DNA from: Dehalococcoidia bacterium
Lineage (GTDB): Bacteria > Chloroflexota > Dehalococcoidia > Lucifugimonadales > CBDFII01
DNA length: 64,000 nucleotides
Assembly (NCBI GenBank): GCA_965248115.1
Contig: CBDFII010000004.1
Location: 465,999-529,998, forward strand
Reading direction: 5' to 3'
In this document: positions 1 through 64,000 of the stretch, one piece after another
Numbering within the stretch: position 1 is the first letter of the stretch
Layout: each line of letters begins with the position of its first letter
The notes under the pieces: generated by a model
Told to the model about the DNA's origin: nothing
What the model saw: the letters and a program-made list of their open reading frames with translations, nothing else
Database searches by the model: none
Position numbers and translations under genes: made by a program

Positions 1-1
1 G

Positions 2-754
2 AGCTTTCTGGGCCACGAGGGCAGGTTCAACGGAGAGGACATCATCGACATCATAGTAGAGCAGCCCTCCTGTGCTCGCTTCATCGCCCGGCACCTGTAC
101 AGCTTCTTCGTGGCCGACGAGCCACCGGTACCCAGCTGGACCACCACACCACCCCGGGATGAGGGAGCCATTCAGTATCTCTCCAAGGTATTTAGAGAGT
201 CCAAGTACGACATGAAGACGGTAATGAGAGCCCTGTTCAACGCGGACTTCTTCAAGGATGCCAGGTTCGCCCGGGTAAAGAGTCCGGCAGAGCTGGTGGT
301 GGGAGTGCTGAGGCTGGTGGGCGGCTATAACTTCCCCACACCCTTTTATGAAGAGGTGGCGATGCAGCCCACCTATATGGGACAGGACCTGATGAGGCCC
401 CCCAGTGTAGAGGGATGGCACACGGGGAAGGAGTGGCTCAACAGCGGGTCGGTGATGAACCGTGTGAACTTTGCCTCCAAGCAGGTGGGGGACCTGAGCA
501 GACCTGGGGTCCAGGCCATAGTAGAGAGGGTACGGGCCCGGGGCGTGCTGAGTCCCGAGGAGCTGGTGGAGGAGTGCCTGGAACTGATAGGGCCCCTGGA
601 GGTAGGGAAGCAGACCCATCAGCAGCTGGTGGAGCATGCACGAGAGGGAGATACGGTAAGGTGGGAGAGCGAGGAGGAGGCCCTGGCCTCTGCCCGACGG
701 GTGGCGGCCATGCTGCAGCTCATTGTGTCCTCCCCCGAATTCCAGCTAAACTAA
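2..754 (+). CDS. DUF1800 family protein, C-terminal part (5' end outside window)
   Basis: The frame of track ORF 110..754 stays open back to nt 2. The translation (SFLGHEGRFNGEDIIDIIVEQPSCARFIARHLYSFFVADEP...) is colinear with the complete DUF1800 paralogs at 37164(+), 47711(-) and 49969(+). Confidence 0.85.
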   Translation, partial: SFLGHEGRFNGEDIIDIIVEQPSCARFIARHLYSFFVADEPPVPSWTTTPPRDEGAIQYLSKVFRESKYDMKTVMRALFNADFFKDARFARVKSPAELVVGVLRLVGGYNFPTPFYEEVAMQPTYMGQDLMRPPSVEGWHTGKEWLNSGSVMNRVNFASKQVGDLSRPGVQAIVERVRARGVLSPEELVEECLELIGPLEVGKQTHQQLVEHAREGDTVRWESEEEALASARRVAAMLQLIVSSPEFQLN

Positions 755-858
755 AGAGAAAGCAGCACACAAAGAGCAAACGGAAGGGAGACTTCGTTGC
801 TCAGGCTCGGCGATAATGCACCCTCCGTTCAAAAGAGTGAAATCGAGGTAGGGAGCTG

Positions 859-1980
859 ATGGCCCTTATAACAATAGCTCGCGGCCGTGTTTACAACTTT
901 AGCCACGTAGTTGGGGCTAGGGCTTCTGGTCAAACTCCGGATGGAATGGGTGCACCAGGGTTAAATAGGCCTAACGCCATTGCGGTTGGTAAGGATGGCG
1001 TAGTGTACGTGTTGAACCGCCAGGACGGCTCAAGAGATAATCCGCGGGTGGCTAAAATAAAGATAGGAGGGCCATCCGAGGAGCGGTATCTCCTTACCAT
1101 CGGACGTGGGGGCTCTGAGGACGGTCAATTCATGTGGCCCGCTGGGGTGGCCCTGGACAAGGATGAGAACCTCTACGTTTCCGACGACTACCTTCACCAT
1201 GTCTCCATATTCGACAAAGAGGGAAAGTTTCTAGGCAAGTGGGGTACCCCAGGCAATGACCCTGGAGAGCTCAATGGCCCCAATGACCTTGCCTTTGATG
1301 GAGAGAACAACGTCTATGTGGTGGACGCCTTTAACCACCGGGTGCAGAAGTTCACCAAAGACGGCGTCTTTCTTGGTGGGTGGGGTCACTACGGCAGTGG
1401 AGAGGGCGAATTCAACATGCCGTGGGGGATCGATATAGATGACAAGGGTGCTGTGTACGTGGCTGACTGGAAGAACCACCGGGTACAAAAATTCAGCCAC
1501 GATGGGACCTTTCTCATGCAGATTGGCCGTCCCGCACCTGGTGCTGGTGAACTCCAGTATCCCTCATCCTTTCCGAGGCATATAGCCTTTTCGCATCTCT
1601 ACCGAATGGAAGGGGCCAACACCGGTGAGCTCAACCATCCATCTCATGTAGCAGTGGATAAGGATGGCGATGTTTACGTCTCGGACTGGGCTAACGACCG
1701 GGTTCAGATATATACGCCGGAGGGTGAGTTCTTCGCTTCCCTTTATGGAGACGCACAGGAAATTGGCAAGTGGGCTCAGGATCACGTGGGTGCGAACCCC
1801 GACGTCGCCAAAGCGATCCGCCGAGCCAAGAACATTGAGCAGATGTGGGAGTTCAAGATGCCTGAAGGTATAGGCATCGACCACGAGACGAACCGGATAA
1901 TTATCGCTGATTGCTTTAGGCGTCGCCTTCAGATTTATGTTAAAGAAAAGGATTATATAGACCCCCAGTTCAACCTGTAA
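859..1980 (+). CDS. NHL-repeat beta-propeller protein
   Basis: 373-aa ORF with repeated units of the NHL type (G.G.GQF..P.GVA.D..GN.YV.D..NHRVQKF). No signal peptide. Paralog of 46622(-) and 51394(+), sharing the N-terminal motif GRVYNFSH.VG and the C-terminal RLQIY.K.KDY.DPQFNL. Confidence 0.8.
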   Translation: MALITIARGRVYNFSHVVGARASGQTPDGMGAPGLNRPNAIAVGKDGVVYVLNRQDGSRDNPRVAKIKIGGPSEERYLLTIGRGGSEDGQFMWPAGVALDKDENLYVSDDYLHHVSIFDKEGKFLGKWGTPGNDPGELNGPNDLAFDGENNVYVVDAFNHRVQKFTKDGVFLGGWGHYGSGEGEFNMPWGIDIDDKGAVYVADWKNHRVQKFSHDGTFLMQIGRPAPGAGELQYPSSFPRHIAFSHLYRMEGANTGELNHPSHVAVDKDGDVYVSDWANDRVQIYTPEGEFFASLYGDAQEIGKWAQDHVGANPDVAKAIRRAKNIEQMWEFKMPEGIGIDHETNRIIIADCFRRRLQIYVKEKDYIDPQFNL

Positions 1981-2537
1981 TGGCTCTGGAATGGCCTTGT
2001 CGGGCTCCATAAACAAGAATGCAACGTCCCTGCCCTAGTCAAAATGTCTGTAGACAGCATTCTTCTGCATCCATGATTACAATTCCTTTATGGCATGCCC
2101 CCTTACCAAGTACCCATTGAGACCTTCGCACCAGTTACGAGCACCTGTGAGTTTAATGGACACCACCATCGTATGAGCCGTCTTCGGCGCATACGATGGG
2201 CTAAAACTACCTGAAGTTATAGCCACTCTCCCTGTTTATTTTAATTGAGGCCCCTATCAGCTTCGGGTGCATCTTCACTCGGGAGCTATCTACATTAGGA
2301 ACACCTAAAGGCATATCATACAAGCACAAAAACTATGCCTTCGTGCGGTTGTTGAAATATCTTGCGGCATATAAGTCAAAGTAAGTCAGCTTCATCCCCT
2401 TGTCCACACACTCCACATTCTGGCAAACTGTTCTATTGGAAGGAGCGCAAGGGCACTATTAAACCAGCAGAGAAACCGTCACAACCGATGCAGGCAGCCA
2501 GAGAGATAAGGCACCACTTCTACAAAGGGAGCTGTCT

Positions 2538-3845
2538 TTGTTAGGTATCCGGGCTACGAGGCCTACCCACCGCGTATTCTACGGCTGGTGGATCGTTCTA
2601 GCCGCGTCCGTGACCATGTCGATGTCAAGCGGCCTATTTAACCACGGCTTTGGATTTTACTTTGAACCCTTGAGGGCCCAGTTCGGATGGAGCCGTACCG
2701 TTCTGTCAGGGGCCTACTCTCTGACCAGGATAGAAAGTGGATTCCTCGGCCCTATAGAAGGCTATCTCATCCAGCGTTTCGGTCCCCGCAGCGTCATGGT
2801 GGTAGGGCTCATCATCTTCGAACTGGGCTTTGTTCTTTTCTACCGAGTAAACTCTCTCTTGACCTTTTACCTGGCCTTTCTTGTGCTGACCCTGGGTTCT
2901 GGTCTGGCGGGATTCAACGTGATGATGACATGCATCAACAACTGGTTCCGCCGCATGCGGGCCAGGGCCATCAGTATGTCTATACTAGGGCTTTCCCTTG
3001 GTGGAGTGATTTTCCCTCCAGTTCTAGCTTATGCTATCGAAAACTTCGGATGGCCCGCCACGGCCTTGGGATCAGGCGCCTTTATAGTTATGGTTGGCAT
3101 TCCCCTTGCCTGGGTGATCCGATACAATCCCGAACCCTATGGATATCTTCCCGATGGAGACCAGCCAGCCTCAGAGCAACCAGCGGTCATGTCTCCTGAT
3201 GAGGCTCCTGTATCCAGCCCACAACAACGTGGCTTCCAAGCAGAGTACGACTTTACTATCGGGGAAGCCCTCAGAACCCGTGCCTTCTGGATCATGTCCC
3301 TGGGGCACGCCCTAGCTATAATGGTAGTATCCACCATAGGGCTGCACCAAGTTCCCTTTCTTGAGACGGATCTTGGTTTCTCCAAGGCATTAGCAGCCCG
3401 TGTAGCCATGGTTCTCTTCGGTGTTACCACTTGCGGACAGCTGATCGGGGGATTTCTCGGAGATCGGTTCCCCAAGCAGTACATCGCTTCGGCCACGCTT
3501 TTGGGGCATGGCGGGGCTCTGTTCCTCCTTTCAACAGCTACAAGCTTCGCCCGGGTGATACTTGCCTCCGTGATCCAGGGTCTGGCTTGGGGCACGCGGG
3601 CTCCGATTACTACCGCTATGCGAGGTGACTACTTTGGCAGGAAGTCTTTCCCTTTAATCATGGGCTACTCTCAAGCTATCATGGTGGTCGGCATGGTATT
3701 GGGCACTCTTTTTTCGGGTTATTTAGCCGACCAGTTCAGTTACAGCGTCGGGTTTAAAGTAATAGCTATCTTTGCGCTGCCTGGTGCAGTCTTGTTCCTT
3801 TTCCTCAAAAAACCCAGGCCTCCGGCGAGGCATAGGAACGGCTGA
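2538..3845 (+). CDS. MFS transporter
   Basis: 435-aa ORF, highly hydrophobic with about 12 predicted TM stretches and a central hydrophilic loop. The N-terminus (FYGWWIVLAAS) is typical of MFS proteins. TTG start is uncertain. Confidence 0.8.
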   Translation: MLGIRATRPTHRVFYGWWIVLAASVTMSMSSGLFNHGFGFYFEPLRAQFGWSRTVLSGAYSLTRIESGFLGPIEGYLIQRFGPRSVMVVGLIIFELGFVLFYRVNSLLTFYLAFLVLTLGSGLAGFNVMMTCINNWFRRMRARAISMSILGLSLGGVIFPPVLAYAIENFGWPATALGSGAFIVMVGIPLAWVIRYNPEPYGYLPDGDQPASEQPAVMSPDEAPVSSPQQRGFQAEYDFTIGEALRTRAFWIMSLGHALAIMVVSTIGLHQVPFLETDLGFSKALAARVAMVLFGVTTCGQLIGGFLGDRFPKQYIASATLLGHGGALFLLSTATSFARVILASVIQGLAWGTRAPITTAMRGDYFGRKSFPLIMGYSQAIMVVGMVLGTLFSGYLADQFSYSVGFKVIAIFALPGAVLFLFLKKPRPPARHRNG

Positions 3846-3936
3846 CCTCCTGGTTGTTGGGATTTCACAACTCTTAGAACGTCAGCGCCCACTCTGACTT
3901 TTATATGTCCACCAAGTAAAGAGGACTAGACATACC

Positions 3937-5148
3937 ATGGTACGTATCTGGGCTCCATCTACTATTCCTTACGTGCAGATTGTTGTTGCTCTAGCTCTAG
4001 TTGGGAGCTTGGCCATCGGGTTTACCCAACAGGGCATTCCGATACTTTACCCTTTCATCCAAGAGGAATTTGGGGCAAGTCGGGCTCAGCTTGGCTTAAT
4101 CACCACTGCGCTTCAGGTGGGTGGAATGGGTACCATCATTCTTATAGGATGGCTCGCAGATACGATAGGCGTGCGGCGGGTCCTGACCGTGGCATTATTT
4201 ATGGTTACTATCGGGTTTCTCTTGTTCTCTCAGATTCAATCCCTGACACAGGGATTTCTGTTGGCCCTTCCTATAAGCATAGCAGCCACAGGTACTGCCC
4301 CTGCAACCACTAAAGCCATCATGGATTGGGTGAAGTCGCAGACCCGTGGTCTGGCCATGGGAATCAAGGAGACAGCCGTACCTATTAGCGGAGTTATCGG
4401 TGCCGTCCTTTTACCTTTCCTGGCGGTGACCTTTAGCTGGCGCATCGCCTTGATGTCCGTTGCAGTTATCATCGCTGTATCCGGTGTAGTTTTCTTTGCA
4501 TTCTATCGGGATAAGTCTGACAACGGGATAGGGAGAAAGAGGAGCGGCCTTCTAAGGAGCATAGGTATCTTGGCCAAGAACCGAGGCATCTGGCTAGCGG
4601 CCCTCGGTAATAATGTCCTGGTTGCCATGCACATCGTTGTCGTAAGCTATTTGATACTGTTCCTCAAAGAACACCTCGGTATGTCTGCAGCAGTGGCAGG
4701 CTCGTATCTGGCAATAGCCTTTACTGGCAGTGGAGTCGGACGCATTGGTTGGGGTCTGGTCAGTGACTCGCTGGGTGGACGCCGAGCAGTGGTATTGGCC
4801 TTTGTTTGTATGCTGATCATGGTATTTATGGCCTTAATGACCTGGCTACCTGCGGACGCCTCCCCTCTAGTGGTAGGGGTGCTGGTCTTCGTACTGGGGG
4901 CGACTGCTATGGGGTTTCAGGGCTTGCTACTCACTTTCGTAGTAGAGCTGGCAGGGGTGGAGCTTGCGGCAACAGCTACGGGCTTTACTCTCATCATCCA
5001 GCGAACAAACGCCTTCATTCCGCCTCTTTTCGGTCTGATTGTAGACCGGACTGGCTCCTACGACATGGCTTGGTTGATGATGGCGGGTATAGCGAGTGTT
5101 GGCGTGTTAGTGTTCGCCCTTGCACCACAGCAGCCGATGCGTCAATGA
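3937..5148 (+). CDS. MFS transporter
   Basis: 403-aa polytopic ORF with an AGAGGA RBS upstream of the ATG. Close paralog of 45244..46455(-), for example QQGIPILYPFIQEEFGASRAQLGLIT versus QQGLPILFPFIKEDFGASLAQLGLIT. Confidence 0.85.
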   Translation: MVRIWAPSTIPYVQIVVALALVGSLAIGFTQQGIPILYPFIQEEFGASRAQLGLITTALQVGGMGTIILIGWLADTIGVRRVLTVALFMVTIGFLLFSQIQSLTQGFLLALPISIAATGTAPATTKAIMDWVKSQTRGLAMGIKETAVPISGVIGAVLLPFLAVTFSWRIALMSVAVIIAVSGVVFFAFYRDKSDNGIGRKRSGLLRSIGILAKNRGIWLAALGNNVLVAMHIVVVSYLILFLKEHLGMSAAVAGSYLAIAFTGSGVGRIGWGLVSDSLGGRRAVVLAFVCMLIMVFMALMTWLPADASPLVVGVLVFVLGATAMGFQGLLLTFVVELAGVELAATATGFTLIIQRTNAFIPPLFGLIVDRTGSYDMAWLMMAGIASVGVLVFALAPQQPMRQ

Positions 5149-5320
5149 GTCCTGCTTACCTGGGCACAGGGCGAGGCATCCATTGGAACCAACCTCAGCC
5201 TAGGACACCAGGCATATTGAAATTATAAAGGGAATTCCCCACGACGGTGTCCCCCCTCACTATGCTGTGCTAAACTACTGCCAGATTCGGGAAGACACAT
5301 CTTAAGACGAGGACAAAACG

Positions 5321-6472
5321 ATGGATATACAATCCTTCAAAGTGCAAGTCCCAGAAGCGACCCTCCAAGACCTGAAAGACCGCCTGGCCCACACCCGCTG
5401 GCCCGATGAGATTCGGGATTCAGGCTTGGACTACGGCTCCAACCTGGCATATATCAAGGAGCTGGCAGATTACTGGCAGACACAGTTTGACTGGCGGGCC
5501 CAGGAGGAGGCCATCAACTCCTTCGCCAACTTTCGCGCCAACGTAGATGGACTTGGTATCCACTTTATCCACGAACGTGGCAAGGGCCCCAACCCTATGC
5601 CTCTTATCATCACCCACGGATGGCCCAGCTCCTTTTCGGAGATGCTAAAGATCATACCTCTGCTTACTGACCCTGCAAGCCACGGAGGAGACCGGGCGGA
5701 CTCTTTCGACGTGGTAGTGCCTTCTATGCCAGGCTACGGGTTTTCGGACCGCCCGACGGAAGCAGGAATGGGCATCTTCAAGATGGCCGACCTTTGGACA
5801 CAGCTAATGACGGAAGGACTGGGCTACCGTCGCTTTGGTGCCCAGGGTGGTGACTGGGGGGCCGGCGTGACTGCCCGCATCGGCTTCGCTCACCCCGACC
5901 AGGTAATAGGTATTCACACAGACTCGTTATCCTCAATCCCACCTTACTTAGGCCCTGGCACCCGAGAGGTGTCGCAAAAAGAGCAGGCGATGTTTGACAA
6001 GATGAAGAGCTGGCGGCAGGCCGAAGGTGGCTACGCCCATATTCAGGGGAGCAAGCCCCAGACCCTCTCTTATGCGCTGAATGACTCACCAGTGGGTGTT
6101 GCCGCCTGGATCGTTGAGAAGTTCCGCACCTGGAGCGATTGTGATGGCGATGTGGAACGGCGCTTCACCAAGGATGAGCTTCTTACCAACGTTACCATCT
6201 ATTGGGTAACTCAGACCATCAACTCTTCCACACGCCTTTACTACGAGGCTCAGCGTAACCCGTGGAGTTTCAAGGAGGGAGAGCGGATTCAGGTGCCCTG
6301 CGCTGTGGCTCTATTCCCAAAGGAGATAAACCACCCACCACGGGAGTGGGCTGAACGCTCCTACAACATCCAGCACTGGACTGAGATGCCCAGGGGGGGC
6401 CACTTCCCCGCTCTAGAAGAGCCGGAGCTGCTTGCCGAGGACATCCGCGACTTTTTCCGAAAACTGCGTTAG
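5321..6472 (+). CDS. Epoxide hydrolase (alpha/beta fold with EH N-terminal domain)
   Basis: The N-terminus F.V.VP...L.DL..RL..TRWPDE is the epoxide-hydrolase N-terminal domain. Also present are the HGWPSSF oxyanion motif and the GGDWGA Asp-nucleophile elbow. GAGGA RBS. Confidence 0.85.
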   Translation: MDIQSFKVQVPEATLQDLKDRLAHTRWPDEIRDSGLDYGSNLAYIKELADYWQTQFDWRAQEEAINSFANFRANVDGLGIHFIHERGKGPNPMPLIITHGWPSSFSEMLKIIPLLTDPASHGGDRADSFDVVVPSMPGYGFSDRPTEAGMGIFKMADLWTQLMTEGLGYRRFGAQGGDWGAGVTARIGFAHPDQVIGIHTDSLSSIPPYLGPGTREVSQKEQAMFDKMKSWRQAEGGYAHIQGSKPQTLSYALNDSPVGVAAWIVEKFRTWSDCDGDVERRFTKDELLTNVTIYWVTQTINSSTRLYYEAQRNPWSFKEGERIQVPCAVALFPKEINHPPREWAERSYNIQHWTEMPRGGHFPALEEPELLAEDIRDFFRKLR

Positions 6473-6502
6473 AGGTCAAGGACCAAGACACCAGCCGTCC
6501 AG

Positions 6503-7849
6503 CTAACCTTGATAGGCCACGTTAGCGCGATCCGTGACTAATCCCCTGGAACTGAGACGTATCAGAACCCCAGCAACACTTAGGAATAGGGCGGAAAAGC
6601 TCACGATCAGGAGGGCCAATCGCAAATCCCCCAAAGCCTCCTGAATCACGCCCGTCACCAGGGGACCCAGGGCTTGCCCCGCAGATACCATCGTCATAAT
6701 GAAACCTATGGCCACGGCAACCTCTCGGGGCCGGATGCCCGGGAGATGAAAGGGCACTGTCATTAGGATAGGCCAGAAGCCCCAAGCTATTCCATTGAAA
6801 AGCGCCAATAATACCAGGACAGGCAGGGAGCCGACCTGGGTCATGCTCACGTAGGTAGCCATCATGAGAATCCCCGATGTCAAGAGGATACGGTTCCCGT
6901 TTCCTGTGGTCATGAACAGGTGACTGAGCCGAAGTCCGGTGATACCCCCTACAAAGATGCCCAAAGCCAGGACTGCTCCGGACCATTGCAAAGATACCTG
7001 GTAAGTTTCCAGCATAAACGTTGGAAAGAAGGTAAGGAAAGAAGACCAAGCCACAGTCGCCCCCAGAAAGCCAAAGCCCGCCACCCAAAGGTCTCGATGA
7101 GAGAGAGCTCCCCTTAGGAGATTAGTCTTCTGAGAAACCTCCCGTCTCTGATACGCTCCAGTCACACGCTCCCTCCCCAGTGCTACCCAGAGGATGGTCA
7201 GCACAACGAAGAGAGCTCCAAAAAGATGAAGTATGGCTCTCCAGTCGTCGCCCAGTCCACGGAGGATAAAGGGTGCTCCCACCAACCCACCTCCCATAAC
7301 TAGGCCGAAGAGGGCATTACCCACGCTGTTGACCAGCACTATCTGCCTTGGGGGAAACCATTGTTGCATTAGGAGAGCTCGTGCTGGCTGCCTAGCGATA
7401 AGAGTGACTCCAAAAACAAGTCGGCCAACAAGAAGGATAGCAAAAGCAGGGGCCCAGCCCTGGAGAAAGAGGAAGAGAGTCCCCAGCACCATAGTGATTG
7501 TGGTGAGTATCTTTGGGCCGTACCGGGATGTCCACCAGCTCAATGGGATTGCCAGGGCCAGGTTGCCCCAAAGAGCGGACGAGCTCAGCAAACCCTGCTG
7601 GCTAGGTGATAGGTGAAGCTCTGAGCTTATAGCCGGCAAGAGAATCCCCAGGTTGAACACCACCATAAGACCAACCACACTGCTCAGGAGCCAAACTCCT
7701 ATGACTACCCAACGGTAGTTAGAAACATCCTCCAATACCCCTATTTTCTCAGACACCTGTCCCTCTAACGGCAATAGCTGCGATGAAAATAGCCCTTCAT
7801 CCTTCGACATTCTCAAGGTGATAGGATTGCCTCTGTCCCATGCACTCAT
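6503..7849 (-). CDS. MFS transporter
   Basis: 448-aa polytopic ORF with 12-TM-like hydrophobicity. The start is uncertain; an internal Met at about 7810 is also possible. Confidence 0.75.
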   Translation of the reverse strand: MSAWDRGNPITLRMSKDEGLFSSQLLPLEGQVSEKIGVLEDVSNYRWVVIGVWLLSSVVGLMVVFNLGILLPAISSELHLSPSQQGLLSSSALWGNLALAIPLSWWTSRYGPKILTTITMVLGTLFLFLQGWAPAFAILLVGRLVFGVTLIARQPARALLMQQWFPPRQIVLVNSVGNALFGLVMGGGLVGAPFILRGLGDDWRAILHLFGALFVVLTILWVALGRERVTGAYQRREVSQKTNLLRGALSHRDLWVAGFGFLGATVAWSSFLTFFPTFMLETYQVSLQWSGAVLALGIFVGGITGLRLSHLFMTTGNGNRILLTSGILMMATYVSMTQVGSLPVLVLLALFNGIAWGFWPILMTVPFHLPGIRPREVAVAIGFIMTMVSAGQALGPLVTGVIQEALGDLRLALLIVSFSALFLSVAGVLIRLSSRGLVTDRANVAYQG

Positions 7850-7978
7850 GGTTCGACAAGCTCACCATGAGTGGTTCTGTAGTCTTATTTATCCCTGAGT
7901 GTATCGGTGTGTGGAAATGGCTAACTGCGGTGGCAGAGGGCAATAATGGGGGCAGAAGCGTGCTGACTGGGGGAGAGT

Positions 7979-8905
7979 TTAGCTCTTCTCTCGACTCAAA
8001 CCTGCTTCCCTCGCAAACCACTCCATCAGCCGCAGAATTTCCTCGAAACTTCTCTCACGCATATCGAACCATCTAGCACTGTCAAAGTTAAAAAATCCCA
8101 GCACTACATGATTAAGGCCAGCTTTTTCGTACTGGGGCAGGGAGCGGAGCACATCCTCAAAGCTCTTCACCATGGCCATCGCCGCATAGGTCAAAGATCT
8201 GGGATCACGCCCAGCACTCTCAGCCGCCTCTTTGATGGTTTGGATTTCCCGGGGCAGCGCCTCGGGGTCCTGCCACCATGCATGGCCATACCAGCCATCT
8301 CCTAGTGTCCCCGCCCGACGAAAAGCATTCCGGCTATGGCCTCCGATCCAGATCGGAGGGTGAGGTTTCTGGACAGGCTTGGGCTCCATTCTCAGGTGGG
8401 AAAATGTGTGATAACGCCCCTCAAAACTCGGCTCCTCCTCGGTCCATAATGCTTTAATCGCGCGAAGGTATTCATCAGTTTGGGCACCGCGCTCATGGTA
8501 CGGAGCATCGAGAAGGGCGAACTCCTCGGCCATCCACCCCACACCTGCACCGAAGATTACCCGTCCTTGGGAGAGTACATCGAGGGTGGAGACCATCTTA
8601 GCCGTAATCATCGGGTGGCGGTAGGGAATAATGTAAACTCCTGTTCCCAGGCGAATGGTTGAGGTGCAAGCTGCCACATAGCTCAGCACCGTCATCGGGT
8701 CCAAGTAGGGAGTATCAGGCTTCTGCGGAAATTTTCCGAAATAAGGATATTCACTGGTCACTTGAGTGGGAATTACTATATGGTCTCCGACCCAAAGGGA
8801 GCGAAACCCCAAAGCTTCGGCCTGCTGCGCTACGGTTCGAAGCCGGTCCACCACTTGCTCACGAGTTTGCGGGCCTGTGTTTGGCAAGCTAACTCCAAAG
8901 TCCAT
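7979..8905 (-). CDS. LLM-class (luciferase-like) F420/flavin-dependent oxidoreductase
   Basis: MDFGVSLPN..., GF.SLWVGDH and R..LGTGV.I.PYRHP are hallmarks of the luciferase-like monooxygenase fold. Start placed at the ATG preceded by AGGAGGAG rather than the track start at 8953. Confidence 0.85.
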   Translation of the reverse strand: MDFGVSLPNTGPQTREQVVDRLRTVAQQAEALGFRSLWVGDHIVIPTQVTSEYPYFGKFPQKPDTPYLDPMTVLSYVAACTSTIRLGTGVYIIPYRHPMITAKMVSTLDVLSQGRVIFGAGVGWMAEEFALLDAPYHERGAQTDEYLRAIKALWTEEEPSFEGRYHTFSHLRMEPKPVQKPHPPIWIGGHSRNAFRRAGTLGDGWYGHAWWQDPEALPREIQTIKEAAESAGRDPRSLTYAAMAMVKSFEDVLRSLPQYEKAGLNHVVLGFFNFDSARWFDMRERSFEEILRLMEWFAREAGLSREKS

Positions 8906-9253
8906 AACTCCTCCTGTCGAGCGCACCTTAACATCGGTAGAATCGCTTGTCAAAAGCCATCTTCTCTATCCCGTGCAGCCAGCCATCAGCTACACCTCAT
9001 TAACGTGGCACCGCAGGCTCACCTATCCTGCCGCCTATTTCCCGATAGCACCGTTTCACAGTCCATTCTCTTCGTCCATCGCTAAGAGGCAGTGGTCAGC
9101 AGCTATCACTCTCTAGCTCCATTGTAAAACCGAGAGGGCATCAATCTCGCTATAAGCTCCTTTGCGGCTCGATAGCCAATTAATGCAAATATCTCTCTAA
9201 AGATATAGAATAGCAGGCCCGTTGGCTATATAAGAAGGGATGGCAAAGCTGTA

Positions 9254-10186
9254 TTGAATACCTTCCCGGATGAGAACCTTCTAACCAACATTGAAGCCGA
9301 GGCTGTATCAATGGCACGGAAGGCCGGAGATATCTTGGCCCGATATTTCGGTAAGAGCATTGAGGTGGAGTACAAACAGAAGAGGGAGCGAGACCCAGTC
9401 ACTACGGCCGACCGTGAGAGCCAGGAATACCTCAAGGAGGCTATATCCAGGTCCTTCCCTGAGCATGGCATACTGTCGGAAGAGGATAGCGAAGAGCAGA
9501 AGGAACCAGCCCCCGACACGGTATGGGTACTGGACCCTCTGGACGGCACAACAAACTTCCTCAACGGACTTCCACTGTATGCCGTCTCTATTGGGGTGCT
9601 GCACCAGGGCATTCCTGTAGTAGGTGCCCTATATATACCCTGGCCTTCATCCGGAGGAGGCGTCGTGCTCCACGCCCGAAAGGGTGGAGGTGCTTTTGTG
9701 GAGGGAGACCCCCTTAGTATAGGCGAGAAGACCCAGATATCCGAAAGCAACCGGCTGAGCAGCTTGCCTACCTCCTTTGGGGCCGTGTACCGATTTCGTA
9801 AAGGCATGCGAGGCAAGGTAGGGGAAGTAAGGCACACCGGCAGCATTGCCTACGAGCTATCAATGGCCGCCCTTGGCGTCTTCAAGTACGTCCTGACCAC
9901 AGGCCCCCACCTGTGGGACGTGGCAGCAGGAACTCTGTTGGTGCTGGAGGCGGGGGGCACAGTCCTAGTACGCCCGAGAGGATCAAAGGGCTGGCAGCCC
10001 GTCAACGCCCTTGTTCCTGAGTGGCAAACTGGCGCTATTAACTATGAGACCCTGCGCAAATGGTCTGCCTCCCTGATCTATGGAACACCCCAGGCCGCCC
10101 AGTTGGTAGCCGAACACCTTCAAAGGCGCCGACGTCCTCTATCTCAGGTTGTTCGGGGAATGTTTAGCCGGGTGCGGGCTAAATAG
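9254..10186 (+). CDS. Inositol monophosphatase family protein
   Basis: Contains the WVLDPLDGTTNF metal-binding motif and the downstream WD.AAG motif of the IMPase/SuhB family. TTG start is uncertain. Confidence 0.8.
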   Translation: MNTFPDENLLTNIEAEAVSMARKAGDILARYFGKSIEVEYKQKRERDPVTTADRESQEYLKEAISRSFPEHGILSEEDSEEQKEPAPDTVWVLDPLDGTTNFLNGLPLYAVSIGVLHQGIPVVGALYIPWPSSGGGVVLHARKGGGAFVEGDPLSIGEKTQISESNRLSSLPTSFGAVYRFRKGMRGKVGEVRHTGSIAYELSMAALGVFKYVLTTGPHLWDVAAGTLLVLEAGGTVLVRPRGSKGWQPVNALVPEWQTGAINYETLRKWSASLIYGTPQAAQLVAEHLQRRRRPLSQVVRGMFSRVRAK

Positions 10187-10308
10187 GGGTCTTAGTGGTG
10201 CGGGTGTGCTGCCACTTTCCAATATCACAACGAACCTGATATGAGAAAGCCAGAATAAAGTCGAGGTAGTTTGTGTTAAGGGTAGAGGGATACAAACCAA
10301 GGTGGGTC

Positions 10309-10881
10309 ATGGGTATATCGCGCATAAGATCTCTTCTGCTAGGCGGTCCCTTGGTTATCCTTATCCTTGGCCTTGTCCTCGCTGCCTGTGGGGGTGGGCC
10401 AGAGCCAACAGCGACGCCCAAAGCAACGCCCACAGCGTTAATGCAGGATGTAGATTCTGCACCTCAGTGGCAAATGACTCAGACTACATCTTACAGGATT
10501 GAGCTAGGCATCGGCCCCTTGATAACCATGATGACATCCTTCCCGATCATGTCGATGATGGACCAAGGACAGCCAGTCAATCACCATTTCGAAGTCCATA
10601 TATTCGACAAGAGCAGCGGAGCTAAAGTGAAAGACGTGATTCCCACAGTCACGATCACAGACCTGGCAACAGGATCTTCTCGAGGATTGGCCACAGACCA
10701 GGCGACAGGAACGTCGCAAAGAGTTGCTTTCGTGACGGCGTGTTTGATATCAAAGCACCGTGTGGTCGAACCTCACTTTGGCGACAACCTCTACCTCCCC
10801 GATGGTACCTATACCATTACTGTTAATGTCGGTAACGAGACCAAAATTGTCGAAAATATTGCTGTTAAGGGCTCTGGATAA
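10309..10881 (+). CDS. Hypothetical lipoprotein
   Basis: Signal peptide with lipobox LVLAAC-GGG. The mature part is beta-rich (HHFEVHIFD...GTYTITVNVG). No confident family assignment. Confidence 0.6.
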   Translation: MGISRIRSLLLGGPLVILILGLVLAACGGGPEPTATPKATPTALMQDVDSAPQWQMTQTTSYRIELGIGPLITMMTSFPIMSMMDQGQPVNHHFEVHIFDKSSGAKVKDVIPTVTITDLATGSSRGLATDQATGTSQRVAFVTACLISKHRVVEPHFGDNLYLPDGTYTITVNVGNETKIVENIAVKGSG

Positions 10882-11286
10882 GCTGGCGCATTAACGCGCT
10901 TCTTCTTCAGGCTTGTGCTCCATAACGATCTCCCTCTGTAGGAACCCTGGGTGATAACCCGGTAGGTCATCACATTTTTCCTCGGCTTCAAACGTCGATA
11001 GTAATCTACCCGCGTCATCCTTTTGTGTCACACGAATAGACCTTTAGCGTGACATATTTTTTCATCCTATCGATCCCCCTATTAGGTGATGAAGATTAAC
11101 TCGCACCTACACATACTGAATACATGCAGCGTCGAAATTCACTCGGCCTTGAGGGAGTCCTGCGAAGAAGCGCAAGAGCTCTCAGCGACACCCAGACTCA
11201 CCTCCTAGGCCGACGAAGGTCCTCTATGCAATCGGCCCCCTTAACCGAAAGGGGATGAGCAACGAAAAGCCGAGAAACAAAATCTG

Positions 11287-13194
11287 ATGGGGGTAGATTC
11301 CATGTGGAGAATATCGGGAATCAAGTCTAGACCATTCCGCGGTGTTTTCATCTCTGCTCTAGTGGCGATGACCCTGACTGTTGGATGCGACCTTATAGCT
11401 ATCGAGGATGCCCAGCAGGCTCTTGAGACCACCCGAGAGATGCAGAGGATTCAGGATGAAGAGATCCGACCCTGTCTTGCCGCCTTGGATCAGCTCCAAC
11501 AGGACGAGATCGAGCCGCGTGAACGAGAGATCAAAGGCCTCGCCCGCCAGAGCCGGGTCATTTATCGAGAGAAGATCGAGCCCCTGGAGCAGCAACTACA
11601 GTCTCTTTTCCCAGATGGAGAGACCTTCTCCGTACTGCAGCAAGAATTCAGTGCCCGCATGCGGGAGTTGGAGGAAGAGGAGCGCAATCTGGAGAACGAG
11701 GGGCGCCAATTTGAAAAGCAGTTCCACCTCCAAGAGGAGGCTCTGCGAGTCTTGCAGGAGACGACTATCCGTGAGAAAGAAGAGCAGGCGCATTCACTCC
11801 GGAAGCAGCTAGAAGAGCTCTACCAGAATGGTTGGGCAACTACAGATAGCCCCTCAACCACAGCCAGAGAGGATAGTGATGCCGCCCCTCTACGCCAACG
11901 AATTCAAGAGCTTGAAGCCGAAATCGCCCGGACTGAGACCCAACTCCACGACCAGACTGAAGGCCTAGAAAGGCAACTCTTCCCCCTTGAAGAGGAACTC
12001 CACAAGCTCTATCGAAATATGGAGGAGCAAGAGCGCCAGCTCTACCAGTCCATGGAGGATCACCAGCGCCAGTTTGATTCCGAGAACTGGACGCTCTCGC
12101 AGCAATTCCAAGAGAAGGAGAATACGCTACGCGCCCTGCGTGAAACGACGATCCTTCCCACAGAAGAGCTGAAGCGTTCAATCCAGATGCAGCTAGAACA
12201 GCTGTACCAAAACGACTGGGCTTACCTAGAAACTCTCCACAACGAACTTCAGATGCTACACATCAAGATCGCCGGAATTCCTGCCGACTCACCAGATGCA
12301 GACCGTGTAAGGCAACGGATACAGGAGCTAGAGGCCCAGATCAGCCAGAATGACAACCATCTCCGTGCCAAGGCTGAGGGCCTCGAGCAGCAACTCCATC
12401 AGCTAGAGCAGGAGTTGCGCCGGCTCTACTTGAATGTGGAGGAGCAGGAGCGGCAGCTCTACCAAAACCGAGAGAATCTGCAGCGCCAGTTCGAGGAGGA
12501 AAACTGGCAGCTTAGGCAGAGGTTCCAAGAGAAGGAGGACGCACTGCGTACCTTCTATGACACGACTATCCGTCCTAAAGAGGAGCTGATGCGTTCGCTT
12601 CAGATGCAGCTAGAGAACCTCCCCCGGAATGGATGGGCACCCATAGAGGCTCTCCACAACAAGCTGGAGGAGATTCAAGTTCGGGGGGAGTCCCAATTAC
12701 ATTCTCAAACCCAGGAGCTTGAGCAGCAGATGTTTGCCCTTGAGGAGGAGATACACCAGCTATACCAGAGGATGGAAGCGGAGATGCGGGCGCTCCAAGA
12801 GGAGTTCCAGCAATCTATGTGGTCGCTGGACGACCGCAGGTACCTCCTTCAGGATCGATGGCGCGTTTTAGAGGAGGAGATGCAAGAGAAGATGGGAACC
12901 GTACATATTGAGGTCGAGAGGGAGCGCCAGAAGCTCCAGGAGCAACTTGCCGCTATAAACCAACTGGAGCTGCACCCATTGGAAGAGCAAATTCACCAGA
13001 TGGAATTAGAGCTGGAAGAGTTCTATGAGCAGGAACGGGCCCAAAAGTTGGACCTACGGGCCGCAAAGCAAAACCTCGGGCCAATGCAACAGGAGATGGA
13101 GACCCGACTGCTTGATCTACTGGAATCGGCCCTGAGCACCCTGGCCAATGAGGATGTAGGTGCAGGCTCTGCTACTAATTCCAGTGAGGAGTAA
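11287..13194 (+). CDS. Q/E/L-rich coiled-coil repeat protein, possible lipoprotein
   Basis: 635-aa ORF. The N-terminal hydrophobic segment ends in LTVGC. The rest is heptad-like and acidic, with about 139-aa tandem units (RQRIQELEA...EEQERQLYQ...NW.L.Q.FQEKE..LR...TTI.P.EEL.RS.QMQLE.L..N.WA). Confidence 0.7.
   Translation: MGVDSMWRISGIKSRPFRGVFISALVAMTLTVGCDLIAIEDAQQALETTREMQRIQDEEIRPCLAALDQLQQDEIEPREREIKGLARQSRVIYREKIEPLEQQLQSLFPDGETFSVLQQEFSARMRELEEEERNLENEGRQFEKQFHLQEEALRVLQETTIREKEEQAHSLRKQLEELYQNGWATTDSPSTTAREDSDAAPLRQRIQELEAEIARTETQLHDQTEGLERQLFPLEEELHKLYRNMEEQERQLYQSMEDHQRQFDSENWTLSQQFQEKENTLRALRETTILPTEELKRSIQMQLEQLYQNDWAYLETLHNELQMLHIKIAGIPADSPDADRVRQRIQELEAQISQNDNHLRAKAEGLEQQLHQLEQELRRLYLNVEEQERQLYQNRENLQRQFEEENWQLRQRFQEKEDALRTFYDTTIRPKEELMRSLQMQLENLPRNGWAPIEALHNKLEEIQVRGESQLHSQTQELEQQMFALEEEIHQLYQRMEAEMRALQEEFQQSMWSLDDRRYLLQDRWRVLEEEMQEKMGTVHIEVERERQKLQEQLAAINQLELHPLEEQIHQMELELEEFYEQERAQKLDLRAAKQNLGPMQQEMETRLLDLLESALSTLANEDVGAGSATNSSEE
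11890..12640 (+). repeat. Intragenic tandem repeat, about 417-nt period, 2 well-conserved units plus diverged flanking units
   Basis: The unit starting at 11890 (ctacgccaacgaattcaagagcttgaagcc) aligns with the unit starting at 12307 (gtaaggcaacggatacaggagctagaggcc) along its whole length. Confidence 0.7.
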
Positions 13195-13255
13195 ATGAAA
13201 TGTCTCTATTTCTGCAACACCTGATAAAGCCATTTCAGCGCTCCATCATCTGGCC

Positions 13256-13921
13256 TTAGGACTGAACCTGCCTCAGGTCGGATGGTATTATCAGACGCGC
13301 TTCAGTCCTCTCCTGTACTTCCTCGGGTTTGTACTCCGGGGCTATTTCCCGCAGTAAAAAGCCCTGGGGAGTAACTTTGAAGAGTCCCAAGTCTGTCATT
13401 ACCAACTTCACCACGCCCGGTGCTGTGGCAGGCAACCTAAGCCGTCTCACAAGCCTGGGCTGGCCCTCTCGGGTGGTGTGTTCCATAACAATGAACACCC
13501 TCTTGGCTCCCATCGCCAGGTCCATAGCACCGCCGATGCCTCCCCCCTTGCGGCCAAGGGTCTTCCAGTTGGCGAAGTCGCCGTTCTCGGCCACCTCATA
13601 GCTGCCCAGCACGGCGACGTCTATATAGCCTCCACGGATGATGGCAAAGGAGTCGGCGTGGTGCACGATAGAAGCCCCCTGCACGAGGCTCACATACTGA
13701 CCACCAGCATTTACCAGGTGGAGATCCTCTTGGCCTTCGGGCACCAGAGGCCCATAGCCGATGACACCGTTTTCCGACTGGAAAATGACCCTCTTGCCCT
13801 CGTAGGAATAGTTGGAGCATAGGGTAGGTATGCCGATTCCCAAGTTTACCACCCACCCATCCTCGAACTCCATCGCAAGCCGAGCGGCCATCTGAGCTCG
13901 GGTTAATCCAGCCTTTGCCAT
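13256..13921 (-). CDS. 3-oxoacid/acyl CoA-transferase subunit B
   Basis: Family I CoA-transferase beta-subunit pattern (V.NLGIGIP, SENG..G, GG.DL..GAK). Start moved to the Met preceded by GGAGAAGGA, which avoids overlap with subunit A. Confidence 0.85.
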   Translation of the reverse strand: MAKAGLTRAQMAARLAMEFEDGWVVNLGIGIPTLCSNYSYEGKRVIFQSENGVIGYGPLVPEGQEDLHLVNAGGQYVSLVQGASIVHHADSFAIIRGGYIDVAVLGSYEVAENGDFANWKTLGRKGGGIGGAMDLAMGAKRVFIVMEHTTREGQPRLVRRLRLPATAPGVVKLVMTDLGLFKVTPQGFLLREIAPEYKPEEVQERTEARLIIPSDLRQVQS

Positions 13922-13947
13922 TCCAATCCTTCTCCCCGTGGGCATTG

Positions 13948-14661
13948 CTACCGGCGCACGACCATGTCCCAAATACCGTCGGAAGGAATCTTGGCAATGC
14001 GGTCTACAAAAATACCGGGCGTGTGAACGTGGTCAGGGTCGAAGGAGCCCGGCTCTAGAATCTCCTCCTCTACCTCCACAAAGGTCTCCTTGGCAGCCAT
14101 GGCCATGATAGGGTTGAAGTTCCGTTGCGCGAGGCGGTACTGGAGGTTGCCCCACTCATCGGCGCGCCACGCTCTAACGAAAGCATAGTCGGCGTAGAGG
14201 GGGTACTCGAGCACGTACTCCTGCCCACCGATCACGCGATGCTCTTTCCCTTCGGCCAGCTCCGTGCCTACACTAACCCGCGTATAGAAGCCTCCGATTC
14301 CCGCCCCGGAGGCCCGTATCCGCTCGGCCAAGGTACCCTGAGGAACCAGCTCTGCTTCGATCTCGCCGGCCTGGTAGAGCTGGTCGAAGGGGGTAACAGT
14401 AGAGGGATGTGGAGAGGCGGTGAAGGCGCAAATCATCTTCCTAAACCGCCGGGCGCTAACCAAGAGACCCAAATCTACCTGGCCATCGGGGATACCAGCT
14501 CGGTTGGTGATGCCCGTGAGGTTCTTGGCTCCTTGGCGCAACAGCGCGGCAATGAGATTCCTGGGCGTACCAGGGCCAGCAAACCCAGGAAACATGATGG
14601 TCGCACCGTCGGGAATGTCTGCGACCATCTGGTCAAAGCTCAAGGACACTTTGCTCTTCAT
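13948..14661 (-). CDS. 3-oxoacid/acyl CoA-transferase subunit A
   Basis: Typical alpha-subunit N-terminus (K..S.D..V..IPDGATIM.PGF.G.G.P..LI.AL) and a QGTLAERIRA.GAGI motif. Lies directly upstream of subunit B. Confidence 0.85.
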   Translation of the reverse strand: MKSKVSLSFDQMVADIPDGATIMFPGFAGPGTPRNLIAALLRQGAKNLTGITNRAGIPDGQVDLGLLVSARRFRKMICAFTASPHPSTVTPFDQLYQAGEIEAELVPQGTLAERIRASGAGIGGFYTRVSVGTELAEGKEHRVIGGQEYVLEYPLYADYAFVRAWRADEWGNLQYRLAQRNFNPIMAMAAKETFVEVEEEILEPGSFDPDHVHTPGIFVDRIAKIPSDGIWDMVVRR

Positions 14662-14682
14662 TGAGTTACCTCTACACCTTTT

Positions 14683-15318
14683 TCAGCGACTGGGCCCAAA
14701 GTACCGCTCTAGGAAAAAATCCTTCACGTAGGCCGTAAGCTGACTCCAATGATCGTTGATCTTCACCAACTCCTCCTGGTCCAACTGATTATAGGTCTTG
14801 CCAAACTGGGGAAGATACCATATGTCGAACACCCAGAATCCCTTGTGGGAAGTCACAGTTTCACTGGGGCGGATTTCTACCACAAGACCAGAGGGGCCCT
14901 CCACCTGCCACGAAGCCAGGGTCCGCCCCTCATCGGCGATGGCCAGAGCCTCCACCCAACTGGCACACCGCTCCTTCCCGGTGTAGGGTTCCATAAGCTG
15001 CAACAGTTGTAGTGCTCGATCTCGGTCGGTGGCCTCCTCTCCGGCAAAGCGATGGGTTAGCACGCTCTTCCAACGGTGACCCAAGACCGGGATCACCAAC
15101 CCTCCATCAGAGGCGATAGCGAGCGTCCTGGCAGCTTGCGACCAGCCTTCTGCTTTTAGGCATGCGTTCTCCTTGTGGGAGATACCCAGCTCGTGGGGCC
15201 CCTCCCAGTAGGAAAGACCGGCATCGTTAGGAGTTCGCGCGTGAAGTGGCAAACCGTCAAGCAGATTTCTCAGCCTTTGTTCCTTGGCCACGTTGGTGGT
15301 GGCCAGCAATATGTCCAA
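14683..15318 (-). CDS. Divergent HAM1/RdgB-like (ITPase-fold) protein
   Basis: 211-aa ORF. By eye it follows the Ham1 layout (ILLATTNVAKEQRL ~ IV.ATGN.GK..E; ASDGGL ~ ADDSGL; GFWVFD ~ GFGYDP; DHW ~ SHR), with several catalytic positions substituted. Only a 1-nt gap separates it from the upstream nuclease gene. Confidence 0.45.
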   Translation of the reverse strand: MDILLATTNVAKEQRLRNLLDGLPLHARTPNDAGLSYWEGPHELGISHKENACLKAEGWSQAARTLAIASDGGLVIPVLGHRWKSVLTHRFAGEEATDRDRALQLLQLMEPYTGKERCASWVEALAIADEGRTLASWQVEGPSGLVVEIRPSETVTSHKGFWVFDIWYLPQFGKTYNQLDQEELVKINDHWSQLTAYVKDFFLERYFGPSR

Positions 15319-15319
15319 C

Positions 15320-15989
15320 CTAATCCACTCCTATCGCCCAGCGACCGGCGGTGGCAACCCACCCGCAGTATTGGCAGCTTTGAAAAGGTTCTGGAGGGTC
15401 CGCCTGGACTAGAATGTTCGCTGCTCGGTACACAAGTTTGAGGGCGGCATCAGGATCAGTTGAAAGGGTAATGGGCGTCACAGACAGGGAGATGCCGTGG
15501 TCAAGATCACTCTCGTCGTAGGTATAGTACACCAGTATCGCCTGGCCAGATATGGGATACCCGTTGCCTTTAAGTAGCAATGTGTAAACGTCCATCTGCA
15601 CCTGGTAGGTATAGTGTACCCACTCGGGAGGTTTCCCCCGTGTCTTGTGATCCAGGGGTGCATATTCTCCCTCCGGATTCTCCAGGCACTCGTCCAGGCG
15701 CCCCGTCACCTTAAGCCCCGTTTTAGGATCAGTCCAGCCCTTGAGGGAGGGATCCACCAGTCTCCCTGCAATGCCAGCCCCGCTCAACAAGGGGGGGCAG
15801 GCCAGTCCCTCCCCTGTAAGGCTTGCAATACTCCTTGATCATGATGTCGAAGCGGCTGGGAAGGGTGGAAAAGGGCCCCCTAGGGCGCTTTATACCCTGT
15901 ACCAGCTCAAGCCAAAAGCAGCGAGGACAATCCCTCATCAGATTGAGGCTAGCTGGTGATACCGAGTCTCGGGGTAATTTCAAGAGCAC
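15320..15989 (-). pseudogene. PD-(D/E)XK (Cas4/RecB-like) nuclease with four Cys, interrupted by a +1 frameshift in a C7 run
   Basis: Track ORFs 15729..15989 and 15320..15790 overlap in different frames. Removing one base of the homopolymer at 15791..15797 gives one 222-aa protein with N-terminal CPRC, the motif GRLD...LDHKT (D...D-x-K) and C-terminal CQYC. Confidence 0.65.
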
Positions 15990-16172
15990 CTCTCACCAAC
16001 CGCATATCGATACTTGGCTATGAGACCCAGCATTGAATTGTAGTTGCCCTCCCTGAGAGGGTCAATCGCCTCAAGATGTCCTCTCCCTCACTTATTCATG
16101 GTTATAAACACACGAAATATCTAGATATCCAAACTACTCCTTTGAGACACTCTTTCCTCGCGAAAGACGCTC

Positions 16173-16201
16173 TTGACACCACCTCCTACACTCACTACCC
16201 T
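16173..16201 (+). promoter_or_regulatory. Candidate sigma70-type promoter of the cupin gene
   Basis: TTGACA (16173..16178), a 17-nt spacer, then TACCCT (16196..16201), about 87 nt upstream of the ATG at 16288. Confidence 0.3.
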
Positions 16202-16287
16202 TGAGTCCATTCGACGCCCCAGCTAGGGATCAACTATCACAAGAGCATGAAGTGGGCAAAACTTTAAACCTATTGAGGGAGATACGC

Positions 16288-16650
16288 ATGAAACATATAA
16301 AGATCGAAGAGGCCGCTGCCGAGGACAAAAGCCCTCTATTCACCGGGGGACCGGTGACGCGCCAAACTCTGTTGAGCGAGGATATGGGTAAATACTTCAT
16401 TATGTTCATGGTGAACTTTAGCCCAGGCGCTCGAACCAAATTCCACACTCACACTACTGACCAGGTAATCATCGTGACCAAGGGGACCGGCAGGGTGGTA
16501 ACCGAAGAGGAAGAGATAGTGGTGACAGTAGGTGACCTCGTCCACTGCCCAGCCGGTGAGAATCACTGGCACGGTGCCACCACAAACTCGGCCTTCTCCC
16601 ACATCGCAATGACTGCATCAGGAAGTAAAACGGACCAACGGGAGCCTTAA
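16288..16650 (+). CDS. Cupin domain protein
   Basis: Cupin motifs G.R..FH.H..DQ.I.V..G.G and P.G..HWHGA. The ATG at 16288 is preceded by GAGGGA; the longer track start at 16201 is less likely. Confidence 0.8.
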   Translation: MKHIKIEEAAAEDKSPLFTGGPVTRQTLLSEDMGKYFIMFMVNFSPGARTKFHTHTTDQVIIVTKGTGRVVTEEEEIVVTVGDLVHCPAGENHWHGATTNSAFSHIAMTASGSKTDQREP

Positions 16651-16738
16651 TCCACTGGCATTATCTCGCCACCAAGATTATGCTGCATGGGAAGATTCCC
16701 GTTGATCTAGATAACCCTGGGGTACGTAATAGTCTGCG

Positions 16739-17425
16739 ATGTCCCAATACCATCGATTAGGCCAAAATAGTAGGAGACGAGGGCTGTTAGCTACGGCATC
16801 AAGGCTTGTAGTATTCGGCCCACTTATGGTGATCCTTGCGGTGGCTTGCACCGGCTCCGAGAGCATCACTATCCCTTCCCAGCCCACAATACAAGAGGAA
16901 TCCACAGAGAAGAGCTTCCCAACACCCTCACCCCCATTGGACACCACAACAGCTACCCAGCATTCCGTGGGGACAAGGGTAGCTGACCTTGCACCCCCCT
17001 TCACCTTCACCCTTTCCAACGGCACGCTGGTGAGCCGGGATTCTATCAAGTCTGATGGAAACCCGGTGATGCTCTTCTTCTATACCCCTTGGTGACCCAC
17101 CTGTCGCGCCGAGTTACGGTCGCTTAAAACCATCTACCCCCAGTACCAAGCCCATGTGGACTTTTATGCCATATGTGTGGACCCAACGATGAGCCAGGCC
17201 GAACTGGAGGAAGATAAGGCACGTCAAGGCTACCCCTGGCCGGTGGTTGAGGCTCCGCGACAGTTGATCACTGACCTGCGGGTCACCGTACGATCCACTA
17301 AGGTGGCAATAGGGAGAGATGGAGTTATCACCTTCAGGACGGGGTACGGCGTCGGACCCAGAGAGGGTTGGGATCAACTCTTCCAAAGGCTTATAAAGGG
17401 GTCTGGCGACGGCTCAGGATACTAG
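16739..17425 (+). CDS. TlpA/ResA-like thiol:disulfide oxidoreductase lipoprotein with in-frame UGA (candidate selenoprotein, W-U-P-T-C)
   Basis: Track ORFs 16739..17095 and 17156..17425 share a frame; only TGA (17093..17095) and 20 sense codons lie between them. The read-through gives ...NPVMLFFYTPW-U-PTCRAELRSLK..., the thioredoxin-fold WCxxC site. Lipobox LAVAC at the N-terminus. Confidence 0.7.
17106..17123 (+). promoter_or_regulatory. Candidate bacterial SECIS hairpin
   Basis: GCGCCG / CGG(U)CGC: 6 G-C-rich base pairs with a bulged U and an AGUUA apical loop, starting 10 nt after the UGA. Confidence 0.45.
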
Positions 17426-18193
17426 CTCACCCCTCAACGATTGTAACCATTCAGAAAGCCATCTCTCCAGAACGTCTAACAGTTCAACTCCTACATTCAC
17501 GATAACGATCATTTGAATCACGCTGGCTAGACCGTGAAAGAGCACATACTTACGGAATGAGTATCGGGTAACCCCCGCGATGATGCTGCTCACATCTCCG
17601 GGAAGAAAAGGTATGAGGGCAAAGAGGAAAATAATAAGACCGCCGAAACGCCCCATAAGCCTCTGAAGGGCCGCCCCCCAGCGCCAACGCTCCACGTTGG
17701 AGCTGTTCATTGCGCCTGCCAGGTAGGCCGTTACACTGCCCACTGTTCCGCCTAACCCTGCAGCTACGCCTATTAGAGTAGCATTGAAGTCCTGCGCAAT
17801 CACTGCCACTAGAAGGCCCCCAGGGGCAGGAAATAGGATGGTAGCGCTGCTGGCTCCATTGACGATGAAGGCCCCAAGGTAACCCCAGTTACCCAAGTCC
17901 GTCAGATAGGGACGAAGAAGGTACATGGCCACCACCGTGGCCACAGAGTAGGCCACGATGATCTGGATCTTATATCGCCAGTCAATTCGATCGATGCGAA
18001 CCGCTAGACGGCGAAGAAGTCCCAGACGTGGAGGTTTTCGAGCATCTCGGCCGCGTTGCCTAGGGGCTCCTCTACTGGCAACTCGGCCGGCGCCTCGGTC
18101 TCGGTGACCAATTCGAGGTGACTCTCTACCTGGGGATCCTCTTCTACCCTGTTCGCTACCAGTTCGGCGGGACTTTCCTCGGCTGGTGGACAT
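17414..18193 (-). CDS. YqaA/DedA-related (VTT domain) membrane protein with Arg-rich N-terminal extension
   Basis: The hydrophobic core has the YLGAF.V....SAT..FP.PG and LIPFLPGD....AG motifs typical of SNARE-associated/VTT-domain proteins. The first ~60 aa are R/G-rich, so the start is uncertain. Confidence 0.6.
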   Translation of the reverse strand: MSTSRGKSRRTGSEQGRRGSPGRESPRIGHRDRGAGRVASRGAPRQRGRDARKPPRLGLLRRLAVRIDRIDWRYKIQIIVAYSVATVVAMYLLRPYLTDLGNWGYLGAFIVNGASSATILFPAPGGLLVAVIAQDFNATLIGVAAGLGGTVGSVTAYLAGAMNSSNVERWRWGAALQRLMGRFGGLIIFLFALIPFLPGDVSSIIAGVTRYSFRKYVLFHGLASVIQMIVIVNVGVELLDVLERWLSEWLQSLRGELVS

Positions 18194-18556
18194 ACTCTAC
18201 TCGTAGTTACGGTGGGAGGTCTCAAAACTGTGCAGGCCTTCTCAGCCCGCATGACATACACGTTAACACACCCTCTAAGAATTCTGCATAGCGCCTGCCA
18301 AACTATTTGTAGGGCCTTACTATTTCCATCGGGGGTGAACATCCTGGTAGTATCGATCTCCGTGGCAAATACCCTTTTTTCAGGTTGTCAAAATGGACAC
18401 GCCATTCCAAGAAGTTCCTTCGCCGCAAACGGGTAGCTATTGACATATCGCCGTGCCATTGTGAGAGAATCTTCTGCTGAACAATGTTTTCCACATCCAA
18501 TAGACGAAGCAAAGCGTAATACTAAAGGAACTCTCAATAAGGAGTGAATCTAACGA

Positions 18557-20632
18557 ATGGCATTTAGACTGTTAGTAACAATGATAGCGGTCCTCTTGGT
18601 AGCCTTGGCTTGCGCGGCTCCTCAGCCCACCCCAACCGCTACACCTACTCCAACCTCCCCACCCACCGCCACACCGACGGCGACACCCACTGGCGCACTT
18701 ACTTCAGTACCGCCAACACCCACCCCCACTCCAACACCGACTCCCACTGGCGCACTTACTCCAGTATCGCCAACACCCACCCCCACACCGACAGCGACAG
18801 CCACAGGCGCACTTACTCCAGTACTGCCAACACCCACCCCCACAGCTACACTAGTGTCGTTACCATCTCCGACTCCCACAGCCACACTAGTGTCGTTACC
18901 AACACCAACAGCTACACCAGTGATAACTGATCCAACCACATGGCGAACTGTTGAAGTGGAAGGCGCCTCGCTGGGTGTTCCCAGCTCCCTTAAGTCAACG
19001 GTCGACCAAATAGTGGCCCTTATTCCTAAAGGGCGTCCCGTAGTGCCCAATATAATTCTAAATCAAGAGGGAATAACAATCCTGTTCGCAGACCAATTGT
19101 TGGGAGCCGGAACAGTTACAGTAACAGGTAATGCAATAGGCAACGCTAATTTAGCCGACAAGCTAGTGCAGTTGGTGATAGCTGAGCAGCCACGTGAATT
19201 GGTCACTAGTGGAAGACAAGAATCAGTGGAATCAGTAGTGGGTAACCTTCAGGCTCTAGAGTTTGAGCTAGTCAAAGTAAGCTCAAATCTGAGATTGGTA
19301 TCCACAGTATTGGATGAGGGTGGAATAGTCCAGCACGTAACAGCCGGGGTCTTGCTAGCTGATGAGTCTGGGACAGCCCTGTACAGAGAAGTGCGGGATA
19401 ATGCCCGCAAACTGGCTGAAACGCCGACTGGTGACACAGTGGACTTGCTGATTTCGGCCGGAAACCAGCCTCGTTTATACCTCTTTGACCTTGCTCCAGA
19501 CCGTTTTTGGGTTGATTCCCTGGCTACAGTGGACGCTATAGTCCTCCCATCAAACATAGCTCGACGATTTTTAGAGTTGGTGGACTCATTCTTAGACGAA
19601 CCGTTTGTCGAAGATTTAGTGGTTTCGGATACGAGACCCCCCGATGTCCCTGTGCTATATATCGTAGATGTTAACTTCCCTTTAGCACGAGAGATCACGG
19701 ACATATCGATAATTTCCCCAGAGGACCGCATTGTAACATTCGAAGGTAACATCTTGGGCACCACCTTTAGTGTTCAGGAGAATGTTCGGACTGCTTCTGG
19801 AGGCCAAACCAACCTACCTGTTGATGTTACCTTAGAGGCCTCGGTAGCGTGGATATCTACGCCCTCTACAGTAAATCAGGCGCGTTTCATGGTGGCAGCC
19901 TCCTCCATCCATCAGAACGAGGAAGCTAAGGCACTGGAAGGACGTTTCAGAACTTGGGCCGTTGTAGTTCCTTCCGAGGAACTGGGTTTGCCACCAGGTA
20001 CCCAGGCTTTGGCGGTAGTCAAGCGAGAACGTTTAGGTTCTCTCGACCCAATATCAATCGGGCTGGACATTATAGATCTGGTCATGGAGAGTGTTACAAC
20101 CGTAATAGACCCATCACCTGCATCAACACCACCCACTCCCATTCCTACCTCCACGCCTACACCAACGCCCACTCCTACCTCCACGCCTACACCAACGCCC
20201 ACTCCTACCTCCACGCCTACACCAACGCCCACTCCTACCTCCACGCCTCCCCCGACTCCCACACCTACACCCACCCCCACACCACCTCCCCCACCAAAGG
20301 AAGTCTCCGCCGACATCGTGAACTTCGCTCTCCAAGATATCACCATTAGGGTAGGTACCACAGTTACATGGACCAACCGAGCCGATTTGCCCCACACCAC
20401 TACTTCCAGCCAACCCGGCGCTCAAACGGGATTGTGGGATAGCCCTACCCTTGGAGAGGGAAACTCCTTCCCCTTTACCTTCAATCAAACAGGGACTTTC
20501 AAATACTTTTGCAGATTTCATTCCTCTATGAAGGCGACCGTCACAGTTGTCGAGACACTGGCTGGGAATCCCGCAGTCGCCACACCCACTCCTAACAGTA
20601 GCGAAGAGGACACAGGTCCTTTCGGTTACTAG
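18557..20632 (+). CDS. Secreted Pro/Thr-rich protein with C-terminal cupredoxin (type-1 copper) domain
   Basis: N-terminal signal/lipobox (LLVALAC). Two PT-rich repeat linkers. The C-terminal domain has ligand-like residues PHTTTS ... YFCRFHSSM (His, Cys-x2-His-x2-Met). Confidence 0.75.
18625..18935 (+). repeat. Imperfect tandem repeats encoding a ([12 protein letters not shown]) linker
   Basis: Repeated cccactggcgcacttac(t/c)(t/c)cagta..gccaacacccacccccac and tacactagtgtcgttacca units. Confidence 0.8.
20131..20290 (+). repeat. Tandem 30-bp repeat (about 3.5 perfect copies) encoding ([10 protein letters not shown])n
   Basis: The unit tcctacctccacgcctacaccaacgcccac is repeated head-to-tail from about 20143 to 20248, flanked by degenerate PT-coding sequence. 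Confidence 0.9.
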
Positions 20633-20745
20633 CAGCTAGGGTGGACTCAGGTTATCTTCTGCTAACGTAAAAGACTGCTGGTAGAAGAGGACCCTTACTG
20701 ATATACTTCCCCTGCCCAGAGCACCAGGGTAACGTAGAATTCCCT

Positions 20746-21270
20746 ATGCAGATAAAGGTCCTGGTCCTTTACGATAGCCACGGCCCACTGATGGATAGTC
20801 TAGCCACAGAGGTGGCCGAGGGAGTCTCCAAAGTAGAGGCGGCCCAGGCAATCATAAGACGGATACCTCAAGCCACACGTCAGGATATTCTGGCTGCCGA
20901 CGCCATCATCGTGGGCTCGCCTAACTGGAGTGGCATCACGGGCGCTTTCAAAAGCTGGCTGGACGACCAGGGCGATCTTTGGGAGGAAGGAGTGCTGGCG
21001 GGCAAGGTGGGCGCTGCCTTTGCTACCGGACGAGGGCGTCATTCGGGCCTGGAATTTACCCTTCTGAGCCTCATTCACTGGATGCTAGCCTGCGGAATGA
21101 TTATTGTGGGCCTACCGTGGAGCCAACGGATGCGAATTTCGGGCTCCTATTACGGGGTCACCGCCGCGGGAGAGGTCTCATTGGAAGATCGGGAGCAGGC
21201 ACAGCAGTTAGGAGAGAGAGTGGCCCACCTGGCAGTCCGACTAGTCTCAGGTAAGGATAGCTCAGACTGA
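20746..21270 (+). CDS. Flavodoxin-like fold NAD(P)H-dependent oxidoreductase (WrbA-like)
   Basis: 174 aa. Has I.VLY.S..G....LA..V..G and D.II.GSPN. plus the FK...D pattern of flavodoxin-like FMN reductases. Its TGA stop overlaps the next ATG (TGATG). Confidence 0.7.
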   Translation: MQIKVLVLYDSHGPLMDSLATEVAEGVSKVEAAQAIIRRIPQATRQDILAADAIIVGSPNWSGITGAFKSWLDDQGDLWEEGVLAGKVGAAFATGRGRHSGLEFTLLSLIHWMLACGMIIVGLPWSQRMRISGSYYGVTAAGEVSLEDREQAQQLGERVAHLAVRLVSGKDSSD

Positions 21271-21722
21271 TGGTGCAACAGGGACAACAGGCACCTCATT
21301 TTCGCCTGGCTACCACCAGGGGGGACGTTTCTCTGGAGGAGCTACTCCAGAATAATAAGTTGATCCTCACCTTCTACATGGAGGACAACACTCCCGGTTG
21401 AAACCAGCAGCTCTCCTCCTTTAAGGAGGAATACGATACGGTAAGGGAGCTGGGAGCTCGGGTGTTGGCGGTTAGCGCCGACGACCAAGAGTCTCACCGG
21501 GTATTGGAAAGCCGCCTGGGTACCTTTCCCTTCCCCCTAGCCAGCGACCCCTCCCTGGAGACAGTCAAGCTCTACTGTACGTTAAGCGACGACGGCAAAC
21601 GAAGTAACAGGGCGGTGTTTGTTATTGACACCGACGGTACGGTAATTCACTCCATCCCCTGGTTCCAGCCGGGCAACCCCTCTCAGCTCCTGGAGGTCTT
21701 TACTGCCCTCGGTTTGGAATAG
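21270..21722 (+). CDS. Bcp/AhpC-TSA family peroxiredoxin with in-frame UGA at the peroxidatic Cys (candidate selenoprotein, T-P-G-U)
   Basis: The ATG at 21270 opens a frame that reads MVQQGQQAPHFRLATTRGDVSLEELLQNNKLILTFYMEDNTPG-U(21399..21401)-NQQLSSF and continues in frame into track ORF 21462..21722. FY..D.TPGC is the Prx active-site motif. Confidence 0.7.
21414..21430 (+). promoter_or_regulatory. Hairpin downstream of the Prx UGA (possible SECIS, non-canonical loop)
   Basis: UCCUCCU-UUA-AGGAGGA, 7 bp, starting 12 nt after the UGA. An outer helix CAGCUCUC (21408..) / GGGAGCUG (21445..) could enclose it. No G in the apical loop. Confidence 0.3.
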
Positions 21723-21757
21723 CTCTAACCGGCAACGATGATTAAGGGCAAAGAAAA

Positions 21758-23131
21758 CTACGAGACCGTCGGGACGTCAAAGGGCCACCACGAGGGGTAC
21801 TCGCGAAGGCGCAGGTGCCTGAACAGTTGAGGGTGGGTATCCACAGCCAGCTTCATAGCCTTTTCCATGGGCTCCCGGATGGAGAAGTGGGCCTGGGGCT
21901 GGGTACGCAACTTGAACAGATGGTAGCACTCCCGCAGGTTTAGTTTTGTCAGCACCCGCCGCTTATGGGCATGAGTCACCAGATACTGGGCCATCTTTGG
22001 GTACTCCCCAGAAACCTTGCGATATCCTTCCTCCGCCTTTTCCATAGCCTGCTCAAACTCTTGCTGTAGGCCCGCCTTAACTATCAGCTCGGGTATTATA
22101 TAGTGATTATCCACGGTCAGGGGCTGGGGGATGTAGCTCTGCATACGGTGGCGCTTGAACTCCCGGTAGGCCCCGTAGTCCATAAGAAACTCAAAGGTGT
22201 AGTCCACCATCTCCAGCTCCCGCATTGGAGAGTCGTGGGGTCCCAACCTGTCTAAGCAAGATGCTATAAGGTCTTGCTGCTCTCTGGTACCCATCTCCTG
22301 GGCACGCTGCCACACTTGGGCATAGGGGAGATGGGAGAAGCGATACAGCAATGCCGCCGCCAGCCGTTCTTCTGCATTGGAGTCGTAGTCGACCAACGTC
22401 ACCCTTACCTCTTCCATCTCCGTGTTTATTCCGGTGGCACTCAAAGTCGCCGCCCAGTCCTGCTGACGCTGGCGGGATGCTTCAAGGTACTCGTTGCGGT
22501 CGGCATACTTAATAAGGGTGGGTGTAATCTCTCGCCCCTTCTCCCCAAGCTCCTCGCCCAGGGCACGCTCCTCAGCCAGCTCCGAGGAAAGGAGCTTGGT
22601 AATGGCGTGCTCCATGAGGCGGGCGTTGATGGTAACACCCACGTTGGTAAGGGTGGCGGCGGGGAGTAGAAAACGGCAGCTATCGGTGGCCTCCCGCCTC
22701 AGGCGCAGGTTGTAGGCCGAGTCCCTCTCATCCTCACGCTGGGGATGCACTGTCCTCAGGTACTCTTTAACGCCGTCTATCATGCGTGGATAGCTCTCGA
22801 AGAGGCGGTCGCAAGTGGTTATGTAAACTCGTTTTAGAGGCTCATTGCCGTCTAACTCTGCCGGCACGTGATAGTACCCCTGGGGCAGCACCTGGTATCG
22901 GGAGGACTTCTCGGTGTAGGAGGCCAGACGATTGTCCTCCAGAGTGTCGCAGGCCAGACGCGAGATGTTCTCAACCGCCATGTGGATGATGGCATGCTCG
23001 GCCACAGAGGCGTGTCCGTATCCCAGGACCCATCGCTCGTGGAACTGGGCCGCCTTCTCCTGGCTTACCTGTTTGGCGATCTCGTCGAAGGGCTCAGGGC
23101 GCCGGGAGGTCATGGCGAAGACCACCGCCAA
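21758..23131 (-). CDS. ThyX-fold (FAD-dependent thymidylate synthase family) two-domain protein
   Basis: ThyX-like motifs appear twice (ISRLACDTLEDNRLASYTEKSSRY and EFKRHRMQSY ... LRT...AH.SIR). Conserved-looking sequence (RRIYPLSPQELTEEQL) continues upstream of the TTG start with no ATG/GTG/TTG available, so the start is unresolved. Confidence 0.6.
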   Translation of the reverse strand: MAVVFAMTSRRPEPFDEIAKQVSQEKAAQFHERWVLGYGHASVAEHAIIHMAVENISRLACDTLEDNRLASYTEKSSRYQVLPQGYYHVPAELDGNEPLKRVYITTCDRLFESYPRMIDGVKEYLRTVHPQREDERDSAYNLRLRREATDSCRFLLPAATLTNVGVTINARLMEHAITKLLSSELAEERALGEELGEKGREITPTLIKYADRNEYLEASRQRQQDWAATLSATGINTEMEEVRVTLVDYDSNAEERLAAALLYRFSHLPYAQVWQRAQEMGTREQQDLIASCLDRLGPHDSPMRELEMVDYTFEFLMDYGAYREFKRHRMQSYIPQPLTVDNHYIIPELIVKAGLQQEFEQAMEKAEEGYRKVSGEYPKMAQYLVTHAHKRRVLTKLNLRECYHLFKLRTQPQAHFSIREPMEKAMKLAVDTHPQLFRHLRLREYPSWWPFDVPTVS

Positions 23132-23319
23132 CTGCTCCTCAGTAAGCTCCTGAGGGCTCAGGGGGTAGATACGGCGAGGGTAGGTAACGCTCTGCGTGGT
23201 AGCTATGGGATAGGCCCTTCACTGTGTTTCTTGTTGTTGGCCCCAGCATACATCCCAGGGACAGCCGCCACAAGATGACCCTGGGTTAGCAGGCCAGCAA
23301 GGAGTGGCTGAGCTGTGGG

Positions 23320-23739
23320 TTAGCCGCCCTGAGTTGGGCGCCTTGCCCTGAGCCGCCACATCAGCACAGAGGCCATCAATACTGCCATGGCTATGAGACC
23401 CCACTGGGAGAGGGAGGGGATGGGAGTAGGAGTAGTGGTAGGTACAGGTGCGGCTGCCACTGAAAAGCACGCAGAGAACTCCGACGTATTGTTGTTTGGG
23501 TCGGTGGCTGTCGCTGTGATAAAATCGCCCACCCCCACCGTGGCTCCGAAGGTAGCTGTGAAGCTGGCATTGCCGTTTCCGTCGGTGGTTACATCCTTAA
23601 AGCCGAAGAAGGTCTCGCCCTCACCGTTGCCGGAAGGATCGCAGGCGCTGTTGGAGAAGAACTCCAGCCTGAACTGGGTGCTGGCCGTACTGTTAAGCGT
23701 GCCCTCGATGGTAGTGCTCCCACTCTCGGCAGAGGTCCT
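23320..23739 (-). pseudogene. C-terminal fragment of a beta-helix surface protein with IPTL-CTERM sorting tail (separated from its N-terminal part by the IS)
   Basis: The 3' part of track ORF 23320..24174 reads RTSAESGSTTIEGTLNST...FRLEFFSNSACDPSGNGEGE...TPTPIPSLSQWGLIAMAVLMASVLMWRLRARR. This is the IPTL-type motif, then a TM helix, then a basic tail. Confidence 0.65.
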
Positions 23740-23743
23740 TGAT

Positions 23744-25392
23744 GAGCCTGTCTCAGAAGTCTGATCTGGCAATGGGTATGTCGTCAGGTGTAGCTTCGAA
23801 GCGAGATCAATTGGGGGGATACTGATATGCCGCTTCGACCGATGGGCCGAGAGCAGATGTGGATGTTGCCGCCGACGCTTGACGAGTTGTTGCCGTTGGA
23901 TCATCCGGCGCGGTTCGTCGCCGAGTTCGTCGATGCTCTGGGTCGAGATGCCTGGGCGGAGCTTGGCGTGGACATAGACGGGGAGGTCCTGGGAGCGCCA
24001 GCCTACCATCCCCGTGCACTGTTGAGTGTATGGCTGTACGGCTTCATGACCGGTGTGCGCTCCTGCCGGAAGCTGGAGGCGGCCTGCCGCGACCAGATTC
24101 CGTACCTGTGGTTGACCGGGTGGCAGCATCCCGATCACAACACTCTGTGGCGGTTCTACAAAGGGCATCGGCACGCCATGAGGAAGCTGTTCGAGCGCTC
24201 GGTGCGCACGGCAGTGGCCATGGCGTTGGTGGATCTAGCGGTGCAGGCCGTGGACGGGACGAAGGTGGTAGCCAACGCCTCAGTGAACAGGAGCTATGAT
24301 GCTGTGGGACTGAGTGGTCTGTTGGAGCGTCTCGAGAAGGCGATAGCCGACCTTGAGGCACAGAACGAAGGGGGAGAGGATGCTCCTGTTGCCCATCTGC
24401 CAAAAGAGTTAGCCGACAAGGAGGTCTTGAGGGACCGGGTGAGGCAGGCGATGGCCGACCTCGGGAGTCAGAAGCGCCACAAGCGGATCAACCTGACCGA
24501 CCCGGAGGCCCGACTGATGAAGGGCAGGCAGGGGATCGTGGCCGGCTACAACGTCCAGGCTATGGTCTCACCCATGGAGATCGATGGAGAAGCGGCCGGC
24601 ATGGTGGTCACAGCCGTGGACGTGGTTGATGCGGCCAATGACAATGCCCTGCTGGTGCCGATGGTCGAGCAGGCGGAGGAGACGACCGGGACGAGGGTGC
24701 CGATGACATTGGCCGACGCTGGCTACTTCGCCGTGAGCCACCTAGCGGAGTGCGACCGGCGAGGCCAGCAGGTGGTGGTGTCAGAAGCACGGCAGCGGTT
24801 CCTCACAGACGCGTATCACAAGGACCGATTCACCTATGACGAGCAAAGCGACAGTTTTACGTGTCCACAGGGACGGAGGCTCAAGTTCCTTCGCATCCAA
24901 CATACGAATGGAGTTCCGCTGCGTCTGTACCGGGCCTCTGGAGCCGTCTGCCAGGCGTGCCCGGCCTTCGGAGTCTGTACGAGAGCCCGCGAGACCGGCC
25001 GCAGTCTGGCGATAGGGCCCCATGACGGAGTGCTACGCCGCCACCGCGCCTGGAGGACCACGTTAGCCGCCAAAGAGGCGTACCGGCTGAGAAAGCAGCT
25101 GGTCGAGCCGGTCTTCGGAATCATCAAGGAACAACAGAGGGCACGTAGGTTCCTGCTGCGTGGCCTCGCCAACGTGGCGGCCGAGTGGACCATGTTGGCC
25201 ACCGCCTTCAACCTGCGCACCCTCTACCGGGTGTGGAGCTCCTCCCTCCATCTTCAACCCTCTACCTGACGGTCTGGAACCTTGTCATGTCTCGTGAGCT
25301 GAGGCCATTGACAGCTATCCCTCACCCCATCGTCTGCGTAATACTTCGCGTCGGAGTACGCCTGCCAACGGACGTCATTCTGAGACAGGCTC
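23744..25392 (+). mobile_element. IS element copy 1 (IS1182/IS5-like), 1649 bp
   Basis: Bounded by perfect 15-bp inverted repeats GAGCCTGTCTCAGAA (23744..23758 and the complement of 25378..25392). Differs from copy 2 (52451..54099) at only 2 positions that I could find. Confidence 0.8.
23827..25269 (+). CDS. IS1182/IS5-family DDE transposase
   Basis: 480 aa. The N-terminal LPP.LDELLP.DHPARFV and YHP..LL.V.LYG...G..S.R.LE motif is the transposase InsH-like N-terminal domain. A DDE region and a C-terminal Cys-rich segment follow. Confidence 0.85.
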   Translation: MPLRPMGREQMWMLPPTLDELLPLDHPARFVAEFVDALGRDAWAELGVDIDGEVLGAPAYHPRALLSVWLYGFMTGVRSCRKLEAACRDQIPYLWLTGWQHPDHNTLWRFYKGHRHAMRKLFERSVRTAVAMALVDLAVQAVDGTKVVANASVNRSYDAVGLSGLLERLEKAIADLEAQNEGGEDAPVAHLPKELADKEVLRDRVRQAMADLGSQKRHKRINLTDPEARLMKGRQGIVAGYNVQAMVSPMEIDGEAAGMVVTAVDVVDAANDNALLVPMVEQAEETTGTRVPMTLADAGYFAVSHLAECDRRGQQVVVSEARQRFLTDAYHKDRFTYDEQSDSFTCPQGRRLKFLRIQHTNGVPLRLYRASGAVCQACPAFGVCTRARETGRSLAIGPHDGVLRRHRAWRTTLAAKEAYRLRKQLVEPVFGIIKEQQRARRFLLRGLANVAAEWTMLATAFNLRTLYRVWSSSLHLQPST

Positions 25393-26601
25393 TACTGGAA
25401 AGTTTTGTAGGTTGTTGGCGCCGGAGTCGCCGTCCCCTACGTCGTTGGGGGTTACCCCGTCGGCACCCAGATCGATGCCCAACTCCCCGTTGGAGAATAT
25501 AGAGTTGCCCAGAATGGCGTTGCCGGTGCCATTTTCTACGAATATTCCGTCTACGTCGTTGAATGCGATGACGTTGGAGGAGCCGAGGAGAATTCCTCCG
25601 ATGGTGTTGTTGCCACCGGACGGCCCGGATCCGGTAGGAATGCCTAGATGAACCCCGTGGCCCGTGTTAGGCAACGGAGCAGCACCTGACACGTCTGTCC
25701 CAATGTGATTGCCTTGCACCAGGTTTCCTGAGACGTTGCCAAAAATCCAGACGCCATCACCATCGATCCCTGAAATTACATTAGCCGCCCCTGCCGTTGT
25801 TCCGCCGATGACGTTGTTGCTGCCCCCTTTTACATTCACGCCGAAAGGAGCCTTGAATACACCTACCGTGCCAGTGGCGTCTGTGCCGATAAAATTACCT
25901 TGCACAGTGTTTCCATTTGTCACGATAAGGACACCCCCGAACAAAACATTTCGAGCACCCGGAATGGAACCACCTACAGTATTATTAGATGACCCGCTTG
26001 TGACTACTATGTCTCCCTGATTATTGCTCAGCACTGTAGTGCCGTTGACATCGGTGCCGATAAAGTTCCCTTCGACGATATTACCGTCGTTCGTTTCCAG
26101 TCTAATGCCAGTGCCACTAAAGCGGTTAATGACCAGCCCGCGTATAGTGCTGTTCCCGGCATTGATTCTGAGTCCGTTAACAAATGGAGAGCCAGCGTTG
26201 ATCCCGTCCAGCTCGATCTTCAGAACGACGTTAATGCCAGACCCGGGGGGATTCGTGTTGGGGCTGGCCCCTGGTTGGGTGAACCCGTCAATGATCACCG
26301 GATTGGTGATGGTCGGCAGGCCAGATGCTGGCTGGATGGTGAATGCAGTCGTAGAAGCGTTGAAGCCAAGGTCGCTGGTGGTGATGTTGAAGGCGATGGT
26401 GTCTGTCCCCGCTAAGGCATTGGCAGCGGTAATCGCCTCCCGTAGTGAGCAATCGGCATCACAGACACCGTCGTTAGTATCGGCGGTCTTGGTAACGGTG
26501 AAGGTTGTCTGGGCCTGGACAACGCCCTGCGAGGCCACTAGCAATATCGCCGCCAAGCCAACAGCGATCAAGATGCCAATGAGAATCCTAGCTCTGCTCA
26601 T
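25393..26601 (-). pseudogene. N-terminal part of the beta-helix surface protein (interrupted by IS copy 1)
   Basis: Signal peptide, a CSLREAI motif, then many parallel beta-helix repeats (G..I.GN.IG.D..G). The real sequence ends ...DSGANNLQNFPV at the IS boundary; the remaining 5 codons of the track ORF are IS sequence. Confidence 0.7.
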
Positions 26602-26739
26602 ACCGTTGCTGAGCGTACACCAGGCTGGCTCTCAAAGACAAGGCTAAGCTTATTCCCGTGAATATCCCGCTCACTAGGAGCGGAGAGTGGCGAAGCCACT
26701 AGGCCCTAAGAATGGCCTTGGGCACGGGAATTTGCGGCC

Positions 26740-27945
26740 TTAAAGTAACAGAGTTGCCGGGTGCTCTAAGAGGTTTTTTACCTCCCCGATGAAGCGAGCC
26801 GCCTCGGCACCGTCAGCCACCCGGTGGTCCACAGAGATGGTGCCCTTCATTATCTGCGCTATCTTTATCTGGCCGTCCCGAACTACAGGACGCTCCATCA
26901 CCTTACCTACCGCCAGCACCGCCGAATTGGGGGGTAGGATAATGGCAGTGAAGCTCTCTACTTCGAACATACCCAGGTTGCTTATGCTGAAGGTGCTGCC
27001 CGTATACTCCTCAGCCCCAAGAGTCCCCTTCTGAGTCCGCTGGATGAGATCGCGGCTGGCCTTTGCGATCTCCACCAAGGACTTGTCCTGGCAGTTGTTG
27101 ATGGCGGGCACAATGAGCCCCTGCTCCAGGGCTATGGCGATCCCCATGTTTATACTGGAGTGCATCCGAAGATGGTCCTCGCTGAATGAGGCATTGAACT
27201 TGGGGTACTGCTCCAACACCTTGGTGACGGCCTTAATGAGGAGGTCGTTGACGCTTATACGTCCTTCGTTGTGAAGGGTCTGGTTGACCTGGTTGCGCAA
27301 CTCCAGGGCCGAGGTCATGTCGATTTCGGCGGTCACATAAAAGTGAGGGATCTGCTGCTTGCTCAGGGTAGTAACCCTGGCAATCGCCTGGCGCATGCGG
27401 GTTAGGTCAACTCGCTCCGCCGGTACCGCTTCCGCCGCTGGCGCTACGACCGCTGTATCTGCATAGGCTGTCAGATCACCCTCAGTAATGCGACCACCAG
27501 GTCCCGTGCCGGTGACCTTGGTAAGGTCTATGCCTTTCTCCCGAGCCAGCCTTCGGGCCAAGGGTGAGGCCCGTACCCCCCTCGCTGGGGATGGAGCTGC
27601 CACCGACTCCTTTTTCGCGGTTACAGGAGCTTCTGGAACAGCGGTCAAAACTTGGTCAGAGGACGCAGCTTGCTTGGTAAGCTTCTCCAGAGGAGGAATC
27701 TCCTCTTCAGCGTCGCCGATGACTGCAATAAGCTGCCCTACCGGCACCACCTTTCCCTCTTCCACTGCTATCTTGCGCAGCACCCCGGTGGCGTAGGCCT
27801 CCATCTCCACCACGGCCTTGTCCGTTTCTATTTCGGCGATTATCTCACCACGAGAGACCGAATCTCCCTCCCTCTTATGCCAACGGACGACGGTACCTTC
27901 TTTCATGTCGTAGCCCATTTGGGGCATGACAACGGTGGTAGCCAA
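26740..27945 (-). CDS. Dihydrolipoamide acyltransferase (E2) of a 2-oxoacid dehydrogenase complex
   Basis: N-terminal lipoyl domain (EIETDKAVVE), a peripheral subunit-binding domain (ASPLARRLAREKGIDL) and a catalytic domain with DHR..DG. Confidence 0.9.
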   Translation of the reverse strand: MATTVVMPQMGYDMKEGTVVRWHKREGDSVSRGEIIAEIETDKAVVEMEAYATGVLRKIAVEEGKVVPVGQLIAVIGDAEEEIPPLEKLTKQAASSDQVLTAVPEAPVTAKKESVAAPSPARGVRASPLARRLAREKGIDLTKVTGTGPGGRITEGDLTAYADTAVVAPAAEAVPAERVDLTRMRQAIARVTTLSKQQIPHFYVTAEIDMTSALELRNQVNQTLHNEGRISVNDLLIKAVTKVLEQYPKFNASFSEDHLRMHSSINMGIAIALEQGLIVPAINNCQDKSLVEIAKASRDLIQRTQKGTLGAEEYTGSTFSISNLGMFEVESFTAIILPPNSAVLAVGKVMERPVVRDGQIKIAQIMKGTISVDHRVADGAEAARFIGEVKNLLEHPATLLL

Positions 27946-27964
27946 ACTTCCCTCCTGCGCTTTA

Positions 27965-28948
27965 CTAGAGGCCGAGAACCGTCTTGACAGCTTCAGCTAC
28001 TCTACTGGAGTCGGGAATAGCAGCTTTCTCCAGCACCTGTGAATAAGGCATGGGCACCTCGTCCCCAGCTACCCGCTCTACAGGGGCGTCCAGATAATCG
28101 AAGGCGCAGTACTGGAGCTGGCTGGCCACCTCCGCCCCCACACCTCCCGTCTTCCATCCCTCCTCCACGATAACAGCCCGATGGGTCTTGCGTACCGACT
28201 GGATGACGGTCTCCATATCCAGGGGTCTGAGGGTCCGGAGGTCTACCACCTCGGCTTCTATACCCTCATCAGAAAGTTGGGCAGCAGCAGCCAGGGCAAC
28301 TTGGGTCATTAAGGAATAAGTGACGATGGTAACATCGCTGCCCGGGCGTTTTACGTCGGCCACCCCTAGGGGTATCTTGTAGTGGTCCTCGGCCACCTCG
28401 CCTAGGCTACTGTACAGGAGAATATGCTCAACGAACATAATGGGGTCCATCAGGTCACGACAAGAGCGAAAGAGACCAAGGGCGTCGTAAGGGGTGGAGG
28501 GGACCACTACCCGGAGACCCGGTACCGAGGCGAACCAGCCTTCTAGGCACTGGGAGTGAGTGGCGGCTAGTTGGGCTCCACCGCCAGTGACGGTACGCAT
28601 GATTAACGGAACCGATATCTGGCCTCCTGACATGTAGCGTAGCTTTGCGGCGTGGTTTACGATCTGGTCCATAGCGAGAAGGCTGAAGTTTATGGTCATT
28701 ATCTCCACCACGGGCCTGAGGCCTGCCATGGCTGCCCCGACCCCAGCACCTACAATGGCCGACTCGGAGAGGGGCGAGTCCTTGATACGTCGAGGCCCGA
28801 ACTCCTCTATGAGTCCCTTGGTCACGGCGTAGGCACCCCCATAGGGACCGATATCCTCCCCCATCAGGAACACTCGCTCGTCCTCGTCAAGGGCCTCCCG
28901 TAAAGCCCGTTGGACAGCTTCGCGATAGTTTATCTCCGCCATAGCCAC
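27965..28948 (-). CDS. 2-oxoacid dehydrogenase E1 component beta subunit
   Basis: 327 aa with transketolase-like pyrimidine-binding and C-terminal domains (F.MGEDIG.YGGA...T.GL). Substrate (pyruvate, acetoin or branched-chain) cannot be decided from the sequence alone. Confidence 0.9.
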   Translation of the reverse strand: MAMAEINYREAVQRALREALDEDERVFLMGEDIGPYGGAYAVTKGLIEEFGPRRIKDSPLSESAIVGAGVGAAMAGLRPVVEIMTINFSLLAMDQIVNHAAKLRYMSGGQISVPLIMRTVTGGGAQLAATHSQCLEGWFASVPGLRVVVPSTPYDALGLFRSCRDLMDPIMFVEHILLYSSLGEVAEDHYKIPLGVADVKRPGSDVTIVTYSLMTQVALAAAAQLSDEGIEAEVVDLRTLRPLDMETVIQSVRKTHRAVIVEEGWKTGGVGAEVASQLQYCAFDYLDAPVERVAGDEVPMPYSQVLEKAAIPDSSRVAEAVKTVLGL

Positions 28949-28951
28949 CTC

Positions 28952-29935
28952 TTATGTTGATGGGGCGTATACGTTTTCATGTAGAGCCGAGGGTGGGGGG
29001 AAGGGGCTTTCATCGGCGTACTTGACTGCCTCCACCACCTCTCTATCCACCAACTCCTCAATCTCCACCAGCTCTGGCTCCGAGGCTACCTCAAGTCCCA
29101 GCATCTTCTGTCTGAACAGTAGCAAAGGGTCTCGCTGCATCCAGTACTCAAGCTCTTCCCGGGACCGGTAGCCGGCGGGGTCGGCTATCGAGTGGCCACG
29201 GAACCTGTAGGTTAGCGCCTCGAGAAATATGGGCCCTTCACCGTTGCGAACGTGCTCTACGGCATCCAGGGTCTTCTCGCGCACCTCCAGCACGTCCATA
29301 CCATCTATCTGTCGCCCTGGCATCCGATAGGCATCTGCAAGTTTATAGATCTCCTCGTGGATGGCTACCGTAGCAGAAGCAGCGGCGCCCATGCCGTAGA
29401 GGTTGTTCTCGCAGAAGAATATAACAGGTAGCTTCCAGATGGAGGCCAAGTTCATGGATTCGTGGAACTCCCCCTCGTTAAGGGCCCCATCCCCCAGGAA
29501 GCACAGAACCACCCGGTTCTCCTCATTGTAGCTGACGGACAACGCCAGACCAGTAGCGATGGGCAACTGACCACCTACGATGGCGTAGCCCCCCATGAAG
29601 TTTTTAGAGACATCGAAGAGGTGCATAGAGCCACCCTTTCCCTTGCTGCAACCCGTTTCCTTCCCGAATAGCTCGGCCATCACCACTTTGCTTTCCAGCC
29701 CCCGGGCAAGGGCCTGGCCATGGTCTCGATAGTGGGTCACCACATAATCCTCGGGTCTAAGGGCGGAGATGGCCCCTACTGCGATGGCCTCCTCACCAAT
29801 GTATAGATGCAGGAAGCCTCGGATCTTTTGCATCATGTACTGACGGCTGCACTCCTCCTCGAACGCTCGCAGCAGACGCATCTGGCGGTACAAATCTAGG
29901 AGCTGGGTCTTATCTATTCGCTCCTGTACCTTCAT
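28952..29935 (-). CDS. 2-oxoacid dehydrogenase E1 component alpha subunit (TPP-binding)
   Basis: YRDHG..LARG, GKGGSMH and the GDGA.NEG TPP motif. ATG at 29935 is preferred over the GTG at 29950, which lies inside the AAGGTGGGG RBS. Confidence 0.9.
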   Translation of the reverse strand: MKVQERIDKTQLLDLYRQMRLLRAFEEECSRQYMMQKIRGFLHLYIGEEAIAVGAISALRPEDYVVTHYRDHGQALARGLESKVVMAELFGKETGCSKGKGGSMHLFDVSKNFMGGYAIVGGQLPIATGLALSVSYNEENRVVLCFLGDGALNEGEFHESMNLASIWKLPVIFFCENNLYGMGAAASATVAIHEEIYKLADAYRMPGRQIDGMDVLEVREKTLDAVEHVRNGEGPIFLEALTYRFRGHSIADPAGYRSREELEYWMQRDPLLLFRQKMLGLEVASEPELVEIEELVDREVVEAVKYADESPFPPPSALHENVYAPST

Positions 29936-29980
29936 ATTATTTGACCCCACCTTTCTAACGTCTAACCTTCATCCCTGTAA

Positions 29981-31369
29981 TCATACATGTATAGCCTGGC
30001 CATTGGCAGCCAGGGCTGCCTCCTTTAAGGCCTCTGAGATAGTAGGGTGGGCGTGAACCATCCACCCCAACTCCAGGGTGGTGCCCTCCAGCAGCCTCAC
30101 CATAGACACCTCCGCCAGTAGCTCCGTAACCTCGGGGCCAATCATGTGAGCCCCGATAATCTCTCCCGCCCTCCCCTCCACCACCAGCTTTATCATTCCA
30201 TTGCTGTCGCCGATAGCCAGCGCCTTCCCGCTGGCCTGCAAGGGAAACTTGCCCACCTTAACATCATATCCCTGCTCTCGGGCCTCCTTCTCGGTGAGAC
30301 CGAAACTAGCCACCTGGGGTATGCAGTAGGTCGCCCTTGGCATGGAAATGTAATCCAGGGGCTGGGTCTCCATACCGGCGATGTGCTCCACCGCCGCTAT
30401 CCCCTGGGCCGTTGCCACGTGGGCCAGCAGCAGAATACCCGTCACATCTCCAATAGCGTACACTCCTGGTACGTTAGTAGCCATTGTGCCGTCAATCTTT
30501 ATAAAGCCCTTTTCAGTGACCACATCCATCCGCTCCAGCCCCATATTCTCAGTGTTACCCTTAACGCCAACGGCCACGAGCACCTTCTGGCAGTTCAGAT
30601 CCTCCTCTCCATCGGGGGTCTCAAGCTTTACCGCGGCTCCACCATCGGTAGGGACCATCCCTGAAACTTTGGAGCGAGTCCTCACAGTGATACCCTGAGA
30701 GGAGAGGGATTGCTCCAACTGCTGGCTTATCTCCTCATCCTCCTTGGGAAGCAAATGAGGAAGTAGCTCCACCACCGTCACCTTCACCCCGTAAGCGTTG
30801 TAAAGGTAGGCGAACTCTACCCCCGTGGCCCCTCCCCCTACAATGACGATAGACTGGGGTAACTCCCGCAGCTCCAGGGCCTCGCGGCTGGTAATAACCA
30901 GCTCTCCATCGATGGGCAAGGGAGGAATGGTGCTGGCACGTGCCCCTGTGGCGATGACAACGTTTCTGGTACTTAACACTCTACCGTCTGGAGAGAGCTC
31001 GACAGAATGGCTGTCCCGCAGCCTGGCTGTCCCCGGTATGTGCTCCACTCCGTTCTTCTTTAAAAGAAAAGCGACGCCTTGGGTAAGGCGCCGCACTACC
31101 TGGCGACTTCGATCAATGGCCTTCCCGTAGTCTACCCGAAGATTATCAAAATAAAACCCGTAGGCTTCCGAGTTGCGCAGTAGGGATAGAACCTCTGCGT
31201 TTTTTATCAGGGCCTTACTGGGAATGCACCCCCAGTTTAGACACACTCCACCCAATTCGTCCCTCTCCACCACCGCCGTCTTCAGACCCAGTTGTCCCGC
31301 TCGAATACCAGCGACGTAACCCCCCGGCCCACCTCCAATTACAACCACATCGTAGTCTGCGTCCATCAC
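29981..31369 (-). CDS. lpdA: Dihydrolipoyl dehydrogenase (E3)
   Basis: GGGPGGY FAD-binding motif, the redox-active disulfide GGVCLNWGCIPSK, and the C-terminal HAHPT.SE dimerisation motif. Confidence 0.9.
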   Translation of the reverse strand: MMDADYDVVVIGGGPGGYVAGIRAGQLGLKTAVVERDELGGVCLNWGCIPSKALIKNAEVLSLLRNSEAYGFYFDNLRVDYGKAIDRSRQVVRRLTQGVAFLLKKNGVEHIPGTARLRDSHSVELSPDGRVLSTRNVVIATGARASTIPPLPIDGELVITSREALELRELPQSIVIVGGGATGVEFAYLYNAYGVKVTVVELLPHLLPKEDEEISQQLEQSLSSQGITVRTRSKVSGMVPTDGGAAVKLETPDGEEDLNCQKVLVAVGVKGNTENMGLERMDVVTEKGFIKIDGTMATNVPGVYAIGDVTGILLLAHVATAQGIAAVEHIAGMETQPLDYISMPRATYCIPQVASFGLTEKEAREQGYDVKVGKFPLQASGKALAIGDSNGMIKLVVEGRAGEIIGAHMIGPEVTELLAEVSMVRLLEGTTLELGWMVHAHPTISEALKEAALAANGQAIHV

Positions 31370-31617
31370 CTACCCTCTACGAGCTGGGAGACCCGCACGC
31401 CAGAGGTGCCGCTGACACCAGCTTTAGATTCATTATACAAAGCATGCGATAGCTATTCAAGGACACCAAAGGCATATAGGCACAGGATTTGCTACCCTCA
31501 ATACCCCGTCAGCAAAAGAAAAAGTTTACAATCACTGCACCCATGTAAACGATTGCGTTAGAGGATGTTTTCCTGTTACTATATTAGCTAGAGTAGCTTT
31601 GGGTATAAGGGGGAAGA

Positions 31618-31821
31618 GTGCCGAAATTAGGGCCGCTGGAACTGGCCATAATTCTGGTCATCGTGCTATTGATCTTTGGGGTAGGAAGACTACCTCAGGT
31701 AGGCTCCTCCTTGGGCCGCAGCATGCGGGCCTTCAAGCGGGCCATTACCGGCGAGGATGAGGGTGGTGTAGAGGAGGAGGTTAAGGAGCCCGCACCCCGA
31801 ACAAGGAAGAAAAAGGGCTGA
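31618..31821 (+). CDS. tatA: Twin-arginine translocase TatA/E family protein
   Basis: 67 aa with an N-terminal TM helix plus amphipathic helix (GPLELAIILVIVLLIFGVGRLPQVGSSLGRSMRAFKRA). GTG start. Confidence 0.85.
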   Translation: MPKLGPLELAIILVIVLLIFGVGRLPQVGSSLGRSMRAFKRAITGEDEGGVEEEVKEPAPRTRKKKG

Positions 31822-31997
31822 GCACGCTATCTACCTGTTTCCTACTAGCCAGTAATTGATAGTTTCTTGTTAACCCTTTCCTGATTAGTAGATTAGAAAT
31901 CGTACTGCCCTCCCGTATCTTGTCGAAGAGTGAGCGAACAACTACATGAGTCATTAGTAATCAGGATCGGCTTTAGTATTTTCTCCGCTCTGTTACC

Positions 31998-32768
31998 TCA
32001 GGAGCCTGGCGTTTCAGCTACTTGCGCAACCTCTTTAGTTCTACCCACCCCACCCAGCTTGGCCAGCCAAATTCCCGCCTCGTAGAGCACGATGAGGGGC
32101 ACAGCCACGAGGATCTGGTTTATGGGGTCGAAGGTGGGTGTTATTATGGCACCCAAGATGAAGGCTACCACAACCCAGTAACGGCGCCATCTGGCTAAAG
32201 AGCGGTGGGAAACGATCCCCAGCCTGGCCAGAAGGAACATCACCAAAGGGGTCTCGAACACCACCCCCATCCAGAACAGCAGCCTCACCATCAGGTTGAC
32301 ATAGTTGCCTATCCTGATCATGGGCGTGGCTATGTCGGAGCCGAGCTGAAGCAGGAAGTTAATGGCAGGGGGAATGAGGACAAAGTAGGCAAAGGCAGCG
32401 CCCCCAACAAAGGCCATAAGGACCCCGGGCATAAAGGCCAGAAGGTAGCGACGCTCCCTGGTGGTGAGCCCGGGCGCTACGAACATTATTACCTGATATA
32501 GGATCACTGGAGAAGCCAGTACCACGCCCGACATTAAGGCTACTTTAAATGTAACGGCTAGCATCTCCGTGACCTCGGTGAACACCAGACCAGCGCCACC
32601 CGCAGCAGGAGAGTTCAGAGTTTCGGCAGGGCGGAGGAGAAAACGGATAATGTGTTTATAAAATATGAAGGATATAGAGGTGGCAACCACCCACGTTAAA
32701 GCGGCGATGAGAAGCCTAATCCGTAGCTCATCCAGATGCTCACGCAGCGAGAGAGACCTGTCCTTCAA
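31998..32768 (-). CDS. tatC: Twin-arginine translocase subunit TatC
   Basis: 256 aa with 6 TM segments and the N-terminal L.EHL.ELR.RL motif. Confidence 0.9.
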   Translation of the reverse strand: MKDRSLSLREHLDELRIRLLIAALTWVVATSISFIFYKHIIRFLLRPAETLNSPAAGGAGLVFTEVTEMLAVTFKVALMSGVVLASPVILYQVIMFVAPGLTTRERRYLLAFMPGVLMAFVGGAAFAYFVLIPPAINFLLQLGSDIATPMIRIGNYVNLMVRLLFWMGVVFETPLVMFLLARLGIVSHRSLARWRRYWVVVAFILGAIITPTFDPINQILVAVPLIVLYEAGIWLAKLGGVGRTKEVAQVAETPGS

Positions 32769-33007
32769 CGCTCTCCCTCTGATCTATGCCCACCCGGATT
32801 GTCATCTTGACCGATATCGCTTCGATCTTTAGACGTCGATTCTATATCATCTAAGGTATCGGAGAGGTTACCCACCGTCTGCTGCAACTCCCGCACTATC
32901 CGTCCTGCGTTACGAGCTGCATGTATGGTCTGGGCAGGCCCCAGTATTAACAGACCCACCAGCACCACTATCAAAAGTTCCAGGGGCCCTATACCTAAGA
33001 AGTCCAA
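32765..33007 (-). CDS. TatA/TatB-like translocase protein
   Basis: LDFLGIGPLELLIVVLVGLLILGP... is a TatA/B-type N-terminus. A TTG start at 33007 preceded by GGGGAG is preferred over the track start at 33043. It overlaps the tatC start by 4 nt. Confidence 0.65.
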   Translation of the reverse strand: MDFLGIGPLELLIVVLVGLLILGPAQTIHAARNAGRIVRELQQTVGNLSDTLDDIESTSKDRSDIGQDDNPGGHRSEGER

Positions 33008-34914
33008 GTTCTCCCCTCTCTCGCTTGAGCGCACAGGGAGCACTTGGAAGGGTCTTCGATAGAAATCCTATCATTTTGAACTAGGTTATTCTCCTTAAGA
33101 AGCTCCAATAGAGTGCAAAGGGGCAGCCCCATGATGTTGGTATAGCAACCCTCTATCCGAGCCGCGGGGCGCAATACCGAATCTTGGACAGCGTAAGCGC
33201 CTGCTTTGTCCAAAGGCTCGCCGGACGCCACGTAATCCTCCAGCTCTTGAGACGAGAATTCCCGCATAAAGACCGTGCTAGTCCGGCTGGCAGTGACCGA
33301 TCGCCCTGTGGCACTATCTATCGCCGCCACCCCAGTTACCACCCGATGCTCGCTCCCTCGCAGCTTTTGTAGCATTTGCCTGGCTTGCGTCGAGTCCTCA
33401 GGTTTGCCCAGAACCTCACCATCCAACAACACCACCACCGAGTCCGCTCCCACCACAAAGCCTCTGTCAAACCCTTGCGCCACCGATGAGGCCTTAGCTA
33501 GTGCCAGACGTACTACCAGCTCCTCCGGTGTCTCCCCGGGGCGAACCTCTTCTTCCACATGGGGGTCCACCGTTCTAAACGGTAGTCTCAGAAGGGGCAG
33601 AAGTTGCTGGCGGCGAGGCGAGGTCGAAGCCAGCACCAGGGGCAGCTTATCTACACTTTTGGATTCAGGGCCAGCCTCAGGCATCGCAGAAGATTTGGAT
33701 GAATCCAGGTCGACGGAACCGCTAGTCCCCTGATAAGCCAGAGTGGCTACGCACTCCACGAGATGAGTCTGAGGGAACATATCGATAGGTTGCACCTGCT
33801 CCAGAGAAAAGGGGCCATCGCAAAGCAAGCGCAGATCTCGAGCCAGGGTAGCAGGGTCACACGAGACGTACGCTACACGTGTGGGCCCCAGTTGGGCCAG
33901 AGTTTCCAGAGTCTTGGGATGACAGCCCGTTCTGGGAGGGTCCAGGATCACCCCATCTGGCCTTTGAGCCATTCCCGCCAGCACCTCTTCCGTCTTTCCC
34001 TGCAAAAACTCTACGTTACTTATTCCCTCAGCGTTCACCAAGGCGTCTTGCACAGCTGACTTCGACTCCTCTATGGCAATGACCCTCTCAGTATAAGGAG
34101 CCAGCAGGATGGCGAAGGTGCCCACCCCAGCATAGGCATCCACCAGGAGCTCACTTCCCGTTAACCTTAGGGCCTCTTTCACTACCTCCACCATCCTTTC
34201 GGCCTGAGCAGTGTTCACCTGAAAAAAGGAAGAGGAGGAAATGCGAAAGGAGCGACCCGCCAGGGTGTCCCAGTAATGTTTCTGACCTGAAGGAAGGGGG
34301 AAATCGCCACTACGAAAGGTGGGCTGAATAAGAAAGTCATCGGTAGCCTCACCGTGGCGGATGGATGCTTGGGTGGTCTCACCACACTTGCCTTGTAGCT
34401 GCTCCAGGGCACCGTTGATCCAGGGATTCATCAGCATGCACTGACTGATGACCACACGTTGCTGCGTCTCTCGGTTCACGTAACACAGCTCACCATTCGC
34501 CCCCACCGTCAGACGTGCATGGTTTCGATAGTAATATTGCTTAGGTGACAGTATGACTGGTGCTACCGGTGGCCCGGAGAAGCCTCCAATGCGGCAAAGG
34601 GCGTCTACCACTTTCTGGCGCTTTAGCTCCAATTGGTGCTGATAATCTATGTGCTGCCACTGGCACCCGGTGCATGGACCAAAGTAGGGACATGGAGCCT
34701 CAACACGTTGAGAGGAAGGACTAAGCACCTCCACCACTCTAGCCGCTACATACTTGCGGCGGCTTTTAAGCACCTCTGCTATCACCTCTTCACCAGGCAC
34801 TCCTCCAAAGACGAACATTAGCTGGCCATCGTAGGAGGCATGGGCCTCTCCCAGTCTCCCCCAACCATCAAGTAGCAGCCGTACTCGCTCCCCAACCTCT
34901 AATCGTCCATTCAT
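32995..34914 (-). CDS. Fusion protein: RlmD/RumA-type m5U RNA methyltransferase (TRAM + Fe-S + SAM MTase) with C-terminal Maf nucleotide pyrophosphatase
   Basis: Single 639-aa frame. Residues 1-400 carry CPYFGPCTGCQWQH, DAYAGVGTF, DPPRTG and YVSCDPATLARD. Residues ~430-639 carry LVLASTSPRRQQLL, GADSVV and AGAYAVQD, which are Maf hallmarks. No stop codon between the two parts. Confidence 0.8.
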   Translation of the reverse strand: MNGRLEVGERVRLLLDGWGRLGEAHASYDGQLMFVFGGVPGEEVIAEVLKSRRKYVAARVVEVLSPSSQRVEAPCPYFGPCTGCQWQHIDYQHQLELKRQKVVDALCRIGGFSGPPVAPVILSPKQYYYRNHARLTVGANGELCYVNRETQQRVVISQCMLMNPWINGALEQLQGKCGETTQASIRHGEATDDFLIQPTFRSGDFPLPSGQKHYWDTLAGRSFRISSSSFFQVNTAQAERMVEVVKEALRLTGSELLVDAYAGVGTFAILLAPYTERVIAIEESKSAVQDALVNAEGISNVEFLQGKTEEVLAGMAQRPDGVILDPPRTGCHPKTLETLAQLGPTRVAYVSCDPATLARDLRLLCDGPFSLEQVQPIDMFPQTHLVECVATLAYQGTSGSVDLDSSKSSAMPEAGPESKSVDKLPLVLASTSPRRQQLLPLLRLPFRTVDPHVEEEVRPGETPEELVVRLALAKASSVAQGFDRGFVVGADSVVVLLDGEVLGKPEDSTQARQMLQKLRGSEHRVVTGVAAIDSATGRSVTASRTSTVFMREFSSQELEDYVASGEPLDKAGAYAVQDSVLRPAARIEGCYTNIMGLPLCTLLELLKENNLVQNDRISIEDPSKCSLCAQAREGRTWTS

Positions 34915-35041
34915 CCACTAGCTCCTTGGGTAAACTATAACCCAACCCCTATTGTATGCCAAGGGAAACGTACCTGGACAGTAAAGCTAGATAGGAGGCC
35001 ATAAAACGTGACTGCGACCAATAAGGGGACTAATCGCTAAG

Positions 35042-35068
35042 TTGACCAGAGGCACCATTCAGTATAAA
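35042..35068 (+). promoter_or_regulatory. Candidate promoter for trxA (and possibly selC)
   Basis: TTGACC (35042..35047), a 15-nt spacer, then TATAAA (35063..35068). The spacer is short, hence the low confidence. Confidence 0.3.
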
Positions 35069-35107
35069 CTGGGGCAAGCTGCTACTTCAGTTGCACCTTT
35101 ATAGCCA

Positions 35108-35131
35108 CTTTCTAATCTAATCATTAGAAAG
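35108..35131. promoter_or_regulatory. Perfect 9-6-9 palindrome (operator-like) between the candidate promoter and the trxA RBS
   Basis: CTTTCTAAT-ctaatc-ATTAGAAAG, ending 22 nt before the trxA ATG. Confidence 0.4.
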
Positions 35132-35152
35132 AGAAATTGCGGGAGGAGAATA

Positions 35153-35482
35153 ATGGCCAAACCCTATGCTGTGAGTGACGCCGATTTTTCGGAGAATGTG
35201 GAAAATGCCAAGGTGCCTGTGCTGGTTGACTTCTGGGCCGAGTGGTGTATGCCCTGCAAGATGATCGCTCCAATAGTGGACGAGCTGGCTGAGGAGTACG
35301 ACGGCAAGGTCAACTTTGTCAAGGTGGACGTAGATTCCAGCCCTTCCACTGCTACCAAGTACGGTGTGCGCAGCATCCCTACCCTGCTGATCTTCAAGGA
35401 GGGCAAGCCCGTTCAGCAGGTGGTGGGGGCTGTGCCCAAAAGCGCCCTTAAGGAGAGAATCGAGGCCGCGCTGACCTTGTAG
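35153..35482 (+). CDS. trxA: Thioredoxin
   Basis: 109 aa with VLVDFWAEWCMPCK (WCxPC active site), an IPTL cis-Pro loop and a GGGAGGAG RBS. Confidence 0.9.
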   Translation: MAKPYAVSDADFSENVENAKVPVLVDFWAEWCMPCKMIAPIVDELAEEYDGKVNFVKVDVDSSPSTATKYGVRSIPTLLIFKEGKPVQQVVGAVPKSALKERIEAALTL

Positions 35483-35507
35483 ACCTCAACACTAGTCATT
35501 ACCTAGT

Positions 35508-35603
35508 GGGGGTGGATGGGGCCCGGTGGCTCTTGCGGACTTCAAATCCGTCGTGCCTCGTTAACCCGGGGTAGGTGGGTTCGACTCCCTCCCACTCCCG
35601 CCA
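35508..35603 (+). tRNA. selC: tRNA-Sec (anticodon UCA)
   Basis: 96 nt folded by hand. 8-bp acceptor stem (GGGGGUGG/CCACUCCC), 6-bp D stem with 4-nt loop (GGGGCC-CGGU-GGCUCU), anticodon loop CUUCAAA and a long variable arm (GCCUCG-UUAACC-CGGGGU). The 5-bp T arm has a UUCGACU loop, followed by G-CCA. The layout is colinear with the E. coli selC tRNA. Confidence 0.9.
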
Positions 35604-35731
35604 AAGCTACCTCGTTGCCGAGAAAGCCCGTCCTTCTTTTAGATATTGCCTTTCCCGAAGAGCTTTTCCTTTAACGTAATGGCGCTCCTATAATCCTCTA
35701 TATTGAAGGCCGCCACAGAGAAAAGGACGAA

Positions 35732-35760
35732 TTGACACCCTTAGGGCTCATTGCTATTAT
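35732..35760 (+). promoter_or_regulatory. Candidate sigma70-type promoter upstream of the LLM gene
   Basis: Consensus TTGACA (35732..35737), a 17-nt spacer, then TATTAT (35755..35760), about 150 nt upstream of the ATG at 35908. Confidence 0.45.
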
Positions 35761-35907
35761 ACAGCCAGTCATTTCAATCTGCGAGGTGGAATCCTTCTCT
35801 CCTAAGTGACGGAGAGACTTTTACGAATTGCTGTAAGTTGATCCCACTCGAATATAGACCTAATCTCCAACGCAACATAGGAAAAACTCAGGAAGGAGAA
35901 TGATAAT

Positions 35908-37077
35908 ATGACCCTTCCAGCTAGATTAAAGTTCGGTGTCTTTCTGGCACCCTTCCACCGAGTTGGTGAGAACCCCACCCTCGCCCTGGAACGCGACCTG
36001 GAGCTCCTCCAGTGGCTCGATATGTTGGGCTTCGATGAGGCTTACATCGGGGAGCACCACAGCGCAGGCTGGGAGACCATCCCATCTCCTGAGCTCTTCA
36101 TCGCCACCGCCGCTGAGCGCACCCGACACATTCGCCTGGGCACCGGAGTGACCAGCCTCCCCTACCACCACCCCTTCATGGTGGCCAGCCGTATGGTGCT
36201 GCTAGACCACCTCACACGGGGTCGAGTGATCCTGGGAGTGGGGCCTGGGGCCCTGGCCCCCGACGCCTATATGTTGGGTATAGACCCCGAGCGTCAACGG
36301 GACATGATGGACGAGGCCCTGGGAATAATCATCCGCCTCTTTGAAGAGACGGAGCCCGTCACCTACAAAAGCGATTGGTTCGAACTGCGGGAGGCTGTTC
36401 TTCAGCTACGACCTTACCAGCAACCCACAATACCTATTGTTACAGCAGCAACCCAATCGCCCGCCGGAGTGAGGCTGGCAGGCAAGCACGGCCTGACAGT
36501 TCTCACCATGATTGCGCCGGGAGTTGGTTCGAATGCGCAAGAGGTGACGCCGAAGGACCTTTGGGCCATCGCCGAGGAGTCAGCGGCGGAGCATGGTAAA
36601 GAGGTACGTCGCGAAGACTGGGGGCTAGTAATAAGCGTACATCTGGCCGAGAGCCGTAAAGAGGCCATCGAGGATATCCGTTTGGGAGGAGCCCGCCTGC
36701 TCACCGAGTACTCCGGCGAGACTCTAGGTCAGCCACTCCCCGATTGCTCCTTCGATAATATAGCGGACCACATGATCGAAAACAACAGCTGGGTCGTGGG
36801 CACCCCAGACGATTGTATCGAAGCTATCTACCGCCTTGACGAGGAGAGCGGTGGCTATGGAAGATTTATGGTGCGGGTGGAGGACTGGGCCCCCAGGGGA
36901 AAGGTGCTGCACAGCTACGAGCTGCTGGCCCGCTACGTCATGCCCCATTTCCAGGGCAGCTTGACAGGCATCATCAACTCCAACCGCTGGGTCAGTGAAA
37001 AGCGAGAGATGCTCCAGGAACATCGACGCCAGGGCATAGAGCGGGCCCGGGCCGCCTACTACGCCCGCAGCCGATAG
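35908..37077 (+). CDS. LLM-class flavin-dependent monooxygenase/oxidoreductase
   Basis: 389 aa. KFGVFL.PFH, GFDEAYIGEHHS and R.RLGTGV.SLPYHHP are typical of the luciferase-like family. GGAAGGAGA RBS. Confidence 0.85.
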   Translation: MTLPARLKFGVFLAPFHRVGENPTLALERDLELLQWLDMLGFDEAYIGEHHSAGWETIPSPELFIATAAERTRHIRLGTGVTSLPYHHPFMVASRMVLLDHLTRGRVILGVGPGALAPDAYMLGIDPERQRDMMDEALGIIIRLFEETEPVTYKSDWFELREAVLQLRPYQQPTIPIVTAATQSPAGVRLAGKHGLTVLTMIAPGVGSNAQEVTPKDLWAIAEESAAEHGKEVRREDWGLVISVHLAESRKEAIEDIRLGGARLLTEYSGETLGQPLPDCSFDNIADHMIENNSWVVGTPDDCIEAIYRLDEESGGYGRFMVRVEDWAPRGKVLHSYELLARYVMPHFQGSLTGIINSNRWVSEKREMLQEHRRQGIERARAAYYARSR

Positions 37078-37163
37078 GATAACCCAAGGTCAGATAAGAT
37101 TATCTGCAATCATTTACGTACAATACGTATAAATAAGTTCGACACAAGACACGAGGTGAAGGG

Positions 37164-38582
37164 TTGGCAGATAACGACATAGCCTTGATGGCGCACCTGC
37201 TGCGGCGTGCCGGCTTCGGGTCCACCAGAGACGAGCTTGAGGCCTACTGTGCCAAGGGGTACGAGGCCACCGTAGAGGAGCTACTTCACCCTGAGACCCG
37301 GCCTCCTGCCATTGAAGAAGACCTGGTGGGCCGGTACTTACCCGAGTTTTCGGACTTGGGAGCCTTCGAGTCCAGCAGAGGATATTGGATGTACCGGATG
37401 ATTAACACCAAGCGTCCTCTGGAGGAGAAGATCGCCCTCTTCTGGCACGGAGTCCTGTGCTCAGGCGACTCTAAGGTAGATTCCCCTAGAATGATGAGCA
37501 TTCAGGTAGACATGTTTCGCCAGCATGGCCTCGATAGCTTCCGCGATCTGCTGGTCAAGCTGTCCAGGAACCCCACCATGGTGTACTTCCTAGACAATAG
37601 CGAGAGCCACAAAAACGCTATCAACGAGAACTATGGGCGGGAGCTTTTGGAGCTCTTCTCCATGGGCGTGGGGATGGATGGCCACCCCAACTACACCGAG
37701 GACGACGTTAAGGCCTGTTCCCGTGCCTTCACCGGCTGGAACGTAGCTCCCACCCTTCCAGTATTCCCTTTTGGCCGCACCCCCTGGCAGTTCCTGTACA
37801 ACTACTCGGACCACGACGAGGGTGTGAAAACGTTCCTGGGAGAGACGGGACGCTGGAACGGCGAGGATGTCATCGACATCATCGCGCAGCAGCCAGCTAC
37901 CGCCCGGTTCGTCTGCCGTCACCTGTACAACTTCTTCGTGGCCGATGAGGTTCAGGTTCCAGCATGGCAGGACACACCACCCCAGGACCCCGAGGCGATA
38001 CGTACGCTGGAGAAGGCCTTCGTGGAGCACAACTACGATATCCGTTCGGTATTGCGGGTGCTGTTCAACTCCGACTTCTTCAAGGAGGCCCGTTTCGCCA
38101 AGGTCAAGAGCCCTGCAGAGGTGGTGGCGGGCACCATGCGGCTGGTCCAGGACTTTACCTCCCCCAAGTTTGGCCTCCACAACATCGCCATAGAGGACAC
38201 CTATATGGGTCAAACCCTGCTTAACCCCCCCAGCGTGGAGGGATGGCACACAGGCAGGGAGTGGATCGACAGCGGCACTCTGGTGGAGCGCATCAACTTC
38301 GTTGCTGACCAGGTGGGCAATACCGACTTACCCGGTGTGAAGGCTATCGTCGATCGCCTTGCTGCCCAGGGCGCCATGTCTCCCCAGCAGTTCGTGGAGA
38401 GCTGCCTTGACCTGATGGGCTGCGTGGAGGTCACCGAGAAGACCCGCGACCAGCTCATCTCCCACGCCACCCGGGCTGGCGAGCTGCGAGGGGATAGCGG
38501 AGAGCACAAAGAGCACTTCGCCTCCCAGGTGGGGGAGATGCTCCAGCTCATCGTGTCCACCGGCGAGTACCAGTTCGGATAA
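37164..38582 (+). CDS. DUF1800 family protein
   Basis: 472 aa. ALMAHLLRRAGFG, LFWHG, NENYGRELLELFSMG and SRAFTGW are DUF1800 hallmarks. No signal peptide. TTG start. Confidence 0.85.
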   Translation: MADNDIALMAHLLRRAGFGSTRDELEAYCAKGYEATVEELLHPETRPPAIEEDLVGRYLPEFSDLGAFESSRGYWMYRMINTKRPLEEKIALFWHGVLCSGDSKVDSPRMMSIQVDMFRQHGLDSFRDLLVKLSRNPTMVYFLDNSESHKNAINENYGRELLELFSMGVGMDGHPNYTEDDVKACSRAFTGWNVAPTLPVFPFGRTPWQFLYNYSDHDEGVKTFLGETGRWNGEDVIDIIAQQPATARFVCRHLYNFFVADEVQVPAWQDTPPQDPEAIRTLEKAFVEHNYDIRSVLRVLFNSDFFKEARFAKVKSPAEVVAGTMRLVQDFTSPKFGLHNIAIEDTYMGQTLLNPPSVEGWHTGREWIDSGTLVERINFVADQVGNTDLPGVKAIVDRLAAQGAMSPQQFVESCLDLMGCVEVTEKTRDQLISHATRAGELRGDSGEHKEHFASQVGEMLQLIVSTGEYQFG

Positions 38583-38601
38583 GCTAAAAGGAGGCACTTC
38601 C

Positions 38602-39735
38602 ATGGCATCCTCAAAGGACCCCGTCCTGGCGGTTATCTCCCTGGCGGGGGGTAACGATTTCATGAACACCATCATCCCCTACAACAATCCCCTGTATAGG
38701 GACTACCGCCCCAACCTGGGCATCCCCGAAGAGGAGATTCTGCCCATCGATGACCAGGTGGCCTTCAACCCCAACCTGGAGCCCCTCAAGGAGCTCTACG
38801 ATCAGGGTAAGGTGGCCATCATCCTGGGGGTGGGCTATCCCAACCCCAACCGCTCTCACTTCCGCTCCATGGACATATGGCAGACCTCGGAGCCCGACAA
38901 GGTAGGCACCGAGGGCTGGCTGGGCCGGGCCATTAGGGAGCTGGACCCCAACAAGGAGAATGTGCTCACGGGGGTCAACTTCGGCCGGGGCCTGCCCAGG
39001 GCCATGGCAGCACCGGGGGTACCCGTGGCCTCGGTGGGTAACCTGGCCACCTACGGCGTTCTCACCGGCATCGCCGGTGAGGAGCAGCGGGCCGAGGCCC
39101 TGGAGGTCTTCTCCCGTATGTATGCCCCCGCCATCGGCACAGGCCCGGTGATAGACTACCTGTGGCAGACGGGGATGGATGCCCTCAAGGGCGCCGATAT
39201 CCTGAAGACGGCCCCTGAGAAGTATACCTCCAATATAGAGTATGGCCCCGATGTGGTATCCCAGGGGCTCAAGGGCATGGCGCAGGTGCACACCGCCGAC
39301 CTGGGCTCCCGTATCCTCTTCACCACCTCTCCCAACAACGCCTTCGACACCCACGCCAACCAGGCCCCCATCCACACCATGCTGTGGCGTAACCTCTCCA
39401 GGGCCATCGCCGACTTCTACCAGGACCTGAAGGAGCACGACCACAACCAGGAGGTGACCCTCCTCATGTTCAGCGAGTTCGGGCGCCGGGCCAGGGACAA
39501 CGGCACGGGCACCGACCACGGCACGGGGGGTGTGGCCTTCGTCATCGGCGACCGGGTCAAGGGGGGACTGTACGGTGAGTACCCCTCTCTGGAGCAGGAC
39601 AAGCTGGAGGACGAGGGGGACCTGCTCCACAACGTAGATTTCCGCAGCATGTACTCCACCATTCTGGAGAGGGGGCTGGGTCTGGACCCAGTGCCCATCG
39701 TGGGGGGTAACTTCGAGCAGTTGGACTTTCTGTAG
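38602..39735 (+). CDS. DUF1501 family protein (sulfatase/alkaline-phosphatase-like fold)
   Basis: 377 aa. GGNDFMN, YPNPNRSHFRSMDIW, GWLGR, FDTHANQ and SEFGRR..DNGTGTDHG match DUF1501. It starts directly at the conserved core with no twin-arginine leader. Confidence 0.85.
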   Translation: MASSKDPVLAVISLAGGNDFMNTIIPYNNPLYRDYRPNLGIPEEEILPIDDQVAFNPNLEPLKELYDQGKVAIILGVGYPNPNRSHFRSMDIWQTSEPDKVGTEGWLGRAIRELDPNKENVLTGVNFGRGLPRAMAAPGVPVASVGNLATYGVLTGIAGEEQRAEALEVFSRMYAPAIGTGPVIDYLWQTGMDALKGADILKTAPEKYTSNIEYGPDVVSQGLKGMAQVHTADLGSRILFTTSPNNAFDTHANQAPIHTMLWRNLSRAIADFYQDLKEHDHNQEVTLLMFSEFGRRARDNGTGTDHGTGGVAFVIGDRVKGGLYGEYPSLEQDKLEDEGDLLHNVDFRSMYSTILERGLGLDPVPIVGGNFEQLDFL

Positions 39736-39762
39736 GAGTACCGACGTAACGAGCTTGAACAG

Positions 39763-39800
39763 CGGGAGTCCCAGACCTATGGTGGGACTCCCGTCTCTTT
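39763..39800 (+). terminator. Rho-independent-type terminator after the DUF1501 gene
   Basis: Perfect 11-bp stem CGGGAGTCCCA / TGGGACTCCCG with a 9-nt loop, followed by TCTCTTT. Begins 28 nt after the stop codon. Confidence 0.6.
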
Positions 39801-39855
39801 GGAGCTGCCCTTACCAGGGCTCCTAAATAGGAAAGTTGGTGAGGTGGACTCTAAC

Positions 39856-39887
39856 AAAGTGACGCCGCATTAATGCGGCGTCACTTT
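39856..39887. repeat. 32-bp perfect palindrome (bidirectional terminator / REP-like element), family member 1
   Basis: AAAGTGACGCCGCATTAATGCGGCGTCACTTT lies between the convergent DUF1501 and MMPL genes. It shares the core CGCCG.ATTAATGCGGCG with 46541..46570. Confidence 0.7.
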
Positions 39888-39946
39888 GTCACTCCGAAAC
39901 CTATGGCAAGTGGATATCTATAGTAATCTTACGTCTTTGGGTACGG

Positions 39947-42150
39947 TCAGGCAGGCATCACCTCGGGCACTTCCTTGTCCCCAACCTGATCCACTTCAAC
40001 GCGAAAGTCGGGCAGCCATTCGAGCCACGAGGGCAGATACCAGTTCCACTTGCCCAGAAGCTTCATGGCGGCAGGCACCAGAACCATCCGGACGATGGTG
40101 GCGTCGAGGAGTATAGCGATCCCCAGGCCGAAGCCCATCTGCTGCAATCCGATTATGTCGCCAGCGGCAAAGGACCAAAACACAGCGACCATGATGAGGG
40201 CCGCTCCAGTGATGAGGCTCCCTGTGGATCGAATGCCGAAAGCCACCGAACCGGTGTTGTCCTGGGTCTGGTCGAAACGCTCCCGGATACGGCTGAGGAG
40301 AAAGACGTGATAGTCCATGGATAGGCCAAACAGGATGGCAAATTGTGTGAATATGCCCAGATCCTCACCCACGCCTTTCTGAAAGACAAGAACCAGGATT
40401 CCATAGGTCGCTCCCACGGAAAGTAGATTCAGTATAATGGCTTTAAGCGGCACGATAATTGATCGGAAAACGAGCATTAGCAAGAAGAAGCTTATGCCCA
40501 GGACGAAAGGGAATATATAGAACACGGCATTGTTGGCCGTGTCGAAGAAGTCCATGTTATATGCGGTCTCACCTGTGACACTTACTGTCGCAGGAACGCC
40601 TGCAAAGGCGGCAGGGACATACTCGCGGCGGAGTCTGCTGATAGCGGCTTTGGACTCATCCTCAGCGGAATCACCAGCTACCGGCACGGTAAGCAGCGCC
40701 ACAGTCCCGGCCTTGTTCACCTCCAGAGGAGCCGCCAAGGAGAATGCGTTGACTATGTCCGTCGCCATGGCCGCCTTTAGGCTCTCGATAGCCCCTTGCA
40801 CAGGCTGAGAGGCAATATCGCCCTCAATGACTATCTGCGCCGGCGTCACATTTCCCGCGGAGAATTTCGCGTCAAGAACATCGAAACCCTGCTTGGACCG
40901 CAGGTCGTCGGGCAGGTGCTGATCCCCTGGAAGCCTGTACTGAGATCGAAGGCGGGATAGGCAGCGGCGATAAGGAGACCTCCGGCCAGCAAAAGGCTAA
41001 TCACAGGCCGTCGCATGACTCCATGAGGAATCCTGTCCCAGAAGCCACCGGCGCTCTGCTCGTCGAATCTGGTCTGTGCCCTACCGATCCAAGGGATAGA
41101 CAGCCGATTGACCCCATCCCCCATGAGACTGAGTACAGCAGGCAGAAGGGTCATGGCGGCCGTTACTGAGGTGATCACCACCACAATAGCGCCGATGCCA
41201 AGACCGATAAAGACGTTGAAGGGTACCAACAACATGCCAATGAGGCCCAGAACCACGGCCATGCCACTGAAGAGGACGGCCCGGGTGGCCGTCCCCCCAG
41301 CCCGCCCGATCGCATCGATCTTCTCCAGGCCCCGGGCCCGCTCCTCCCGGTAACGGGCAACGATAAAGAGGGAGTAGTCGATGCCGACGGCGAGGCCGAT
41401 CATGAACATGATGTTTTGGACGAAAAAGGACAGCGCGAAGGCCTGTCCGACTATGGAGACAATCCCCATTGCAACGATGATGGAGACGACAGCCAGCACA
41501 ATGGGCACCAGCGCTGCCACCAGGGCCCCGAACACCACCACGAGAATGATGAGGGCAGCGGGCACTCCAAAGATCTCTCCCTTCTCGAGTCCCTCCTGAG
41601 CCACCTCCTGAAAGTCCTCACCAACAGTGGCCTGGCCGAATATCAGAACCTCGAAATCGCCCTGCTTATTGGCGTCCACTACCTCGAGGGCCTTGTGGAT
41701 GTTGTCTGTAGCGTCGTCGAAGTCTCCGGCCATAATGAGGGGCATAATGGTGGTGAGGCGGTCCTCTGAGACCAAGAAGGGGGCTCCTGTCTGATAATAA
41801 TTGATAAACGTTCCTTCTCTGATAATCTCGGGCCCCAACGCCGCAACTTTCCCATAGAAAGCCTCAACGAACTCTTGAAAAGCAGGGTCGTCAACGGTGA
41901 GGGTATCCGACTGGACGATGAGCACCTCGTTGGTGCTGAAGGGGAGGCCGCGCAACTCTACTATCAGGTCCACCCCACGCTGGGACTCGGGGGTGTTGGT
42001 GAAGACGAACTAGGTAGTGACAGCATCGTCAAAGAGGCTGGCAACGAGGCCGACAGCCACAACCACAATCAACACCCATATGCTGATGGTGGTCCATGGC
42101 CGTGTCGCGCATCGGCGAGTCAATGATTCAGAAGAGATCCCTAGCGCCAT
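39947..42150 (-). pseudogene. MMPL/RND-superfamily transporter, disrupted (in-frame TAG plus frameshift)
   Basis: An ATG at 42150 with an AGGAGGAGG RBS opens MALGISSESL...DDAVTT-TAG(42010..42012)-FVFTNTPESQRGVDLIVELRG, continuing into track ORF 40846..41973. Near 40915 the frame shifts (GIST | LPDDLRSKQGFDVLDAKFSAGNVTPAQIVIEGD) into ORF 39947..40849. Confidence 0.7.
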
Positions 42151-42366
42151 ACCTCCTCCTTTGCAATCCCTCTCGTATCAGGAACCCTTGATCGGACAGA
42201 ACTCCCTATGTAGATTGTGAAAAGAAGCACGTACTCACACCAGCGGATAAGTGTAGGCAAATAAGGCAGTGCTGTCAACACAGCCTAAATGAGGGTGCAG
42301 ACAATGTGAGGTGTATAATCTTGGAAGGACCTGACCACCGTGACCAAATTGATGGGGAGGTATTCC

Positions 42367-43179
42367 ATGGCAACGTCTATGAAGGGCTCAGAGCATTATG
42401 TATCGCGCCCTGATGGAAGAGTTTACTATTACAAGGTAGGTTTGGGAGAGCCGTTGCTGCTACTCCACCCTATTAATAATAGTGGATGGTGCTGGAGAAA
42501 CGTCATCGACAGGTTGGCAGAGCATTTCACCTGCTATAACGTAGACCTGCCTGGCTTTGACAACTCGGACATCCCCCCTGGTAAGTATTCCGTTGAGGAC
42601 TTCGTCCAGGCTACTGTGGATGTGTTGGAAAGTGCAGGGATCAAGCACACTTCCATCCTAGCAACCCACACGGGTGCAATGGTCTCAGTAGTCCTGGCCG
42701 CCACTTACCCTCAACGGGTGAAAAGGATGGTATTTGATGCTCTGCCCTACTGGAGTGAGGAGGAAGGTCGGGCCTATTTAGAAAAATTCATCAGGCCCCA
42801 GTTCACCGATACGATCTCTTATGATATTCCAGTTGCGCCCATGATTACATGGGAAGAGGCTGCACAGAACAACACCAATCTTACCAAGGAACGCTGGGAA
42901 AAGACCGAGGAAATCAAAGGGAAAAGCCGGCGCTGGACTCGACTTTGCTACGAGGCAATCACCAACTTCAATATGCATGAGTACGGACCCAAGTTGAAGG
43001 TGCCCACCTTAATTATGTTTGGAGATGGAGAGAGGATACGCTTTGGGGAGCAACTGGCCAATAAGGATATAAAGGGCTCAATTCTGCATGTAGTAGAAGG
43101 GTGTCCAGGTGCCGTCCACGAATTTAAACCTGAGGAGTTGCTAAGGCTGGCCTTGCCGTTTCTCCTGAACTCTCAGTGA
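42367..43179 (+). CDS. Alpha/beta-fold protein, atypical (His at the nucleophile-elbow position)
   Basis: Typical alpha/beta-hydrolase layout (LLLLHP...DLPGFD.S...), but the elbow reads ILATHTGAMV instead of G-x-S-x-G. The ATG at 42367 is preceded by GGGGAGG; the track start at 42340 is also possible. Confidence 0.7.
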   Translation: MATSMKGSEHYVSRPDGRVYYYKVGLGEPLLLLHPINNSGWCWRNVIDRLAEHFTCYNVDLPGFDNSDIPPGKYSVEDFVQATVDVLESAGIKHTSILATHTGAMVSVVLAATYPQRVKRMVFDALPYWSEEEGRAYLEKFIRPQFTDTISYDIPVAPMITWEEAAQNNTNLTKERWEKTEEIKGKSRRWTRLCYEAITNFNMHEYGPKLKVPTLIMFGDGERIRFGEQLANKDIKGSILHVVEGCPGAVHEFKPEELLRLALPFLLNSQ

Positions 43180-43222
43180 GTACGAATCTCTTTTTAAGGC
43201 GTGGCGAACTTAAGAGGGGGCA

Positions 43223-43744
43223 TCAAGACACACCTGCTGCCTGCAGGAACTCCTCTGCCGCCATCACGGTCCCCTGGCGAGGATATATCTTCTCTATCAG
43301 CACTCGGTGCACTTCTGGGTCTGGATCGCCACAGGCATCCCCTATCACCACCAGGTTGTAGTTGATATCGGCAGCCCAGCGTACAGTAGAGAGGACACAC
43401 CCGCTGGTGGATACTCCCATCAGAACCAGGGTATCCTTGCCCATCTCCCGTAGCAGCACATCCAAACCAGTAGTGGAGAAGGGGCTCGTCCTGGTCTTGG
43501 CAATTATACGATCCCCAGGGGATGGCGCCACGCCGGAGTGTATCTCTGTTCCAGAGGAAGGAGTCTCAAAGCGGCCACCCCGGTGGGTAACGTAGATTAC
43601 TGGAATCCCCACCTGCCGGGCCCCTTCTAGCACTTGGGATGCCCTCTGGATCACTTCCTTAGACACATTCTTCACAATGTCGTTCTGGTAGTCCATTATA
43701 ATGACCACTGTCCTGTCGCGATCCAGAGTCTGCTGCTGTGTCAT
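43223..43744 (-). CDS. Isochorismatase-family cysteine hydrolase
   Basis: 173 aa with V.I.MDYQNDIV, a conserved Lys region and the catalytic Cys context LVLMGVSTSGCVLSTVR. Confidence 0.8.
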   Translation of the reverse strand: MTQQQTLDRDRTVVIIMDYQNDIVKNVSKEVIQRASQVLEGARQVGIPVIYVTHRGGRFETPSSGTEIHSGVAPSPGDRIIAKTRTSPFSTTGLDVLLREMGKDTLVLMGVSTSGCVLSTVRWAADINYNLVVIGDACGDPDPEVHRVLIEKIYPRQGTVMAAEEFLQAAGVS

Positions 43745-43889
43745 TGGTCTCTCTCCCTTCTAAGGTGGCTACGACTCACCAAGTTTCTTTCCCAAGTCTC
43801 TTAGAAGCAACTTCCAACTTAAAAACAATAGGCGTCAGGGGAGGTTCTGTCCTGAATGGGGTGGACTGTAATCACCGATGTATTGCGTG

Positions 43890-45101
43890 TCAACTTCCAT
43901 AGACAATCGCCTGATCCAGGTAGGAGGTAAGGTCAACTCTCTGGCCGTTAAGGCCAATGGATTGGGTAGCAGCCACCCCCAGGGCCACGCTATACAATCC
44001 AGCCAGTATGTCAGCCACTGGACGGCGCTCGGTGGCCACACACTGCAAAAAGGAGTCAATTAAGGGCTCGTCGCCACCGCCATGCTCGTCCCTCATCTCC
44101 TCAGGAAACTCGATAGTCTTCGATATGCCGCCCACGGTCTCTAGGCCGATGGTACCATTGGCCTGACTGGCGTGTATTTGACCATTTTGCCCAATTAGCA
44201 GAAAATGCCGCTCGTGGCGAGCGCCAGTGGTTGAAAAGCTAAAGGTTAGGCGGACGCCATTCTCATACTGTACGTTCATTACGGCGTTGTCTACCGAGTC
44301 CTTTTCCGAGTTATACACGCAAAGGTCATTGGCATAAGTCAGAGGATCATGTCGCTCCTTCCGGGTCTGATAAATCCAGTTATAAGCATCCACCCGATAG
44401 GCCGCAGGGCAAGCGGCCGTGAGAGCACAGTCCCGGCAACGTTCTGCTGCCCCCTGTTTCGGCACAAAGGTCTGAGTCCCGCCACTGGCAGTGACCCACG
44501 CTGGCCTGGATCCTATTATCCAGTTGATTACATCTAAGGTGTGGCACGCCTTGTGAACCAAAAGTCCCCCGCTTTTCCTACGAAATCGATGCCAACGACG
44601 AAAGAAGGCGGCTCCATGATAATACTCCACTACCTCAGAGGCGTTTATCTGTAGCAGAGGGCAAATAGCACCAGATTCTATGATTTCTCTCAATTTGACG
44701 ACAAAAGGGGCATAGCGAAGCATAAATCCTATTTGTACGACCTGCTTTGAGGCCATAGCTCTCCTGGTCATATCCAAGGCATCCTCGATAGTGGTGGCCA
44801 TTGGCTTCTCACAGATGGTATGTTTTCCAGCCTCCAGGCCCTTTTCCAACATCTCCCGGTGAGTGAAATCGGGAGTGGTAATAATCACCGCCTCCACTTG
44901 GGGGTCTTTGACCATATCGTCCAGACTATGGTAAGAGCGAATGTCTCCTCCCAGGTCTACTACGGCGCTGTTAAGCCGCGACTCATCATAGTCAGCCAGA
45001 GCTACCAGGCGAGCCTTCTCTGGGTGGGCTTTTATATAGGGCCCAAAGAAATACATGCACCGTTGGCCTGTACCAACGATGCCTATACCTAAGGCTGGCA
45101 T
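43890..45101 (-). CDS. Gfo/Idh/MocA family NAD(P)-dependent oxidoreductase
   Basis: N-terminal Rossmann motif GIGIVGTGQR and an EKP motif (ICEKPMA) with a C-terminal alpha/beta domain. GGGAGA RBS. Confidence 0.8.
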   Translation of the reverse strand: MPALGIGIVGTGQRCMYFFGPYIKAHPEKARLVALADYDESRLNSAVVDLGGDIRSYHSLDDMVKDPQVEAVIITTPDFTHREMLEKGLEAGKHTICEKPMATTIEDALDMTRRAMASKQVVQIGFMLRYAPFVVKLREIIESGAICPLLQINASEVVEYYHGAAFFRRWHRFRRKSGGLLVHKACHTLDVINWIIGSRPAWVTASGGTQTFVPKQGAAERCRDCALTAACPAAYRVDAYNWIYQTRKERHDPLTYANDLCVYNSEKDSVDNAVMNVQYENGVRLTFSFSTTGARHERHFLLIGQNGQIHASQANGTIGLETVGGISKTIEFPEEMRDEHGGGDEPLIDSFLQCVATERRPVADILAGLYSVALGVAATQSIGLNGQRVDLTSYLDQAIVYGS

Positions 45102-45243
45102 GCAAAGTCTCCCGGATTTTCAGATTTCATCACCTGCCCCATAGAAAGGCGTTATATGCACTGTATGGGTTCCAGGTCTTGTATATGTAGACTTAGCCTG
45201 GCTCCAACAAATCCTCCTTCCTTTGAAGGGGTGAGCAAATTGT

Positions 45244-46455
45244 TCATCGATACATAGATCGACGCCGTACAAAGGTCAGCAGCAGTGCGCCGACGCTGGC
45301 CAGGCCAGCCATCATCCACCAGCCCATGTCGTAGGAGCCAGTTCTATCCACAATGAGGCCAAATAAAGGGGGACCAAAGGCACCCGTTCGGGCAAAAATT
45401 GTCACAAAGCCGATACCCGTTCCAACGAGCTCTGGCTGTACCAGGCCAACCACCAGAGCCAGATACACCCCTGTCCATCCCAGGGCAGTAACCCCCAAGA
45501 ACGCGGCCAACACTCCTACTACTACCCCAGGTGCATCCGAGGGCAACCAAATCATTGAGATTGTACCCAGCATTGACAGCGCACATACCAGAGCTAAAAT
45601 CACTGCTGGACGTCCACCCAGTAGGTCGCTGATCAGACCCCAGAAAACACGCCCCACAACGCTGGCCGCAAAGGCTATAGCCAGAAAGCTCGCCGCCACA
45701 GACACAGACATGCCCAGCTTTTCTATTAGGAAGAGTATCAGGTAGCTTCCGACGACCAGGTATAAAGCCAGGAGGATAGCACTAGAGAAGCCAACTAACC
45801 AGATATCTCGGTCACTAGCCAGTGTCACTATACCTCTTATCAAGCTGGGCCTTCCCCCGCTGGTGCCGCTGTCAGGCTTATTCCGGTAAGAGGCGAAGAT
45901 CACCATACCTAGTACACCGACGATAAGGCCGAGGACCAGCACAGCAGTGCGCCAGCTATAGGCTGCTGCCAAAAATGGGAAGAGGGCTGCAGCAACAATT
46001 CCGCTAAGAGGTACACTCGTCTCCTTAATTCCCATAGATAGGCCGCGGGTCTGAGGTGTCACCCAATCCATGATGGCTTTAACGCTGGCGGGGGTAATCC
46101 CCGCAGTAGTTAGGCTTATCAAAAAGGCCAAAACAACGCCCTGATTTAGCGATTTGATCTGGGAAAAGAGAAGGAGCCCCGCAGTCATCGCCAGCAACCC
46201 CACACTTATGATTTTGCGTACGCCCATCCTATCCGCCAGCCATCCCATAATGAGAGTGGTACTGGTGGCACCCAAAAACAGCCCAGAGGTGATAAGGCCC
46301 AGCTGGGCGAGACTGGCCCCAAAGTCCTCCTTAATGAAGGGGAAGAGAATTGGCAGGCCCTGTTGTATGAAGCCCTCACCCATAGTTGCCAAAAGGGCAA
46401 GGACAACAACAATCCACGCATAGGGAATGGCCGACATAAGAGGAATCCGCATCAC
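45244..46455 (-). CDS. MFS transporter (paralog of 3937..5148)
   Basis: 403 aa, polytopic and colinear with the MFS at 3937..5148 over its whole length. Confidence 0.85.
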   Translation of the reverse strand: MMRIPLMSAIPYAWIVVVLALLATMGEGFIQQGLPILFPFIKEDFGASLAQLGLITSGLFLGATSTTLIMGWLADRMGVRKIISVGLLAMTAGLLLFSQIKSLNQGVVLAFLISLTTAGITPASVKAIMDWVTPQTRGLSMGIKETSVPLSGIVAAALFPFLAAAYSWRTAVLVLGLIVGVLGMVIFASYRNKPDSGTSGGRPSLIRGIVTLASDRDIWLVGFSSAILLALYLVVGSYLILFLIEKLGMSVSVAASFLAIAFAASVVGRVFWGLISDLLGGRPAVILALVCALSMLGTISMIWLPSDAPGVVVGVLAAFLGVTALGWTGVYLALVVGLVQPELVGTGIGFVTIFARTGAFGPPLFGLIVDRTGSYDMGWWMMAGLASVGALLLTFVRRRSMYR

Positions 46456-46540
46456 GGCGCTTTAAGTGCCCTTGGCTCTGTTAAGCTTACTTGTAGAGTT
46501 GCCACAAGTCGGGGAGCTACATAACTTTGGCTACAAGACT

Positions 46541-46570
46541 GAGTGGCGCCGGATTAATGCGGCGCCACTC
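46541..46570. repeat. 30-bp hairpin (11-bp perfect stem), palindromic element family member 2
   Basis: GAGTGGCGCCG-GATTAATG-CGGCGCCACTC lies between the NHL gene stop (46622) and the MFS start (46455) on the minus strand. It has the same ATTAATGCGGCG core as 39856..39887. Confidence 0.7.
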
Positions 46571-46621
46571 CTGTTCAGTAAAGTAGATATAGAGGCAGCC
46601 CCAATGCCATAGGCCAACCTC

Positions 46622-47605
46622 TTAGGAGCGTTTCTGGTACACCTGGAGGCGATCGCGATTACAGTCAATCACGACGATACGCCCCTCATCATCAACCTCA
46701 ACGGCATTGGGGTGCCAGAAGCTCTTCCAGGATGTCAAGTCCGGCACCAGGTCCATCTGTTTTGCCATGTCGGGGTTAGCGCTTAGTTGCGCTTGACCCC
46801 ATTTGGAGAGCACCCCATTCCCAGTGAAAATCGTAATGAACATGCCCTCAGGGGTGAACGCCTGTACCCTGTGATTAAGCCAGTCGGTGACATAGAAGTC
46901 TCCGTCTTTATCTACAGCCACATCTGTAGGACGGTTAAACTGGCCCATCTCCTTACCCGATGTGCCAAAGCTGGCCGTGAAAGTGCCGTCAGCTGTGAAC
47001 TTCTGAATACGGTCGTTACGCCAGTCGGCGACCCACACGTCGCCTTTCTTGTCTATGGTGAGGCCCCAAGGGAGGTTGAACTCTCCATCAGCGTTGCCTT
47101 GCCTACCCCACTTGGCCAGGAACTTCCCCTCTTTGTTGAACACCTCTATCCTGTTGTTGGCACTGTCCACCAGGTAGAGGTTGTCCTCCTTATCGAAGCA
47201 GAGACCTGTGGGCTTGTTTATCTCTCCATCGGCACTACCCTTTGAGCCCCAGTGGTCGAGAAAATTTCCCTGACCGTCGAAAATCGAGATACGGTTCAGG
47301 TAGTCGTCGCTAACATAGGCGTTCCCCTTGCTGTCCAGGGCAATGGAAGAGGGCCAGATGAATTGCCCTCTGCCGTCACCGTATCGGCCAAACTCGCTTA
47401 TATATTCCTCGTCCAAGGTGCAAATAGTCACCCGTACTCCCGTAGTTTCATACTCTGCCGAATGGTTAAGGACGTATATCTTCCCTCCCTCACCCAGGGC
47501 CAAGTCCACAGGATCTCTGAACCCTTGTCCCGATGCCCCGTTCCGCCCAATGGTGTGGCTGTACTTATATAGTCTCGTAGTTACACCAAAGAATACGCTA
47601 GCCAT
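46622..47605 (-). CDS. NHL-repeat beta-propeller protein
   Basis: 327 aa with six NHL-like blades (GQF..P..IA.D..GN.YV.D..N.RI..F). No signal peptide. Lies directly downstream of a DUF1800 gene. Confidence 0.8.
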   Translation of the reverse strand: MASVFFGVTTRLYKYSHTIGRNGASGQGFRDPVDLALGEGGKIYVLNHSAEYETTGVRVTICTLDEEYISEFGRYGDGRGQFIWPSSIALDSKGNAYVSDDYLNRISIFDGQGNFLDHWGSKGSADGEINKPTGLCFDKEDNLYLVDSANNRIEVFNKEGKFLAKWGRQGNADGEFNLPWGLTIDKKGDVWVADWRNDRIQKFTADGTFTASFGTSGKEMGQFNRPTDVAVDKDGDFYVTDWLNHRVQAFTPEGMFITIFTGNGVLSKWGQAQLSANPDMAKQMDLVPDLTSWKSFWHPNAVEVDDEGRIVVIDCNRDRLQVYQKRS

Positions 47606-47710
47606 CTTTACCTCCCCACCTTTTGATTATTGGCTTCCAGTGAAGATCGAACAGGGCTGAAAATATACCAACCTTCTCGTTCTGGGTCCCTATAAATGCT
47701 ACCTTCCAGC

Positions 47711-49126
47711 TTATCCGAACTGGTACTCGCCTGTGTCCACGATCAGCTGAAGTATCTCACCCACTTGATGGACAAACTTGTCTCGCTCGTCCTCGATGTC
47801 CCCTCGTAGCCCACCAACCCGGCTGGCGTGGGAGACCAACTGATTACGGGTCTTCTCGGTGACCTCCACATAGCCCATCAGGTCCAAACAGCCATCCACG
47901 AACTGCTCAGGGGTCAGAGCTCCTCGACTGGCCAGCCACTCAATGATGGAGCGGACACCGGGCAACTCGGTGTTGCCCACCTGGTCAGACACGAAGTTAA
48001 TACGCTCAACCAGGGTGCCGCTGTCGATCCACTCCATGCCCGTATGCCATCCCTCTACACTAGGTGGGTTGAGCAGGTCCTGGCCCATATAGAGGCACTC
48101 CTTCGAGAGAGGAAACATGCCAGGCTGGACATCGGTGTGATCCTTCATTAGACGAATAGTGCCCACTACGACCTCGGCGGGGCTCTTCACCTTAGCGAAG
48201 CGAGCCTTCTTAAAGAAGTTGGAGTTGAAGAGCACCCGCAGCACTGAGCGGATCTCGTAGTTGCTCTCTACGAAGGCCCTCTCCAGTGTATGGATGGCCT
48301 CGGGGTCCCGGGGTGGAGTTCCCTGCCATGATGGTACCTGAGGCTCGTCGTCCACAAAGAAGTTGTACAAGTGGCGACAGATAAACCTGGCAGTGGAGGG
48401 CTTACCCACAATGATCTCGATGACGTCCTCGCCGTTCCAGCGTCCTGTCTCCCCCAGGAATGTCTTCACACCCTCGTCGTGGTCCGTGGGGTTATAAAGG
48501 CACTGCCATGGAGTACGTCCAAAGGGGAGAGGTGGCGGGGTGGGGCTGATATTCCAGCCGGTAAAAGCACGAGAACATGCCTTAACATCGTCCTCGGTAT
48601 AGTTAGGGTGGTCATCCATACCCACACCCATTGAGAAGAGCTCCAAGAGCTCCCGTCCGTAGTTCTCGTTAATAGCCACCTTGTGGCTCTCGCTGTTATC
48701 CAGGTAATACAACATGGCGGGGTTCCGAGAAAGCTCCATCAATAGGTCGCGGAAGCTGCCTAGGCCGTGGCGACGGAACATATCTATCTGTCTTCTCATC
48801 ATACCGGGGTGGTCTACTTTGGCATCGCCCGAGCATAGAATTCCATGCCAGAAGAGGGCAATTTTCTCTTCCAGGGGACGCTTGGTACGTACCATCCGAT
48901 GTACCCAATACTGCTGGCTAGATTCAAAGGGCCCACAGTCACAATACTCAGGTAAGTAGCGTAACAACAAGTCATCCTCAGTGTGAGGCTGACTCTCTGG
49001 GTGGAGGAGCTCCTCTACTGTGACCTCGTACCCCTTGGCACAATAGGCCTCCAGCTCGCCTGGGGCAGCCCCGAAGCCAGCGCGCCGTATCAGATGTGCC
49101 ATCAAGGCCTTTTCGTTGTCTCCCAT
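47711..49126 (-). CDS. DUF1800 family protein
   Basis: Same hallmarks as 37164..38582, with which it shares roughly three quarters of positions by eye. The ATG at 49126 is preceded by GGAGGCGAGG and is preferred over the track start at 49174. Confidence 0.85.
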   Translation of the reverse strand: MGDNEKALMAHLIRRAGFGAAPGELEAYCAKGYEVTVEELLHPESQPHTEDDLLLRYLPEYCDCGPFESSQQYWVHRMVRTKRPLEEKIALFWHGILCSGDAKVDHPGMMRRQIDMFRRHGLGSFRDLLMELSRNPAMLYYLDNSESHKVAINENYGRELLELFSMGVGMDDHPNYTEDDVKACSRAFTGWNISPTPPPLPFGRTPWQCLYNPTDHDEGVKTFLGETGRWNGEDVIEIIVGKPSTARFICRHLYNFFVDDEPQVPSWQGTPPRDPEAIHTLERAFVESNYEIRSVLRVLFNSNFFKKARFAKVKSPAEVVVGTIRLMKDHTDVQPGMFPLSKECLYMGQDLLNPPSVEGWHTGMEWIDSGTLVERINFVSDQVGNTELPGVRSIIEWLASRGALTPEQFVDGCLDLMGYVEVTEKTRNQLVSHASRVGGLRGDIEDERDKFVHQVGEILQLIVDTGEYQFG

Positions 49127-49274
49127 CACCTCGCCTCCAATAGATCCAAGGAGCTTTGGATAGAGGGACGTCAACGGTTATCAATCTAGCGCTTGCAATT
49201 TCCCATGTCAAGGGAGCCAACCAGGATCCCCTTGTAGAGATGCTTGAGCCCACAGAGTGTGATCGGTGCTCTGG

Positions 49275-49790
49275 TCATCCTCTCCATTCAAAAGCCAGTG
49301 TGCCGAAGCGTACGAAGACAGCTCCACCGGGTGCAGCCAGGGGGCCATTGATCGCCAGCAAGGCGATGGTATGTCGATCCCCAGGCTGGGGGTCAACATT
49401 GACCACCACCCTTTGTACCACATTAAACCCCTGTATCGCACCTCGTTCGCGGTCACATTCGCCATCAATCCACACTTCGCCGTAGTCGTCGATGCAGGTC
49501 TCAAACAAACACCGTGTTCCTCGGACCTCTCTGCCCCGTACTGTTTCCGGGAGCGTTATGGTAGTGCGATACCAGGCGAAGGTTAGACCTCGAGAGTGCC
49601 ATTGAGTCAGATCCTCTGTCACATCCCAGCTAGAATCATCATAGTCTGCCAAGCGAGCCGGACTATCTGTCAACTGTGAGACCAAACCTTCGTTGGCTTC
49701 CCCTGGCACTAGACCTAGTGCAAAGCGCCACTGTCCTGAAACAATTTTCAAATCATCTGGGTCCTGGAGATTCAGCTGTACCCTTGACAT
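49275..49790 (-). CDS. Small galactose-binding-domain-like (GH2 N-terminal-like) beta-sandwich protein
   Basis: 171 aa starting at the ATG preceded by TAGGAGG. YDDSSWDV...W...G..FAWYRTTITLPE...G.R..L.F....DDYGEVWIDGE resembles the jelly-roll sugar-binding domain of GH2 enzymes. The longer track ORF (to 50075) overlaps the divergent DUF1800 gene. Confidence 0.55.
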   Translation of the reverse strand: MSRVQLNLQDPDDLKIVSGQWRFALGLVPGEANEGLVSQLTDSPARLADYDDSSWDVTEDLTQWHSRGLTFAWYRTTITLPETVRGREVRGTRCLFETCIDDYGEVWIDGECDRERGAIQGFNVVQRVVVNVDPQPGDRHTIALLAINGPLAAPGGAVFVRFGTLAFEWRG

Positions 49791-49968
49791 TAGGTTGCCT
49801 CCTAACGAAGAGAATTTGGGGCTATGATACATCAAGAGCGACTTCAGATAAATTCCTTGAGATACCATGGGACGTAAGGATTGACAGAGAATAGAGCTGC
49901 GAGTACCTTTAAGGTACCGTGTGGGCCGTCGAAACGAATCGGTACAGGCTAAAAGGGGAGGTACTAAG

Positions 49969-51375
49969 ATGGCCAACAATGATATAGCCTTGATGGCACA
50001 CCTGATGCGCCGAGCTGGCTTCGGAGCAAAGCGTGACGAGTTGGAGGAGCGAGTGGCCAAGGGGTACGAAGCCACGGTGGAGGAGCTGCTGCATCCTGAA
50101 AACGCGTCCCCAGCGGACGAGCATATCCTCCAAAGGTACCACCCACCTGCTATGTTTCCCGGTAGTGTTTCCCCTACTTACAACATGCACTGGATGTTCT
50201 ACATGCTAAATACGGAACGCCTCCTAGAGGAGAAGATTGCCCTGTTCTGGCATCAGGTGTTCGCCACCGGAAACGCCAAAGTGGACAATGGCATCGACAT
50301 ACTGAAACAAATAGCCATGTTCCGGCGCTACGGATTGGGTAGCTTCCGGGAGCTGCTGACCGAGCTAGCTAAAAACCCCGCTATGATCTTTTGGCTGGAC
50401 AATAACGAGAACCACAAGTACGCGGTCAACGAGAACTGGGGCCGAGAGCTGCTGGAGCTGTTCTCCATGGGTGTGGGCAACTACACCGAGGTGGATGTAA
50501 GAGAGGCCTCCCGGGCCTTCACAGGCTGGACCATGATCGCCAGGGTGCCCCGTTACCCCTATTCCCGCTCCCCCTGGCCAGGATTCGAGTATAAAGTGGA
50601 GGACCATGACTACGCCGAGAAAAGGTTTTTGGGCCACGAAGGCCGTTTCAACGGCGAGGATATTATCGACATCATCGTCCAGCAGCCCGCCTGCGCACGC
50701 TTTATCGCTCGCCACCTCTACAACTTCTTCGTGGCCGACGAGCCACAGGTACCGAGCTGGTCCATCGATCCACCTAGAGATCCCGAAGCTCTAAACACCC
50801 TGACGACGGCTTTCATCGAGTCTAATTACGAGATTCGGGCAGTGCTACGTACTCTTTTCAACTCCGACTTCTTCAAAGAGGCTCGCTTTGCCAAGGTGAA
50901 GAGTCCCACCGAGGTAGCTGTAAGCACCTATAAGCTAGTAGGCGGGCATAACTTTCCCAGGCCAGGCTTCGGAGAGCTGTCCATGCAACCCACCTACATG
51001 GGCCAGGAGATCCTCAACCCACCCAGTGTAGAGGGCTGGCATACAGGCCAGGAGTGGATAAACAGCGGCTCCCTAATGAGCCGTGTCAATTTTGTCGCCG
51101 ATCTGGTGGGTGACATCAGCCTACCAGGCGTCCAATCCATCATTAACCGGCTTAGAATCCAGGGAGAGCTCTCACCCGAGACGCTGGTCGATGGCTGTTT
51201 GGATATGCTAGGCCCATTGGATGTAGAGCCTAAGACCCGCCAACACTTGATCGAGCAAGCTACAGAGGGTAGCATCCTGCACTGGGACACCGAAGAGGAA
51301 GTTAGTGATTCCGAAAAGAAGATCGCTGAGATGCTGCAGCTGATAGTCGCTACCAGGGAATACCAGTTCGCTTAG
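49969..51375 (+). CDS. DUF1800 family protein
   Basis: MANNDIALMAHLMRRAGFG..., LFWHQ, NENWGRELLELFSMG and SRAFTGW. The ATG at 49969 is preceded by GGGGAGG. Confidence 0.85.
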   Translation: MANNDIALMAHLMRRAGFGAKRDELEERVAKGYEATVEELLHPENASPADEHILQRYHPPAMFPGSVSPTYNMHWMFYMLNTERLLEEKIALFWHQVFATGNAKVDNGIDILKQIAMFRRYGLGSFRELLTELAKNPAMIFWLDNNENHKYAVNENWGRELLELFSMGVGNYTEVDVREASRAFTGWTMIARVPRYPYSRSPWPGFEYKVEDHDYAEKRFLGHEGRFNGEDIIDIIVQQPACARFIARHLYNFFVADEPQVPSWSIDPPRDPEALNTLTTAFIESNYEIRAVLRTLFNSDFFKEARFAKVKSPTEVAVSTYKLVGGHNFPRPGFGELSMQPTYMGQEILNPPSVEGWHTGQEWINSGSLMSRVNFVADLVGDISLPGVQSIINRLRIQGELSPETLVDGCLDMLGPLDVEPKTRQHLIEQATEGSILHWDTEEEVSDSEKKIAEMLQLIVATREYQFA

Positions 51376-51393
51376 GGAATAGGGGCGAAAAGG

Positions 51394-52413
51394 ATGCTTA
51401 CAACTATAGCGGCAGGACGAGTATACAATTTTAGTCATGCAGTGGGTCGCAACCAGCAGACGGGCACGGGGTTTCATTGGCCAACAGCGCTAGCTCTAGG
51501 CCCGGACGGGGTAGTATACGTAGTCAGCCGGGGTAATGAAACCAACTTCGGTACACGAGTGAGCAAGCTCACCTTGTGGCCTCCTGGCGAGGAAGAATTA
51601 ATATGTGAGTTCGGTACTTATGGTGAGATGGATGGGCAGTTGATTTGGCCTACCTCTTTGACCCTGGACATGGAAGGAAACCTCTACGTCTCTGACGAGT
51701 GGCTTAACCGAATTTCCATCTTTGATCAGGATGGCACTTTCCTGGAGAAATGGGGCACATCGGGAACTAGCATCGGAGGGTTAAATGGTCCCTCTGGCTT
51801 AGCTTTGGATAAGGAAGAAAACCTATACGTTGTCGACAGTTTTAGCAATCGTGTCCAAAAGTTCACCAAAGACGGCACCTTTTTGGCTAAGTTCGGCGAA
51901 GAGGGGAGCGGTGAAGGACAGTTCGACATGCCGTGGGGCATTACCATCGACAACAAGGGCGATGTGTACGTGGGCGATTGGAAAAATCACCGAGTGCAAA
52001 AGTTCTCCTCCGAGGGCACCTTCCTGACGAGCTTCGGCACATTCGGGACAGGAGTAGGAGAGCTTAACCACCCAACCGATGTGGCCGTTGACGATGAGGG
52101 GGATGTATACGTGTGCGACTGGGATAACGACCGTGTCCAGATATTTGCGCCCGATGGAGATGTCATCACATCCCTCATTGGAGATGCTCAGCAGCTCTCC
52201 AAGTGGGGCAAGGAAAAACTGGATGTGAATCCAGACATAGTTATGGCTCGACGGAGGCTCAAGAGCCTTGAACCTGAATGGCGGTTCTGCCATCCTTCGG
52301 GAGTGGCCTTTGACCAGACTGAGAACCGCATCGTAGTGGTTGACTGTCAACGGAGCCGCCTCCAGATATACATCAAGGATAAGGACTACGTGGACCCCCA
52401 GTTCAACTTGTAG
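51394..52413 (+). CDS. NHL-repeat beta-propeller protein
   Basis: 339 aa. Starts 18 nt after the DUF1800 stop. Closely resembles 859..1980 (N-terminal GRVYNFSHAVGR, C-terminal RLQIYIKDKDYVDPQFNL). Confidence 0.8.
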   Translation: MLTTIAAGRVYNFSHAVGRNQQTGTGFHWPTALALGPDGVVYVVSRGNETNFGTRVSKLTLWPPGEEELICEFGTYGEMDGQLIWPTSLTLDMEGNLYVSDEWLNRISIFDQDGTFLEKWGTSGTSIGGLNGPSGLALDKEENLYVVDSFSNRVQKFTKDGTFLAKFGEEGSGEGQFDMPWGITIDNKGDVYVGDWKNHRVQKFSSEGTFLTSFGTFGTGVGELNHPTDVAVDDEGDVYVCDWDNDRVQIFAPDGDVITSLIGDAQQLSKWGKEKLDVNPDIVMARRRLKSLEPEWRFCHPSGVAFDQTENRIVVVDCQRSRLQIYIKDKDYVDPQFNL

Positions 52414-52450
52414 CCCCCCGCACCAATTCAAATCGAAAAAGGTCCTTGAT

Positions 52451-54099
52451 GAGCCTGTCTCAGAAGTCTGATCTGGCAATGGGTATGTCGTCAGGTGTAG
52501 CTTCGAAGCGAGATCAATTGGGGGGATACTGATATGCCGCTTCGACCGATGGGCCGAGAGCAGATGTGGATGTTGCCGCCGACGCTTGACGAGTTGTTGC
52601 CGTTGGATCATCCGGCGCGGTTCGTCGCCGAGTTCGTCGATGCTCTGGGTCGAGATGCCTGGGCGGAGCTTGGCGTGGACATAGACGGGGAGGTCCTGGG
52701 AGCGCCAGCCTACCATCCCCGTGCACTGTTGAGTGTATGGCTGTACGGCTTCATGACCGGTGTGCGCTCCTGCCGGAAGCTGGAGGCGGCCTGCCGCGAC
52801 CAGATTCCGTACCTGTGGTTGACCGGGTGGCAGCATCCCGATCACAACACTCTGTGGCGGTTCTACAAAGGGCATCGGCACGCCATGAGGAAGCTGTTCG
52901 AGCGCTCGGTGCGCACGGCAGTGGCCATGGCGTTGGTGGATCTAGCGGTGCAGGCCGTGGACGGGACGAAGGTGGTAGCCAACGCCTCAGTGAACAGGAG
53001 CTATGATGCTGTGGGCCTGAGTGGTCTGTTGGAGCGTCTCGAGAAGGCGATAGCCGACCTTGAGGCACAGAACGAAGGGGGAGAGGATGCTCCTGTTGCC
53101 CATCTGCCAAAAGAGTTAGCCGACAAGGAGGTCTTGAGGGACCGGGTGAGGCAGGCGATGGCCGACCTCGGGAGTCAGAAGCGCCACAAGCGGATCAACC
53201 TGACCGACCCGGAGGCCCGACTGATGAAGGGCAGGCAGGGGATCGTGGCCGGCTACAACGCCCAGGCTATGGTCTCACCCATGGAGATCGATGGAGAAGC
53301 GGCCGGCATGGTGGTCACAGCCGTGGACGTGGTTGATGCGGCCAATGACAATGCCCTGCTGGTGCCGATGGTCGAGCAGGCGGAGGAGACGACCGGGACG
53401 AGGGTGCCGATGACATTGGCCGACGCTGGCTACTTCGCCGTGAGCCACCTAGCGGAGTGCGACCGGCGAGGCCAGCAGGTGGTGGTGTCAGAAGCACGGC
53501 AGCGGTTCCTCACAGACGCGTATCACAAGGACCGATTCACCTATGACGAGCAAAGCGACAGTTTTACGTGTCCACAGGGACGGAGGCTCAAGTTCCTTCG
53601 CATCCAACATACGAATGGAGTTCCGCTGCGTCTGTACCGGGCCTCTGGAGCCGTCTGCCAGGCGTGCCCGGCCTTCGGAGTCTGTACGAGAGCCCGCGAG
53701 ACCGGCCGCAGTCTGGCGATAGGGCCCCATGACGGAGTGCTACGCCGCCACCGCGCCTGGAGGACCACGTTAGCCGCCAAAGAGGCGTACCGGCTGAGAA
53801 AGCAGCTGGTCGAGCCGGTCTTCGGAATCATCAAGGAACAACAGAGGGCACGTAGGTTCCTGCTGCGTGGCCTCGCCAACGTGGCGGCCGAGTGGACCAT
53901 GTTGGCCACCGCCTTCAACCTGCGCACCCTCTACCGGGTGTGGAGCTCCTCCCTCCATCTTCAACCCTCTACCTGACGGTCTGGAACCTTGTCATGTCTC
54001 GTGAGCTGAGGCCATTGACAGCTATCCCTCACCCCATCGTCTGCGTAATACTTCGCGTCGGAGTACGCCTGCCAACGGACGTCATTCTGAGACAGGCTC
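52451..54099 (+). mobile_element. IS element copy 2 (IS1182/IS5-like), 1649 bp, flanked by a 4-bp direct repeat TGAT
   Basis: Same 15-bp terminal inverted repeats as copy 1. TGAT occurs at 52447..52450 and 54100..54103. Inserted 37 nt downstream of the NHL gene stop. Confidence 0.85.
52534..53976 (+). CDS. IS1182/IS5-family DDE transposase
   Basis: 480 aa. Identical to the copy-1 protein except for one residue (A versus V in GYN(A/V)QAM). Confidence 0.85.
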   Translation: MPLRPMGREQMWMLPPTLDELLPLDHPARFVAEFVDALGRDAWAELGVDIDGEVLGAPAYHPRALLSVWLYGFMTGVRSCRKLEAACRDQIPYLWLTGWQHPDHNTLWRFYKGHRHAMRKLFERSVRTAVAMALVDLAVQAVDGTKVVANASVNRSYDAVGLSGLLERLEKAIADLEAQNEGGEDAPVAHLPKELADKEVLRDRVRQAMADLGSQKRHKRINLTDPEARLMKGRQGIVAGYNAQAMVSPMEIDGEAAGMVVTAVDVVDAANDNALLVPMVEQAEETTGTRVPMTLADAGYFAVSHLAECDRRGQQVVVSEARQRFLTDAYHKDRFTYDEQSDSFTCPQGRRLKFLRIQHTNGVPLRLYRASGAVCQACPAFGVCTRARETGRSLAIGPHDGVLRRHRAWRTTLAAKEAYRLRKQLVEPVFGIIKEQQRARRFLLRGLANVAAEWTMLATAFNLRTLYRVWSSSLHLQPST

Positions 54100-54177
54100 T
54101 GATATATACTAATACTCGAACTCGGTTTTCAGCAGATTTGGTTTATAAGATATGAAGACCCTTAGCGAAGTCATTCC

Positions 54178-54540
54178 ATGACGTCACAGCCTCCGCCAGA
54201 CATAGGGGGTTTGAGCCGAACTCAGAAGCGAATCGACTGGCTTCACTACATCATAGTTATCATCGTGTTTGGCATCACTGGTTTTCTATCAGTGCTGTTC
54301 AGCAGGTTTCTACTAAATGGGGTTCTAAATCTACAAGGTGAAGTGTGGTCTGGCCCATGGTCATATCGCATCACCTATCTTTTACTAATTCCAGCATCTT
54401 ACTCAGTAATGCTCGTGGTGGTGGGCACACTCTTCGGCAAGCACAGCTATTTCAAACAACGGGTCCTGCGTATGTGGAGCCGCATTCTGCCAAAGCGCAT
54501 GTATACCCTCCGACGGCGTTCGAATGCTAAGAGCGGGTAA
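54178..54540 (+). CDS. Small membrane protein, unknown function
   Basis: 120 aa with two clear hydrophobic helices (IIVIIVFGITGFLSVLF and ITYLLLIPASYSVMLVVVGTLF) and a basic C-terminal tail. Confidence 0.55.
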   Translation: MTSQPPPDIGGLSRTQKRIDWLHYIIVIIVFGITGFLSVLFSRFLLNGVLNLQGEVWSGPWSYRITYLLLIPASYSVMLVVVGTLFGKHSYFKQRVLRMWSRILPKRMYTLRRRSNAKSG

Positions 54541-54692
54541 TCACTAAGCAAGTCGGACGGCCAATTCTCCCAGCACTTCTTTCCTTGGTAGGCTTGCTAT
54601 CACTCCCTCGTACGGGATTTGACAAACCAGTCAAAGAGAGCTACATTCTCCCTACTACCTATGAAGAAGCCTACCTCACGGAGGGATGCAAA

Positions 54693-56456
54693 ATGAATTC
54701 CAACAAGATTTTGAAAATACTGTTGCCCTTGATAGCGTTGACCGCCTTAGTAGCCATGGCGTGTGGTGCGGCAGCTACGGCTACACCAATTGTCATCGAG
54801 AAAGAGGTCATTAAAGAGATCCCGGTAGAGGTGATTGAAGAGGTAGAAGTCATAAAAGAGGTGCCGGTGGAAAGAGAGGTGATTAAAGAGGTAGAGGTCA
54901 TAAAAGAGGTAGAGGTGATAAAAGTTGTGATCGCTACCCCTACACCAACGCCTTCTGGCCCGCCTGCACCAGCAAGGGTAGGTGTGTTCCGGGTGGCCTA
55001 TGGGCCTTTCAACGCCCTAGGAGTGACACCGTGGGAAGGTACCGTAGGGCTTTCGCAGATGGGACAGATGTACGACGCCGCTAATATAGAAGTCCGAGAT
55101 GACAGAGGCGTGCCAGTGCGTCATGTGCCAGGCCTTCTCCGCGAATGGGAGGTGATTGATGGAGGGAAGCGCATCAGAGCGAAGGTAGTGGAGGGGGTAC
55201 AGGCCCAGGGTGGATGGGGTGAATATACTGCGGAGGACTTCGTCTGGCTTCACTCCTTCCTTCGGGAGATTACAAAGTGGAATCCAAAGAGAGAATGGGA
55301 TAACTGGGACATAAAAGCAGAACAGACGGGACGTTATGAGTTTGAGGTATTCCGTGGCGGCGGAGAGAAGATGCCCGTGTTCGACTGGGTGTCAAATATG
55401 GGGCAATGGGTTTATCCCCTAGTTAAGAAGCACGTTGAGACCGGGGGCCTGGATGCGATCAGAACCGACCCCATAGGGACGGGACCCTTCCGCAACGTCA
55501 AATGGGATTCGGCACTCCAGATCTACGAGGCGGTACCAAATCACTGGCGTTCACAACCTGTCATGGACCGCCTGGAATATGTCCACGTCCGAGAGAGCTT
55601 GACTCGGGTAGCCATGGCGCTGACGGGGGCGGCTCAGATGACCTCTGCCGTTCTATTGGAGCACGCTTTGGATGCGGAGGAACGGGGCTTTCCCGTAACG
55701 TCATACCCGGGCCAGTTCAACGTGCGGTTGATTTTTGGTGGTCTTCAGACGATAGAGCACAGCAATGACCCGTGGGCCGACCCGAAAGTGCGTAAGGCCA
55801 TAGCCTTGGCCATTGACAAGCAGGCCATGATAGACGAGCTATGGGGTGGGTTTGCAGTGCCTCTCTCCACCCAATGGCAAACGAAATTTCCAACACCAGC
55901 TCGAACACTAGAGCCTTACCCTTACGACCTAGAGGAAGCCCGTAGGCTACTGGCTGAGGCCGGGTTTCCCAACGGATTTGCCGTTGAGGTGCCAATGATA
56001 GTCATCCGTGGTACACCCAGGGTACCCCTCGAGCACAACGCCCTTATCTTGGCCATGGAGAATCTTGGGCTAAAGGTTAAGGGCACTATCGGCGAATGGT
56101 CTTCTTTCAAGCCCAAGTGGAACGTAGGGGATACGGCAGGGATAATGTTTGCCATGTCGGTAACCACTTTCGCTAGCGAACCCCGAGAATGGGGTTGGTA
56201 TCAGCCCGGCAAGCGCAACAACTTTTCGGATCAATTTATGGCGGATATCATCCCCGGTATCAATGAAACCTATGTCGAAAACCGGAAGGAATACGAGCGC
56301 CTCGGAGCAGAAGCGATGCAGCACCTCTATGACGTGTACGCTACAGTTCCTCTATACACCACCCCGGAGCTTGAGGTGCTGGCACCCGGATTCAGTTGGA
56401 AGTACCACATGAATCCCCAGAGGCTGTATCTGGACCAACTTGAGTATAACCCATAA
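54693..56456 (+). CDS. ABC transporter substrate-binding lipoprotein, family 5 (peptide/nickel type), no cognate permease nearby
   Basis: The ATG at 54693 is preceded by GGAGGG. Signal peptide with lipobox LVAMAC, then an acidic (EVIKE)n tether and a large SBP_bac_5-like body (P..W......YEAVPNHWR, ...AID...). Confidence 0.75.
   Translation: MNSNKILKILLPLIALTALVAMACGAAATATPIVIEKEVIKEIPVEVIEEVEVIKEVPVEREVIKEVEVIKEVEVIKVVIATPTPTPSGPPAPARVGVFRVAYGPFNALGVTPWEGTVGLSQMGQMYDAANIEVRDDRGVPVRHVPGLLREWEVIDGGKRIRAKVVEGVQAQGGWGEYTAEDFVWLHSFLREITKWNPKREWDNWDIKAEQTGRYEFEVFRGGGEKMPVFDWVSNMGQWVYPLVKKHVETGGLDAIRTDPIGTGPFRNVKWDSALQIYEAVPNHWRSQPVMDRLEYVHVRESLTRVAMALTGAAQMTSAVLLEHALDAEERGFPVTSYPGQFNVRLIFGGLQTIEHSNDPWADPKVRKAIALAIDKQAMIDELWGGFAVPLSTQWQTKFPTPARTLEPYPYDLEEARRLLAEAGFPNGFAVEVPMIVIRGTPRVPLEHNALILAMENLGLKVKGTIGEWSSFKPKWNVGDTAGIMFAMSVTTFASEPREWGWYQPGKRNNFSDQFMADIIPGINETYVENRKEYERLGAEAMQHLYDVYATVPLYTTPELEVLAPGFSWKYHMNPQRLYLDQLEYNP
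54798..54926 (+). repeat. Short-period coding repeat (gag gt. .a. a.a gag gt.) encoding the (E/V)VIKE tether
   Basis: EKEVIKEIPVEVIEEVEVIKEVPVEREVIKEVEVIKEVEVIKVV is read directly from the DNA. Confidence 0.8.
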
Positions 56457-56474
56457 GGTGGTTGAGTCTGCTCG

Positions 56475-57302
56475 ATGAGGAGAGCCTACGCCGACACGCC
56501 CGAAGGGCAGGTACATTACGTAACTGAGGGATCGGGGGAGCCCTTGCTCCTCCTTCATGAGAGCCCCCGCTCATGGGCTACGTATGTTCGTATGATCCCG
56601 CTCCTGGCCAAGACTCATCGGGTCATTGCTATGGACAACCTCGGCTTCGGGGACTCGGACCCGCCTTCACAGGCCTATCAGGTAGAGGATTACGCTGAGA
56701 ATGTTGCCCATTTCCTAGATTCATTGGGCATCGCCCAAACGAGCGTTATGGGCGATCATACTGGGGCATCTATAGCCGTTGAAGTGGCAGTCCGATGGCC
56801 AGAGCGGGTCCGGCGGCTGGTCTTAGCGGGGTTGCCCTTTTGGATAAGCAAGGAGGAGCGCCTTGCCCGCCTAGAGCAGGAAAAAACAAGCAATTCGGGT
56901 AGCATCGACGTAGACGGGGCCCATTGCACCAGGTTGTGGCAGCGCGCACTGGCAAAAGTGCCAAGAGAAGCGAATGGCGAGGTCTCTCAAGACGACCTAG
57001 AGTTTGTAGCTGGTTACACCTTGGATGGCCTCAAAGCGGGGCCCTACAACAAAGAGACCCATATGGCCGTTTACAGCTACGACCCAGAGCCCCGCCTGCC
57101 GCTCATTCAGGCGCCAACCCTGGTGGTTGATGTAACTGGCGAGGGACCTACACAATACACCAAACGAGGCTCCCAGGTGAAGGCGCTTATTCCACAAAGC
57201 AGTCTGGTCACAATTGAAGGTGGAGGATCGCGGCTAAAAATTATTAGGGCTACGGAGCTCAGCGAAACCATGCTCCAGTTTTTAGATAGTTCTACACTGT
57301 AA
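56475..57302 (+). CDS. Alpha/beta-fold protein, atypical (G-D-H-T-G elbow)
   Basis: 275 aa with an alpha/beta-hydrolase layout. However, HESP replaces the HG oxyanion motif and His95 (56757..56759) sits at the nucleophile position. Confidence 0.75.
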   Translation: MRRAYADTPEGQVHYVTEGSGEPLLLLHESPRSWATYVRMIPLLAKTHRVIAMDNLGFGDSDPPSQAYQVEDYAENVAHFLDSLGIAQTSVMGDHTGASIAVEVAVRWPERVRRLVLAGLPFWISKEERLARLEQEKTSNSGSIDVDGAHCTRLWQRALAKVPREANGEVSQDDLEFVAGYTLDGLKAGPYNKETHMAVYSYDPEPRLPLIQAPTLVVDVTGEGPTQYTKRGSQVKALIPQSSLVTIEGGGSRLKIIRATELSETMLQFLDSSTL

Positions 57303-57468
57303 TAACGACCCATCCACTACTTTGTGGGCGTAATAGCTAGTCTCTACTCCATCCAACTCTTTGCCAGTTGAATTGGTATCCTTTTACGGATAAATATTGC
57401 TCGCTAAACATATCCATAAGATCGTATTATCACCCAGTGTCCATCTTTAGGAGATTGGCAAGAAGGAT

Positions 57469-58281
57469 ATGATGGGGCTTGATGTCAGGTTTGGCTATGC
57501 AGATACTAACCTCGGACAGGTCCACTACCGCGAGGTGGGCTCCGGTCCACCAGTAGTCCTATTCCATGAAAGCCCCTTCTCTGGGGCAGTATTTGAGGCC
57601 GTTTTGCCCATGTTGGGCCGACGGGTTCGGGCCATTGCCCCAGACACCCCAGGCTACGGCGCATCTCCCCCACCACCCAGCCCCCTCTCCATTGGTGGCT
57701 ATGCCGAACGGGTGGCCCTTTTCCTGGATGCACTGGGGCTGGAGCATGTCGTGCTGGTTGGTAACCACACAGGTGGGGCCATCGCAATCCAGCTTGCTGT
57801 AGACATGCCAGAGCGAGTGACAGCGCTTATAATCACAGGAGCTCTTCTATTTAACGAGGAGGAGCGAAGGGATAGGTTGGAGAACTATCTAGAGCCGTTT
57901 AACCTATCTCCGGATGGAGGGCACTTGGCTTGGCTGTGGGCTCGCCTCCGCCGAGGAAATGGTCCTGATGCCCCGGTGGAACTGCTCCACTTTTTTGCTG
58001 CCCAGTTCCTCCAAACAGCATCTCGATACGACTGGGCCTTTAGGGCAGCATATGAATTTGACACGGAGCGCCTATTGCCTAAGATAACCTGCCCGACCCT
58101 CTTCCTCATCACCGCAGGTGACAGGTTATCGAACAAAAACGAACGTGCAGTAGCACTGACCTCCCGTGCGGAGGGACGGGTCGTGGATAAACCTTATGGA
58201 CAATTTGCAACTCGAGATCCGGAGGAGTACTCCAATGAGGTTTTGTCCTTCCTAGGCCGTGTAGGATATCTCACCTCGTAA
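57469..58281 (+). CDS. Alpha/beta-fold protein, atypical (G-N-H-T-G elbow)
   Basis: 270 aa, paralog of 56475..57302 (GQVHY.E.GSG.P..L.HESP.S). His100 (57766..57768) sits at the nucleophile position. Confidence 0.75.
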   Translation: MMGLDVRFGYADTNLGQVHYREVGSGPPVVLFHESPFSGAVFEAVLPMLGRRVRAIAPDTPGYGASPPPPSPLSIGGYAERVALFLDALGLEHVVLVGNHTGGAIAIQLAVDMPERVTALIITGALLFNEEERRDRLENYLEPFNLSPDGGHLAWLWARLRRGNGPDAPVELLHFFAAQFLQTASRYDWAFRAAYEFDTERLLPKITCPTLFLITAGDRLSNKNERAVALTSRAEGRVVDKPYGQFATRDPEEYSNEVLSFLGRVGYLTS

Positions 58282-58340
58282 CGAAGGAGCTTGGTAACTT
58301 CATCGCATCCCTCGACAAACCTTTGCCCAGGAGACAACAT

Positions 58341-59378
58341 ATGGCCCCTGCCGACATTACCAATAACAAAAGAGTATCCATCTGCTTCGGCAGCCGCATA
58401 CTATGGTCTGACGAGGAGCTTATCAAGGTAGCCCAGGCCGCCGAGTCCCTGGGCTATGAGACCATCTTTATGGCCGAGTCCTGGGGACGCGACGTTTTTA
58501 CCCTTCTAACCCTGCTGGCTCTAAACACCAAACGTATCAAACTGGCGACGGGCATCGCCGGCATTTGGGCCCGTTCACCGACCATGACGGCTCAGACAGC
58601 CGCCTCGCTGGACAACATGTCCGATGGTAGGTTCATACTGGGCCTGGGTACAGGGAATCCCCTCGTAGTCGAGGAGTGGCACGGTCAGGAGTTCAAAAGG
58701 CCGCTGCAGCGTACCCGTGAATTCACCGAGATTGTGCGCATGGTCATAAGCGGCCAGCGCCTCGACTACCAAGGGAAGCTCTTCAAGTTCAATGGGAGCT
58801 TCCAGCCCGTGAACAAGGGTCCTCGCGACCGCATCCCCGTTTACATCGCCGCCATCGGGCCCAGACTCACAGAACTGGCCGGAGAGATAGCCGATGGGTG
58901 GATGCCTGTCTATGCGGTTCTCCCCAAGTTCCACATCCTTAAGGGCCACCTGGACATAGGAGCCCAACGGGCAGGCCGTGACCCCAGCGCCATAGACATT
59001 GCCCTTTGCATCGTCACATGTGTTGACGAGGATGAGGAGTGGGCCCGGCTTCAATTCAGGGAACGCCTTGCCCTGCGGGTAGGAGGCATGGGAGACCGAT
59101 ACCACGACTTGATGTGTCGCTCCGGCTTCAAGGAGGAGGCCGATGGAATCAGGGCCACCTGGACCCAGGGAGATCATAAGAGAGCCGCCGCCCTTGTGAC
59201 CGATGAAATGGTTGACAACATGACTATCATAGGTAAGCCTGAGCTATGCCGTGAGCGACTGGAGACCTGCTACTCAGTTGGCGTAAATATGCCCATTCTC
59301 TCCTTCCTGGATCACCTCCCCTTAAAAGTGGTCTATCGGAGCCTGGAGGCCCTAGCGCCGCTGCCTACACGGGCGTAA
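58341..59378 (+). CDS. LLM-class F420/flavin-dependent oxidoreductase
   Basis: GYETIFMAESWGRD, R.KL.TGI and F.LGLGTG are typical of the luciferase-like family. The ATG at 58341 is preceded by AGGAGA and is preferred over the track start at 58323. Confidence 0.85.
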   Translation: MAPADITNNKRVSICFGSRILWSDEELIKVAQAAESLGYETIFMAESWGRDVFTLLTLLALNTKRIKLATGIAGIWARSPTMTAQTAASLDNMSDGRFILGLGTGNPLVVEEWHGQEFKRPLQRTREFTEIVRMVISGQRLDYQGKLFKFNGSFQPVNKGPRDRIPVYIAAIGPRLTELAGEIADGWMPVYAVLPKFHILKGHLDIGAQRAGRDPSAIDIALCIVTCVDEDEEWARLQFRERLALRVGGMGDRYHDLMCRSGFKEEADGIRATWTQGDHKRAAALVTDEMVDNMTIIGKPELCRERLETCYSVGVNMPILSFLDHLPLKVVYRSLEALAPLPTRA

Positions 59379-59498
59379 AATTAAACGTTCGTGTTTGCCC
59401 AAAAGGAGGCTGAGCCCATCCTCCTCACCATCGACGCTACCAGCTAGGGACTCATTTCTGTGGAACTACACCAACGTCCTCGCGGCCCCCTCCTTACG

Positions 59499-60716
59499 AT
59501 GCTGCAAGATGGCAAGTTCCGTGCCATCTTGTACGTAACCTCTTTGAATTTCTTCACACGCCGCTTTGAGCTGCTGGTCCTAAGCATATTTATCCTCGAA
59601 GTTACCAATTCCCCATTGCAATTGGCGTTGGTCTGGGTATTCCAAAACCTACCCAGGCCTTTAGTATCCCCACTATCCGGCGTCATCGCCGACCGCTTCA
59701 GCCGACACCGCATCCTGGTGGTGGCACAAAGTCTCAACGCGTCCATCGCCACTAGCGTCCTCTTGCTCCTCGTAAGTGGCCTCGTCCAGCCGTGGCACAT
59801 TTTCGCCGCGGCGTTCCTGCAAGGGGTCACACAATCTCTTGAAGACCCCTCACGACGTATGGCGATCCTAGATATCGTGGGCCAAGGCCGGCTAGTCAAT
59901 GCCATGTCAATGGAACTGATGGGGCAACTCTCCGGGAAAATGACCGGTCCCATCATAGGAGGGATTCTAATAGCGCTGTTCACATTTAAAGCAGCCTACG
60001 GATTTGTGTTGGTAGTGCATTTGATATCCCTGGGACTGCTACTGGGCTTGGTGAGGATTCCGCGCTATAGCGGCACCATCACGGTGGAATCGATATGGAG
60101 AGGCCTGGGTCTAGGAGTACGATATGCCCTGCACAATCGAATGGTCTTTGGGGTACTCTACATCACTATCATAATGAATGCCCTCGCCTTTCCGGTACAG
60201 CAGTTTATCCCAATCATTGGACGTGACCTTCTAGGAGTAGGGCCTGCGTTGGTGGGACTCCTCGTAGCAGCAGATGGCTTTGGCATGCTGGTCTCAGCGG
60301 TAATACTGGCTTCGAGCAGGAATCTCAGATACCACGGACGGCTATTCGTGGTGGGTACGCTGACAATGCTGGCCACGGTTTCACTGTTCGTGTGGTCGCC
60401 CTGGTACGCCCTATCCTTTGCTTTCTTGACCATAGGGGGCATCGGGCAGGCAGGTTTTGGCACCATGCAAAGCTCGATCACCATGCTCTCCACACCCCAG
60501 GAGATGCGGGGCAGAATGTTGGGACTGCTTAGCTTCTGCATCAGCGTAGGGGTCCCCTTGGGAACCCTGGAGATAGGGCTGGTGGCTGTTGCCTTCAGCA
60601 CCCAGTGGGCTATATCGGTAAACGTCTTAGCTGGGCTACTGTTGATCTTGCCATCGCTGATGCTAACACCGCTGATCTGGCAGCCGTCGAGCGAGCCCCT
60701 GCCTCAAAGGTCTTGA
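59499..60716 (+). CDS. MFS transporter
   Basis: About 405 aa, polytopic, with a G.IADRFSRHRIL motif in loop 2-3. The start (GTG 59460 or ATG 59499) is uncertain. Confidence 0.75.
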   Translation: MLQDGKFRAILYVTSLNFFTRRFELLVLSIFILEVTNSPLQLALVWVFQNLPRPLVSPLSGVIADRFSRHRILVVAQSLNASIATSVLLLLVSGLVQPWHIFAAAFLQGVTQSLEDPSRRMAILDIVGQGRLVNAMSMELMGQLSGKMTGPIIGGILIALFTFKAAYGFVLVVHLISLGLLLGLVRIPRYSGTITVESIWRGLGLGVRYALHNRMVFGVLYITIIMNALAFPVQQFIPIIGRDLLGVGPALVGLLVAADGFGMLVSAVILASSRNLRYHGRLFVVGTLTMLATVSLFVWSPWYALSFAFLTIGGIGQAGFGTMQSSITMLSTPQEMRGRMLGLLSFCISVGVPLGTLEIGLVAVAFSTQWAISVNVLAGLLLILPSLMLTPLIWQPSSEPLPQRS

Positions 60717-60727
60717 CGCACACCTTT

Positions 60728-60904
60728 TTATAGACCAATGGGTCTGTTGGCCTCTATCCCATCCATCTTAGGCATTTGAGCATTCATAAAGATGACACTA
60801 GGCTGCAACTGCTCAGCTTTGCCCACAGCTTGAGAGGATGCACGGTCATACCAATGGGGGATGGCTGCATCGGTCAAAGGGACGATAGAATCGTCGTACC
60901 TTTG
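60728..60904 (-). pseudogene. Remnant of a response-regulator receiver (REC) domain
   Basis: A 58-codon open frame reads YDDSIVPLTDAAIPHWYDRASSQAVGKAEQLQPSVIFMNAQMPKMDGIEANRPIGL*. This is a REC-like pattern (DD...; P.VIFM-D/N-..MP.MDG.EA) but is truncated, has no usable start, and has N at the phospho-acceptor position. Confidence 0.4.
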
Positions 60905-61237
60905 TCATGACTAAAATCGGTAGCCTGACCGATGACGCAGAACAGACACCAAGGGTATCGTACTTCACAAGCATTCACGAAAACTTGTCCAGGAGGATAT
61001 CGTGCAAATATGGCTCCCCGTCAAGAAGGCTTATCAGGCGCGGGATGTCCCGATGGACGAACCTATTATCCAGGCTTGCCGCATACCTTTGTATAGACCT
61101 GTCGGCCCGTTGGCCTCTAGGGTATTTAGCCTACCCGCGATGAGGCCTGGGGCCCATGTCAATTAAGGAACGATGCAGTATAATGTTCCACCATTGGAAA
61201 TACACTTAGAAAAAAAACAGGGAGAGAGGAGCGTTTA

Positions 61238-61966
61238 ATGGGAGACCTGATCATATCAGCCGAGGGTATCCACAAGACCTACGACGCCGGCGACGTCAAG
61301 GTCCAGGCCCTCCGCGGGGTAGACCTCCACGTTGAACGCGGCGAGATGGTCGCGATCATGGGACCCAGCGGATGCGGCAAGACCACCCTGCTCAACTGCC
61401 TCTCCGGTCTGGATGAGGTTGATTCGGGAAAGGTGCTTATCGATGGCGTGCTCCTCCACGCACTCCCTGACGACGAGCGAAGCGACTACAGGGCCCGCAG
61501 AATGGGGTTCGTTTTCCAGCTGTACAATCTCCTCCCGGTACTGACCACCGTCGAGAATATCGAGATGCCACTGCTGGTGTCTGGGGTTGGCGCCGCCGAG
61601 GCCCGACGCCGGGCCGTGGCTGTGCTGGATGTGGTGGGGCTCGGCGACCGTGCTCACCACATTCCCGGACAGCTTTCGGGAGGCCAACGGCAGCGTGTCA
61701 CCATAGCCCGGGCCCTGGTGAACCAGCCCTCCATCGTATGGGCCGACGAGCCCACCGGTGACCTGGATAGCGAGACCGCCGGCGAGATCGTTGACCTGAT
61801 GGTCGAGCTGAACCGTGCCAACGGGCAAACCTTCGTCCTTGTGACCCACTCGCAGGAGGTGGGGGACCGGGCCCACCGGATCGTGAGAATGCGCGATGGG
61901 CTGATCCTGGACGACGGCAACGGCTCACGCAAGGGAAAGACCGCGCCCCAAGGGGAAAGTGCGTAG
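61238..61966 (+). CDS. ABC transporter ATP-binding protein (MacB/LolD-like)
   Basis: Walker [11 protein letters not shown]-loop, signature LSGGQRQR and Walker [24 protein letters not shown]. Confidence 0.9.
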
Positions 61967-64000
61967 TGGAAGAGCTGTTCGGCCTCTCCATGAACGTAAT
62001 CATGATGGTCGTCCTGGCCATTTTTCTGGCCGCAATAGTTGTGGTTACTGTGCTGGCCTTGCGCAACCGCATCATGCTAAAGATGGGTCTGCGCCCAATA
62101 CCCCGCAGGCTGGGCCAGACCGTACTCATCATCATCGGCGTGATGTTGAGCACAGTGATCATCTCCGCCGCCTTCGGCACCGGCGATACCATCAGCTTTT
62201 CCATCCGGAGCGAGGTGCTGAAGGAGCTCAAGACCATAGACGAGGTCATTATTCCCGCACGAGCCAGCGCCGACGACAGTTTCGGCAGCGCCCCCTACGT
62301 CTCCTACCAGCGATTCGAGGAGTTACAGGCCGAGTTGGCCAACTTTGAAGAGATAGACGGTCTCACACCTCAGATCGGCGAATCCGTCCCGGCCACTAAT
62401 CTCAGAACCTCCCAGAGTGAGGGGTTCATGAGGGTGGCCGGCATCGCCCCCGGTTTTCTAACAGGGTTTGGGACGTTAAAGCTGACCTCGGGCGAGGATG
62501 TCGACCTCAAGGATCTCCGGGAGGGCGAAGCCTATATCAACGACAAGGCTGCAGATGAGCTGGATGCCGTGGTCGGAGACGAGCTGAGTCTGTTCGTCGA
62601 GGGAAAGTCCCCAAGGTTCAGAGTCAAGGGCATCGTGGAACGGGGAGGGCTGGCCGGAAGGGACCCCACCTTGCTCATACCCTTGGAGCGGGCGCAGACC
62701 CTGTTTGCGAGAGAGGGGCAGATAAACAGCATCGTTGTCTCCAACCGTGGGGACGAGCTCGACGGTGCAGAGCTGAGCAAGTCGGTGGCACGCAGGCTGA
62801 GAGTCCTCTATACCGACAGGGAGGTTGCCTCGCAGCTCAAGGAACTCCTTAACCAGGATAACGTGCTCAAGGCGCTGGAGGAAAGGGAAGAATCTCTTGC
62901 CGAGCACCTGCAGAAGGATATGTCCCAGCTACGGAAGGAGGTACAGGGAGCTGAGCTATCAGACGACCTCATAAGCCTCTTGGCCGACAACGATGTTGTC
63001 GACGTGGTCTTCGATGTGCTGGAGGAGAATGAGCTTAGAGAGGTGGAACGGGAGGCGAGAACGCTTTTCGATGAGCTGGTGGAGTTCCGCGTCTTCGAGT
63101 TCAAGCGCCGCGGCCTGGAGATCGCCGATCTGGCAGGAAGCTTCGCTATAACGTTCTTCATGGTCTTCAGCCTGTTCTCCATAGCAGTGGGGATTCTGCT
63201 CATTTTCCTCATATTCGTAATGCTCGCGTCGGCTCGAAGGTCGGAGATGGGCATGGCCCGGGCGGTGGGGGCCAAGCGCCGGCACCTGGTGCAGATGTTT
63301 ACCTTCGAGGGCACGGCTTACTCCCTGGCGTCCGCCGCCACCGGGGTGGTGCTGGGACTGGCCGTAAGCGCCGGTATGATTGTGATAATAAACCGGCTGT
63401 TCGCCAGCTTCGAAGAGGATTTTCAGATGAGCATCCACTTCGAGCCCCGCACTATCATCGTATCCTATTGCGTGGGGATGATCATTACATTCGCCACGGT
63501 GGCCTTGTCCTCCTACCGAGTCAGCCGTCTTAACATCGTCACCGCTATTCGCGGCCTGCCCGAGGCCATCGTGTTAAGGAGCGAGGCGCGCTTTTCGCAA
63601 CGTCTGATTCTGGTGCTAAAGGCCGTGGCGCGCCCTCTCATCTTCCTGTGGAGGGCCCTCCAGTCCTTGCGGCGATTAAGAGTTGGCCGCTTCCCGCTCA
63701 ACCTGGTCCTTGCGATTGTGTGGATCATTCCTCCGGTCTGGTTGACTGGTATCGCCATTGCCCTGGTCCGGTTCTCCTGGCCCTATATTCTTCGCGGGTG
63801 GCTTCTCGTACTCCTTGGCGCCTTGGTGGCCTGGTGGGGCATTGCGGGCCTGGAGCGGCTCTCGGTCTACACTGCTGGAGCCTCTCTGATAATCCTGGGG
63901 GTTGGCCTGATGCTGCGAGTGCTGGCGTTGCGCCGGCGAATGCCGCCCGAGGTATTCGGCGTGCTGATATTGCTGGGTGGAGTCGCGCTGTTGGCCCGTG
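61966..64000 (+). CDS. ABC transporter permease, FtsX/MacB-type, large (3' end outside window)
   Basis: Absent from the ORF track because it has no stop in the window. The GTG at 61966 overlaps the ATPase stop (TAGTG), and I read the frame open to nt 64000. It has an N-terminal TM helix, a large extracytoplasmic domain, then the FtsX motif region ...FFMVFSLFSIAVGILLIFLIFVMLASARRSEMGMARAVGAKRRHLVQMFTFEG... Confidence 0.8.
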   Translation, partial: MEELFGLSMNVIMMVVLAIFLAAIVVVTVLALRNRIMLKMGLRPIPRRLGQTVLIIIGVMLSTVIISAAFGTGDTISFSIRSEVLKELKTIDEVIIPARASADDSFGSAPYVSYQRFEELQAELANFEEIDGLTPQIGESVPATNLRTSQSEGFMRVAGIAPGFLTGFGTLKLTSGEDVDLKDLREGEAYINDKAADELDAVVGDELSLFVEGKSPRFRVKGIVERGGLAGRDPTLLIPLERAQTLFAREGQINSIVVSNRGDELDGAELSKSVARRLRVLYTDREVASQLKELLNQDNVLKALEEREESLAEHLQKDMSQLRKEVQGAELSDDLISLLADNDVVDVVFDVLEENELREVEREARTLFDELVEFRVFEFKRRGLEIADLAGSFAITFFMVFSLFSIAVGILLIFLIFVMLASARRSEMGMARAVGAKRRHLVQMFTFEGTAYSLASAATGVVLGLAVSAGMIVIINRLFASFEEDFQMSIHFEPRTIIVSYCVGMIITFATVALSSYRVSRLNIVTAIRGLPEAIVLRSEARFSQRLILVLKAVARPLIFLWRALQSLRRLRVGRFPLNLVLAIVWIIPPVWLTGIAIALVRFSWPYILRGWLLVLLGALVAWWGIAGLERLSVYTAGASLIILGVGLMLRVLALRRRMPPEVFGVLILLGGVALLAR

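What the first reader, a model, noticed from the sequence alone, without database searches (positions are those of the whole stretch)
16739..17425. Exported TlpA-like thiol:disulfide oxidoreductase with UGA in place of the first active-site Cys (W-U-P-T-C): candidate lipoprotein selenoprotein
The ORF track stops at TGA 17093..17095, but the same frame continues without another stop into ORF 17156..17425. Read through, the junction is ...GNPVMLFFYTPW-[UGA]-PTCRAELRSL..., which is the thioredoxin-fold WCxxC motif with the nucleophilic Cys codon replaced by UGA. A GC-rich hairpin with a bulged U and an AGUUA loop (17106..17123) starts 10 nt after the UGA, where bacterial SECIS elements sit. A tRNA-Sec gene lies in the same window. 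The N-terminus has a lipobox (LAVAC), so this would be an extracytoplasmic selenoprotein, which is uncommon.
Basis: partly seen in the sequence, partly recalled or inferred. Interest (0 to 1): 0.78.

Follow-up and report, generated by a model that had tools for sequence, protein, structure and literature searches.

The report
Selenocysteine TlpA-like lipoprotein, Chloroflexota family
This is very probably a real selenoprotein gene: a membrane-anchored, outward-facing thiol-disulfide enzyme whose key cysteine is replaced by selenocysteine, from a large Chloroflexota family that databases routinely mis-annotate as two fragments, but the general type has been known since 2005.

Summary
ATG 16739 to TAG 17426-17428 is one 228-codon gene with an in-frame UGA (17093-17095). 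That UGA aligns with the first Cys of WCxxC in ResA, CcmG and MPT53-type oxidoreductases. Thirty-two other distinct sequences, including 26 hits from Chloroflexota/Dehalococcoidia/SAR202 assemblies among species-representative genomes, have TGA at the same codon with the frame open beyond it. All but two divergent members share the 6-bp hairpin, starting 10 nt after the UGA, with an AGUUR loop; all 33 keep GUU in the loop. The stem shows compensatory changes (17 double-sided cells against 5.1 expected; 0 of 500 shuffles reach this). Two Cys-form relatives have lost the GUU loop. A covariance model built without the window finds only this site in 64 kb (48.9 bits). A tRNA-Sec gene lies at 35508-35603, and UGA is otherwise the commonest stop. 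Lipoprotein signals occur in 25 of 27 members. Not shown: selA, selB and selD in this genome, and actual Se incorporation. UxxC Prx-like/TlpA-like selenoproteins are an established predicted class, so this is a new member of a known kind. One clade peculiarity is that an invariant Ser-Thr-Lys replaces the usual cis-proline. Interest is moderate.

The parts
16739..17428 (+). Complete selenoprotein gene: 228 codons (codon 119 = UGA/Sec) plus the TAG stop at 17426-17428
   Evidence: One open frame except for TGA 17093. Pfam AhpC-TSA 46.7 bits and Redoxin 35.2 bits cover residues 81-182, across the UGA. ATG 16739 is the only usable start: there is no other ATG/GTG/TTG before Met30 (read).
16739..16849 (+). 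Lipoprotein-type signal peptide (Met1-Ala36) and lipobox Cys37 (TGC 16847-16849). The n-region contains SRRRGLL, which resembles a twin-arginine motif.
   Evidence: A lipobox pattern preceded by an uncharged h-region is present in 25 of 27 family members. L046 is cut at the locus end but shows VLAC|GTS, and L059 has a membrane anchor instead. Cleavage and lipidation are inferred, not shown. The RR motif is not conserved in the family.
16850..16966 (+). Pro/Thr/Ser-rich flexible linker (residues 38-76) between the lipid anchor and the catalytic domain
   Evidence: Sequence composition. The equivalent segment of the modelled ortholog has pLDDT below 50. Linkers vary in length across the family, with 49-159 residues between the lipobox Cys and Sec.
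16967..17425 (+). Thioredoxin-fold (TlpA/ResA-like) catalytic domain, residues 77-228
   Evidence: Pfam. PDB sequence hits to 2ls5, 3kcm, MPT53, ResA and DsbE/CcmG. The model of Cys ortholog P0180 has pLDDT about 90 and superposes on ResA at TM 0.85-0.88.
17093..17095 (+). UGA = selenocysteine codon (residue 119), the first position of the W-U-P-T-C redox motif
   Evidence: It aligns with the first Cys of WCxxC in solved homologs and in full-length Cys-form relatives. TGA is at the same codon in 32 other distinct sequences.
17102..17104 (+). Resolving Cys122 (TGT) of the U-x-x-C motif. Glu125 lies three residues later.
   Evidence: The Cys is invariant in all family members. Glu at Cys+3 corresponds to the CRAE of E. 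coli CcmG (WCPTCRAE) in the alignment.
17106..17123 (+). SECIS hairpin: 5' arm GCGCCG, apical loop AGUUA, 3' arm CGG(U)CGC. It starts after a 10-nt spacer from the UGA.
   Evidence: It is in the MFE fold. It is conserved in register in 31 of 33 distinct Sec forms, and the other two form different hairpins that still have GUU in the loop. Covariation: pair 3 is G-C in 20 sequences and U-A in 9 (bulge-aware count; 16 and 9 in the ungapped count); pair 5 is C-G in 27 and U-A in 6; 0 of 500 shuffles reach the observed values. The covariance model hit is 17093-17137, 48.9 bits.
17294..17302 (+). Ser186-Thr187-Lys188, a clade-specific motif at the position of the cis-proline loop of thioredoxin-fold oxidoreductases
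   Evidence: S, T and K are at least 90% conserved in alignment A5. The Ser aligns with the cis-Pro position of B. anthracis ResA (GPLPTSF) and of E. coli CcmG (residue 144, in the P144A structure 2g0f).
35508..35603 (+). tRNA-Sec gene (anticodon UCA, encoded CCA end), the trans-acting adaptor for UGA decoding, 18.4 kb from the selenoprotein gene
   Evidence: ARAGORN, Rfam RF01852 at 68.5 bits, and the sequence itself.

Best explanation
Positions 16739-17428 encode one 228-residue selenoprotein. It has a lipoprotein signal peptide, a Pro/Thr-rich tether, and a TlpA/ResA-type thioredoxin-fold domain with active site W-U-P-T-C. During translation, the hairpin at 17106-17123 (apical loop AGUUA) is most likely bound by SelB-GTP-Sec-tRNA(Sec). 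This would deliver selenocysteine to the UGA 10 nt upstream instead of terminating. The tRNA is encoded at 35508-35603. The precursor would then be exported and lipid-modified at Cys37, so the domain hangs on the outer face of the cytoplasmic membrane. There it would act as a selenol/thiol reductant, cycling between a selenolate plus thiol and a Sec119-Cys122 selenenylsulfide. It would probably be re-reduced by a CcdA/DsbD-type membrane electron shuttle. Its substrates would be oxidised or immature surface proteins, by analogy with ResA/CcmG (apocytochrome c), TlpA (Sco/CuA) and pneumococcal Etrx1/2 (MsrAB). Shown here: gene continuity, the Sec/Cys pairing, conserved TGA, a covarying SECIS-type hairpin, the tRNA-Sec gene, the fold class and the lipobox pattern. 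Inferred: SelB binding, actual Se insertion, lipidation, direction of electron flow, and substrate.
For: The frame is continuous and the domain match spans the UGA. The UGA aligns with the nucleophilic Cys of MPT53 (FWTPWCPFC), 3kcm, ResA and CcmG (WCPTCRAE) and of full-length Cys-form relatives. About 95-aa 'hypothetical proteins' that start just after the motif dominate the database hits. Nine of the ten I looked up returned DNA, and all nine have TGA at that codon with an open upstream half carrying the signal peptide, as do the two Sec-form loci from the metagenome scan. A scan unbiased for the RNA (FFFATW-TGA) gave 66 hits. Twenty-six stay open for 83-120 codons, all from Chloroflexota/Dehalococcoidia/SAR202 MAGs; a 27th, L027, also Dehalococcoidia, is cut off by the end of the locus. 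The remaining 39 terminate within 0-40 codons. For the hairpin, 92.4% of cells are paired against 83.4 +/- 1.4 in shuffles. There are 17 double-sided changes against 5.1 +/- 1.6 (0 of 500). The covariation score is 0.295 against at most 0.112 in slid registers. The third position of the Ala/Ser codon (C or U) tracks Arg CGG or Gln CAG perfectly, 27 and 6 sequences. The loop Leu codon is UUR in 32 of 33 Sec forms (L081 has Phe UUU), although UUR is only 21% of Leu codons in the window. Both Cys forms with DNA use CUG there. A covariance model built without the window gives a single hit, 48.9 bits, E 3e-10. tRNA-Sec is present. SelB lies 6 kb from the closest ortholog. TGA ends 17 of 41 annotated ORFs, so there is no global reassignment. 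The upstream and downstream halves are under similar constraint, with median pN/pS 0.54 and 0.53. The fold matches ResA at TM 0.85-0.88. A lipobox is present in 25 of 27 members.
Against: No selA, selB or selD was found among the ORFs of 150 aa or more scanned in the 64-kb window, and the rest of the genome is not available. The window's own hairpin is short (6 bp with a bulge) and not significant alone (z = -1.4). No Rfam family matches it. Three family members have one mismatched stem pair (L045, L062, L082). No CcdA/DsbD or cytochrome-maturation gene is nearby in the window or in about 10 related loci, and there is no conserved operon partner, so the substrate and the electron donor are pure analogy. 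The usual cis-Pro is replaced by Ser, so the chemistry may differ from ResA/CcmG. Covariation counts are inflated by shared ancestry, because cells count sequences and not independent events.
Confidence: 0.88

Rival explanations
1. It is a pseudogene or an assembly error: a TGC/TGT-to-TGA nonsense change has inactivated an ordinary Cys-type TlpA-like gene.
For: Cys-form relatives exist, some very close to Sec forms (P0180 against L013), so single-base interconversion does happen. The window is a single sequence with no read support available.
Against: TGA is at the identical codon in 32 other distinct sequences from independent assemblies. The part downstream of the TGA is as constrained as the upstream part. 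A covarying hairpin sits in register behind every TGA, and its GUU loop is lost in the Cys forms.
Confidence: 0.02
2. There are two products, not one: translation ends at UGA, giving a 118-residue lipoprotein, and the downstream ORF (GTG 17156) is a separate small protein, as current annotations have it.
For: Gene callers annotate the family this way throughout the databases. Termination at a Sec UGA always competes with insertion (general knowledge).
Against: The split would cut a single thioredoxin fold through its active site. The called starts of the downstream pieces fall at different codons (query positions 2 to 13 and later) and are simply the first available start codon. No conserved start or ribosome-binding site is evident. 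The Cys forms are single polypeptides.
Confidence: 0.03
3. UGA is read through without selenium, either by near-cognate insertion of Trp or Cys or by a general reassignment of UGA in this lineage.
For: selA, selB and selD were not seen for this genome. UGA reassignments exist in other bacterial lineages (general knowledge).
Against: TGA is the most frequent ordinary stop in the window, ending 17 of 41 annotated ORFs. A scan for in-frame TGA found no other convincing case. A dedicated tRNA-Sec is encoded in the window. SelB is encoded next to the closest ortholog. The position is exactly the catalytic Cys, as in known Sec/Cys pairs.
Confidence: 0.05

Closest known systems
[quoted passage not shown]
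   Same: The same Pfam domains (PF00578, PF08534), the same U-x-x-C motif with Sec in the nucleophilic position, abundant Cys homologs, a SECIS hairpin immediately downstream with a G in a small apical loop, and a marine/metagenomic distribution.
   Different: I could not compare directly with the reference accessions (WP_010940744.1, MGB1650493.1), so identity with either published family is unproven. The published tables do not mention a lipoprotein anchor, the Ser-Thr-Lys replacement of cis-Pro, or a Chloroflexota/SAR202 distribution. The review PMC13188914 does not mention Chloroflexota at all, and no paper in the library links SAR202 to this selenoprotein.
ResA (Bacillus) and CcmG/DsbE (E. 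coli), extracytoplasmic reductants of cytochrome c maturation
   Same: They are the best structural matches (TM 0.85-0.88, rmsd about 2 A). They are membrane-tethered and outward-facing. They share the W-C-x-x-C motif followed by Glu three residues after the second Cys. E. coli CcmG reads WCPTCRAE where the window reads W-U-P-T-C-R-A-E.
   Different: Sec replaces the first Cys. Ser replaces the cis-Pro. NCBIfam scores are far below the family cut-offs (30 against 170 for ResA, 22.9 against 359 for DsbE). There is no ccm/res gene context. The anchor is a lipoprotein signal rather than a transmembrane helix.
Streptococcus pneumoniae Etrx1/Etrx2, surface-exposed lipoprotein thioredoxins (PDB 4hqs, 4hqz, 2yp6)
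   Same: A lipoprotein-anchored TlpA-like thioredoxin domain on the outside of the membrane of a bacterium without a conventional periplasm. Structural matches have E about 1e-8 and TM 0.71-0.79.
   Different: Etrx proteins use Cys. Their partners (CcdA, MsrAB2; my own knowledge) are encoded nearby, whereas no partner is linked here.
E. coli fdhF-type bacterial SECIS element
   Same: [quoted passage not shown]
   Different: The stem here is a short 6-bp GC-rich helix. A bulged base is present in only 4 of 33 sequences, and on the 3' side, so it is not the fdhF bulged U. No Rfam model matches.

Membership tests
Bacterial selenoprotein gene (SelB/SECIS-dependent UGA recoding) | In-frame UGA with the reading frame and homology continuing across it | tested here: met
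   the Pfam AhpC-TSA match covers residues 81-182 and the UGA is codon 119.
Bacterial selenoprotein gene (SelB/SECIS-dependent UGA recoding) | UGA aligns with a conserved, catalytic Cys in homologs (Sec/Cys pair) | tested here: met
   it aligns with the first Cys of WCxxC in MPT53, 3kcm, ResA, CcmG and all the full-length relatives retrieved.
Bacterial selenoprotein gene (SelB/SECIS-dependent UGA recoding) | UGA conserved at the same codon in orthologs from independent genomes | tested here: met
   32 other distinct sequences, including 26 (27 with the truncated L027) hits in genome contigs, the collection of species-representative genomes.
Bacterial selenoprotein gene (SelB/SECIS-dependent UGA recoding) | SECIS hairpin immediately downstream of the UGA with a G in a small apical loop, supported by conservation or covariation | tested here: met
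   Caveat: the single-sequence fold is not significant, and no dedicated bacterial SECIS predictor was available.
Bacterial selenoprotein gene (SelB/SECIS-dependent UGA recoding) | tRNA-Sec encoded in the genome | tested here: met
   positions 35508-35603, anticodon UCA, 68.5 bits against RF01852.
Bacterial selenoprotein gene (SelB/SECIS-dependent UGA recoding) | selA, selB and selD present in the same genome | not testable with these tools
   None among the ORFs of 150 aa or more scanned in the 64-kb window, and the rest of the genome is unavailable. SelB is encoded 6 kb from the closest ortholog in L004/L005.
Bacterial selenoprotein gene (SelB/SECIS-dependent UGA recoding) | Selenium actually incorporated at the UGA position | not testable with these tools
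   This needs 75Se labelling or mass spectrometry.
TlpA-like / Redoxin thioredoxin-fold thiol:disulfide oxidoreductases (Pfam PF00578, PF08534; CDD cd02966) | Score above the Pfam gathering threshold | tested here: met
   AhpC-TSA 46.7 bits (cut-off 26) and Redoxin 35.2 bits (cut-off 26.6), with Cys substituted for the UGA.
TlpA-like / Redoxin thioredoxin-fold thiol:disulfide oxidoreductases (Pfam PF00578, PF08534; CDD cd02966) | Thioredoxin fold with the extra elements of the TlpA/ResA class | tested here: met
   The model is of the Cys-form ortholog P0180, not of the window protein itself. Its domain has pLDDT about 90, and the top PDB matches are ResA, CcmG, DsbF, MPT53 and Etrx1/2.
TlpA-like / Redoxin thioredoxin-fold thiol:disulfide oxidoreductases (Pfam PF00578, PF08534; CDD cd02966) | W-C-x-x-C redox motif with both redox-active positions | tested here: met
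   The motif is W-U-P-T-C, with Sec at the first position and Cys122 at the second.
TlpA-like / Redoxin thioredoxin-fold thiol:disulfide oxidoreductases (Pfam PF00578, PF08534; CDD cd02966) | cis-Proline loop facing the active site (typical of thioredoxin-fold disulfide oxidoreductases, not a formal family criterion) | tested here: not met
   an invariant Ser (in S-T-K) aligns with the cis-Pro position of ResA and CcmG. At least one solved TlpA-like protein (2ls5) also lacks a Pro there in the alignment.
TlpA-like / Redoxin thioredoxin-fold thiol:disulfide oxidoreductases (Pfam PF00578, PF08534; CDD cd02966) | Extracytoplasmic location through a signal peptide or membrane anchor | tested here: met
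   a lipobox pattern in 25 of 27 members. This is a pattern-based test only; no SignalP or LipoP was available, and there is no experiment.
ResA / CcmG(DsbE) / StoA equivalogs (cytochrome c maturation, sporulation) | Score above the NCBIfam curated cut-off | tested here: not met
   ResA 30 against 170 bits, StoA 29.6 against 210, DsbE 22.9 against 359.
ResA / CcmG(DsbE) / StoA equivalogs (cytochrome c maturation, sporulation) | Genomic association with ccm/res/ccdA genes | tested here: not met
   No such genes are in the window or in the neighbourhoods of about 10 related loci.
Published Sec families 'Prx-like thiol:disulfide oxidoreductase' and 'Thiol-disulfide isomerase-like protein' | Sequence-level membership with the reference proteins (WP_010940744.1, MGB1650493.1) | not tested
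   The reference sequences could not be fetched with these tools. Only the domain and motif descriptors match.

The most novel reading that the evidence does not exclude
The family may be a distinct clade of lipid-anchored, cell-surface selenoproteins that has not been described as such. It appears confined to Chloroflexota (Dehalococcoidia/SAR202). The Sec form predominates over the Cys form, and an invariant Ser-Thr-Lys replaces the cis-proline loop. If so, its chemistry or substrate could differ from the ResA/CcmG/TlpA reductases, for example a surface peroxidase-like or oxidant-resistant repair activity in oxic water. The several hundred database entries now listed as ~95-aa hypothetical proteins would be halves of it.
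Probability: 0.3. Interest if true: 0.55.

Novelty: new member of a known kind. Interest (0 to 1): 0.4.

Why it matters
It corrects a systematic annotation error. At least 432 database clusters matched the family at E <= 1e-5, and 118 of the 120 listed are ~95-aa 'hypothetical proteins' that start just after the motif. Every one whose DNA I retrieved (9 look-ups, plus 2 Sec-form loci from the metagenome scan) is the C-terminal half of a selenoprotein. It also shows that this Chloroflexota lineage uses the Sec machinery for a surface-exposed redox enzyme. The family provides an unusually clean natural data set for a bacterial SECIS embedded in coding sequence: 33 sequences with compensatory changes, plus Cys-form controls that have lost the loop. 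That set could be used to train or test SECIS predictors and to probe SelB specificity in Chloroflexota. It does not change what is known about selenoprotein biology in general.

Tried and rejected
- The word-indexed protein search with the full Cys-substituted protein found nothing at E <= 1e-3.
- The back-translation scan of genome contigs with the single protein found nothing.
I therefore used the exact C-terminal part.
- The search for related loci rejected the 24-sequence alignment as too diverse. A 4-sequence alignment gave only 3 loci.
- Two look-ups (P0152, P0242) had no contig on record.
- The profile of A5 against the PDB gave nothing, because the profile covered only the C-terminal half.
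- A permissive Rfam scan of 17000-17250 found no family.
- Single-sequence folding z-scores (-0.3 to -2.4) cannot by themselves separate the hairpin from shuffled sequence. Only the comparative analysis does.
- A scan for other in-frame-TGA genes in the window found no second convincing candidate.
- I considered Tat export because of the SRRRGLL motif, but did not adopt it for the family, because RR is absent from most relatives' signals.
- I rejected a ResA/CcmG ortholog assignment.
Full report
**1. The observation**

The sequence is as described. An ORF starts at ATG 16739 and meets TGA at 17093-17095. The same frame continues without a stop to TAG 17426-17428. The junction reads ...GNPVMLFFYTPW-[UGA]-PTCRAELRSL.

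With Cys substituted for the UGA, the 228-residue product matches Pfam AhpC-TSA (46.7 bits, cut-off 26) and Redoxin (35.2 bits). The match covers residues 81-182, straight across codon 119.

A tRNA-Sec gene lies at 35508-35603 (+). It is found by ARAGORN and by Rfam RF01852 (68.5 bits against a gathering score of 47), and it ends in an encoded CCA.

The hairpin GCGCCG-AGUUA-CGG(U)CGC at 17106-17123 starts after a 10-nt spacer and is part of the minimum-free-energy fold. Alone it is not distinguishable from shuffled sequence (z = -1.4).

**2. Sec/Cys pairing**

Against PDB sequences, the UGA aligns with the first Cys of WCxxC. Matches include M. tuberculosis MPT53 (FWTPWCPFC), Geobacter 3kcm, ResA, StoA and DsbE/CcmG. 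E. coli CcmG reads WCPTCRAE where the window reads W-U-P-T-C-R-A-E.

An exhaustive HMMER scan with the exact C-terminal part (17096-17425) gave 192 hits at E <= 1e-3. These fall into two classes:
- Full-length proteins of 170-240 aa with lipoprotein-like N-termini and W-C-P-x-C at the aligned place.
- A larger number of 93-99-aa proteins that begin at query positions 7-13, just after the motif.

**3. The short proteins are halves of selenoprotein genes**

A profile search of the 5.8-billion-protein database returned 432 hits at E <= 1e-5. Of the 120 listed, 118 are about 95-aa 'hypothetical proteins'. Those that carry source names are from Dehalococcoidia, Chloroflexi and SAR202 bins.

I fetched DNA for eleven distinct versions: nine by contig look-up and two from the metagenome scan. 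Every one has TGA at exactly the W-[TGA]-x-x-C position. Upstream, each has an open frame in the same phase encoding a signal peptide, a Pro/Thr/Ala-rich linker and the N-terminal part of the fold.

I then scanned the species-representative genome collection with a pattern taken only from the protein side upstream of the stop (TTYTTYTTYGCNACNTGGTGA, that is FFFATW-UGA). This scan is unbiased with respect to the downstream RNA. It gave 66 matches:
- 26 stay open for 83-120 codons after the TGA and carry x-x-C-R. All are Chloroflexota, Dehalococcoidia or SAR202 MAGs.
- A 27th (L027), also Dehalococcoidia, is cut off by the end of the locus.
- The other 39 meet a stop within 0-40 codons.

Across 34 sequences, median pN/pS is 0.54 for the 45 codons upstream of the UGA and 0.53 for the part downstream. 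Synonymous sites are near saturation, so both halves are under comparable constraint.

**4. The SECIS**

Together the loci give 33 distinct UGA+45-nt sequences. Thirty-one of them have a 6-bp stem at columns 14-19/25-30 (column 1 is the U of UGA) closing a 5-nt loop AGUUR.

Stem variants:
- GCGCCG/CGGCGC is the consensus.
- GCGCUG/CAGCGC has pair 5 changed from C-G to U-A.
- GCUCCG/CGGAGC has pair 3 changed from G-C to U-A.
- GCUCUG/CAGAGC has both changes (L073).
- GCGUCG/CGGCGC and GCUUCG/CGGAGC have G-U wobbles.
- Bulged versions are CGG-U-CGC (window, L006) and CAG-A-CGC (L026, L074).
- Three sequences have one mismatched pair (L045, L062, L082).
- The two most divergent members, L023 and L081, form different hairpins that still place GUU in the loop.

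Formal counts on the ungapped alignment, where the bulged versions count as unpaired:

| Measure | Observed | Control |
|---|---|---|
| Cells paired | 92.4% | 83.4 +/- 1.4 in shuffles (0/500 reach it) |
| Cells changed on both sides | 17 | 5.1 +/- 1.6 (0/500) |
| Covariation score | 0.295 | 0.139 in shuffles; at most 0.112 in any slid register |

These counts are inflated by shared ancestry, but the pattern recurs in different sub-clades.

Some of the constraint is visibly at the RNA level:
- The synonymous third position of the Ala/Ser codon is C whenever the partner codon is Arg CGG (27 sequences). It is U whenever the partner is Gln CAG (6 sequences).
- The A-to-S and R-to-S amino-acid changes co-occur through first-position changes that keep pair 3 intact.
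- Glu is GAG in 32 of 33 Sec forms (L023 has Ala GCG), and Leu is UUA/UUG in 32 of 33 (L081 has Phe UUU). UUR makes up only 21% of Leu codons in this window.

Natural controls agree. The two Cys forms for which I have DNA (L003, and L086, which is very close to the Sec-form L013 group) both use Leu CUG. This destroys the GUU loop, while L086 still keeps the stem. In the Cys-form proteins the segment after the second Cys is also variable (RSELRR, TRELAE, RGELKK, RREMTQ, SSDMQV). In Sec forms it is nearly fixed as RAEL[RQ]R or RSELRS.

A covariance model built from the 32 relatives without the window finds one site in the 64-kb window. That site is 17093-17137, at 48.9 bits and E 3e-10. The next hit scores 14.3 bits and is not a hairpin. 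Rfam has no matching family.

**5. Alternatives**

- UGA is not reassigned. It ends 17 of 41 annotated ORFs in the window, and no other convincing in-frame TGA gene was found.
- A pseudogene or sequencing error is excluded by the conserved TGA and the constrained downstream half.
- Two separate genes would cut one thioredoxin fold through its active site, and the 'starts' of the downstream calls are not conserved.
- Still open: selA, selB and selD could not be examined for this genome. None was found among the ORFs of 150 aa or more that I scanned in the window. The closest ortholog (56% identity, L004/L005) has a SelB gene with the SelB-specific winged-helix domains about 6 kb away.

**6. The protein**

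An AlphaFold model of the Cys-form ortholog P0180 gives a confident domain (pLDDT about 90) behind a disordered signal and linker. Its closest solved structures are ResA (TM 0.85-0.88, rmsd about 2 A), CcmG/DsbE, M. tuberculosis DsbF/MPT53 and the pneumococcal surface lipoprotein thioredoxins Etrx1/Etrx2.

A lipobox-type signal (...[LIV][LAT][AG]|C[GAS]) is present in 25 of 27 family N-termini. One more is cut by a locus end, and one has a membrane anchor instead. The window's signal is MSQYHRLGQNSRRRGLLATASRLVVFGPLMVILAVA|C37. Its RR motif is not conserved in the family.

Glu three residues after the second Cys is conserved, as in CcmG and ResA. The otherwise typical cis-proline is replaced by an invariant Ser in a Ser-Thr-Lys motif (17294-17302). 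This holds in both Sec and Cys forms of the clade.

NCBIfam scores for ResA, StoA and DsbE are far below their cut-offs. No ccm, res or ccdA genes are nearby in the window or in about 10 related loci. The neighbours vary: VTT/DedA, a DsbH-like thioredoxin-domain protein, or a HAD hydrolase with RuvX-AlaS.

The protein therefore belongs to the TlpA-like superfamily but is not a ResA or CcmG ortholog.

**7. Mechanism**

Most likely, SelB-GTP-Sec-tRNA(Sec) binds the loop of the hairpin as the ribosome reaches the UGA 10 nt upstream, and Sec is inserted at position 119.

The precursor would then be exported and lipidated at Cys37. The domain would be tethered by a linker of about 40 residues on the outer face of the membrane. 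There it would act as a reductant, cycling through a Sec119-Cys122 selenenylsulfide, and would be re-reduced by a CcdA/DsbD-type shuttle.

The gene structure, recoding signals, fold and targeting signal are shown here. SelB binding, Se insertion, lipidation, electron donor and substrate are inferred by analogy with ResA/CcmG, TlpA and Etrx.

**8. What is known**

UxxC thioredoxin-fold selenoproteins are established predicted families:
- 'Prx-like 1' (pfam00578, UxxC) is among the most abundant selenoprotein families in ocean metagenomes (PMC2398784).
- DsbA-like and DsbG-like selenoproteins, which are also extracytoplasmic types, are in the same lists.

I found no paper in the held library that links SAR202 or Chloroflexota to this lipoprotein clade. 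I also could not compare with the reference accessions.

**9. Verdict**

This is a real selenoprotein gene and a new member of a known kind, possibly a distinct sub-clade. It is well supported and useful for annotation and SECIS modelling, but not surprising to a specialist.

Noticed in passing
window 18557-20632 (+): A 691-aa lipoprotein-like ORF (LVALAC|AAPQ) with long Pro/Thr repeat linkers and a C-terminal plastocyanin/azurin-type cupredoxin domain (PF00127, E 1.2e-8; FCRFHSSM looks like type-1 Cu ligands). It lies about 1.1 kb downstream of the selenoprotein gene. TlpA-type reductases mature copper centres in other bacteria (my own knowledge), so a functional link is conceivable but untested.
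   Followed up: partly
window 17414-18193 (-): A VTT/DedA-family membrane protein gene is convergent with the selenoprotein gene and overlaps its last 12 nt. The same arrangement occurs in the related loci L016/L017. DedA proteins have been linked to selenite in E. coli (my own memory, not checked).
   Followed up: partly
window 23827-25269 (+) and 52534-53976 (+): Two copies of a 480-aa IS1182-family transposase ORF (NF033551, 356 bits) with identical local sequence contexts. The flanks also repeat: covariance-model noise hits recur at a constant offset of 28707 nt.
   Followed up: partly
window 39947-40849 (-) and 40846-41973 (-): Two adjacent ORFs, overlapping by 4 nt, each match the MMPL family. 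This could be a split or frameshifted RND-type transporter, or a two-gene arrangement.
   Followed up: no
window 32995-34914 (-): A 639-aa ORF fusing a TRAM plus tRNA (uracil-5)-methyltransferase domain to a C-terminal Maf domain lies immediately upstream of the tRNA-Sec gene. The tRNA-Sec is not flanked by selA or selB but by this ORF and a luciferase-like monooxygenase.
   Followed up: no
family-wide; window 17294-17302: An invariant Ser-Thr-Lys sits at the position of the cis-proline loop of thioredoxin-fold oxidoreductases, in both the Sec and the Cys forms of this clade.
   Followed up: partly
L011/L012 (227-2290 and 46-2109, minus strand) and the P0167 locus: In three related loci a 682-687-aa Thioredox_DsbH/Thioredoxin_7 protein is encoded divergently, just upstream of the selenoprotein gene. 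It is a possible redox partner in that sub-clade.
   Followed up: no
L086 (386-982) compared with L013-L015/L022/L038: A Cys form (TGC) differs at only 8 of the 60 nt that start at the Sec/Cys codon from a Sec-form group. It keeps the SECIS stem but not the GUU loop, which suggests a recent Sec/Cys interconversion.
   Followed up: partly
window 859-1980 (+), 51394-52413 (+), 46622-47605 (-): Several NHL/beta-propeller proteins partially match ScyF/ScyE-like models, all below their cut-offs. There are also many LLM/F420-dependent oxidoreductases and MFS transporters. This gene content is consistent with a SAR202-like Chloroflexota genome.
   Followed up: no

Follow-up and report, generated by a model that had tools for sequence, protein, structure and literature searches.

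A YhdE-type Maf pyrophosphatase fused to an RlmD/RumA-type m5U RNA methyltransferase in Dehalococcoidia

Since the early 1990s, inhibition of cell division has been a known property of Maf proteins. In 2013, they were shown to be pyrophosphatases that favor modified pyrimidine NTPs in vitro (PMC3899018). The closest described relatives of the Maf domain considered here, E. coli YhdE and B. subtilis Maf/BSU28050, are stand-alone proteins of ~190 amino acids. Their genes adjoin cell-shape or RNase genes and are not known to lie beside the gene of an m5U writer. On the methyltransferase side, E. coli RumA/RlmD (m5U1939 of 23S rRNA; PDB 1UWV/2BH2) combines a TRAM domain, a four-Cys [4Fe-4S] domain, and a Rossmann domain but has no C-terminal extension; S. 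pneumoniae/B. subtilis RlmCD, a dual-site enzyme (m5U747 and m5U1939), and P. abyssi TrmU54, which acts on tRNA, both lack a Maf fusion (PDB 5XJ1, 2JJQ). Maf domains have nevertheless been found with methyltransferases: Tchigvintsev et al. (2013) noted that Maf-methyltransferase fusions, as in human ASMTL, and pairs of Maf and methyltransferase genes in archaea hint at a functional relationship (PMC3899018). This qualifies the view of the initial annotation of the present locus, according to which neither gene by itself makes a coupling obvious. A full-text search found no literature discussing a RumA/RlmD-Maf fusion; the "Maf" of PMC3239186 refers to the unrelated Neisseria MafB toxins.

The window (the whole 64-kb stretch of DNA analyzed) joins the two families in a single gene. 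Its ORF listing contains one unbroken frame of 639 amino acids, which bears out the uninterrupted frame reported initially and assigns it to the minus strand; the gene runs from an ATG at 34914 to a TAG stop at 32997-32995. The predicted layout of TRAM, Cys cluster, SAM methyltransferase, linker, and complete Maf was confirmed within that frame. No second copy of maf or rlmD was found in the window. The features are as follows.

34934..34962, minus strand: promoter-like site TTGGCA-17-TATAGT directly 5' of the fusion gene, so called solely for its 10/12 consensus matches
34922..34927, minus strand: Shine-Dalgarno sequence AAGGAG, with the ATG (34914) 7 nt further on
32995..34914, minus strand: whole fusion gene, RlmD/RumA-type m5U RNA methyltransferase plus YhdE-type Maf (ORF, Pfam, NCBIfam, clusters)
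34732..34902, minus strand: TRAM (OB-fold, RNA-binding), residues 5-61 (Pfam; high-pLDDT beta-strands in the model)
34285..34716, minus strand: central domain, residues 67-210, with predicted [4Fe-4S] ligands C75, C81, C84, and C159 (invariance, RumA alignment)
33739..34284, minus strand: SAM-dependent Rossmann catalytic domain, residues 211-392 (Pfam, alignment, fold match)
33634..33738, minus strand: inter-domain linker, residues 393-427 (unconserved, variable in length, predicted disordered)
33085..33633, minus strand: Maf nucleotide pyrophosphatase domain of the YhdE subfamily, residues 428-610 (Pfam, NCBIfam, residues, fold)
32998..33084, minus strand: C-terminal tail, residues 611-639, containing C625-x2-C628 (conservation; not confidently modeled by AlphaFold)
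32765..33007, minus strand: downstream tatA/B-like gene (profile match; position kept in 13 Dehalococcoidia loci)
31998..32768, minus strand: tatC, the next gene of the conserved string (profile match, synteny)

The downstream tatA/B-like gene probably starts at a TTG (33007) that follows GAGAGGGGAG and falls within the fusion gene's final codons; its mechanically called ORF begins at a GTG (33043). Shine-Dalgarno sequences are strong at the start of the fusion gene and at the five neighboring genes whose upstream sequence was checked. By comparison, in-frame ATG/GTG codons within or beside the linker occur solely at 33759, 33684, and 33636, and all of these lack one. Translation from an internal start to give a separate Maf, an outcome that the initial annotation had regarded as fatal to its proposal, is thus unsupported.

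The N-terminal half scores 22.2 bits against the Pfam TRAM profile (PF01938, residues 5-61, cut-off 21) and 76.9 bits against tRNA_U5-meth_tr (PF05958, residues 223-392, cut-off 23). With 307 bits against NCBIfam TIGR00479 (rumA; cut-off 183.55), it belongs to the RumA/RlmD-type family (COG2265); the E. coli-type equivalog NF009639 gave 224 bits, its cut-off being 458. Fold matches to RlmCD and RumA have TM-scores of 0.74-0.77 over ~430-450 superposed columns. Although E. coli RumA is only ~25% identical to this half (TM 0.76), its cluster ligands, nucleophile Cys, and general-base Glu are all aligned: C75, C81, C84, and C159 pair with the RumA Fe-S ligands C81, C87, C90, and C162, and are invariant in 31 homologues. 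The Rossmann domain carries motif I (DAYAGVGTF), DPPRTG, the nucleophile C352 in SCDP, and the general base E387; C352 (YVSCDP) and E387 (QTHLVE) also align with RlmCD motifs, and RlmCD variants in the PDB have a Glu-to-Gln change exactly at the position equivalent to E387. The corresponding RumA residues are C389 (nucleophile) and E424 (general base). In the same 31-sequence sample, D259, G263, G265, D325, P326, R328, C352, and E387 are invariant. The N-terminal module would therefore, judged by its residues, make m5U in structured RNA.

The best sequence and fold matches to the methyltransferase half are RlmCD and TrmU54, the latter also being the best match to the Fe-S central domain. S. 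pneumoniae RlmCD lacks Cys at three ligand positions; the remaining one of the four lies outside the alignment. Because the best structural relatives include an rRNA enzyme with two sites as well as one that acts on tRNA, target specificity cannot be read from homology alone; 23S rRNA is the most likely substrate, with tRNA also possible.

In the C-terminal half, the Pfam Maf profile (PF02545) matches residues 425-608 with 188.1 bits (cut-off 27) and is covered from position 1 to 186 of its 187, TIGR00172 (maf) of NCBIfam gives 170.5 bits (cut-off 117.15), and the fold matches YhdE and B. subtilis Maf with TM-scores of 0.87-0.91. YhdE and BSU28050 (4P0E, 1EX2, and 4HEB) align over their full length (E ~1e-33 to 1e-36, ~40% identity) and share with the window Maf the S-R-E-K-D-K core, the R-T/S-Q motif, the Gln that recognizes thymine or uracil, and the ribose-binding Ser. 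The residues listed for the domain are S432, R434, R435, E455, K474, D491, S492, K504, and Q577. The core, defined on YhdE as S10, R13, E33, K52, D70, and K82 (PMC3899018), corresponds to S432, R435, E455, K474, D491, and K504, and is invariant in 31 fusion homologues. The subfamily motif is R-T-Q in YhdE (R12, T71, and Q153) and W-Q-E in YceF (PMC3899018). The window Maf has R434, S492, and Q577, i.e., the YhdE-type motif with a conservative Ser at 492; across the fusion family, the Arg is found in at least 90%, Thr or Ser throughout, and the Gln is invariant. A YceF-type (m7GTP) Maf is ruled out by this motif, as the YceF-type aromatic, Gln, and Glu residues do not occur there. The motif and the core residues alike place the domain in the YhdE subfamily, for which hydrolysis of dTTP, UTP, m5UTP, and pseudo-UTP has been demonstrated (PMC3899018). 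By homology, the Maf module would be expected to hydrolyze pyrimidine NTPs (dTTP, UTP, m5UTP, and pseudo-UTP) to NMP and PPi.

YhdE and BSU28050 have neither C590 and C600 nor the CxxC tail. Together, C590, C600, C625, and C628 make up a conserved putative four-ligand pattern that is specific to the Chloroflexota Maf; C590, C600, and the CxxC tail are conserved in 116/119 fusion clusters. A four-Cys site in the Maf dimer region may provide metal or redox control.

The window protein is not a member of the eukaryotic ASMTL type (PDB 2P5X; PMC3899018), even though the Maf-methyltransferase theme is common to both: its Maf is C-terminal, and its methyltransferase is of the PF05958 family with TRAM and Fe-S domains. 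A Pfam search of the window protein found no match to an O-methyltransferase family, and the ASMTL Maf is a distant match to the window Maf (E 1e-20). In ASMTL, the Maf is N-terminal and its partner is an ASMT-like domain of the small-molecule O-methyltransferase type.

Between the two halves lies a linker of ~35 residues, 25 of which (398-422) are predicted to be disordered (AlphaFold; pTM 0.63). A linker was expected, but the extent first given (~30 amino acids at 33600..33700) has to be revised to that listed above. Mean identity among homologues is about equal for the halves (63% and 57%) and 17% for the linker; the spacing between Ser430 and the conserved Glu387 ranges over 16-42 residues, although relatives at 75% and 68% identity share a spacing of 42. 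Might the joined frame be an artefact, an indel or a wrongly called stop codon in the contig having merged two genes? In several related Dehalococcoidia genomes, the two genes are indeed separate. Nevertheless, PF05958 and PF02545 occur together in 120/120 clusters listed (53-75% identity, 597-699 amino acids), the 75% and 68% relatives among them; seven GTDB species-representative genomes contain the single ORF, and the linker is in frame without a stop. We therefore reject an assembly or sequencing artefact, which would be an extreme improbability, and the same single-ORF architecture in independent assemblies is indirect support that no stop or frameshift is hidden in the linker. The gene is a genuine single fusion that encodes a two-module protein.

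Elsewhere in the Chloroflexota, 13 loci carry rlmD and maf as distinct genes side by side, in that order; they come from Ktedonobacteraceae (among them K. robiniae, which is in culture), Chloroflexia, Anaerolineaceae, and further Dehalococcoidia. Some of the junctions are 4-nt GTGA overlaps, and in one an in-frame TAG is directly followed by ATG. Because the two genes are neighbors in other Chloroflexota, some overlapping and one pair split by a single stop, the fusion derives from an operon; the fused forms group together among the adjacent forms. An older two-gene rlmD-maf operon of the Chloroflexota would thus have become fused in a Dehalococcoidia sublineage, probably when the stop or a short intergenic spacer was lost. 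The Mafs of the adjacent genes keep the S-R-E-K-D-K core, except that locus L019 has Gly at the Glu position. Within the Dehalococcoidia, the pair is part of a longer conserved string, rlmD-maf-tatA/B-tatC, and conservation of the neighborhood is consequently in part plain shared ancestry; in Ktedonobacteria, Chloroflexia, and Anaerolineaceae, the rlmD-maf pair is kept, but the tat neighbors are not conserved. Among other RumA-type loci, maf was found in 0/60 and 0/78, i.e., 0/138, within the locus sequence examined. Linkage is thus not obligatory, as many Chloroflexota and most other bacteria have rlmD without maf in such sequence.

The survey of TRAM-MTase-Maf architectures proposed with the initial annotation yielded at least 120 clusters, and it also revealed the reverse order in other phyla. 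Saganbacteria, Omnitrophica, Aminicenantes, Ratteibacteria, and other phyla have a large family of fusions arranged as Maf-TRAM-MTase, which comprises at least six clusters when grouped at 50% identity and, at 90%, at least 120. Examples such as P0303 (candidate division WOR-1) and P0224 consist of the same two families, with the YhdE-type signature and the Fe-S and catalytic motifs, and all reverse-order forms keep the S-R-E-K-D-K core. They are, however, only ~33-36% identical to the window protein, pass within ~18-20 residues from the last Maf helix into TRAM without the long disordered linker, and lack the four-Cys feature of the Chloroflexota Maf. The reverse-order architecture is an independent fusion event. 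No separate maf-rlmD operon that could have been its precursor was seen among 80 metagenomic loci.

That rlmD and maf have been linked repeatedly and independently supports a functional coupling. The best overall explanation, to which we give a probability of roughly 55%, is a bifunctional fusion of operon origin that was selected as a pathway-level coupling around m5U. The protein would comprise two catalytically independent modules on a flexible linker: the writer module would create m5U in RNA, RNA turnover would release m5UMP, kinases would convert this to m5UTP, and the Maf module would destroy the m5UTP, preventing its random re-incorporation. Fusion would ensure 1:1 co-expression, and possibly co-localization, of writer and sanitizer. 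A connection by way of m5UTP is plausible, this nucleotide being a preferred substrate of YhdE in vitro. Of six substrates with tabulated kinetics for E. coli YhdE, it has the highest kcat/KM, and with B. subtilis Maf it shows the lowest KM (PMC3899018). However, YhdE-type Mafs are about equally active on pseudo-UTP, m5CTP, dTTP, and UTP (PMC3899018), and the Maf can for that reason be read equally as a general pyrimidine-pool enzyme. The linker is flexible and unconserved and no interface is predicted; there is accordingly no structural sign of channeling or allostery, which leaves co-expression as the sole available coupling. The functional coupling suggested by the initial annotation thus gains comparative support from the Chloroflexota neighbor pairs and the reverse fusions, and we infer, as it did, that m5U nucleotides released on RNA turnover would be sanitized.

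The same observations can be viewed through a neutral fusion, in which two housekeeping neighbors of an ancestral operon were merged by a small mutation and retain unrelated jobs: rRNA methylation for one, and control of the dTTP/UTP pool or delay of cell division for the other. The unfused junctions are indeed one mutation away from fusion, the disordered, unconserved linker and missing interface would fit such a merger, and the tat genes share the longer syntenic block with the pair in Dehalococcoidia; moreover, the modified NTPs, m5UTP among them, were below detection in E. coli, and dTTP and UTP were inferred to be what YhdE acts on in vivo (PMC3899018). We nonetheless consider neutrality unlikely. 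Fusion of these two families took place independently, and with the order reversed, in unrelated phyla, where the fusions are numerous and conserved; the pair persists in three Chloroflexota groups that have not conserved the tat neighbors; and the 0/138 count indicates that chance adjacency is rare. Much less probable still is a role in cis, where the Maf domain would not sanitize free nucleotides but serve as a dimerization scaffold, as a sensor of the nucleotide pool for tuning rRNA methylation and ribosome biogenesis, or as an enzyme acting on RNA-linked nucleotides near the modification site. E. coli yhdE lies in the mreBCD-yhdE-rng operon, beside RNase G, which would fit such a role. Maf dimers form via a region that spans residues 155-183 in the B. 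subtilis enzyme (PMC3899018), and C590 and C600, which are so widely retained together with the CxxC tail, fall exactly in this region. Conversely, the NTP-binding, metal-binding, and catalytic residues are all invariant, implying that ordinary pyrophosphatase chemistry is maintained, and the variable length of the linker and the workable reverse order argue against a fixed geometry between modules.

Beyond the single protein, it is conceivable, though on balance doubtful, that RumA-type writers and YhdE-type Maf constitute a selected "write-and-sanitize" module, linked covalently at least twice, in both orders, as well as in a Chloroflexota operon; RNA-derived m5UTP (ribo-TTP) would then be a physiological Maf substrate, and the Cys site may add a layer of control. 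The RlmD-Maf fusion extends the known Maf-methyltransferase theme represented by human ASMTL. Fusion entries in the databases, those of reverse order too, are labeled "RlmD" only, and hundreds of entries named "23S rRNA (uracil(1939)-C(5))-methyltransferase RlmD" thus hide a second enzyme. The fusions and their relatives provide concrete, testable proteins, among them the operon form of a Ktedonobacter that is in culture. Maf being tied repeatedly and independently to an enzyme that makes m5U in RNA is a natural experiment that points at m5UTP sanitation; if the module is real, it would be the first genomic (Rosetta-stone) evidence for m5UTP from RNA turnover as a physiological substrate of Maf.

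The fusion gene is a single uninterrupted ORF of 639 aa (window 32995..34914, minus strand) with an ATG start and a TAG stop. In NCBIfam its protein exceeds both relevant cut-offs, with 307 bits against 183.55 for TIGR00479 'rumA' and 170.5 against 117.15 for TIGR00172 'maf'. Together with the Pfam domains listed below these matches uphold the initial annotation of one unbroken frame with TRAM, SAM-methyltransferase and complete Maf.

Features of the fusion gene and its surroundings (window coordinates unless residues are given)
Residues 5-61: TRAM (Pfam, above gathering score)
Residues 223-392: tRNA_U5-meth_tr (Pfam, above gathering score)
Residues 425-608: complete Maf domain, profile positions 1-186 of 187 (Pfam, above gathering score)
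34962-34934: promoter-like site of the fusion gene
7 nt upstream of the fusion-gene ATG: Shine-Dalgarno AAGGAG
26740-31369, minus: 2-oxoacid dehydrogenase complex operon (E1 alpha, E1 beta, E2, E3)
31618-31821, plus: TatA/B-family gene, strong Pfam match
Directly after the fusion gene, minus: TatA/B-family gene, weaker match
35153-35482: thioredoxin gene, selenocysteine tRNA 26 nt downstream
35508-35603, plus: selenocysteine tRNA, anticodon TCA (Rfam 68.5 bits, also ARAGORN)
35908-39735, plus: luciferase-like monooxygenase and DUF1800/DUF1501 pair

The flanking genes are ordinary in kind; two TatA/B-family genes flank tatC (31618-33043), and the selenocysteine tRNA is the sole tRNA within the 64-kb window.

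Independent assemblies served as a surrogate for read support. Among the matches listed from a search of 5.8 billion proteins, PF05958 and PF02545 occurred together in 120 of 120 clusters; these at least 120 fusion clusters are 53-75% identical to the window protein and 597-699 aa long, and many come from megabase contigs. Seven GTDB species-representative genomes likewise carry both domains within a single ORF. In a 31-sequence alignment of fusion homologues, identity to the window protein averages 63% over the methyltransferase block, 57% over the Maf block, and 17% over the linker (residues 393-427), which is 45% gapped. Across 116 fusion clusters, the conserved Glu387 is spaced 16-42 residues from Ser430 (median 21), with the window protein and its 75% and 68% identical relatives in the longest class. 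The AlphaFold2 model built with this alignment has a mean pLDDT of 84 and pTM 0.63; both modules are confident, residues 398-422 and 614-639 falling below pLDDT 50. The only in-frame ATG or GTG codons within or adjacent to the linker (33759, 33684, and 33636) have no Shine-Dalgarno motif, as against the true start and all five neighboring genes with upstream sequence checked, which do. Neither a hidden stop nor a separate Maf product is thus indicated, and that the fusion is genuine can be taken as nearly certain.

Among solved structures, S. pneumoniae RlmCD, P. abyssi TrmU54, and E. coli RumA come closest to the methyltransferase half by sequence; the fold comparison gives TM 0.74-0.77, normalized to target. 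The Cys cluster noted initially corresponds by alignment to the four RumA [4Fe-4S] ligand positions (C81, C87, C90, and C162), aligning to window C75, C81, C84, and C159, all invariant in the alignment, as are the nucleophile C352 (YVSCDP), the general-base E387, SAM motif I, and the DPPR motif. The fold and sequence matches, aligned ligands, and invariant motifs together place it in the RumA-type family. Orthology to E. coli RlmD proper and a U1939 target are candidate assignments: the score against NF009639 (E. coli RlmD) is 224 bits, the cut-off being 458, and one of the nearest relatives modifies rRNA at two sites while another acts on tRNA. Residue 385 (window 33757-33762 covers residues 385-386) is Leu in the window protein (QTHLVE) and His in at least 90% of homologues (consensus QTHHVE), in a motif immediately preceding the general-base Glu.

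B. subtilis Maf and E. coli YhdE both align end to end with the Maf half (E 1e-33 to 1e-36; TM 0.87-0.91). Mafs are defined by an S-R-E-K-D-K motif; the YhdE subfamily (R-T-Q) acts on dTTP, UTP, CTP, m5UTP, m5CTP, and pseudo-UTP, and the YceF subfamily (W-Q-E) on m7GTP (Tchigvintsev et al. 2013, PMC3899018). All six core residues (S432, R435, E455, K474, D491, and K504) are present in the window Maf and invariant in the alignment. At the subfamily positions it has R434 (in at least 90% of sequences), S492 (S or T throughout), and Q577 (invariant), so the residues proposed to read thymine/uracil (the Gln153 equivalent and Arg) and ribose (Ser) are present. Both halves are very probably active enzymes of the stated types.

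Four further positions, C590, C600, and a C-terminal CxxC/CxxxC (or CxxH) (window 32998-33145, residues 590-639), mark the Chloroflexota Maf, both fused and unfused: all four are present in 116 of 119 forward-order fusion clusters, most of the neighboring Maf ORFs encoded on their own (loci L007-L034) have them as well, and they were absent from the reverse-order fusions, B. subtilis Maf, and YhdE compared. C590 and C600 lie within the segment corresponding to residues 155-183 of B. subtilis Maf, which form its dimer interface (PMC3899018). AlphaFold leaves the Cys tail disordered, with no confident model; the dimer region may plausibly hold Zn or an Fe-S cluster.

The 80 best GTDB loci were examined for rlmD/maf arrangement, up to 6 kb on each side where the contig allowed. 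Seven carry the single-ORF fusion, all in Dehalococcoidia, SAR202, or unclassified Chloroflexota MAGs; 13 carry separate, adjacent, same-strand genes, and in 60 no maf was found within those flanks. Hosts of the two-gene form are other Dehalococcoidia, one Chloroflexia MAG, one Anaerolineaceae MAG, and Ktedonobacteraceae, including the cultured Ktedonobacter robiniae SOSP1-30. The junction is a 4-nt GTGA overlap at two loci (L022 and L027); at L015 (Ktedonobacteraceae MAG DAOTTJ010000445.1, 7195-7200), in-frame rlmD and maf are parted by nothing but a TAG stop, with the ATG directly behind it, one point mutation short of fusion. The remaining junctions are gaps of 3-176 nt, maf having its own start codon. 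A rough methyltransferase-domain NJ tree, built without support values, places all fused forms together inside Dehalococcoidia, nested among adjacent-gene forms. The simplest reading is that an ancient rlmD-maf operon of Chloroflexota underwent a single fusion. The order rlmD(-maf)-tatA/B-tatC is found at 13 loci (all seven fused and six adjacent Dehalococcoidia loci); the tatA/B-like gene of the window probably starts at TTG 33007, within the final codons of the fusion ORF. At the Ktedonobacteria, Chloroflexia, and Anaerolineaceae loci the rlmD-maf pair persists without these tat neighbors.

An exhaustive search of 1.84 billion representatives at 50% identity yielded seven forward-order fusions and also six proteins of ~635-648 aa with Maf N-terminal and the methyltransferase C-terminal, laid out by Pfam as Maf(2-185)-TRAM-MTase. 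Reverse-order Maf-TRAM-RumA fusions are represented by proteins P0212, P0214, P0224, P0244, P0264, P0297, and P0303 and loci L081-L085; with P0224 as query, at least 120 full-length clusters were recovered at 40-46% identity. Among the sources named for them are candidate division WOR-1/Saganbacteria, Omnitrophica, Aminicenantes/Saccharicenans, Ratteibacteria, Acidobacteriota, and Clostridiales. P0303 is identical on 20 contigs (NCBI, JGI, and ENA samples), in an unrelated genomic neighborhood. CPHFGxCGGC (Fe-S), SCNP (nucleophile), and the YhdE signature are all retained in these proteins, which represent a second fusion event independent of that in the window. The two families were joined twice, in opposite orders, and are also kept as an operon. 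When 80 metagenomic loci with RumA-type relatives of this family were examined, any Maf was present at only two, both fused; with none at the other 78 or at the 60 GTDB loci, the background of rlmD-maf proximity is essentially zero.

Because the linker is variable and disordered and both domain orders are viable, we favor two catalytic modules that act independently over a composite active site. The linkage would be explained most economically at the pathway level, writer plus sanitizer, as proposed initially: degraded modified RNA would give m5UMP, which kinases would convert to m5UTP, a nucleotide that RNA polymerases can mis-incorporate and that a YhdE-type Maf would hydrolyze, and fusion or translational coupling would hold the two activities at fixed proportion. 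The house-cleaning model was set out in general terms in 2013 (PMC3899018), and the hydrolysis of dTTP, UTP, m5UTP, and pseudo-UTP attributed to such Mafs is borne out there, the window Maf carrying the YhdE motif. Among tabulated substrates, E. coli YhdE has its highest kcat/KM for m5UTP (5.7e5 s-1 M-1), and B. subtilis Maf its lowest KM (4.7 uM; PMC3899018). We infer the degradation, kinase, mis-incorporation, and sanitizing steps; the architecture, residue conservation, and recurrent linkage are direct observations.

Against an m5U-specific link, Maf could equally serve the wider pyrimidine pool. YhdE-type Mafs are comparably active on pseudo-UTP, m5CTP, dTTP, and UTP, and in E. coli in vivo effects were detectable for dTTP and UTP only (PMC3899018); most RumA-type genes, moreover, have no maf nearby (60/80 best GTDB and 78/80 metagenomic loci). 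Sanitation of m5U nucleotides as the selective link is tentative, at slightly less than even odds, and to the overall reading of a bifunctional fusion with pathway-level coupling we assign a probability of about 0.55.

Maf-methyltransferase fusion is a known theme: in human ASMTL a predicted methyltransferase is joined to an N-terminal Maf, and Maf/methyltransferase gene pairs are on record for archaea (PMC3899018). The partner there is another methyltransferase type, whereas here it is an RNA uracil-C5 methyltransferase. The architecture occurs in hundreds of public-database clusters, nearly always labeled 'RlmD' alone; one reverse fusion bears the JGI product name 'RumA/MAF protein', others being labeled RlmD or hypothetical protein. 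A full-text search of open-access papers and bioRxiv found no paper discussing a RumA/RlmD-Maf fusion. After recycling to the nucleotide level and phosphorylation, the methyltransferase product would be a preferred Maf substrate. The fusion would not startle a specialist; as a Rosetta-stone link it is clean, testable, and relevant to the still unsettled question of what Maf does in vivo.

What the first reader, a model, noticed from the sequence alone, without database searches (positions are those of the whole stretch)
35508..35603. Bacterial-type tRNA-Sec with 8/5 acceptor/T-arm geometry: direct evidence that UGA is recoded in this organism
The hand fold gives an 8-bp acceptor stem, a 6-bp D stem with a 4-nt loop, anticodon UCA, a 6-bp variable-arm helix, a 5-bp T stem (one U-U mismatch) and an encoded CCA. 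This is the diagnostic tRNA-Sec architecture. It turns the two in-frame UGA codons at 17093 and 21399 from possible errors into plausible Sec codons. It also means standard ORF calling will truncate further selenoprotein genes elsewhere in this genome.
Basis: partly seen in the sequence, partly recalled or inferred. Interest (0 to 1): 0.6.

Follow-up and report, generated by a model that had tools for sequence, protein, structure and literature searches.

The report
Genuine bacterial selenocysteine tRNA gene
The window carries a real, canonical bacterial selenocysteine tRNA gene, and two nearby antioxidant-type genes really do use an in-frame UGA as selenocysteine, which is correct but ordinary biology for this kind of bacterium.

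Summary
Confirmed. ARAGORN calls tRNA-SeC (anticodon TCA) at exactly 35508..35603(+). Rfam tRNA-Sec scores 68.5 bits against a threshold of 47. The hand fold holds: 8-bp acceptor stem, 6-bp D stem with a 4-nt loop, UCA, long variable arm (7 bp, not 6), 5-bp T stem with one U·U, G73, encoded CCA. Covariation in 69 distinct related genes supports the acceptor, D and variable helices.

Both UGAs are well-supported Sec codons:
- 17093 lies in a TlpA/Prx-like lipoprotein (W-U-P-T-C). 47 full-length homologues have Cys there. Six distinct homologues have TGA at the same codon. A covarying hairpin with an AGUUR loop follows; three Cys forms lack it.
- 21399 replaces the peroxidatic Cys of a PrxQ-like peroxiredoxin (TPG-U). 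In species-representative genomes the codon is TGC/TGT in 49 and TGA in 3. Its downstream hairpin lacks the consensus loop G.

UGA also terminates 15 of 48 genes here, so this is site-specific recoding, not reassignment. No selA, selB or selD lies in the window, and the rest of the genome could not be reached. The source looks like an uncultured Dehalococcoidia-type Chloroflexota. trxA sits directly upstream of the tRNA, as it does in 18 relatives. This is a new member of a known kind, of low interest.

The parts
35508..35603 (+). selC, the tRNA-Sec gene (96 nt including G73 and the encoded CCA). It has 8/5 acceptor/T geometry, a 6-bp D stem with a 4-nt loop, and a 7-bp variable-arm helix.
   Evidence: ARAGORN. 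Rfam RF01852 at 68.5 bits against a gathering score of 47. Covariation over 69 distinct relatives.
35542..35544 (+). Anticodon TCA (UCA), which reads UGA.
   Evidence: (anticodon at position 35) and the sequence.
35153..35482 (+). trxA (thioredoxin, WCMPC motif). Its stop codon lies 25 nt upstream of the tRNA on the same strand. Co-transcription with the tRNA is likely but is an inference.
   Evidence: TIGR01068 at 137 bits; Pfam PF00085. trxA lies directly upstream on the same strand, with an 11-157 nt gap, in all 18 relatives that have a trxA hit. Promoter-like sites occur only upstream of trxA (35042-35070 and 35125-35154); none lies between trxA and the tRNA.
16739..17425 (+). Gene for a TlpA/Prx-like thiol:disulfide oxidoreductase selenoprotein (228 aa, Sec119, motif W-U-P-T-C). 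The N-terminus carries an RRR motif, a hydrophobic stretch and a Cys, which suggests a lipoprotein or exported protein (inference).
   Evidence: Translation. Pfam AhpC-TSA at 46.7 bits against a cut-off of 26. 47 full-length homologues have WCPxC at this position.
17093..17095 (+). In-frame UGA read as Sec (codon 119).
   Evidence: Six distinct homologous loci carry TGA at the same codon. Full-length homologues carry Cys there.
17106..17123 (+). bSECIS-type hairpin GCGCCG-AGUUA-CGG(U)CGC. It starts 13 nt after the UGA and has GU in the apical loop.
   Evidence: Fold. Alignment A2 shows 88% of cells paired, 4 of 6 pairs compensatory, and 0 of 500 shuffles reaching the covariation score. Local folding energy is -7.9 to -14.0 kcal/mol in seven TGA forms against -1.5 to -6.6 in three Cys forms.
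21270..21722 (+). Gene for a PrxQ/BCP-like peroxiredoxin selenoprotein (150 aa, Sec44, motif T-P-G-U). Its start codon overlaps the stop of the upstream wrbA-like gene.
   Evidence: Translation and sequence. Pfam AhpC-TSA at 95.1 bits. Homologues are 50-65% identical, and every one that spans the site has Cys at the U position.
21399..21401 (+). In-frame UGA read as Sec (codon 44, the peroxidatic position).
   Evidence: At this codon, species-representative genomes carry TGC in 46, TGT in 3, TGA in 3 (L006, L026, L042) and TCA in 1.
21414..21430 (+). Hairpin UCCUCCU-UUA-AGGAGGA, 15 nt after the UGA. It is a candidate SECIS but atypical, because it has no G in the apical loop.
   Evidence: Fold. 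A hairpin sits at the same place in L006 and L026 and a weaker one in L042. Folding energy does not separate TGA forms from TGC forms (p = 0.16).
20746..21270 (+). wrbA-like NAD(P)H:quinone oxidoreductase, translationally coupled to the peroxiredoxin gene (context only).
   Evidence: NF002999 and TIGR01755. The stop/start overlap is visible in the sequence.

Best explanation
35508..35603 is the functional selC gene (tRNA-Sec, anticodon UCA) of an uncultured Dehalococcoidia-type Chloroflexota bacterium.

By analogy with the established bacterial pathway, the steps are as follows. All of them are inferred here, not shown.
1. SerRS charges the tRNA with serine, using the long variable arm and G73.
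2. SelA converts the serine to selenocysteine, using selenophosphate made by SelD.
3. SelB delivers the charged tRNA to ribosomes paused at UGA codons that are followed by an mRNA hairpin (bSECIS).

Two such targets lie in the same window. One is a membrane-anchored TlpA/Prx-like thiol:disulfide oxidoreductase (UGA at 17093, W-U-P-T-C). The other is a PrxQ-like peroxiredoxin (UGA at 21399, T-P-G-U). In both, Sec replaces the catalytic Cys. Elsewhere UGA remains a stop codon.

The tRNA gene sits 25 nt downstream of trxA in a conserved trxA-selC pair and is probably transcribed with it.
For: Shown by tool results:
- The tRNA-Sec call and its covariance-model score.
- All structural hallmarks are present in the sequence. 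They are supported by covariation: D stem 100% paired with 5 of 6 pairs compensatory, variable arm 7 of 7 compensatory, acceptor stem 4 of 8 compensatory.
- G73 occurs in 69 of 69 relatives and an encoded CCA in 68 of 69.
- The synteny Lpd-TatC-RlmD/Maf-TrxA-selC is conserved in relatives whose proteins are only 50-60% identical. This argues for a maintained core gene.
- UGA 17093: Cys in 47 full-length homologues, TGA in six distinct homologues, and a covarying hairpin with a conserved AGUUR loop that three Cys forms lack.
- UGA 21399: the site is Cys in every homologue that spans it and TGA in three other species.
- No other credible Sec codon was found in the window, and UGA terminates 15 of 48 genes.

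Criteria taken from the literature:
- The bacterial tRNA-Sec hallmarks: 8/5 fold, 13-bp AT stem, 6-bp D stem with a 4-nt loop, G73, CCA encoded in 93% of bacterial genes (PMC5330540).
- The bSECIS model (PMC13188914).
- Prx (TxxU) and Prx-like thiol:disulfide oxidoreductase (UxxC) are listed selenoprotein families.
Against: - No selA, selB or selD lies in the 64-kb window.
- The T stem has a U·U mismatch and the 27:45 position is unpaired, so the tRNA has fewer canonical pairs than E. coli selC. Both features are conserved in its relatives.
- The hairpin after 21399 lacks the consensus loop G. It is not energetically distinct from the same region in Cys forms.
- There is no expression or protein-level evidence.
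Confidence: 0.92

Rival explanations
1. The gene is a relic or non-functional tRNA-Sec in a lineage that has lost the Sec trait. On this reading the two UGA-interrupted genes are pseudogenes or truly short ORFs.
For: No sel genes occur in the window. The tRNA has U·U and U·C mismatches. Public gene calls treat the UGA as a stop (P0013).
Against: - The mismatches are clade-conserved rather than random decay. U·U occurs in 15 of 69 relatives, and 27:45 is a Watson-Crick pair in none of the 69 (a single G·U). The remaining stems covary.
- Both ORFs stay open and conserved on both sides of the UGA.
- The same codon is TGA in several independent genomes and metagenomes.
- A hairpin specific to the TGA forms is maintained by compensatory changes.
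Confidence: 0.04
2. The gene is a tRNA-Sec look-alike that inserts another amino acid at UGA. Candidates are selC*-type tRNA-Cys(UCA), which delivers Cys, or an allo-tRNA that delivers Ser.
For: Such tRNAs share the long variable arm, the long D stem and the 8-bp acceptor stem, and can carry a UCA anticodon (PMC5389517). Cys at these sites would also give active enzymes.
Against: - selC* tRNA-Cys has a U73 discriminator and an 8/4 branch. Allo-tRNAs are 8/4 or 9/3 with 12 layers.
- This gene has G73 and 13 layers in 8/5. It scores as tRNA-Sec well above threshold.
- selC* was reported from anaerobic Firmicutes, Thermodesulfobacteria, Nitrospirae and Proteobacteria, not from Chloroflexi.
- No selB*-like or cysS*-like gene lies next to it.
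Confidence: 0.02
3. UGA is reassigned genome-wide to a sense codon (for example Trp or Gly), and the tRNA is incidental.
For: In-frame UGAs occur in otherwise intact genes.
Against: - 15 of 48 family-supported genes in the window end at UGA at the expected length.
- Only two in-frame UGAs are credible, and both fall exactly on a catalytic Cys position.
- No tRNA with a UCA anticodon other than tRNA-Sec is present in the window.
Confidence: 0.01

Closest known systems
Escherichia coli selC (tRNA-Sec), the reference bacterial 8/5 tRNA-Sec
   Same: As described for bacterial tRNA-Sec in PMC5330540, it shares the 8-bp acceptor plus 5-bp T branch, 6-bp D stem with a 4-nt loop, UCA anticodon, long variable arm, G73 and encoded CCA. 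From my own recollection of the E. coli sequence (not tested here), the D loop CGGU, anticodon loop CUUCAAA and T loop UUCGACU are also identical.
   Different: Primary sequence is too divergent for blastn: no match was found in 5,426 E. coli genomes. This gene has a U·U mismatch in the T stem and only 5 canonical anticodon-stem pairs. It is linked to trxA rather than standing alone. No island-type repeat of its 3' end occurs in the window.
Non-canonical tRNA-Sec variants reported in Chloroflexi: 8/4 with bulge 51a (PMC5389517) and the 7/5, 12-bp form in Dehalogenimonas (PMC5330540)
   Same: Same phylum-level neighbourhood, same anticodon and same G73.
   Different: The window's gene keeps 13 layers with equal-length T-stem strands, so it has a 1x1 U·U mismatch rather than a bulge. 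Its 8th acceptor pair is a Watson-Crick G-C, which makes it the canonical 8/5 type. In 47 of 69 retrieved relatives that 8th pair is a G·G, G·A or C·A mismatch.
Sec-containing peroxiredoxin (Prx, PF00578, TxxU), for example PrxU of Eubacterium acidaminophilum
   Same: AhpC-TSA fold, with Sec at the peroxidatic position in a T-x-x-U motif.
   Different: The match to the PrxU model NF040737 is weak (46 bits against a cut-off of 270). The protein belongs to a PrxQ/BCP-like subfamily found almost only in Chloroflexota, in which Cys forms dominate. The Pro of the PxxxTxxU motif is absent (Met at -7). The downstream hairpin lacks the loop G.
Prx-like thiol:disulfide oxidoreductase and thiol:disulfide interchange selenoproteins (UxxC), described in Geobacter, Syntrophus and others (PMC1794560, PMC13188914)
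   Same: Thioredoxin-fold AhpC-TSA/Redoxin domain with UxxC replacing CxxC. Cys-containing homologues exist. A bSECIS lies directly after the UGA.
   Different: This subfamily is only remotely similar to characterised ResA, TlpA and DsbE (about 30 bits). It carries an N-terminal lipoprotein-like signal and a long linker. Among the 150 best cluster representatives, apparently truncated Sec forms (62) outnumber full-length Cys forms (47).

Membership tests
Bacterial tRNA-Sec (Rfam RF01852; criteria of PMC5330540) | Covariance-model score above the curated threshold | tested here: met
   68.5 bits against a gathering score of 47, full-length match. ARAGORN also calls tRNA-SeC.
Bacterial tRNA-Sec (Rfam RF01852; criteria of PMC5330540) | UCA anticodon in a 7-nt loop | tested here: met
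   CUUCAAA loop with UCA at 35542-35544.
Bacterial tRNA-Sec (Rfam RF01852; criteria of PMC5330540) | 13-layer acceptor plus T branch in the 8/5 arrangement | tested here: met
   8 canonical acceptor pairs and 5 T-stem layers, of which 4 are canonical and one is U69·U83. In relatives the acceptor is 91.5% paired and the T stem 95.7% paired.
Bacterial tRNA-Sec (Rfam RF01852; criteria of PMC5330540) | 6-bp D stem with a 4-nt D loop | tested here: met
   Positions 11-16 pair with 21-26; the loop is CGGU. Relatives are 100% paired, with 5 of 6 pairs compensatory.
Bacterial tRNA-Sec (Rfam RF01852; criteria of PMC5330540) | Exceptionally long variable arm | tested here: met
   7-bp helix with a 6-nt loop (47-66). 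All 7 pairs show compensatory changes in relatives.
Bacterial tRNA-Sec (Rfam RF01852; criteria of PMC5330540) | G73 discriminator and, usually, an encoded CCA | tested here: met
   G93 followed by CCA. G73 occurs in 69 of 69 relatives and CCA in 68 of 69.
Bacterial tRNA-Sec (Rfam RF01852; criteria of PMC5330540) | Serylation by SerRS, conversion by SelA and binding by SelB, with selA, selB and selD present in the genome | not testable with these tools
   No sel genes lie in the window. The source contig could not be retrieved.
selC*-type tRNA-Cys (PMC5389517) | U73 discriminator (CysRS identity element) | tested here: not met
   The discriminator is G.
allo-tRNA (PMC5389517) | 12-bp branch in an 8/4 or 9/3 arrangement | tested here: not met
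   13 layers in 8/5.
Peroxiredoxin selenoprotein (PF00578, TxxU) | AhpC-TSA domain with U at the peroxidatic Cys of the T-x-x-C motif; homologues carry Cys there | tested here: met
   PF00578 at 95.1 bits. The motif is T-P-G-U. C44 is nearly invariant in the alignment. In genomes the codon is TGC/TGT in 49 and TGA in 3.
Peroxiredoxin selenoprotein (PF00578, TxxU) | [quoted passage not shown] | tested here: inconclusive
   Spacing (19 nt) and energy (-11.3) fit, but the loop UUA or UUUAA has no G. The loops in L006 and L026 do contain a G. Folding energy does not differ from the Cys forms (p = 0.16).
Prx-like thiol:disulfide oxidoreductase selenoprotein (PF00578, UxxC) | Thioredoxin-fold AhpC-TSA/Redoxin domain with UxxC in place of CxxC; Cys homologues exist | tested here: met
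   PF00578 at 46.7 bits against 26, and PF08534 at 35.2 bits against 26.6. The motif is W-U-P-T-C. 47 homologues have W-C-P-x-C.
Prx-like thiol:disulfide oxidoreductase selenoprotein (PF00578, UxxC) | bSECIS fitting the consensus model | tested here: met
   The loop AGUUA has G at position 2 followed by U. Spacing is 16 nt, at the lower limit. Energy is -7.9 (local) to -9.4 kcal/mol. The stem has 3+3 bp around a bulged U in the window and 6-7 continuous bp in relatives. It covaries and is absent from three Cys forms.

The most novel reading that the evidence does not exclude
Two things go beyond 'another selC', and the evidence does not exclude either.

(a) selC may be transcribed together with trxA as a conserved two-gene unit in this Chloroflexota lineage. 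The two genes are on the same strand with an 11-157 nt gap in all 18 relatives with a trxA hit. That arrangement would tie the supply of tRNA-Sec to thioredoxin expression.

(b) The W-U-x-x-C TlpA-like lipoprotein may be a predominantly Sec-containing, probably extracytoplasmic selenoprotein family that gene callers truncate systematically. Among the 150 best cluster representatives, 62 look like post-UGA fragments and 47 are full-length Cys forms. If so, selenium use by aerobic or marine Dehalococcoidia would be broadly under-annotated.
Probability: 0.35. Interest if true: 0.4.

Novelty: new member of a known kind. Interest (0 to 1): 0.2.

Why it matters
The practical consequence is for annotation. 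This genome needs Sec-aware gene calling. Its peroxiredoxin and TlpA-like genes are currently represented in public protein sets only as fragments, and the same error affects many relatives.

Biologically, the result adds one more Chloroflexota lineage in which the selenoprotein genes seen so far are thiol-dependent oxidoreductases; no formate dehydrogenase gene was found in the 64-kb window. It gives two clean Sec/Cys family pairs with SECIS hairpins for comparative work. It does not change any concept of how Sec decoding works.

Tried and rejected
- Single-sequence folding of the tRNA is uninformative. The z-score is -0.8, and the MFE structure mispairs the anticodon and T arms.
- blastn of the tRNA against E. 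coli genomes found no match, so a tool-based comparison with the annotated selC was not possible.
- Exact-sequence look-ups of TrxA, P0013 and P0275, meant to reach the source contig and its sel genes, all returned 'not on record'. Cluster look-up gave no names or accessions.
- The GTDB representative scan did not contain the source genome; the best Prx match was 59% identical.
- The word-indexed search with the full TlpA-like protein returned nothing at E <= 1e-5. The post-UGA fragment taken from the window worked.
- I tested whether the hairpin after UGA 21399 is specific to TGA forms. It is not significantly so (p = 0.16, n = 4 against 50). The conserved peptide SFKEE itself encodes self-complementary RNA.
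- I looked for an attachment-site-like repeat of the tRNA 3' end, as would mark a genomic island. None was found within 3 mismatches.
- I considered the two IS1182 copies flanking the region as a composite transposon carrying selC. I rejected this because the Lpd-TatC-RlmD/Maf-TrxA-selC order is conserved in distant relatives.
- A relaxed scan for further UxxC, CxxU, TxxU and similar motifs, and for UGA-bridged ORFs, found nothing credible beyond the two sites.

Full report
**1. The observation**

ARAGORN finds exactly one tRNA in the 64-kb window: tRNA-SeC at 35508..35603 on the + strand, with anticodon tca at position 35. A gathering-threshold scan of the whole window against Rfam 15 returns a single hit. 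It is RF01852 tRNA-Sec at 35508..35599, 68.5 bits against a curated threshold of 47, E = 6.9e-12, covering model positions 1-91 without truncation.

Reading the sequence reproduces the hand fold:
- Acceptor 1-8 with 85-92, eight canonical pairs including G4·U89.
- Linker AU.
- D stem 11-16 with 21-26, six pairs, closing a CGGU tetraloop.
- Anticodon stem 28-32 with 40-44, with a U27·C45 mismatch below it, and loop CUUCAAA.
- Variable-arm helix 47-53 with 60-66.
- T stem 68-72 with 80-84, with a U69·U83 mismatch, and loop UUCGACU.
- G93 as discriminator and an encoded CCA.

The Rfam consensus is drawn as 9/4, which is why cmscan flags the junction pairs. The sequence itself fits the bacterial 8/5 arrangement. 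Single-sequence thermodynamic folding is not informative: z = -0.8, and the MFE structure mispairs the anticodon and T arms.

**2. Is the fold more than chance?**

I fetched relatives with a pattern that fixes only the anticodon arm and the core of the T arm. Eighty loci were returned, and ARAGORN called tRNA-SeC in 77 of them. These give 68 distinct sequences plus the window's own.

On this alignment the 8/5 cloverleaf has 95.8% of cells paired. Seventeen of 31 pairs have compensatory changes, and 0 of 500 shuffles reach any of the five measures. Sliding the 3' partners drops pairing to 41-61%.

The helices not fixed by the search pattern carry the signal:
- D stem: 100% paired, 5 of 6 pairs compensatory.
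- Variable arm: 7 of 7 pairs compensatory.
- Acceptor stem: 4 of 8 pairs compensatory.

G73 is invariant (69 of 69), CCA is encoded in 68 of 69, and the D loop is YGGU.

Two peculiarities of the window's gene are lineage traits rather than decay. The U·U in the T stem is shared by 15 of 69 sequences, including all the close relatives. Position 27:45 forms a Watson-Crick pair in none of the 69 (a single G·U), so this group has a 5-bp anticodon stem. Conversely, the 8th acceptor pair is a purine-purine or C·A mismatch in 47 of 69 relatives but a Watson-Crick G-C in the window.

These features match the published definition of bacterial tRNA-Sec: 8/5 fold, 13-bp AT stem, 6-bp D stem with a 4-nt loop, very long variable arm, G73, and CCA encoded in 93% of bacterial genes (PMC5330540).

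**3. The two UGA codons**

Re-reading all six frames with UGA as sense gives 95 UGA-bridged open frames. Only two fall inside recognisable genes at a meaningful residue, at 17093 and 21399. A relaxed motif scan adds none.

*UGA 17093.* The ORF 16739..17425 reads ...NPVMLFFYTPW-U-PTCRAELRSLK.... With U replaced by C it passes Pfam's AhpC-TSA and Redoxin thresholds (46.7 and 35.2 bits). It hits ResA, StoA and DsbE only weakly.

An exhaustive HMMER search with the post-UGA part found 192 relatives at E <= 1e-3. Of the best 150, 47 are full-length proteins with Cys at the position aligned to U (W-C-P-x-C). Their N-termini look like lipoprotein signals. Another 62 are roughly 95-aa proteins that begin within 20 residues after that position.

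I retrieved DNA for six such fragment proteins, which gave eight loci and six distinct sequences. Every one has an in-frame TGA at the same codon ([W/T]-TGA-x-x-TGY), preceded by an open, homologous reading frame.

Thirteen nucleotides after the UGA all seven sequences form a hairpin with a 5-nt loop: AGUUG in five, AGUUA in the window, and CGUUG (foldable as a 3-nt loop) in L065. The window's hairpin is GCGCCG-AGUUA-CGG(U)CGC. On the alignment 88% of cells pair, 4 of 6 pairs show compensatory changes (for example GCGCUG/CAGCGC, GCUCCG/CGGAGC, GCUGCCG/CGGCAGC), and 0 of 500 shuffles reach the covariation score. Slid registers give 19-60%.

Local folding energy is -7.9 to -14.0 kcal/mol in the seven TGA forms. 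It is -4.0, -6.6 and -1.5 in three Cys-form genes of the same family. That is complete separation; by my own calculation the exact one-sided rank probability is 1/120.

[quoted passage not shown] Its spacing of 16 nt is at the lower limit. I regard this UGA as a Sec codon with high confidence.

*UGA 21399.* The ORF 21270..21722 starts at an ATG that overlaps the TGA stop of a wrbA-like quinone oxidoreductase gene. It reads ...LTFYMEDNTPG-U-NQQLSSFKEEY.... It is a PrxQ/BCP-like peroxiredoxin (PF00578 at 95.1 bits; NCBIfam PrxQ and peroxiredoxin models).

There are 181 homologues at E <= 1e-5, up to 65% identical. In the alignment of 19 of them, Cys at the U position is nearly invariant.

A scan of one genome per GTDB species found 58 loci, almost all labelled Dehalococcoidia, Chloroflexota or SAR202. 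The catalytic codon could be read in 53 of them. It is TGC in 46, TGT in 3, TGA in 3 (L006, L026, L042) and TCA in 1.

A 7-bp hairpin (UCCUCCU-UUA-AGGAGGA) begins 15 nt after the UGA. Hairpins lie at the same place in L006 and L026, and a weaker one in L042. However, the window's loop has no G. The peptide SFKEE itself encodes self-complementary RNA, and folding energy does not distinguish TGA forms from TGC forms (p = 0.16).

The Sec assignment here therefore rests on the catalytic position, on the Cys/TGA alternation among orthologues, and on the presence of the tRNA. The SECIS is plausible but atypical.

**4. Recoding, not reassignment**

Of 48 genes in the window supported by a family match, 15 end in TGA, 17 in TAG and 16 in TAA. 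UGA is thus a normal stop except at the two marked sites.

**5. Surroundings and source**

No selA, selB, selD or other selenium-related gene occurs in the window. Essentially all ORFs of at least 80 aa not overlapped by an annotated gene were scanned.

The gene content is:
- several luciferase-like/F420-type (LLM-class) oxidoreductases and several MFS transporters;
- alpha/beta-hydrolases and an epoxide hydrolase;
- four DUF1800 paralogues, next to a DUF1501 or NHL-propeller gene;
- a 2-oxoacid dehydrogenase operon;
- tatC and an rlmD-maf fusion.

Upstream of selC, 25 nt away on the same strand, is trxA. Promoter-like sites lie upstream of trxA only.

In relatives, tblastn shows the order Lpd-TatC-RlmD/Maf-TrxA-selC conserved at 50-60% protein identity. 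trxA lies directly upstream on the same strand in all 18 loci with a trxA hit, with gaps of 11-157 nt. Downstream genes are not shared. There is no repeat of the tRNA 3' end and no integrase nearby.

Two 1.66-kb IS1182 copies, 99.4% identical, lie 28.7 kb apart on either side. The conserved synteny argues against a mobile composite.

The public collection holds a 100%-identical Lpd (P0275). It also holds the 85-aa post-UGA fragment of the peroxiredoxin (P0013, which differs only at its start codon). Both are on a 788,017-bp NCBI/ENA contig. That contig could not be fetched, so the rest of the genome, and its sel genes, remain unexamined. The nearest Lpd is 85% identical, and the only taxon label among near hits is 'Dehalococcoidia bacterium'.

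**6. Mechanism**

*Shown:* a canonical tRNA-Sec gene; two genes with UGA at catalytic Cys positions; and one covarying SECIS that is specific to TGA forms.

*Inferred from the established bacterial pathway:* SerRS charges the tRNA, SelA and SelD convert Ser to Sec, and SelB reads the hairpin and delivers Sec-tRNA to the UGA. Thioredoxin, encoded next to selC, is the usual reductant of PrxQ-type peroxiredoxins. The N-terminal signal of the TlpA-like protein suggests that it acts outside the cytoplasm.

**7. Rivals**

- A relic tRNA with pseudogenised targets is contradicted by covariation, conserved synteny and recurrence of the TGA in independent genomes.
- A selC*-type tRNA-Cys or an allo-tRNA is excluded by G73 and the 13-layer 8/5 branch (criteria from PMC5389517).
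- Genome-wide UGA reassignment is excluded by stop-codon usage.

**8. Comparison with known systems, and verdict**

tRNA-Sec, Sec-peroxiredoxins (TxxU) and Prx-like thiol:disulfide oxidoreductase selenoproteins (UxxC) are all catalogued. Chloroflexi are known to have selenoproteins (PMC1794560; PMC13188914).

What is mildly new is the conserved trxA-selC pair, the reduced base pairing in this clade's tRNA-Sec, and the extent to which the W-U-x-x-C lipoprotein family is truncated in public protein sets.

Interest is 0.2.

Noticed in passing
window 23725-25399 and 52432-54106: Two copies of an IS1182-family element lie in direct orientation, 28.7 kb apart, on either side of the selC region. Each is about 1.66 kb with a 480-aa transposase, and they are 99.4% identical. 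The terminal inverted repeats are GGTCCTTGATGAGCCTGTCTC ... GAGACAGGCTC. Conserved synteny of the genes between them argues against a composite transposon.
   Followed up: partly
window 35153-35603; loci L076, L079, L083, L086, L090, L094, L096, L098, L100, L108, L109, L111, L117, L131, L135, L143, L144, L147: trxA lies directly upstream of tRNA-Sec on the same strand in the window (25 nt gap) and in 18 of 18 relatives with a trxA hit (11-157 nt gap). This suggests a conserved trxA-selC transcription unit.
   Followed up: partly
alignment A3 (tRNA-Sec from L070-L149): In 47 of 69 related tRNA-Sec genes the 8th acceptor pair is a G·G, G·A or C·A mismatch. Position 27:45 is a Watson-Crick pair in none of the 69 (one G·U), which gives a 5-bp anticodon stem. 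These tRNAs have 13 layers but only 11-12 canonical pairs in the acceptor/T branch.
   Followed up: partly
proteins P0125-P0274; loci L059-L066: The W-U-x-x-C TlpA-like lipoprotein family appears to be widely mis-annotated. Of the 150 best cluster representatives, 62 are fragments that start just after the Sec codon. L065 and L066 encode a two-domain protein whose first domain has CxxC and whose second has UxxC. That protein is called as a 274-aa gene ending at the UGA.
   Followed up: partly
window 110-754, 37164-38582, 47711-49174 (-), 49921-51375: Four DUF1800 paralogues, 67-80% identical at the DNA level in parts, occur in one 64-kb window. Each lies next to a DUF1501 gene (38602-39735) or an NHL-repeat propeller gene (859-1980, 46622-47605, 51394-52413).
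   Followed up: no
window 32995-34914 (-): A single 639-aa ORF fuses an RlmD-type 23S rRNA m5U methyltransferase with a Maf nucleotide pyrophosphatase. tblastn matches to query residues 18-596 (18-639 in L076), which extend well into the Maf part, occur in six related metagenome loci.
   Followed up: partly
window 18557-20632 (repeats 18618-18851 and 20100-20307): A 691-aa ORF with a C-terminal amicyanin/cupredoxin-like domain contains long Pro/Thr-rich tandem repeats with periods of 57 nt and 30 nt.
   Followed up: no
window 20746-21722: The stop codon of the wrbA-like NAD(P)H:quinone oxidoreductase gene overlaps the peroxiredoxin start codon (TGATG at 21268-21272). This suggests a translationally coupled redox pair.
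   Followed up: no
window 17414-18193 (-): A DedA/VTT-domain membrane protein gene converges on the 3' end of the TlpA-like selenoprotein gene and overlaps it by about 12 nt.
   Followed up: no
window 39947-41973 (-): An MmpL/RND-type transporter is split into two overlapping ORFs of 375 aa and 300 aa, whereas the family's full-length profiles are about 900 aa or more. This could be a frameshift or a natural two-part form.
   Followed up: no
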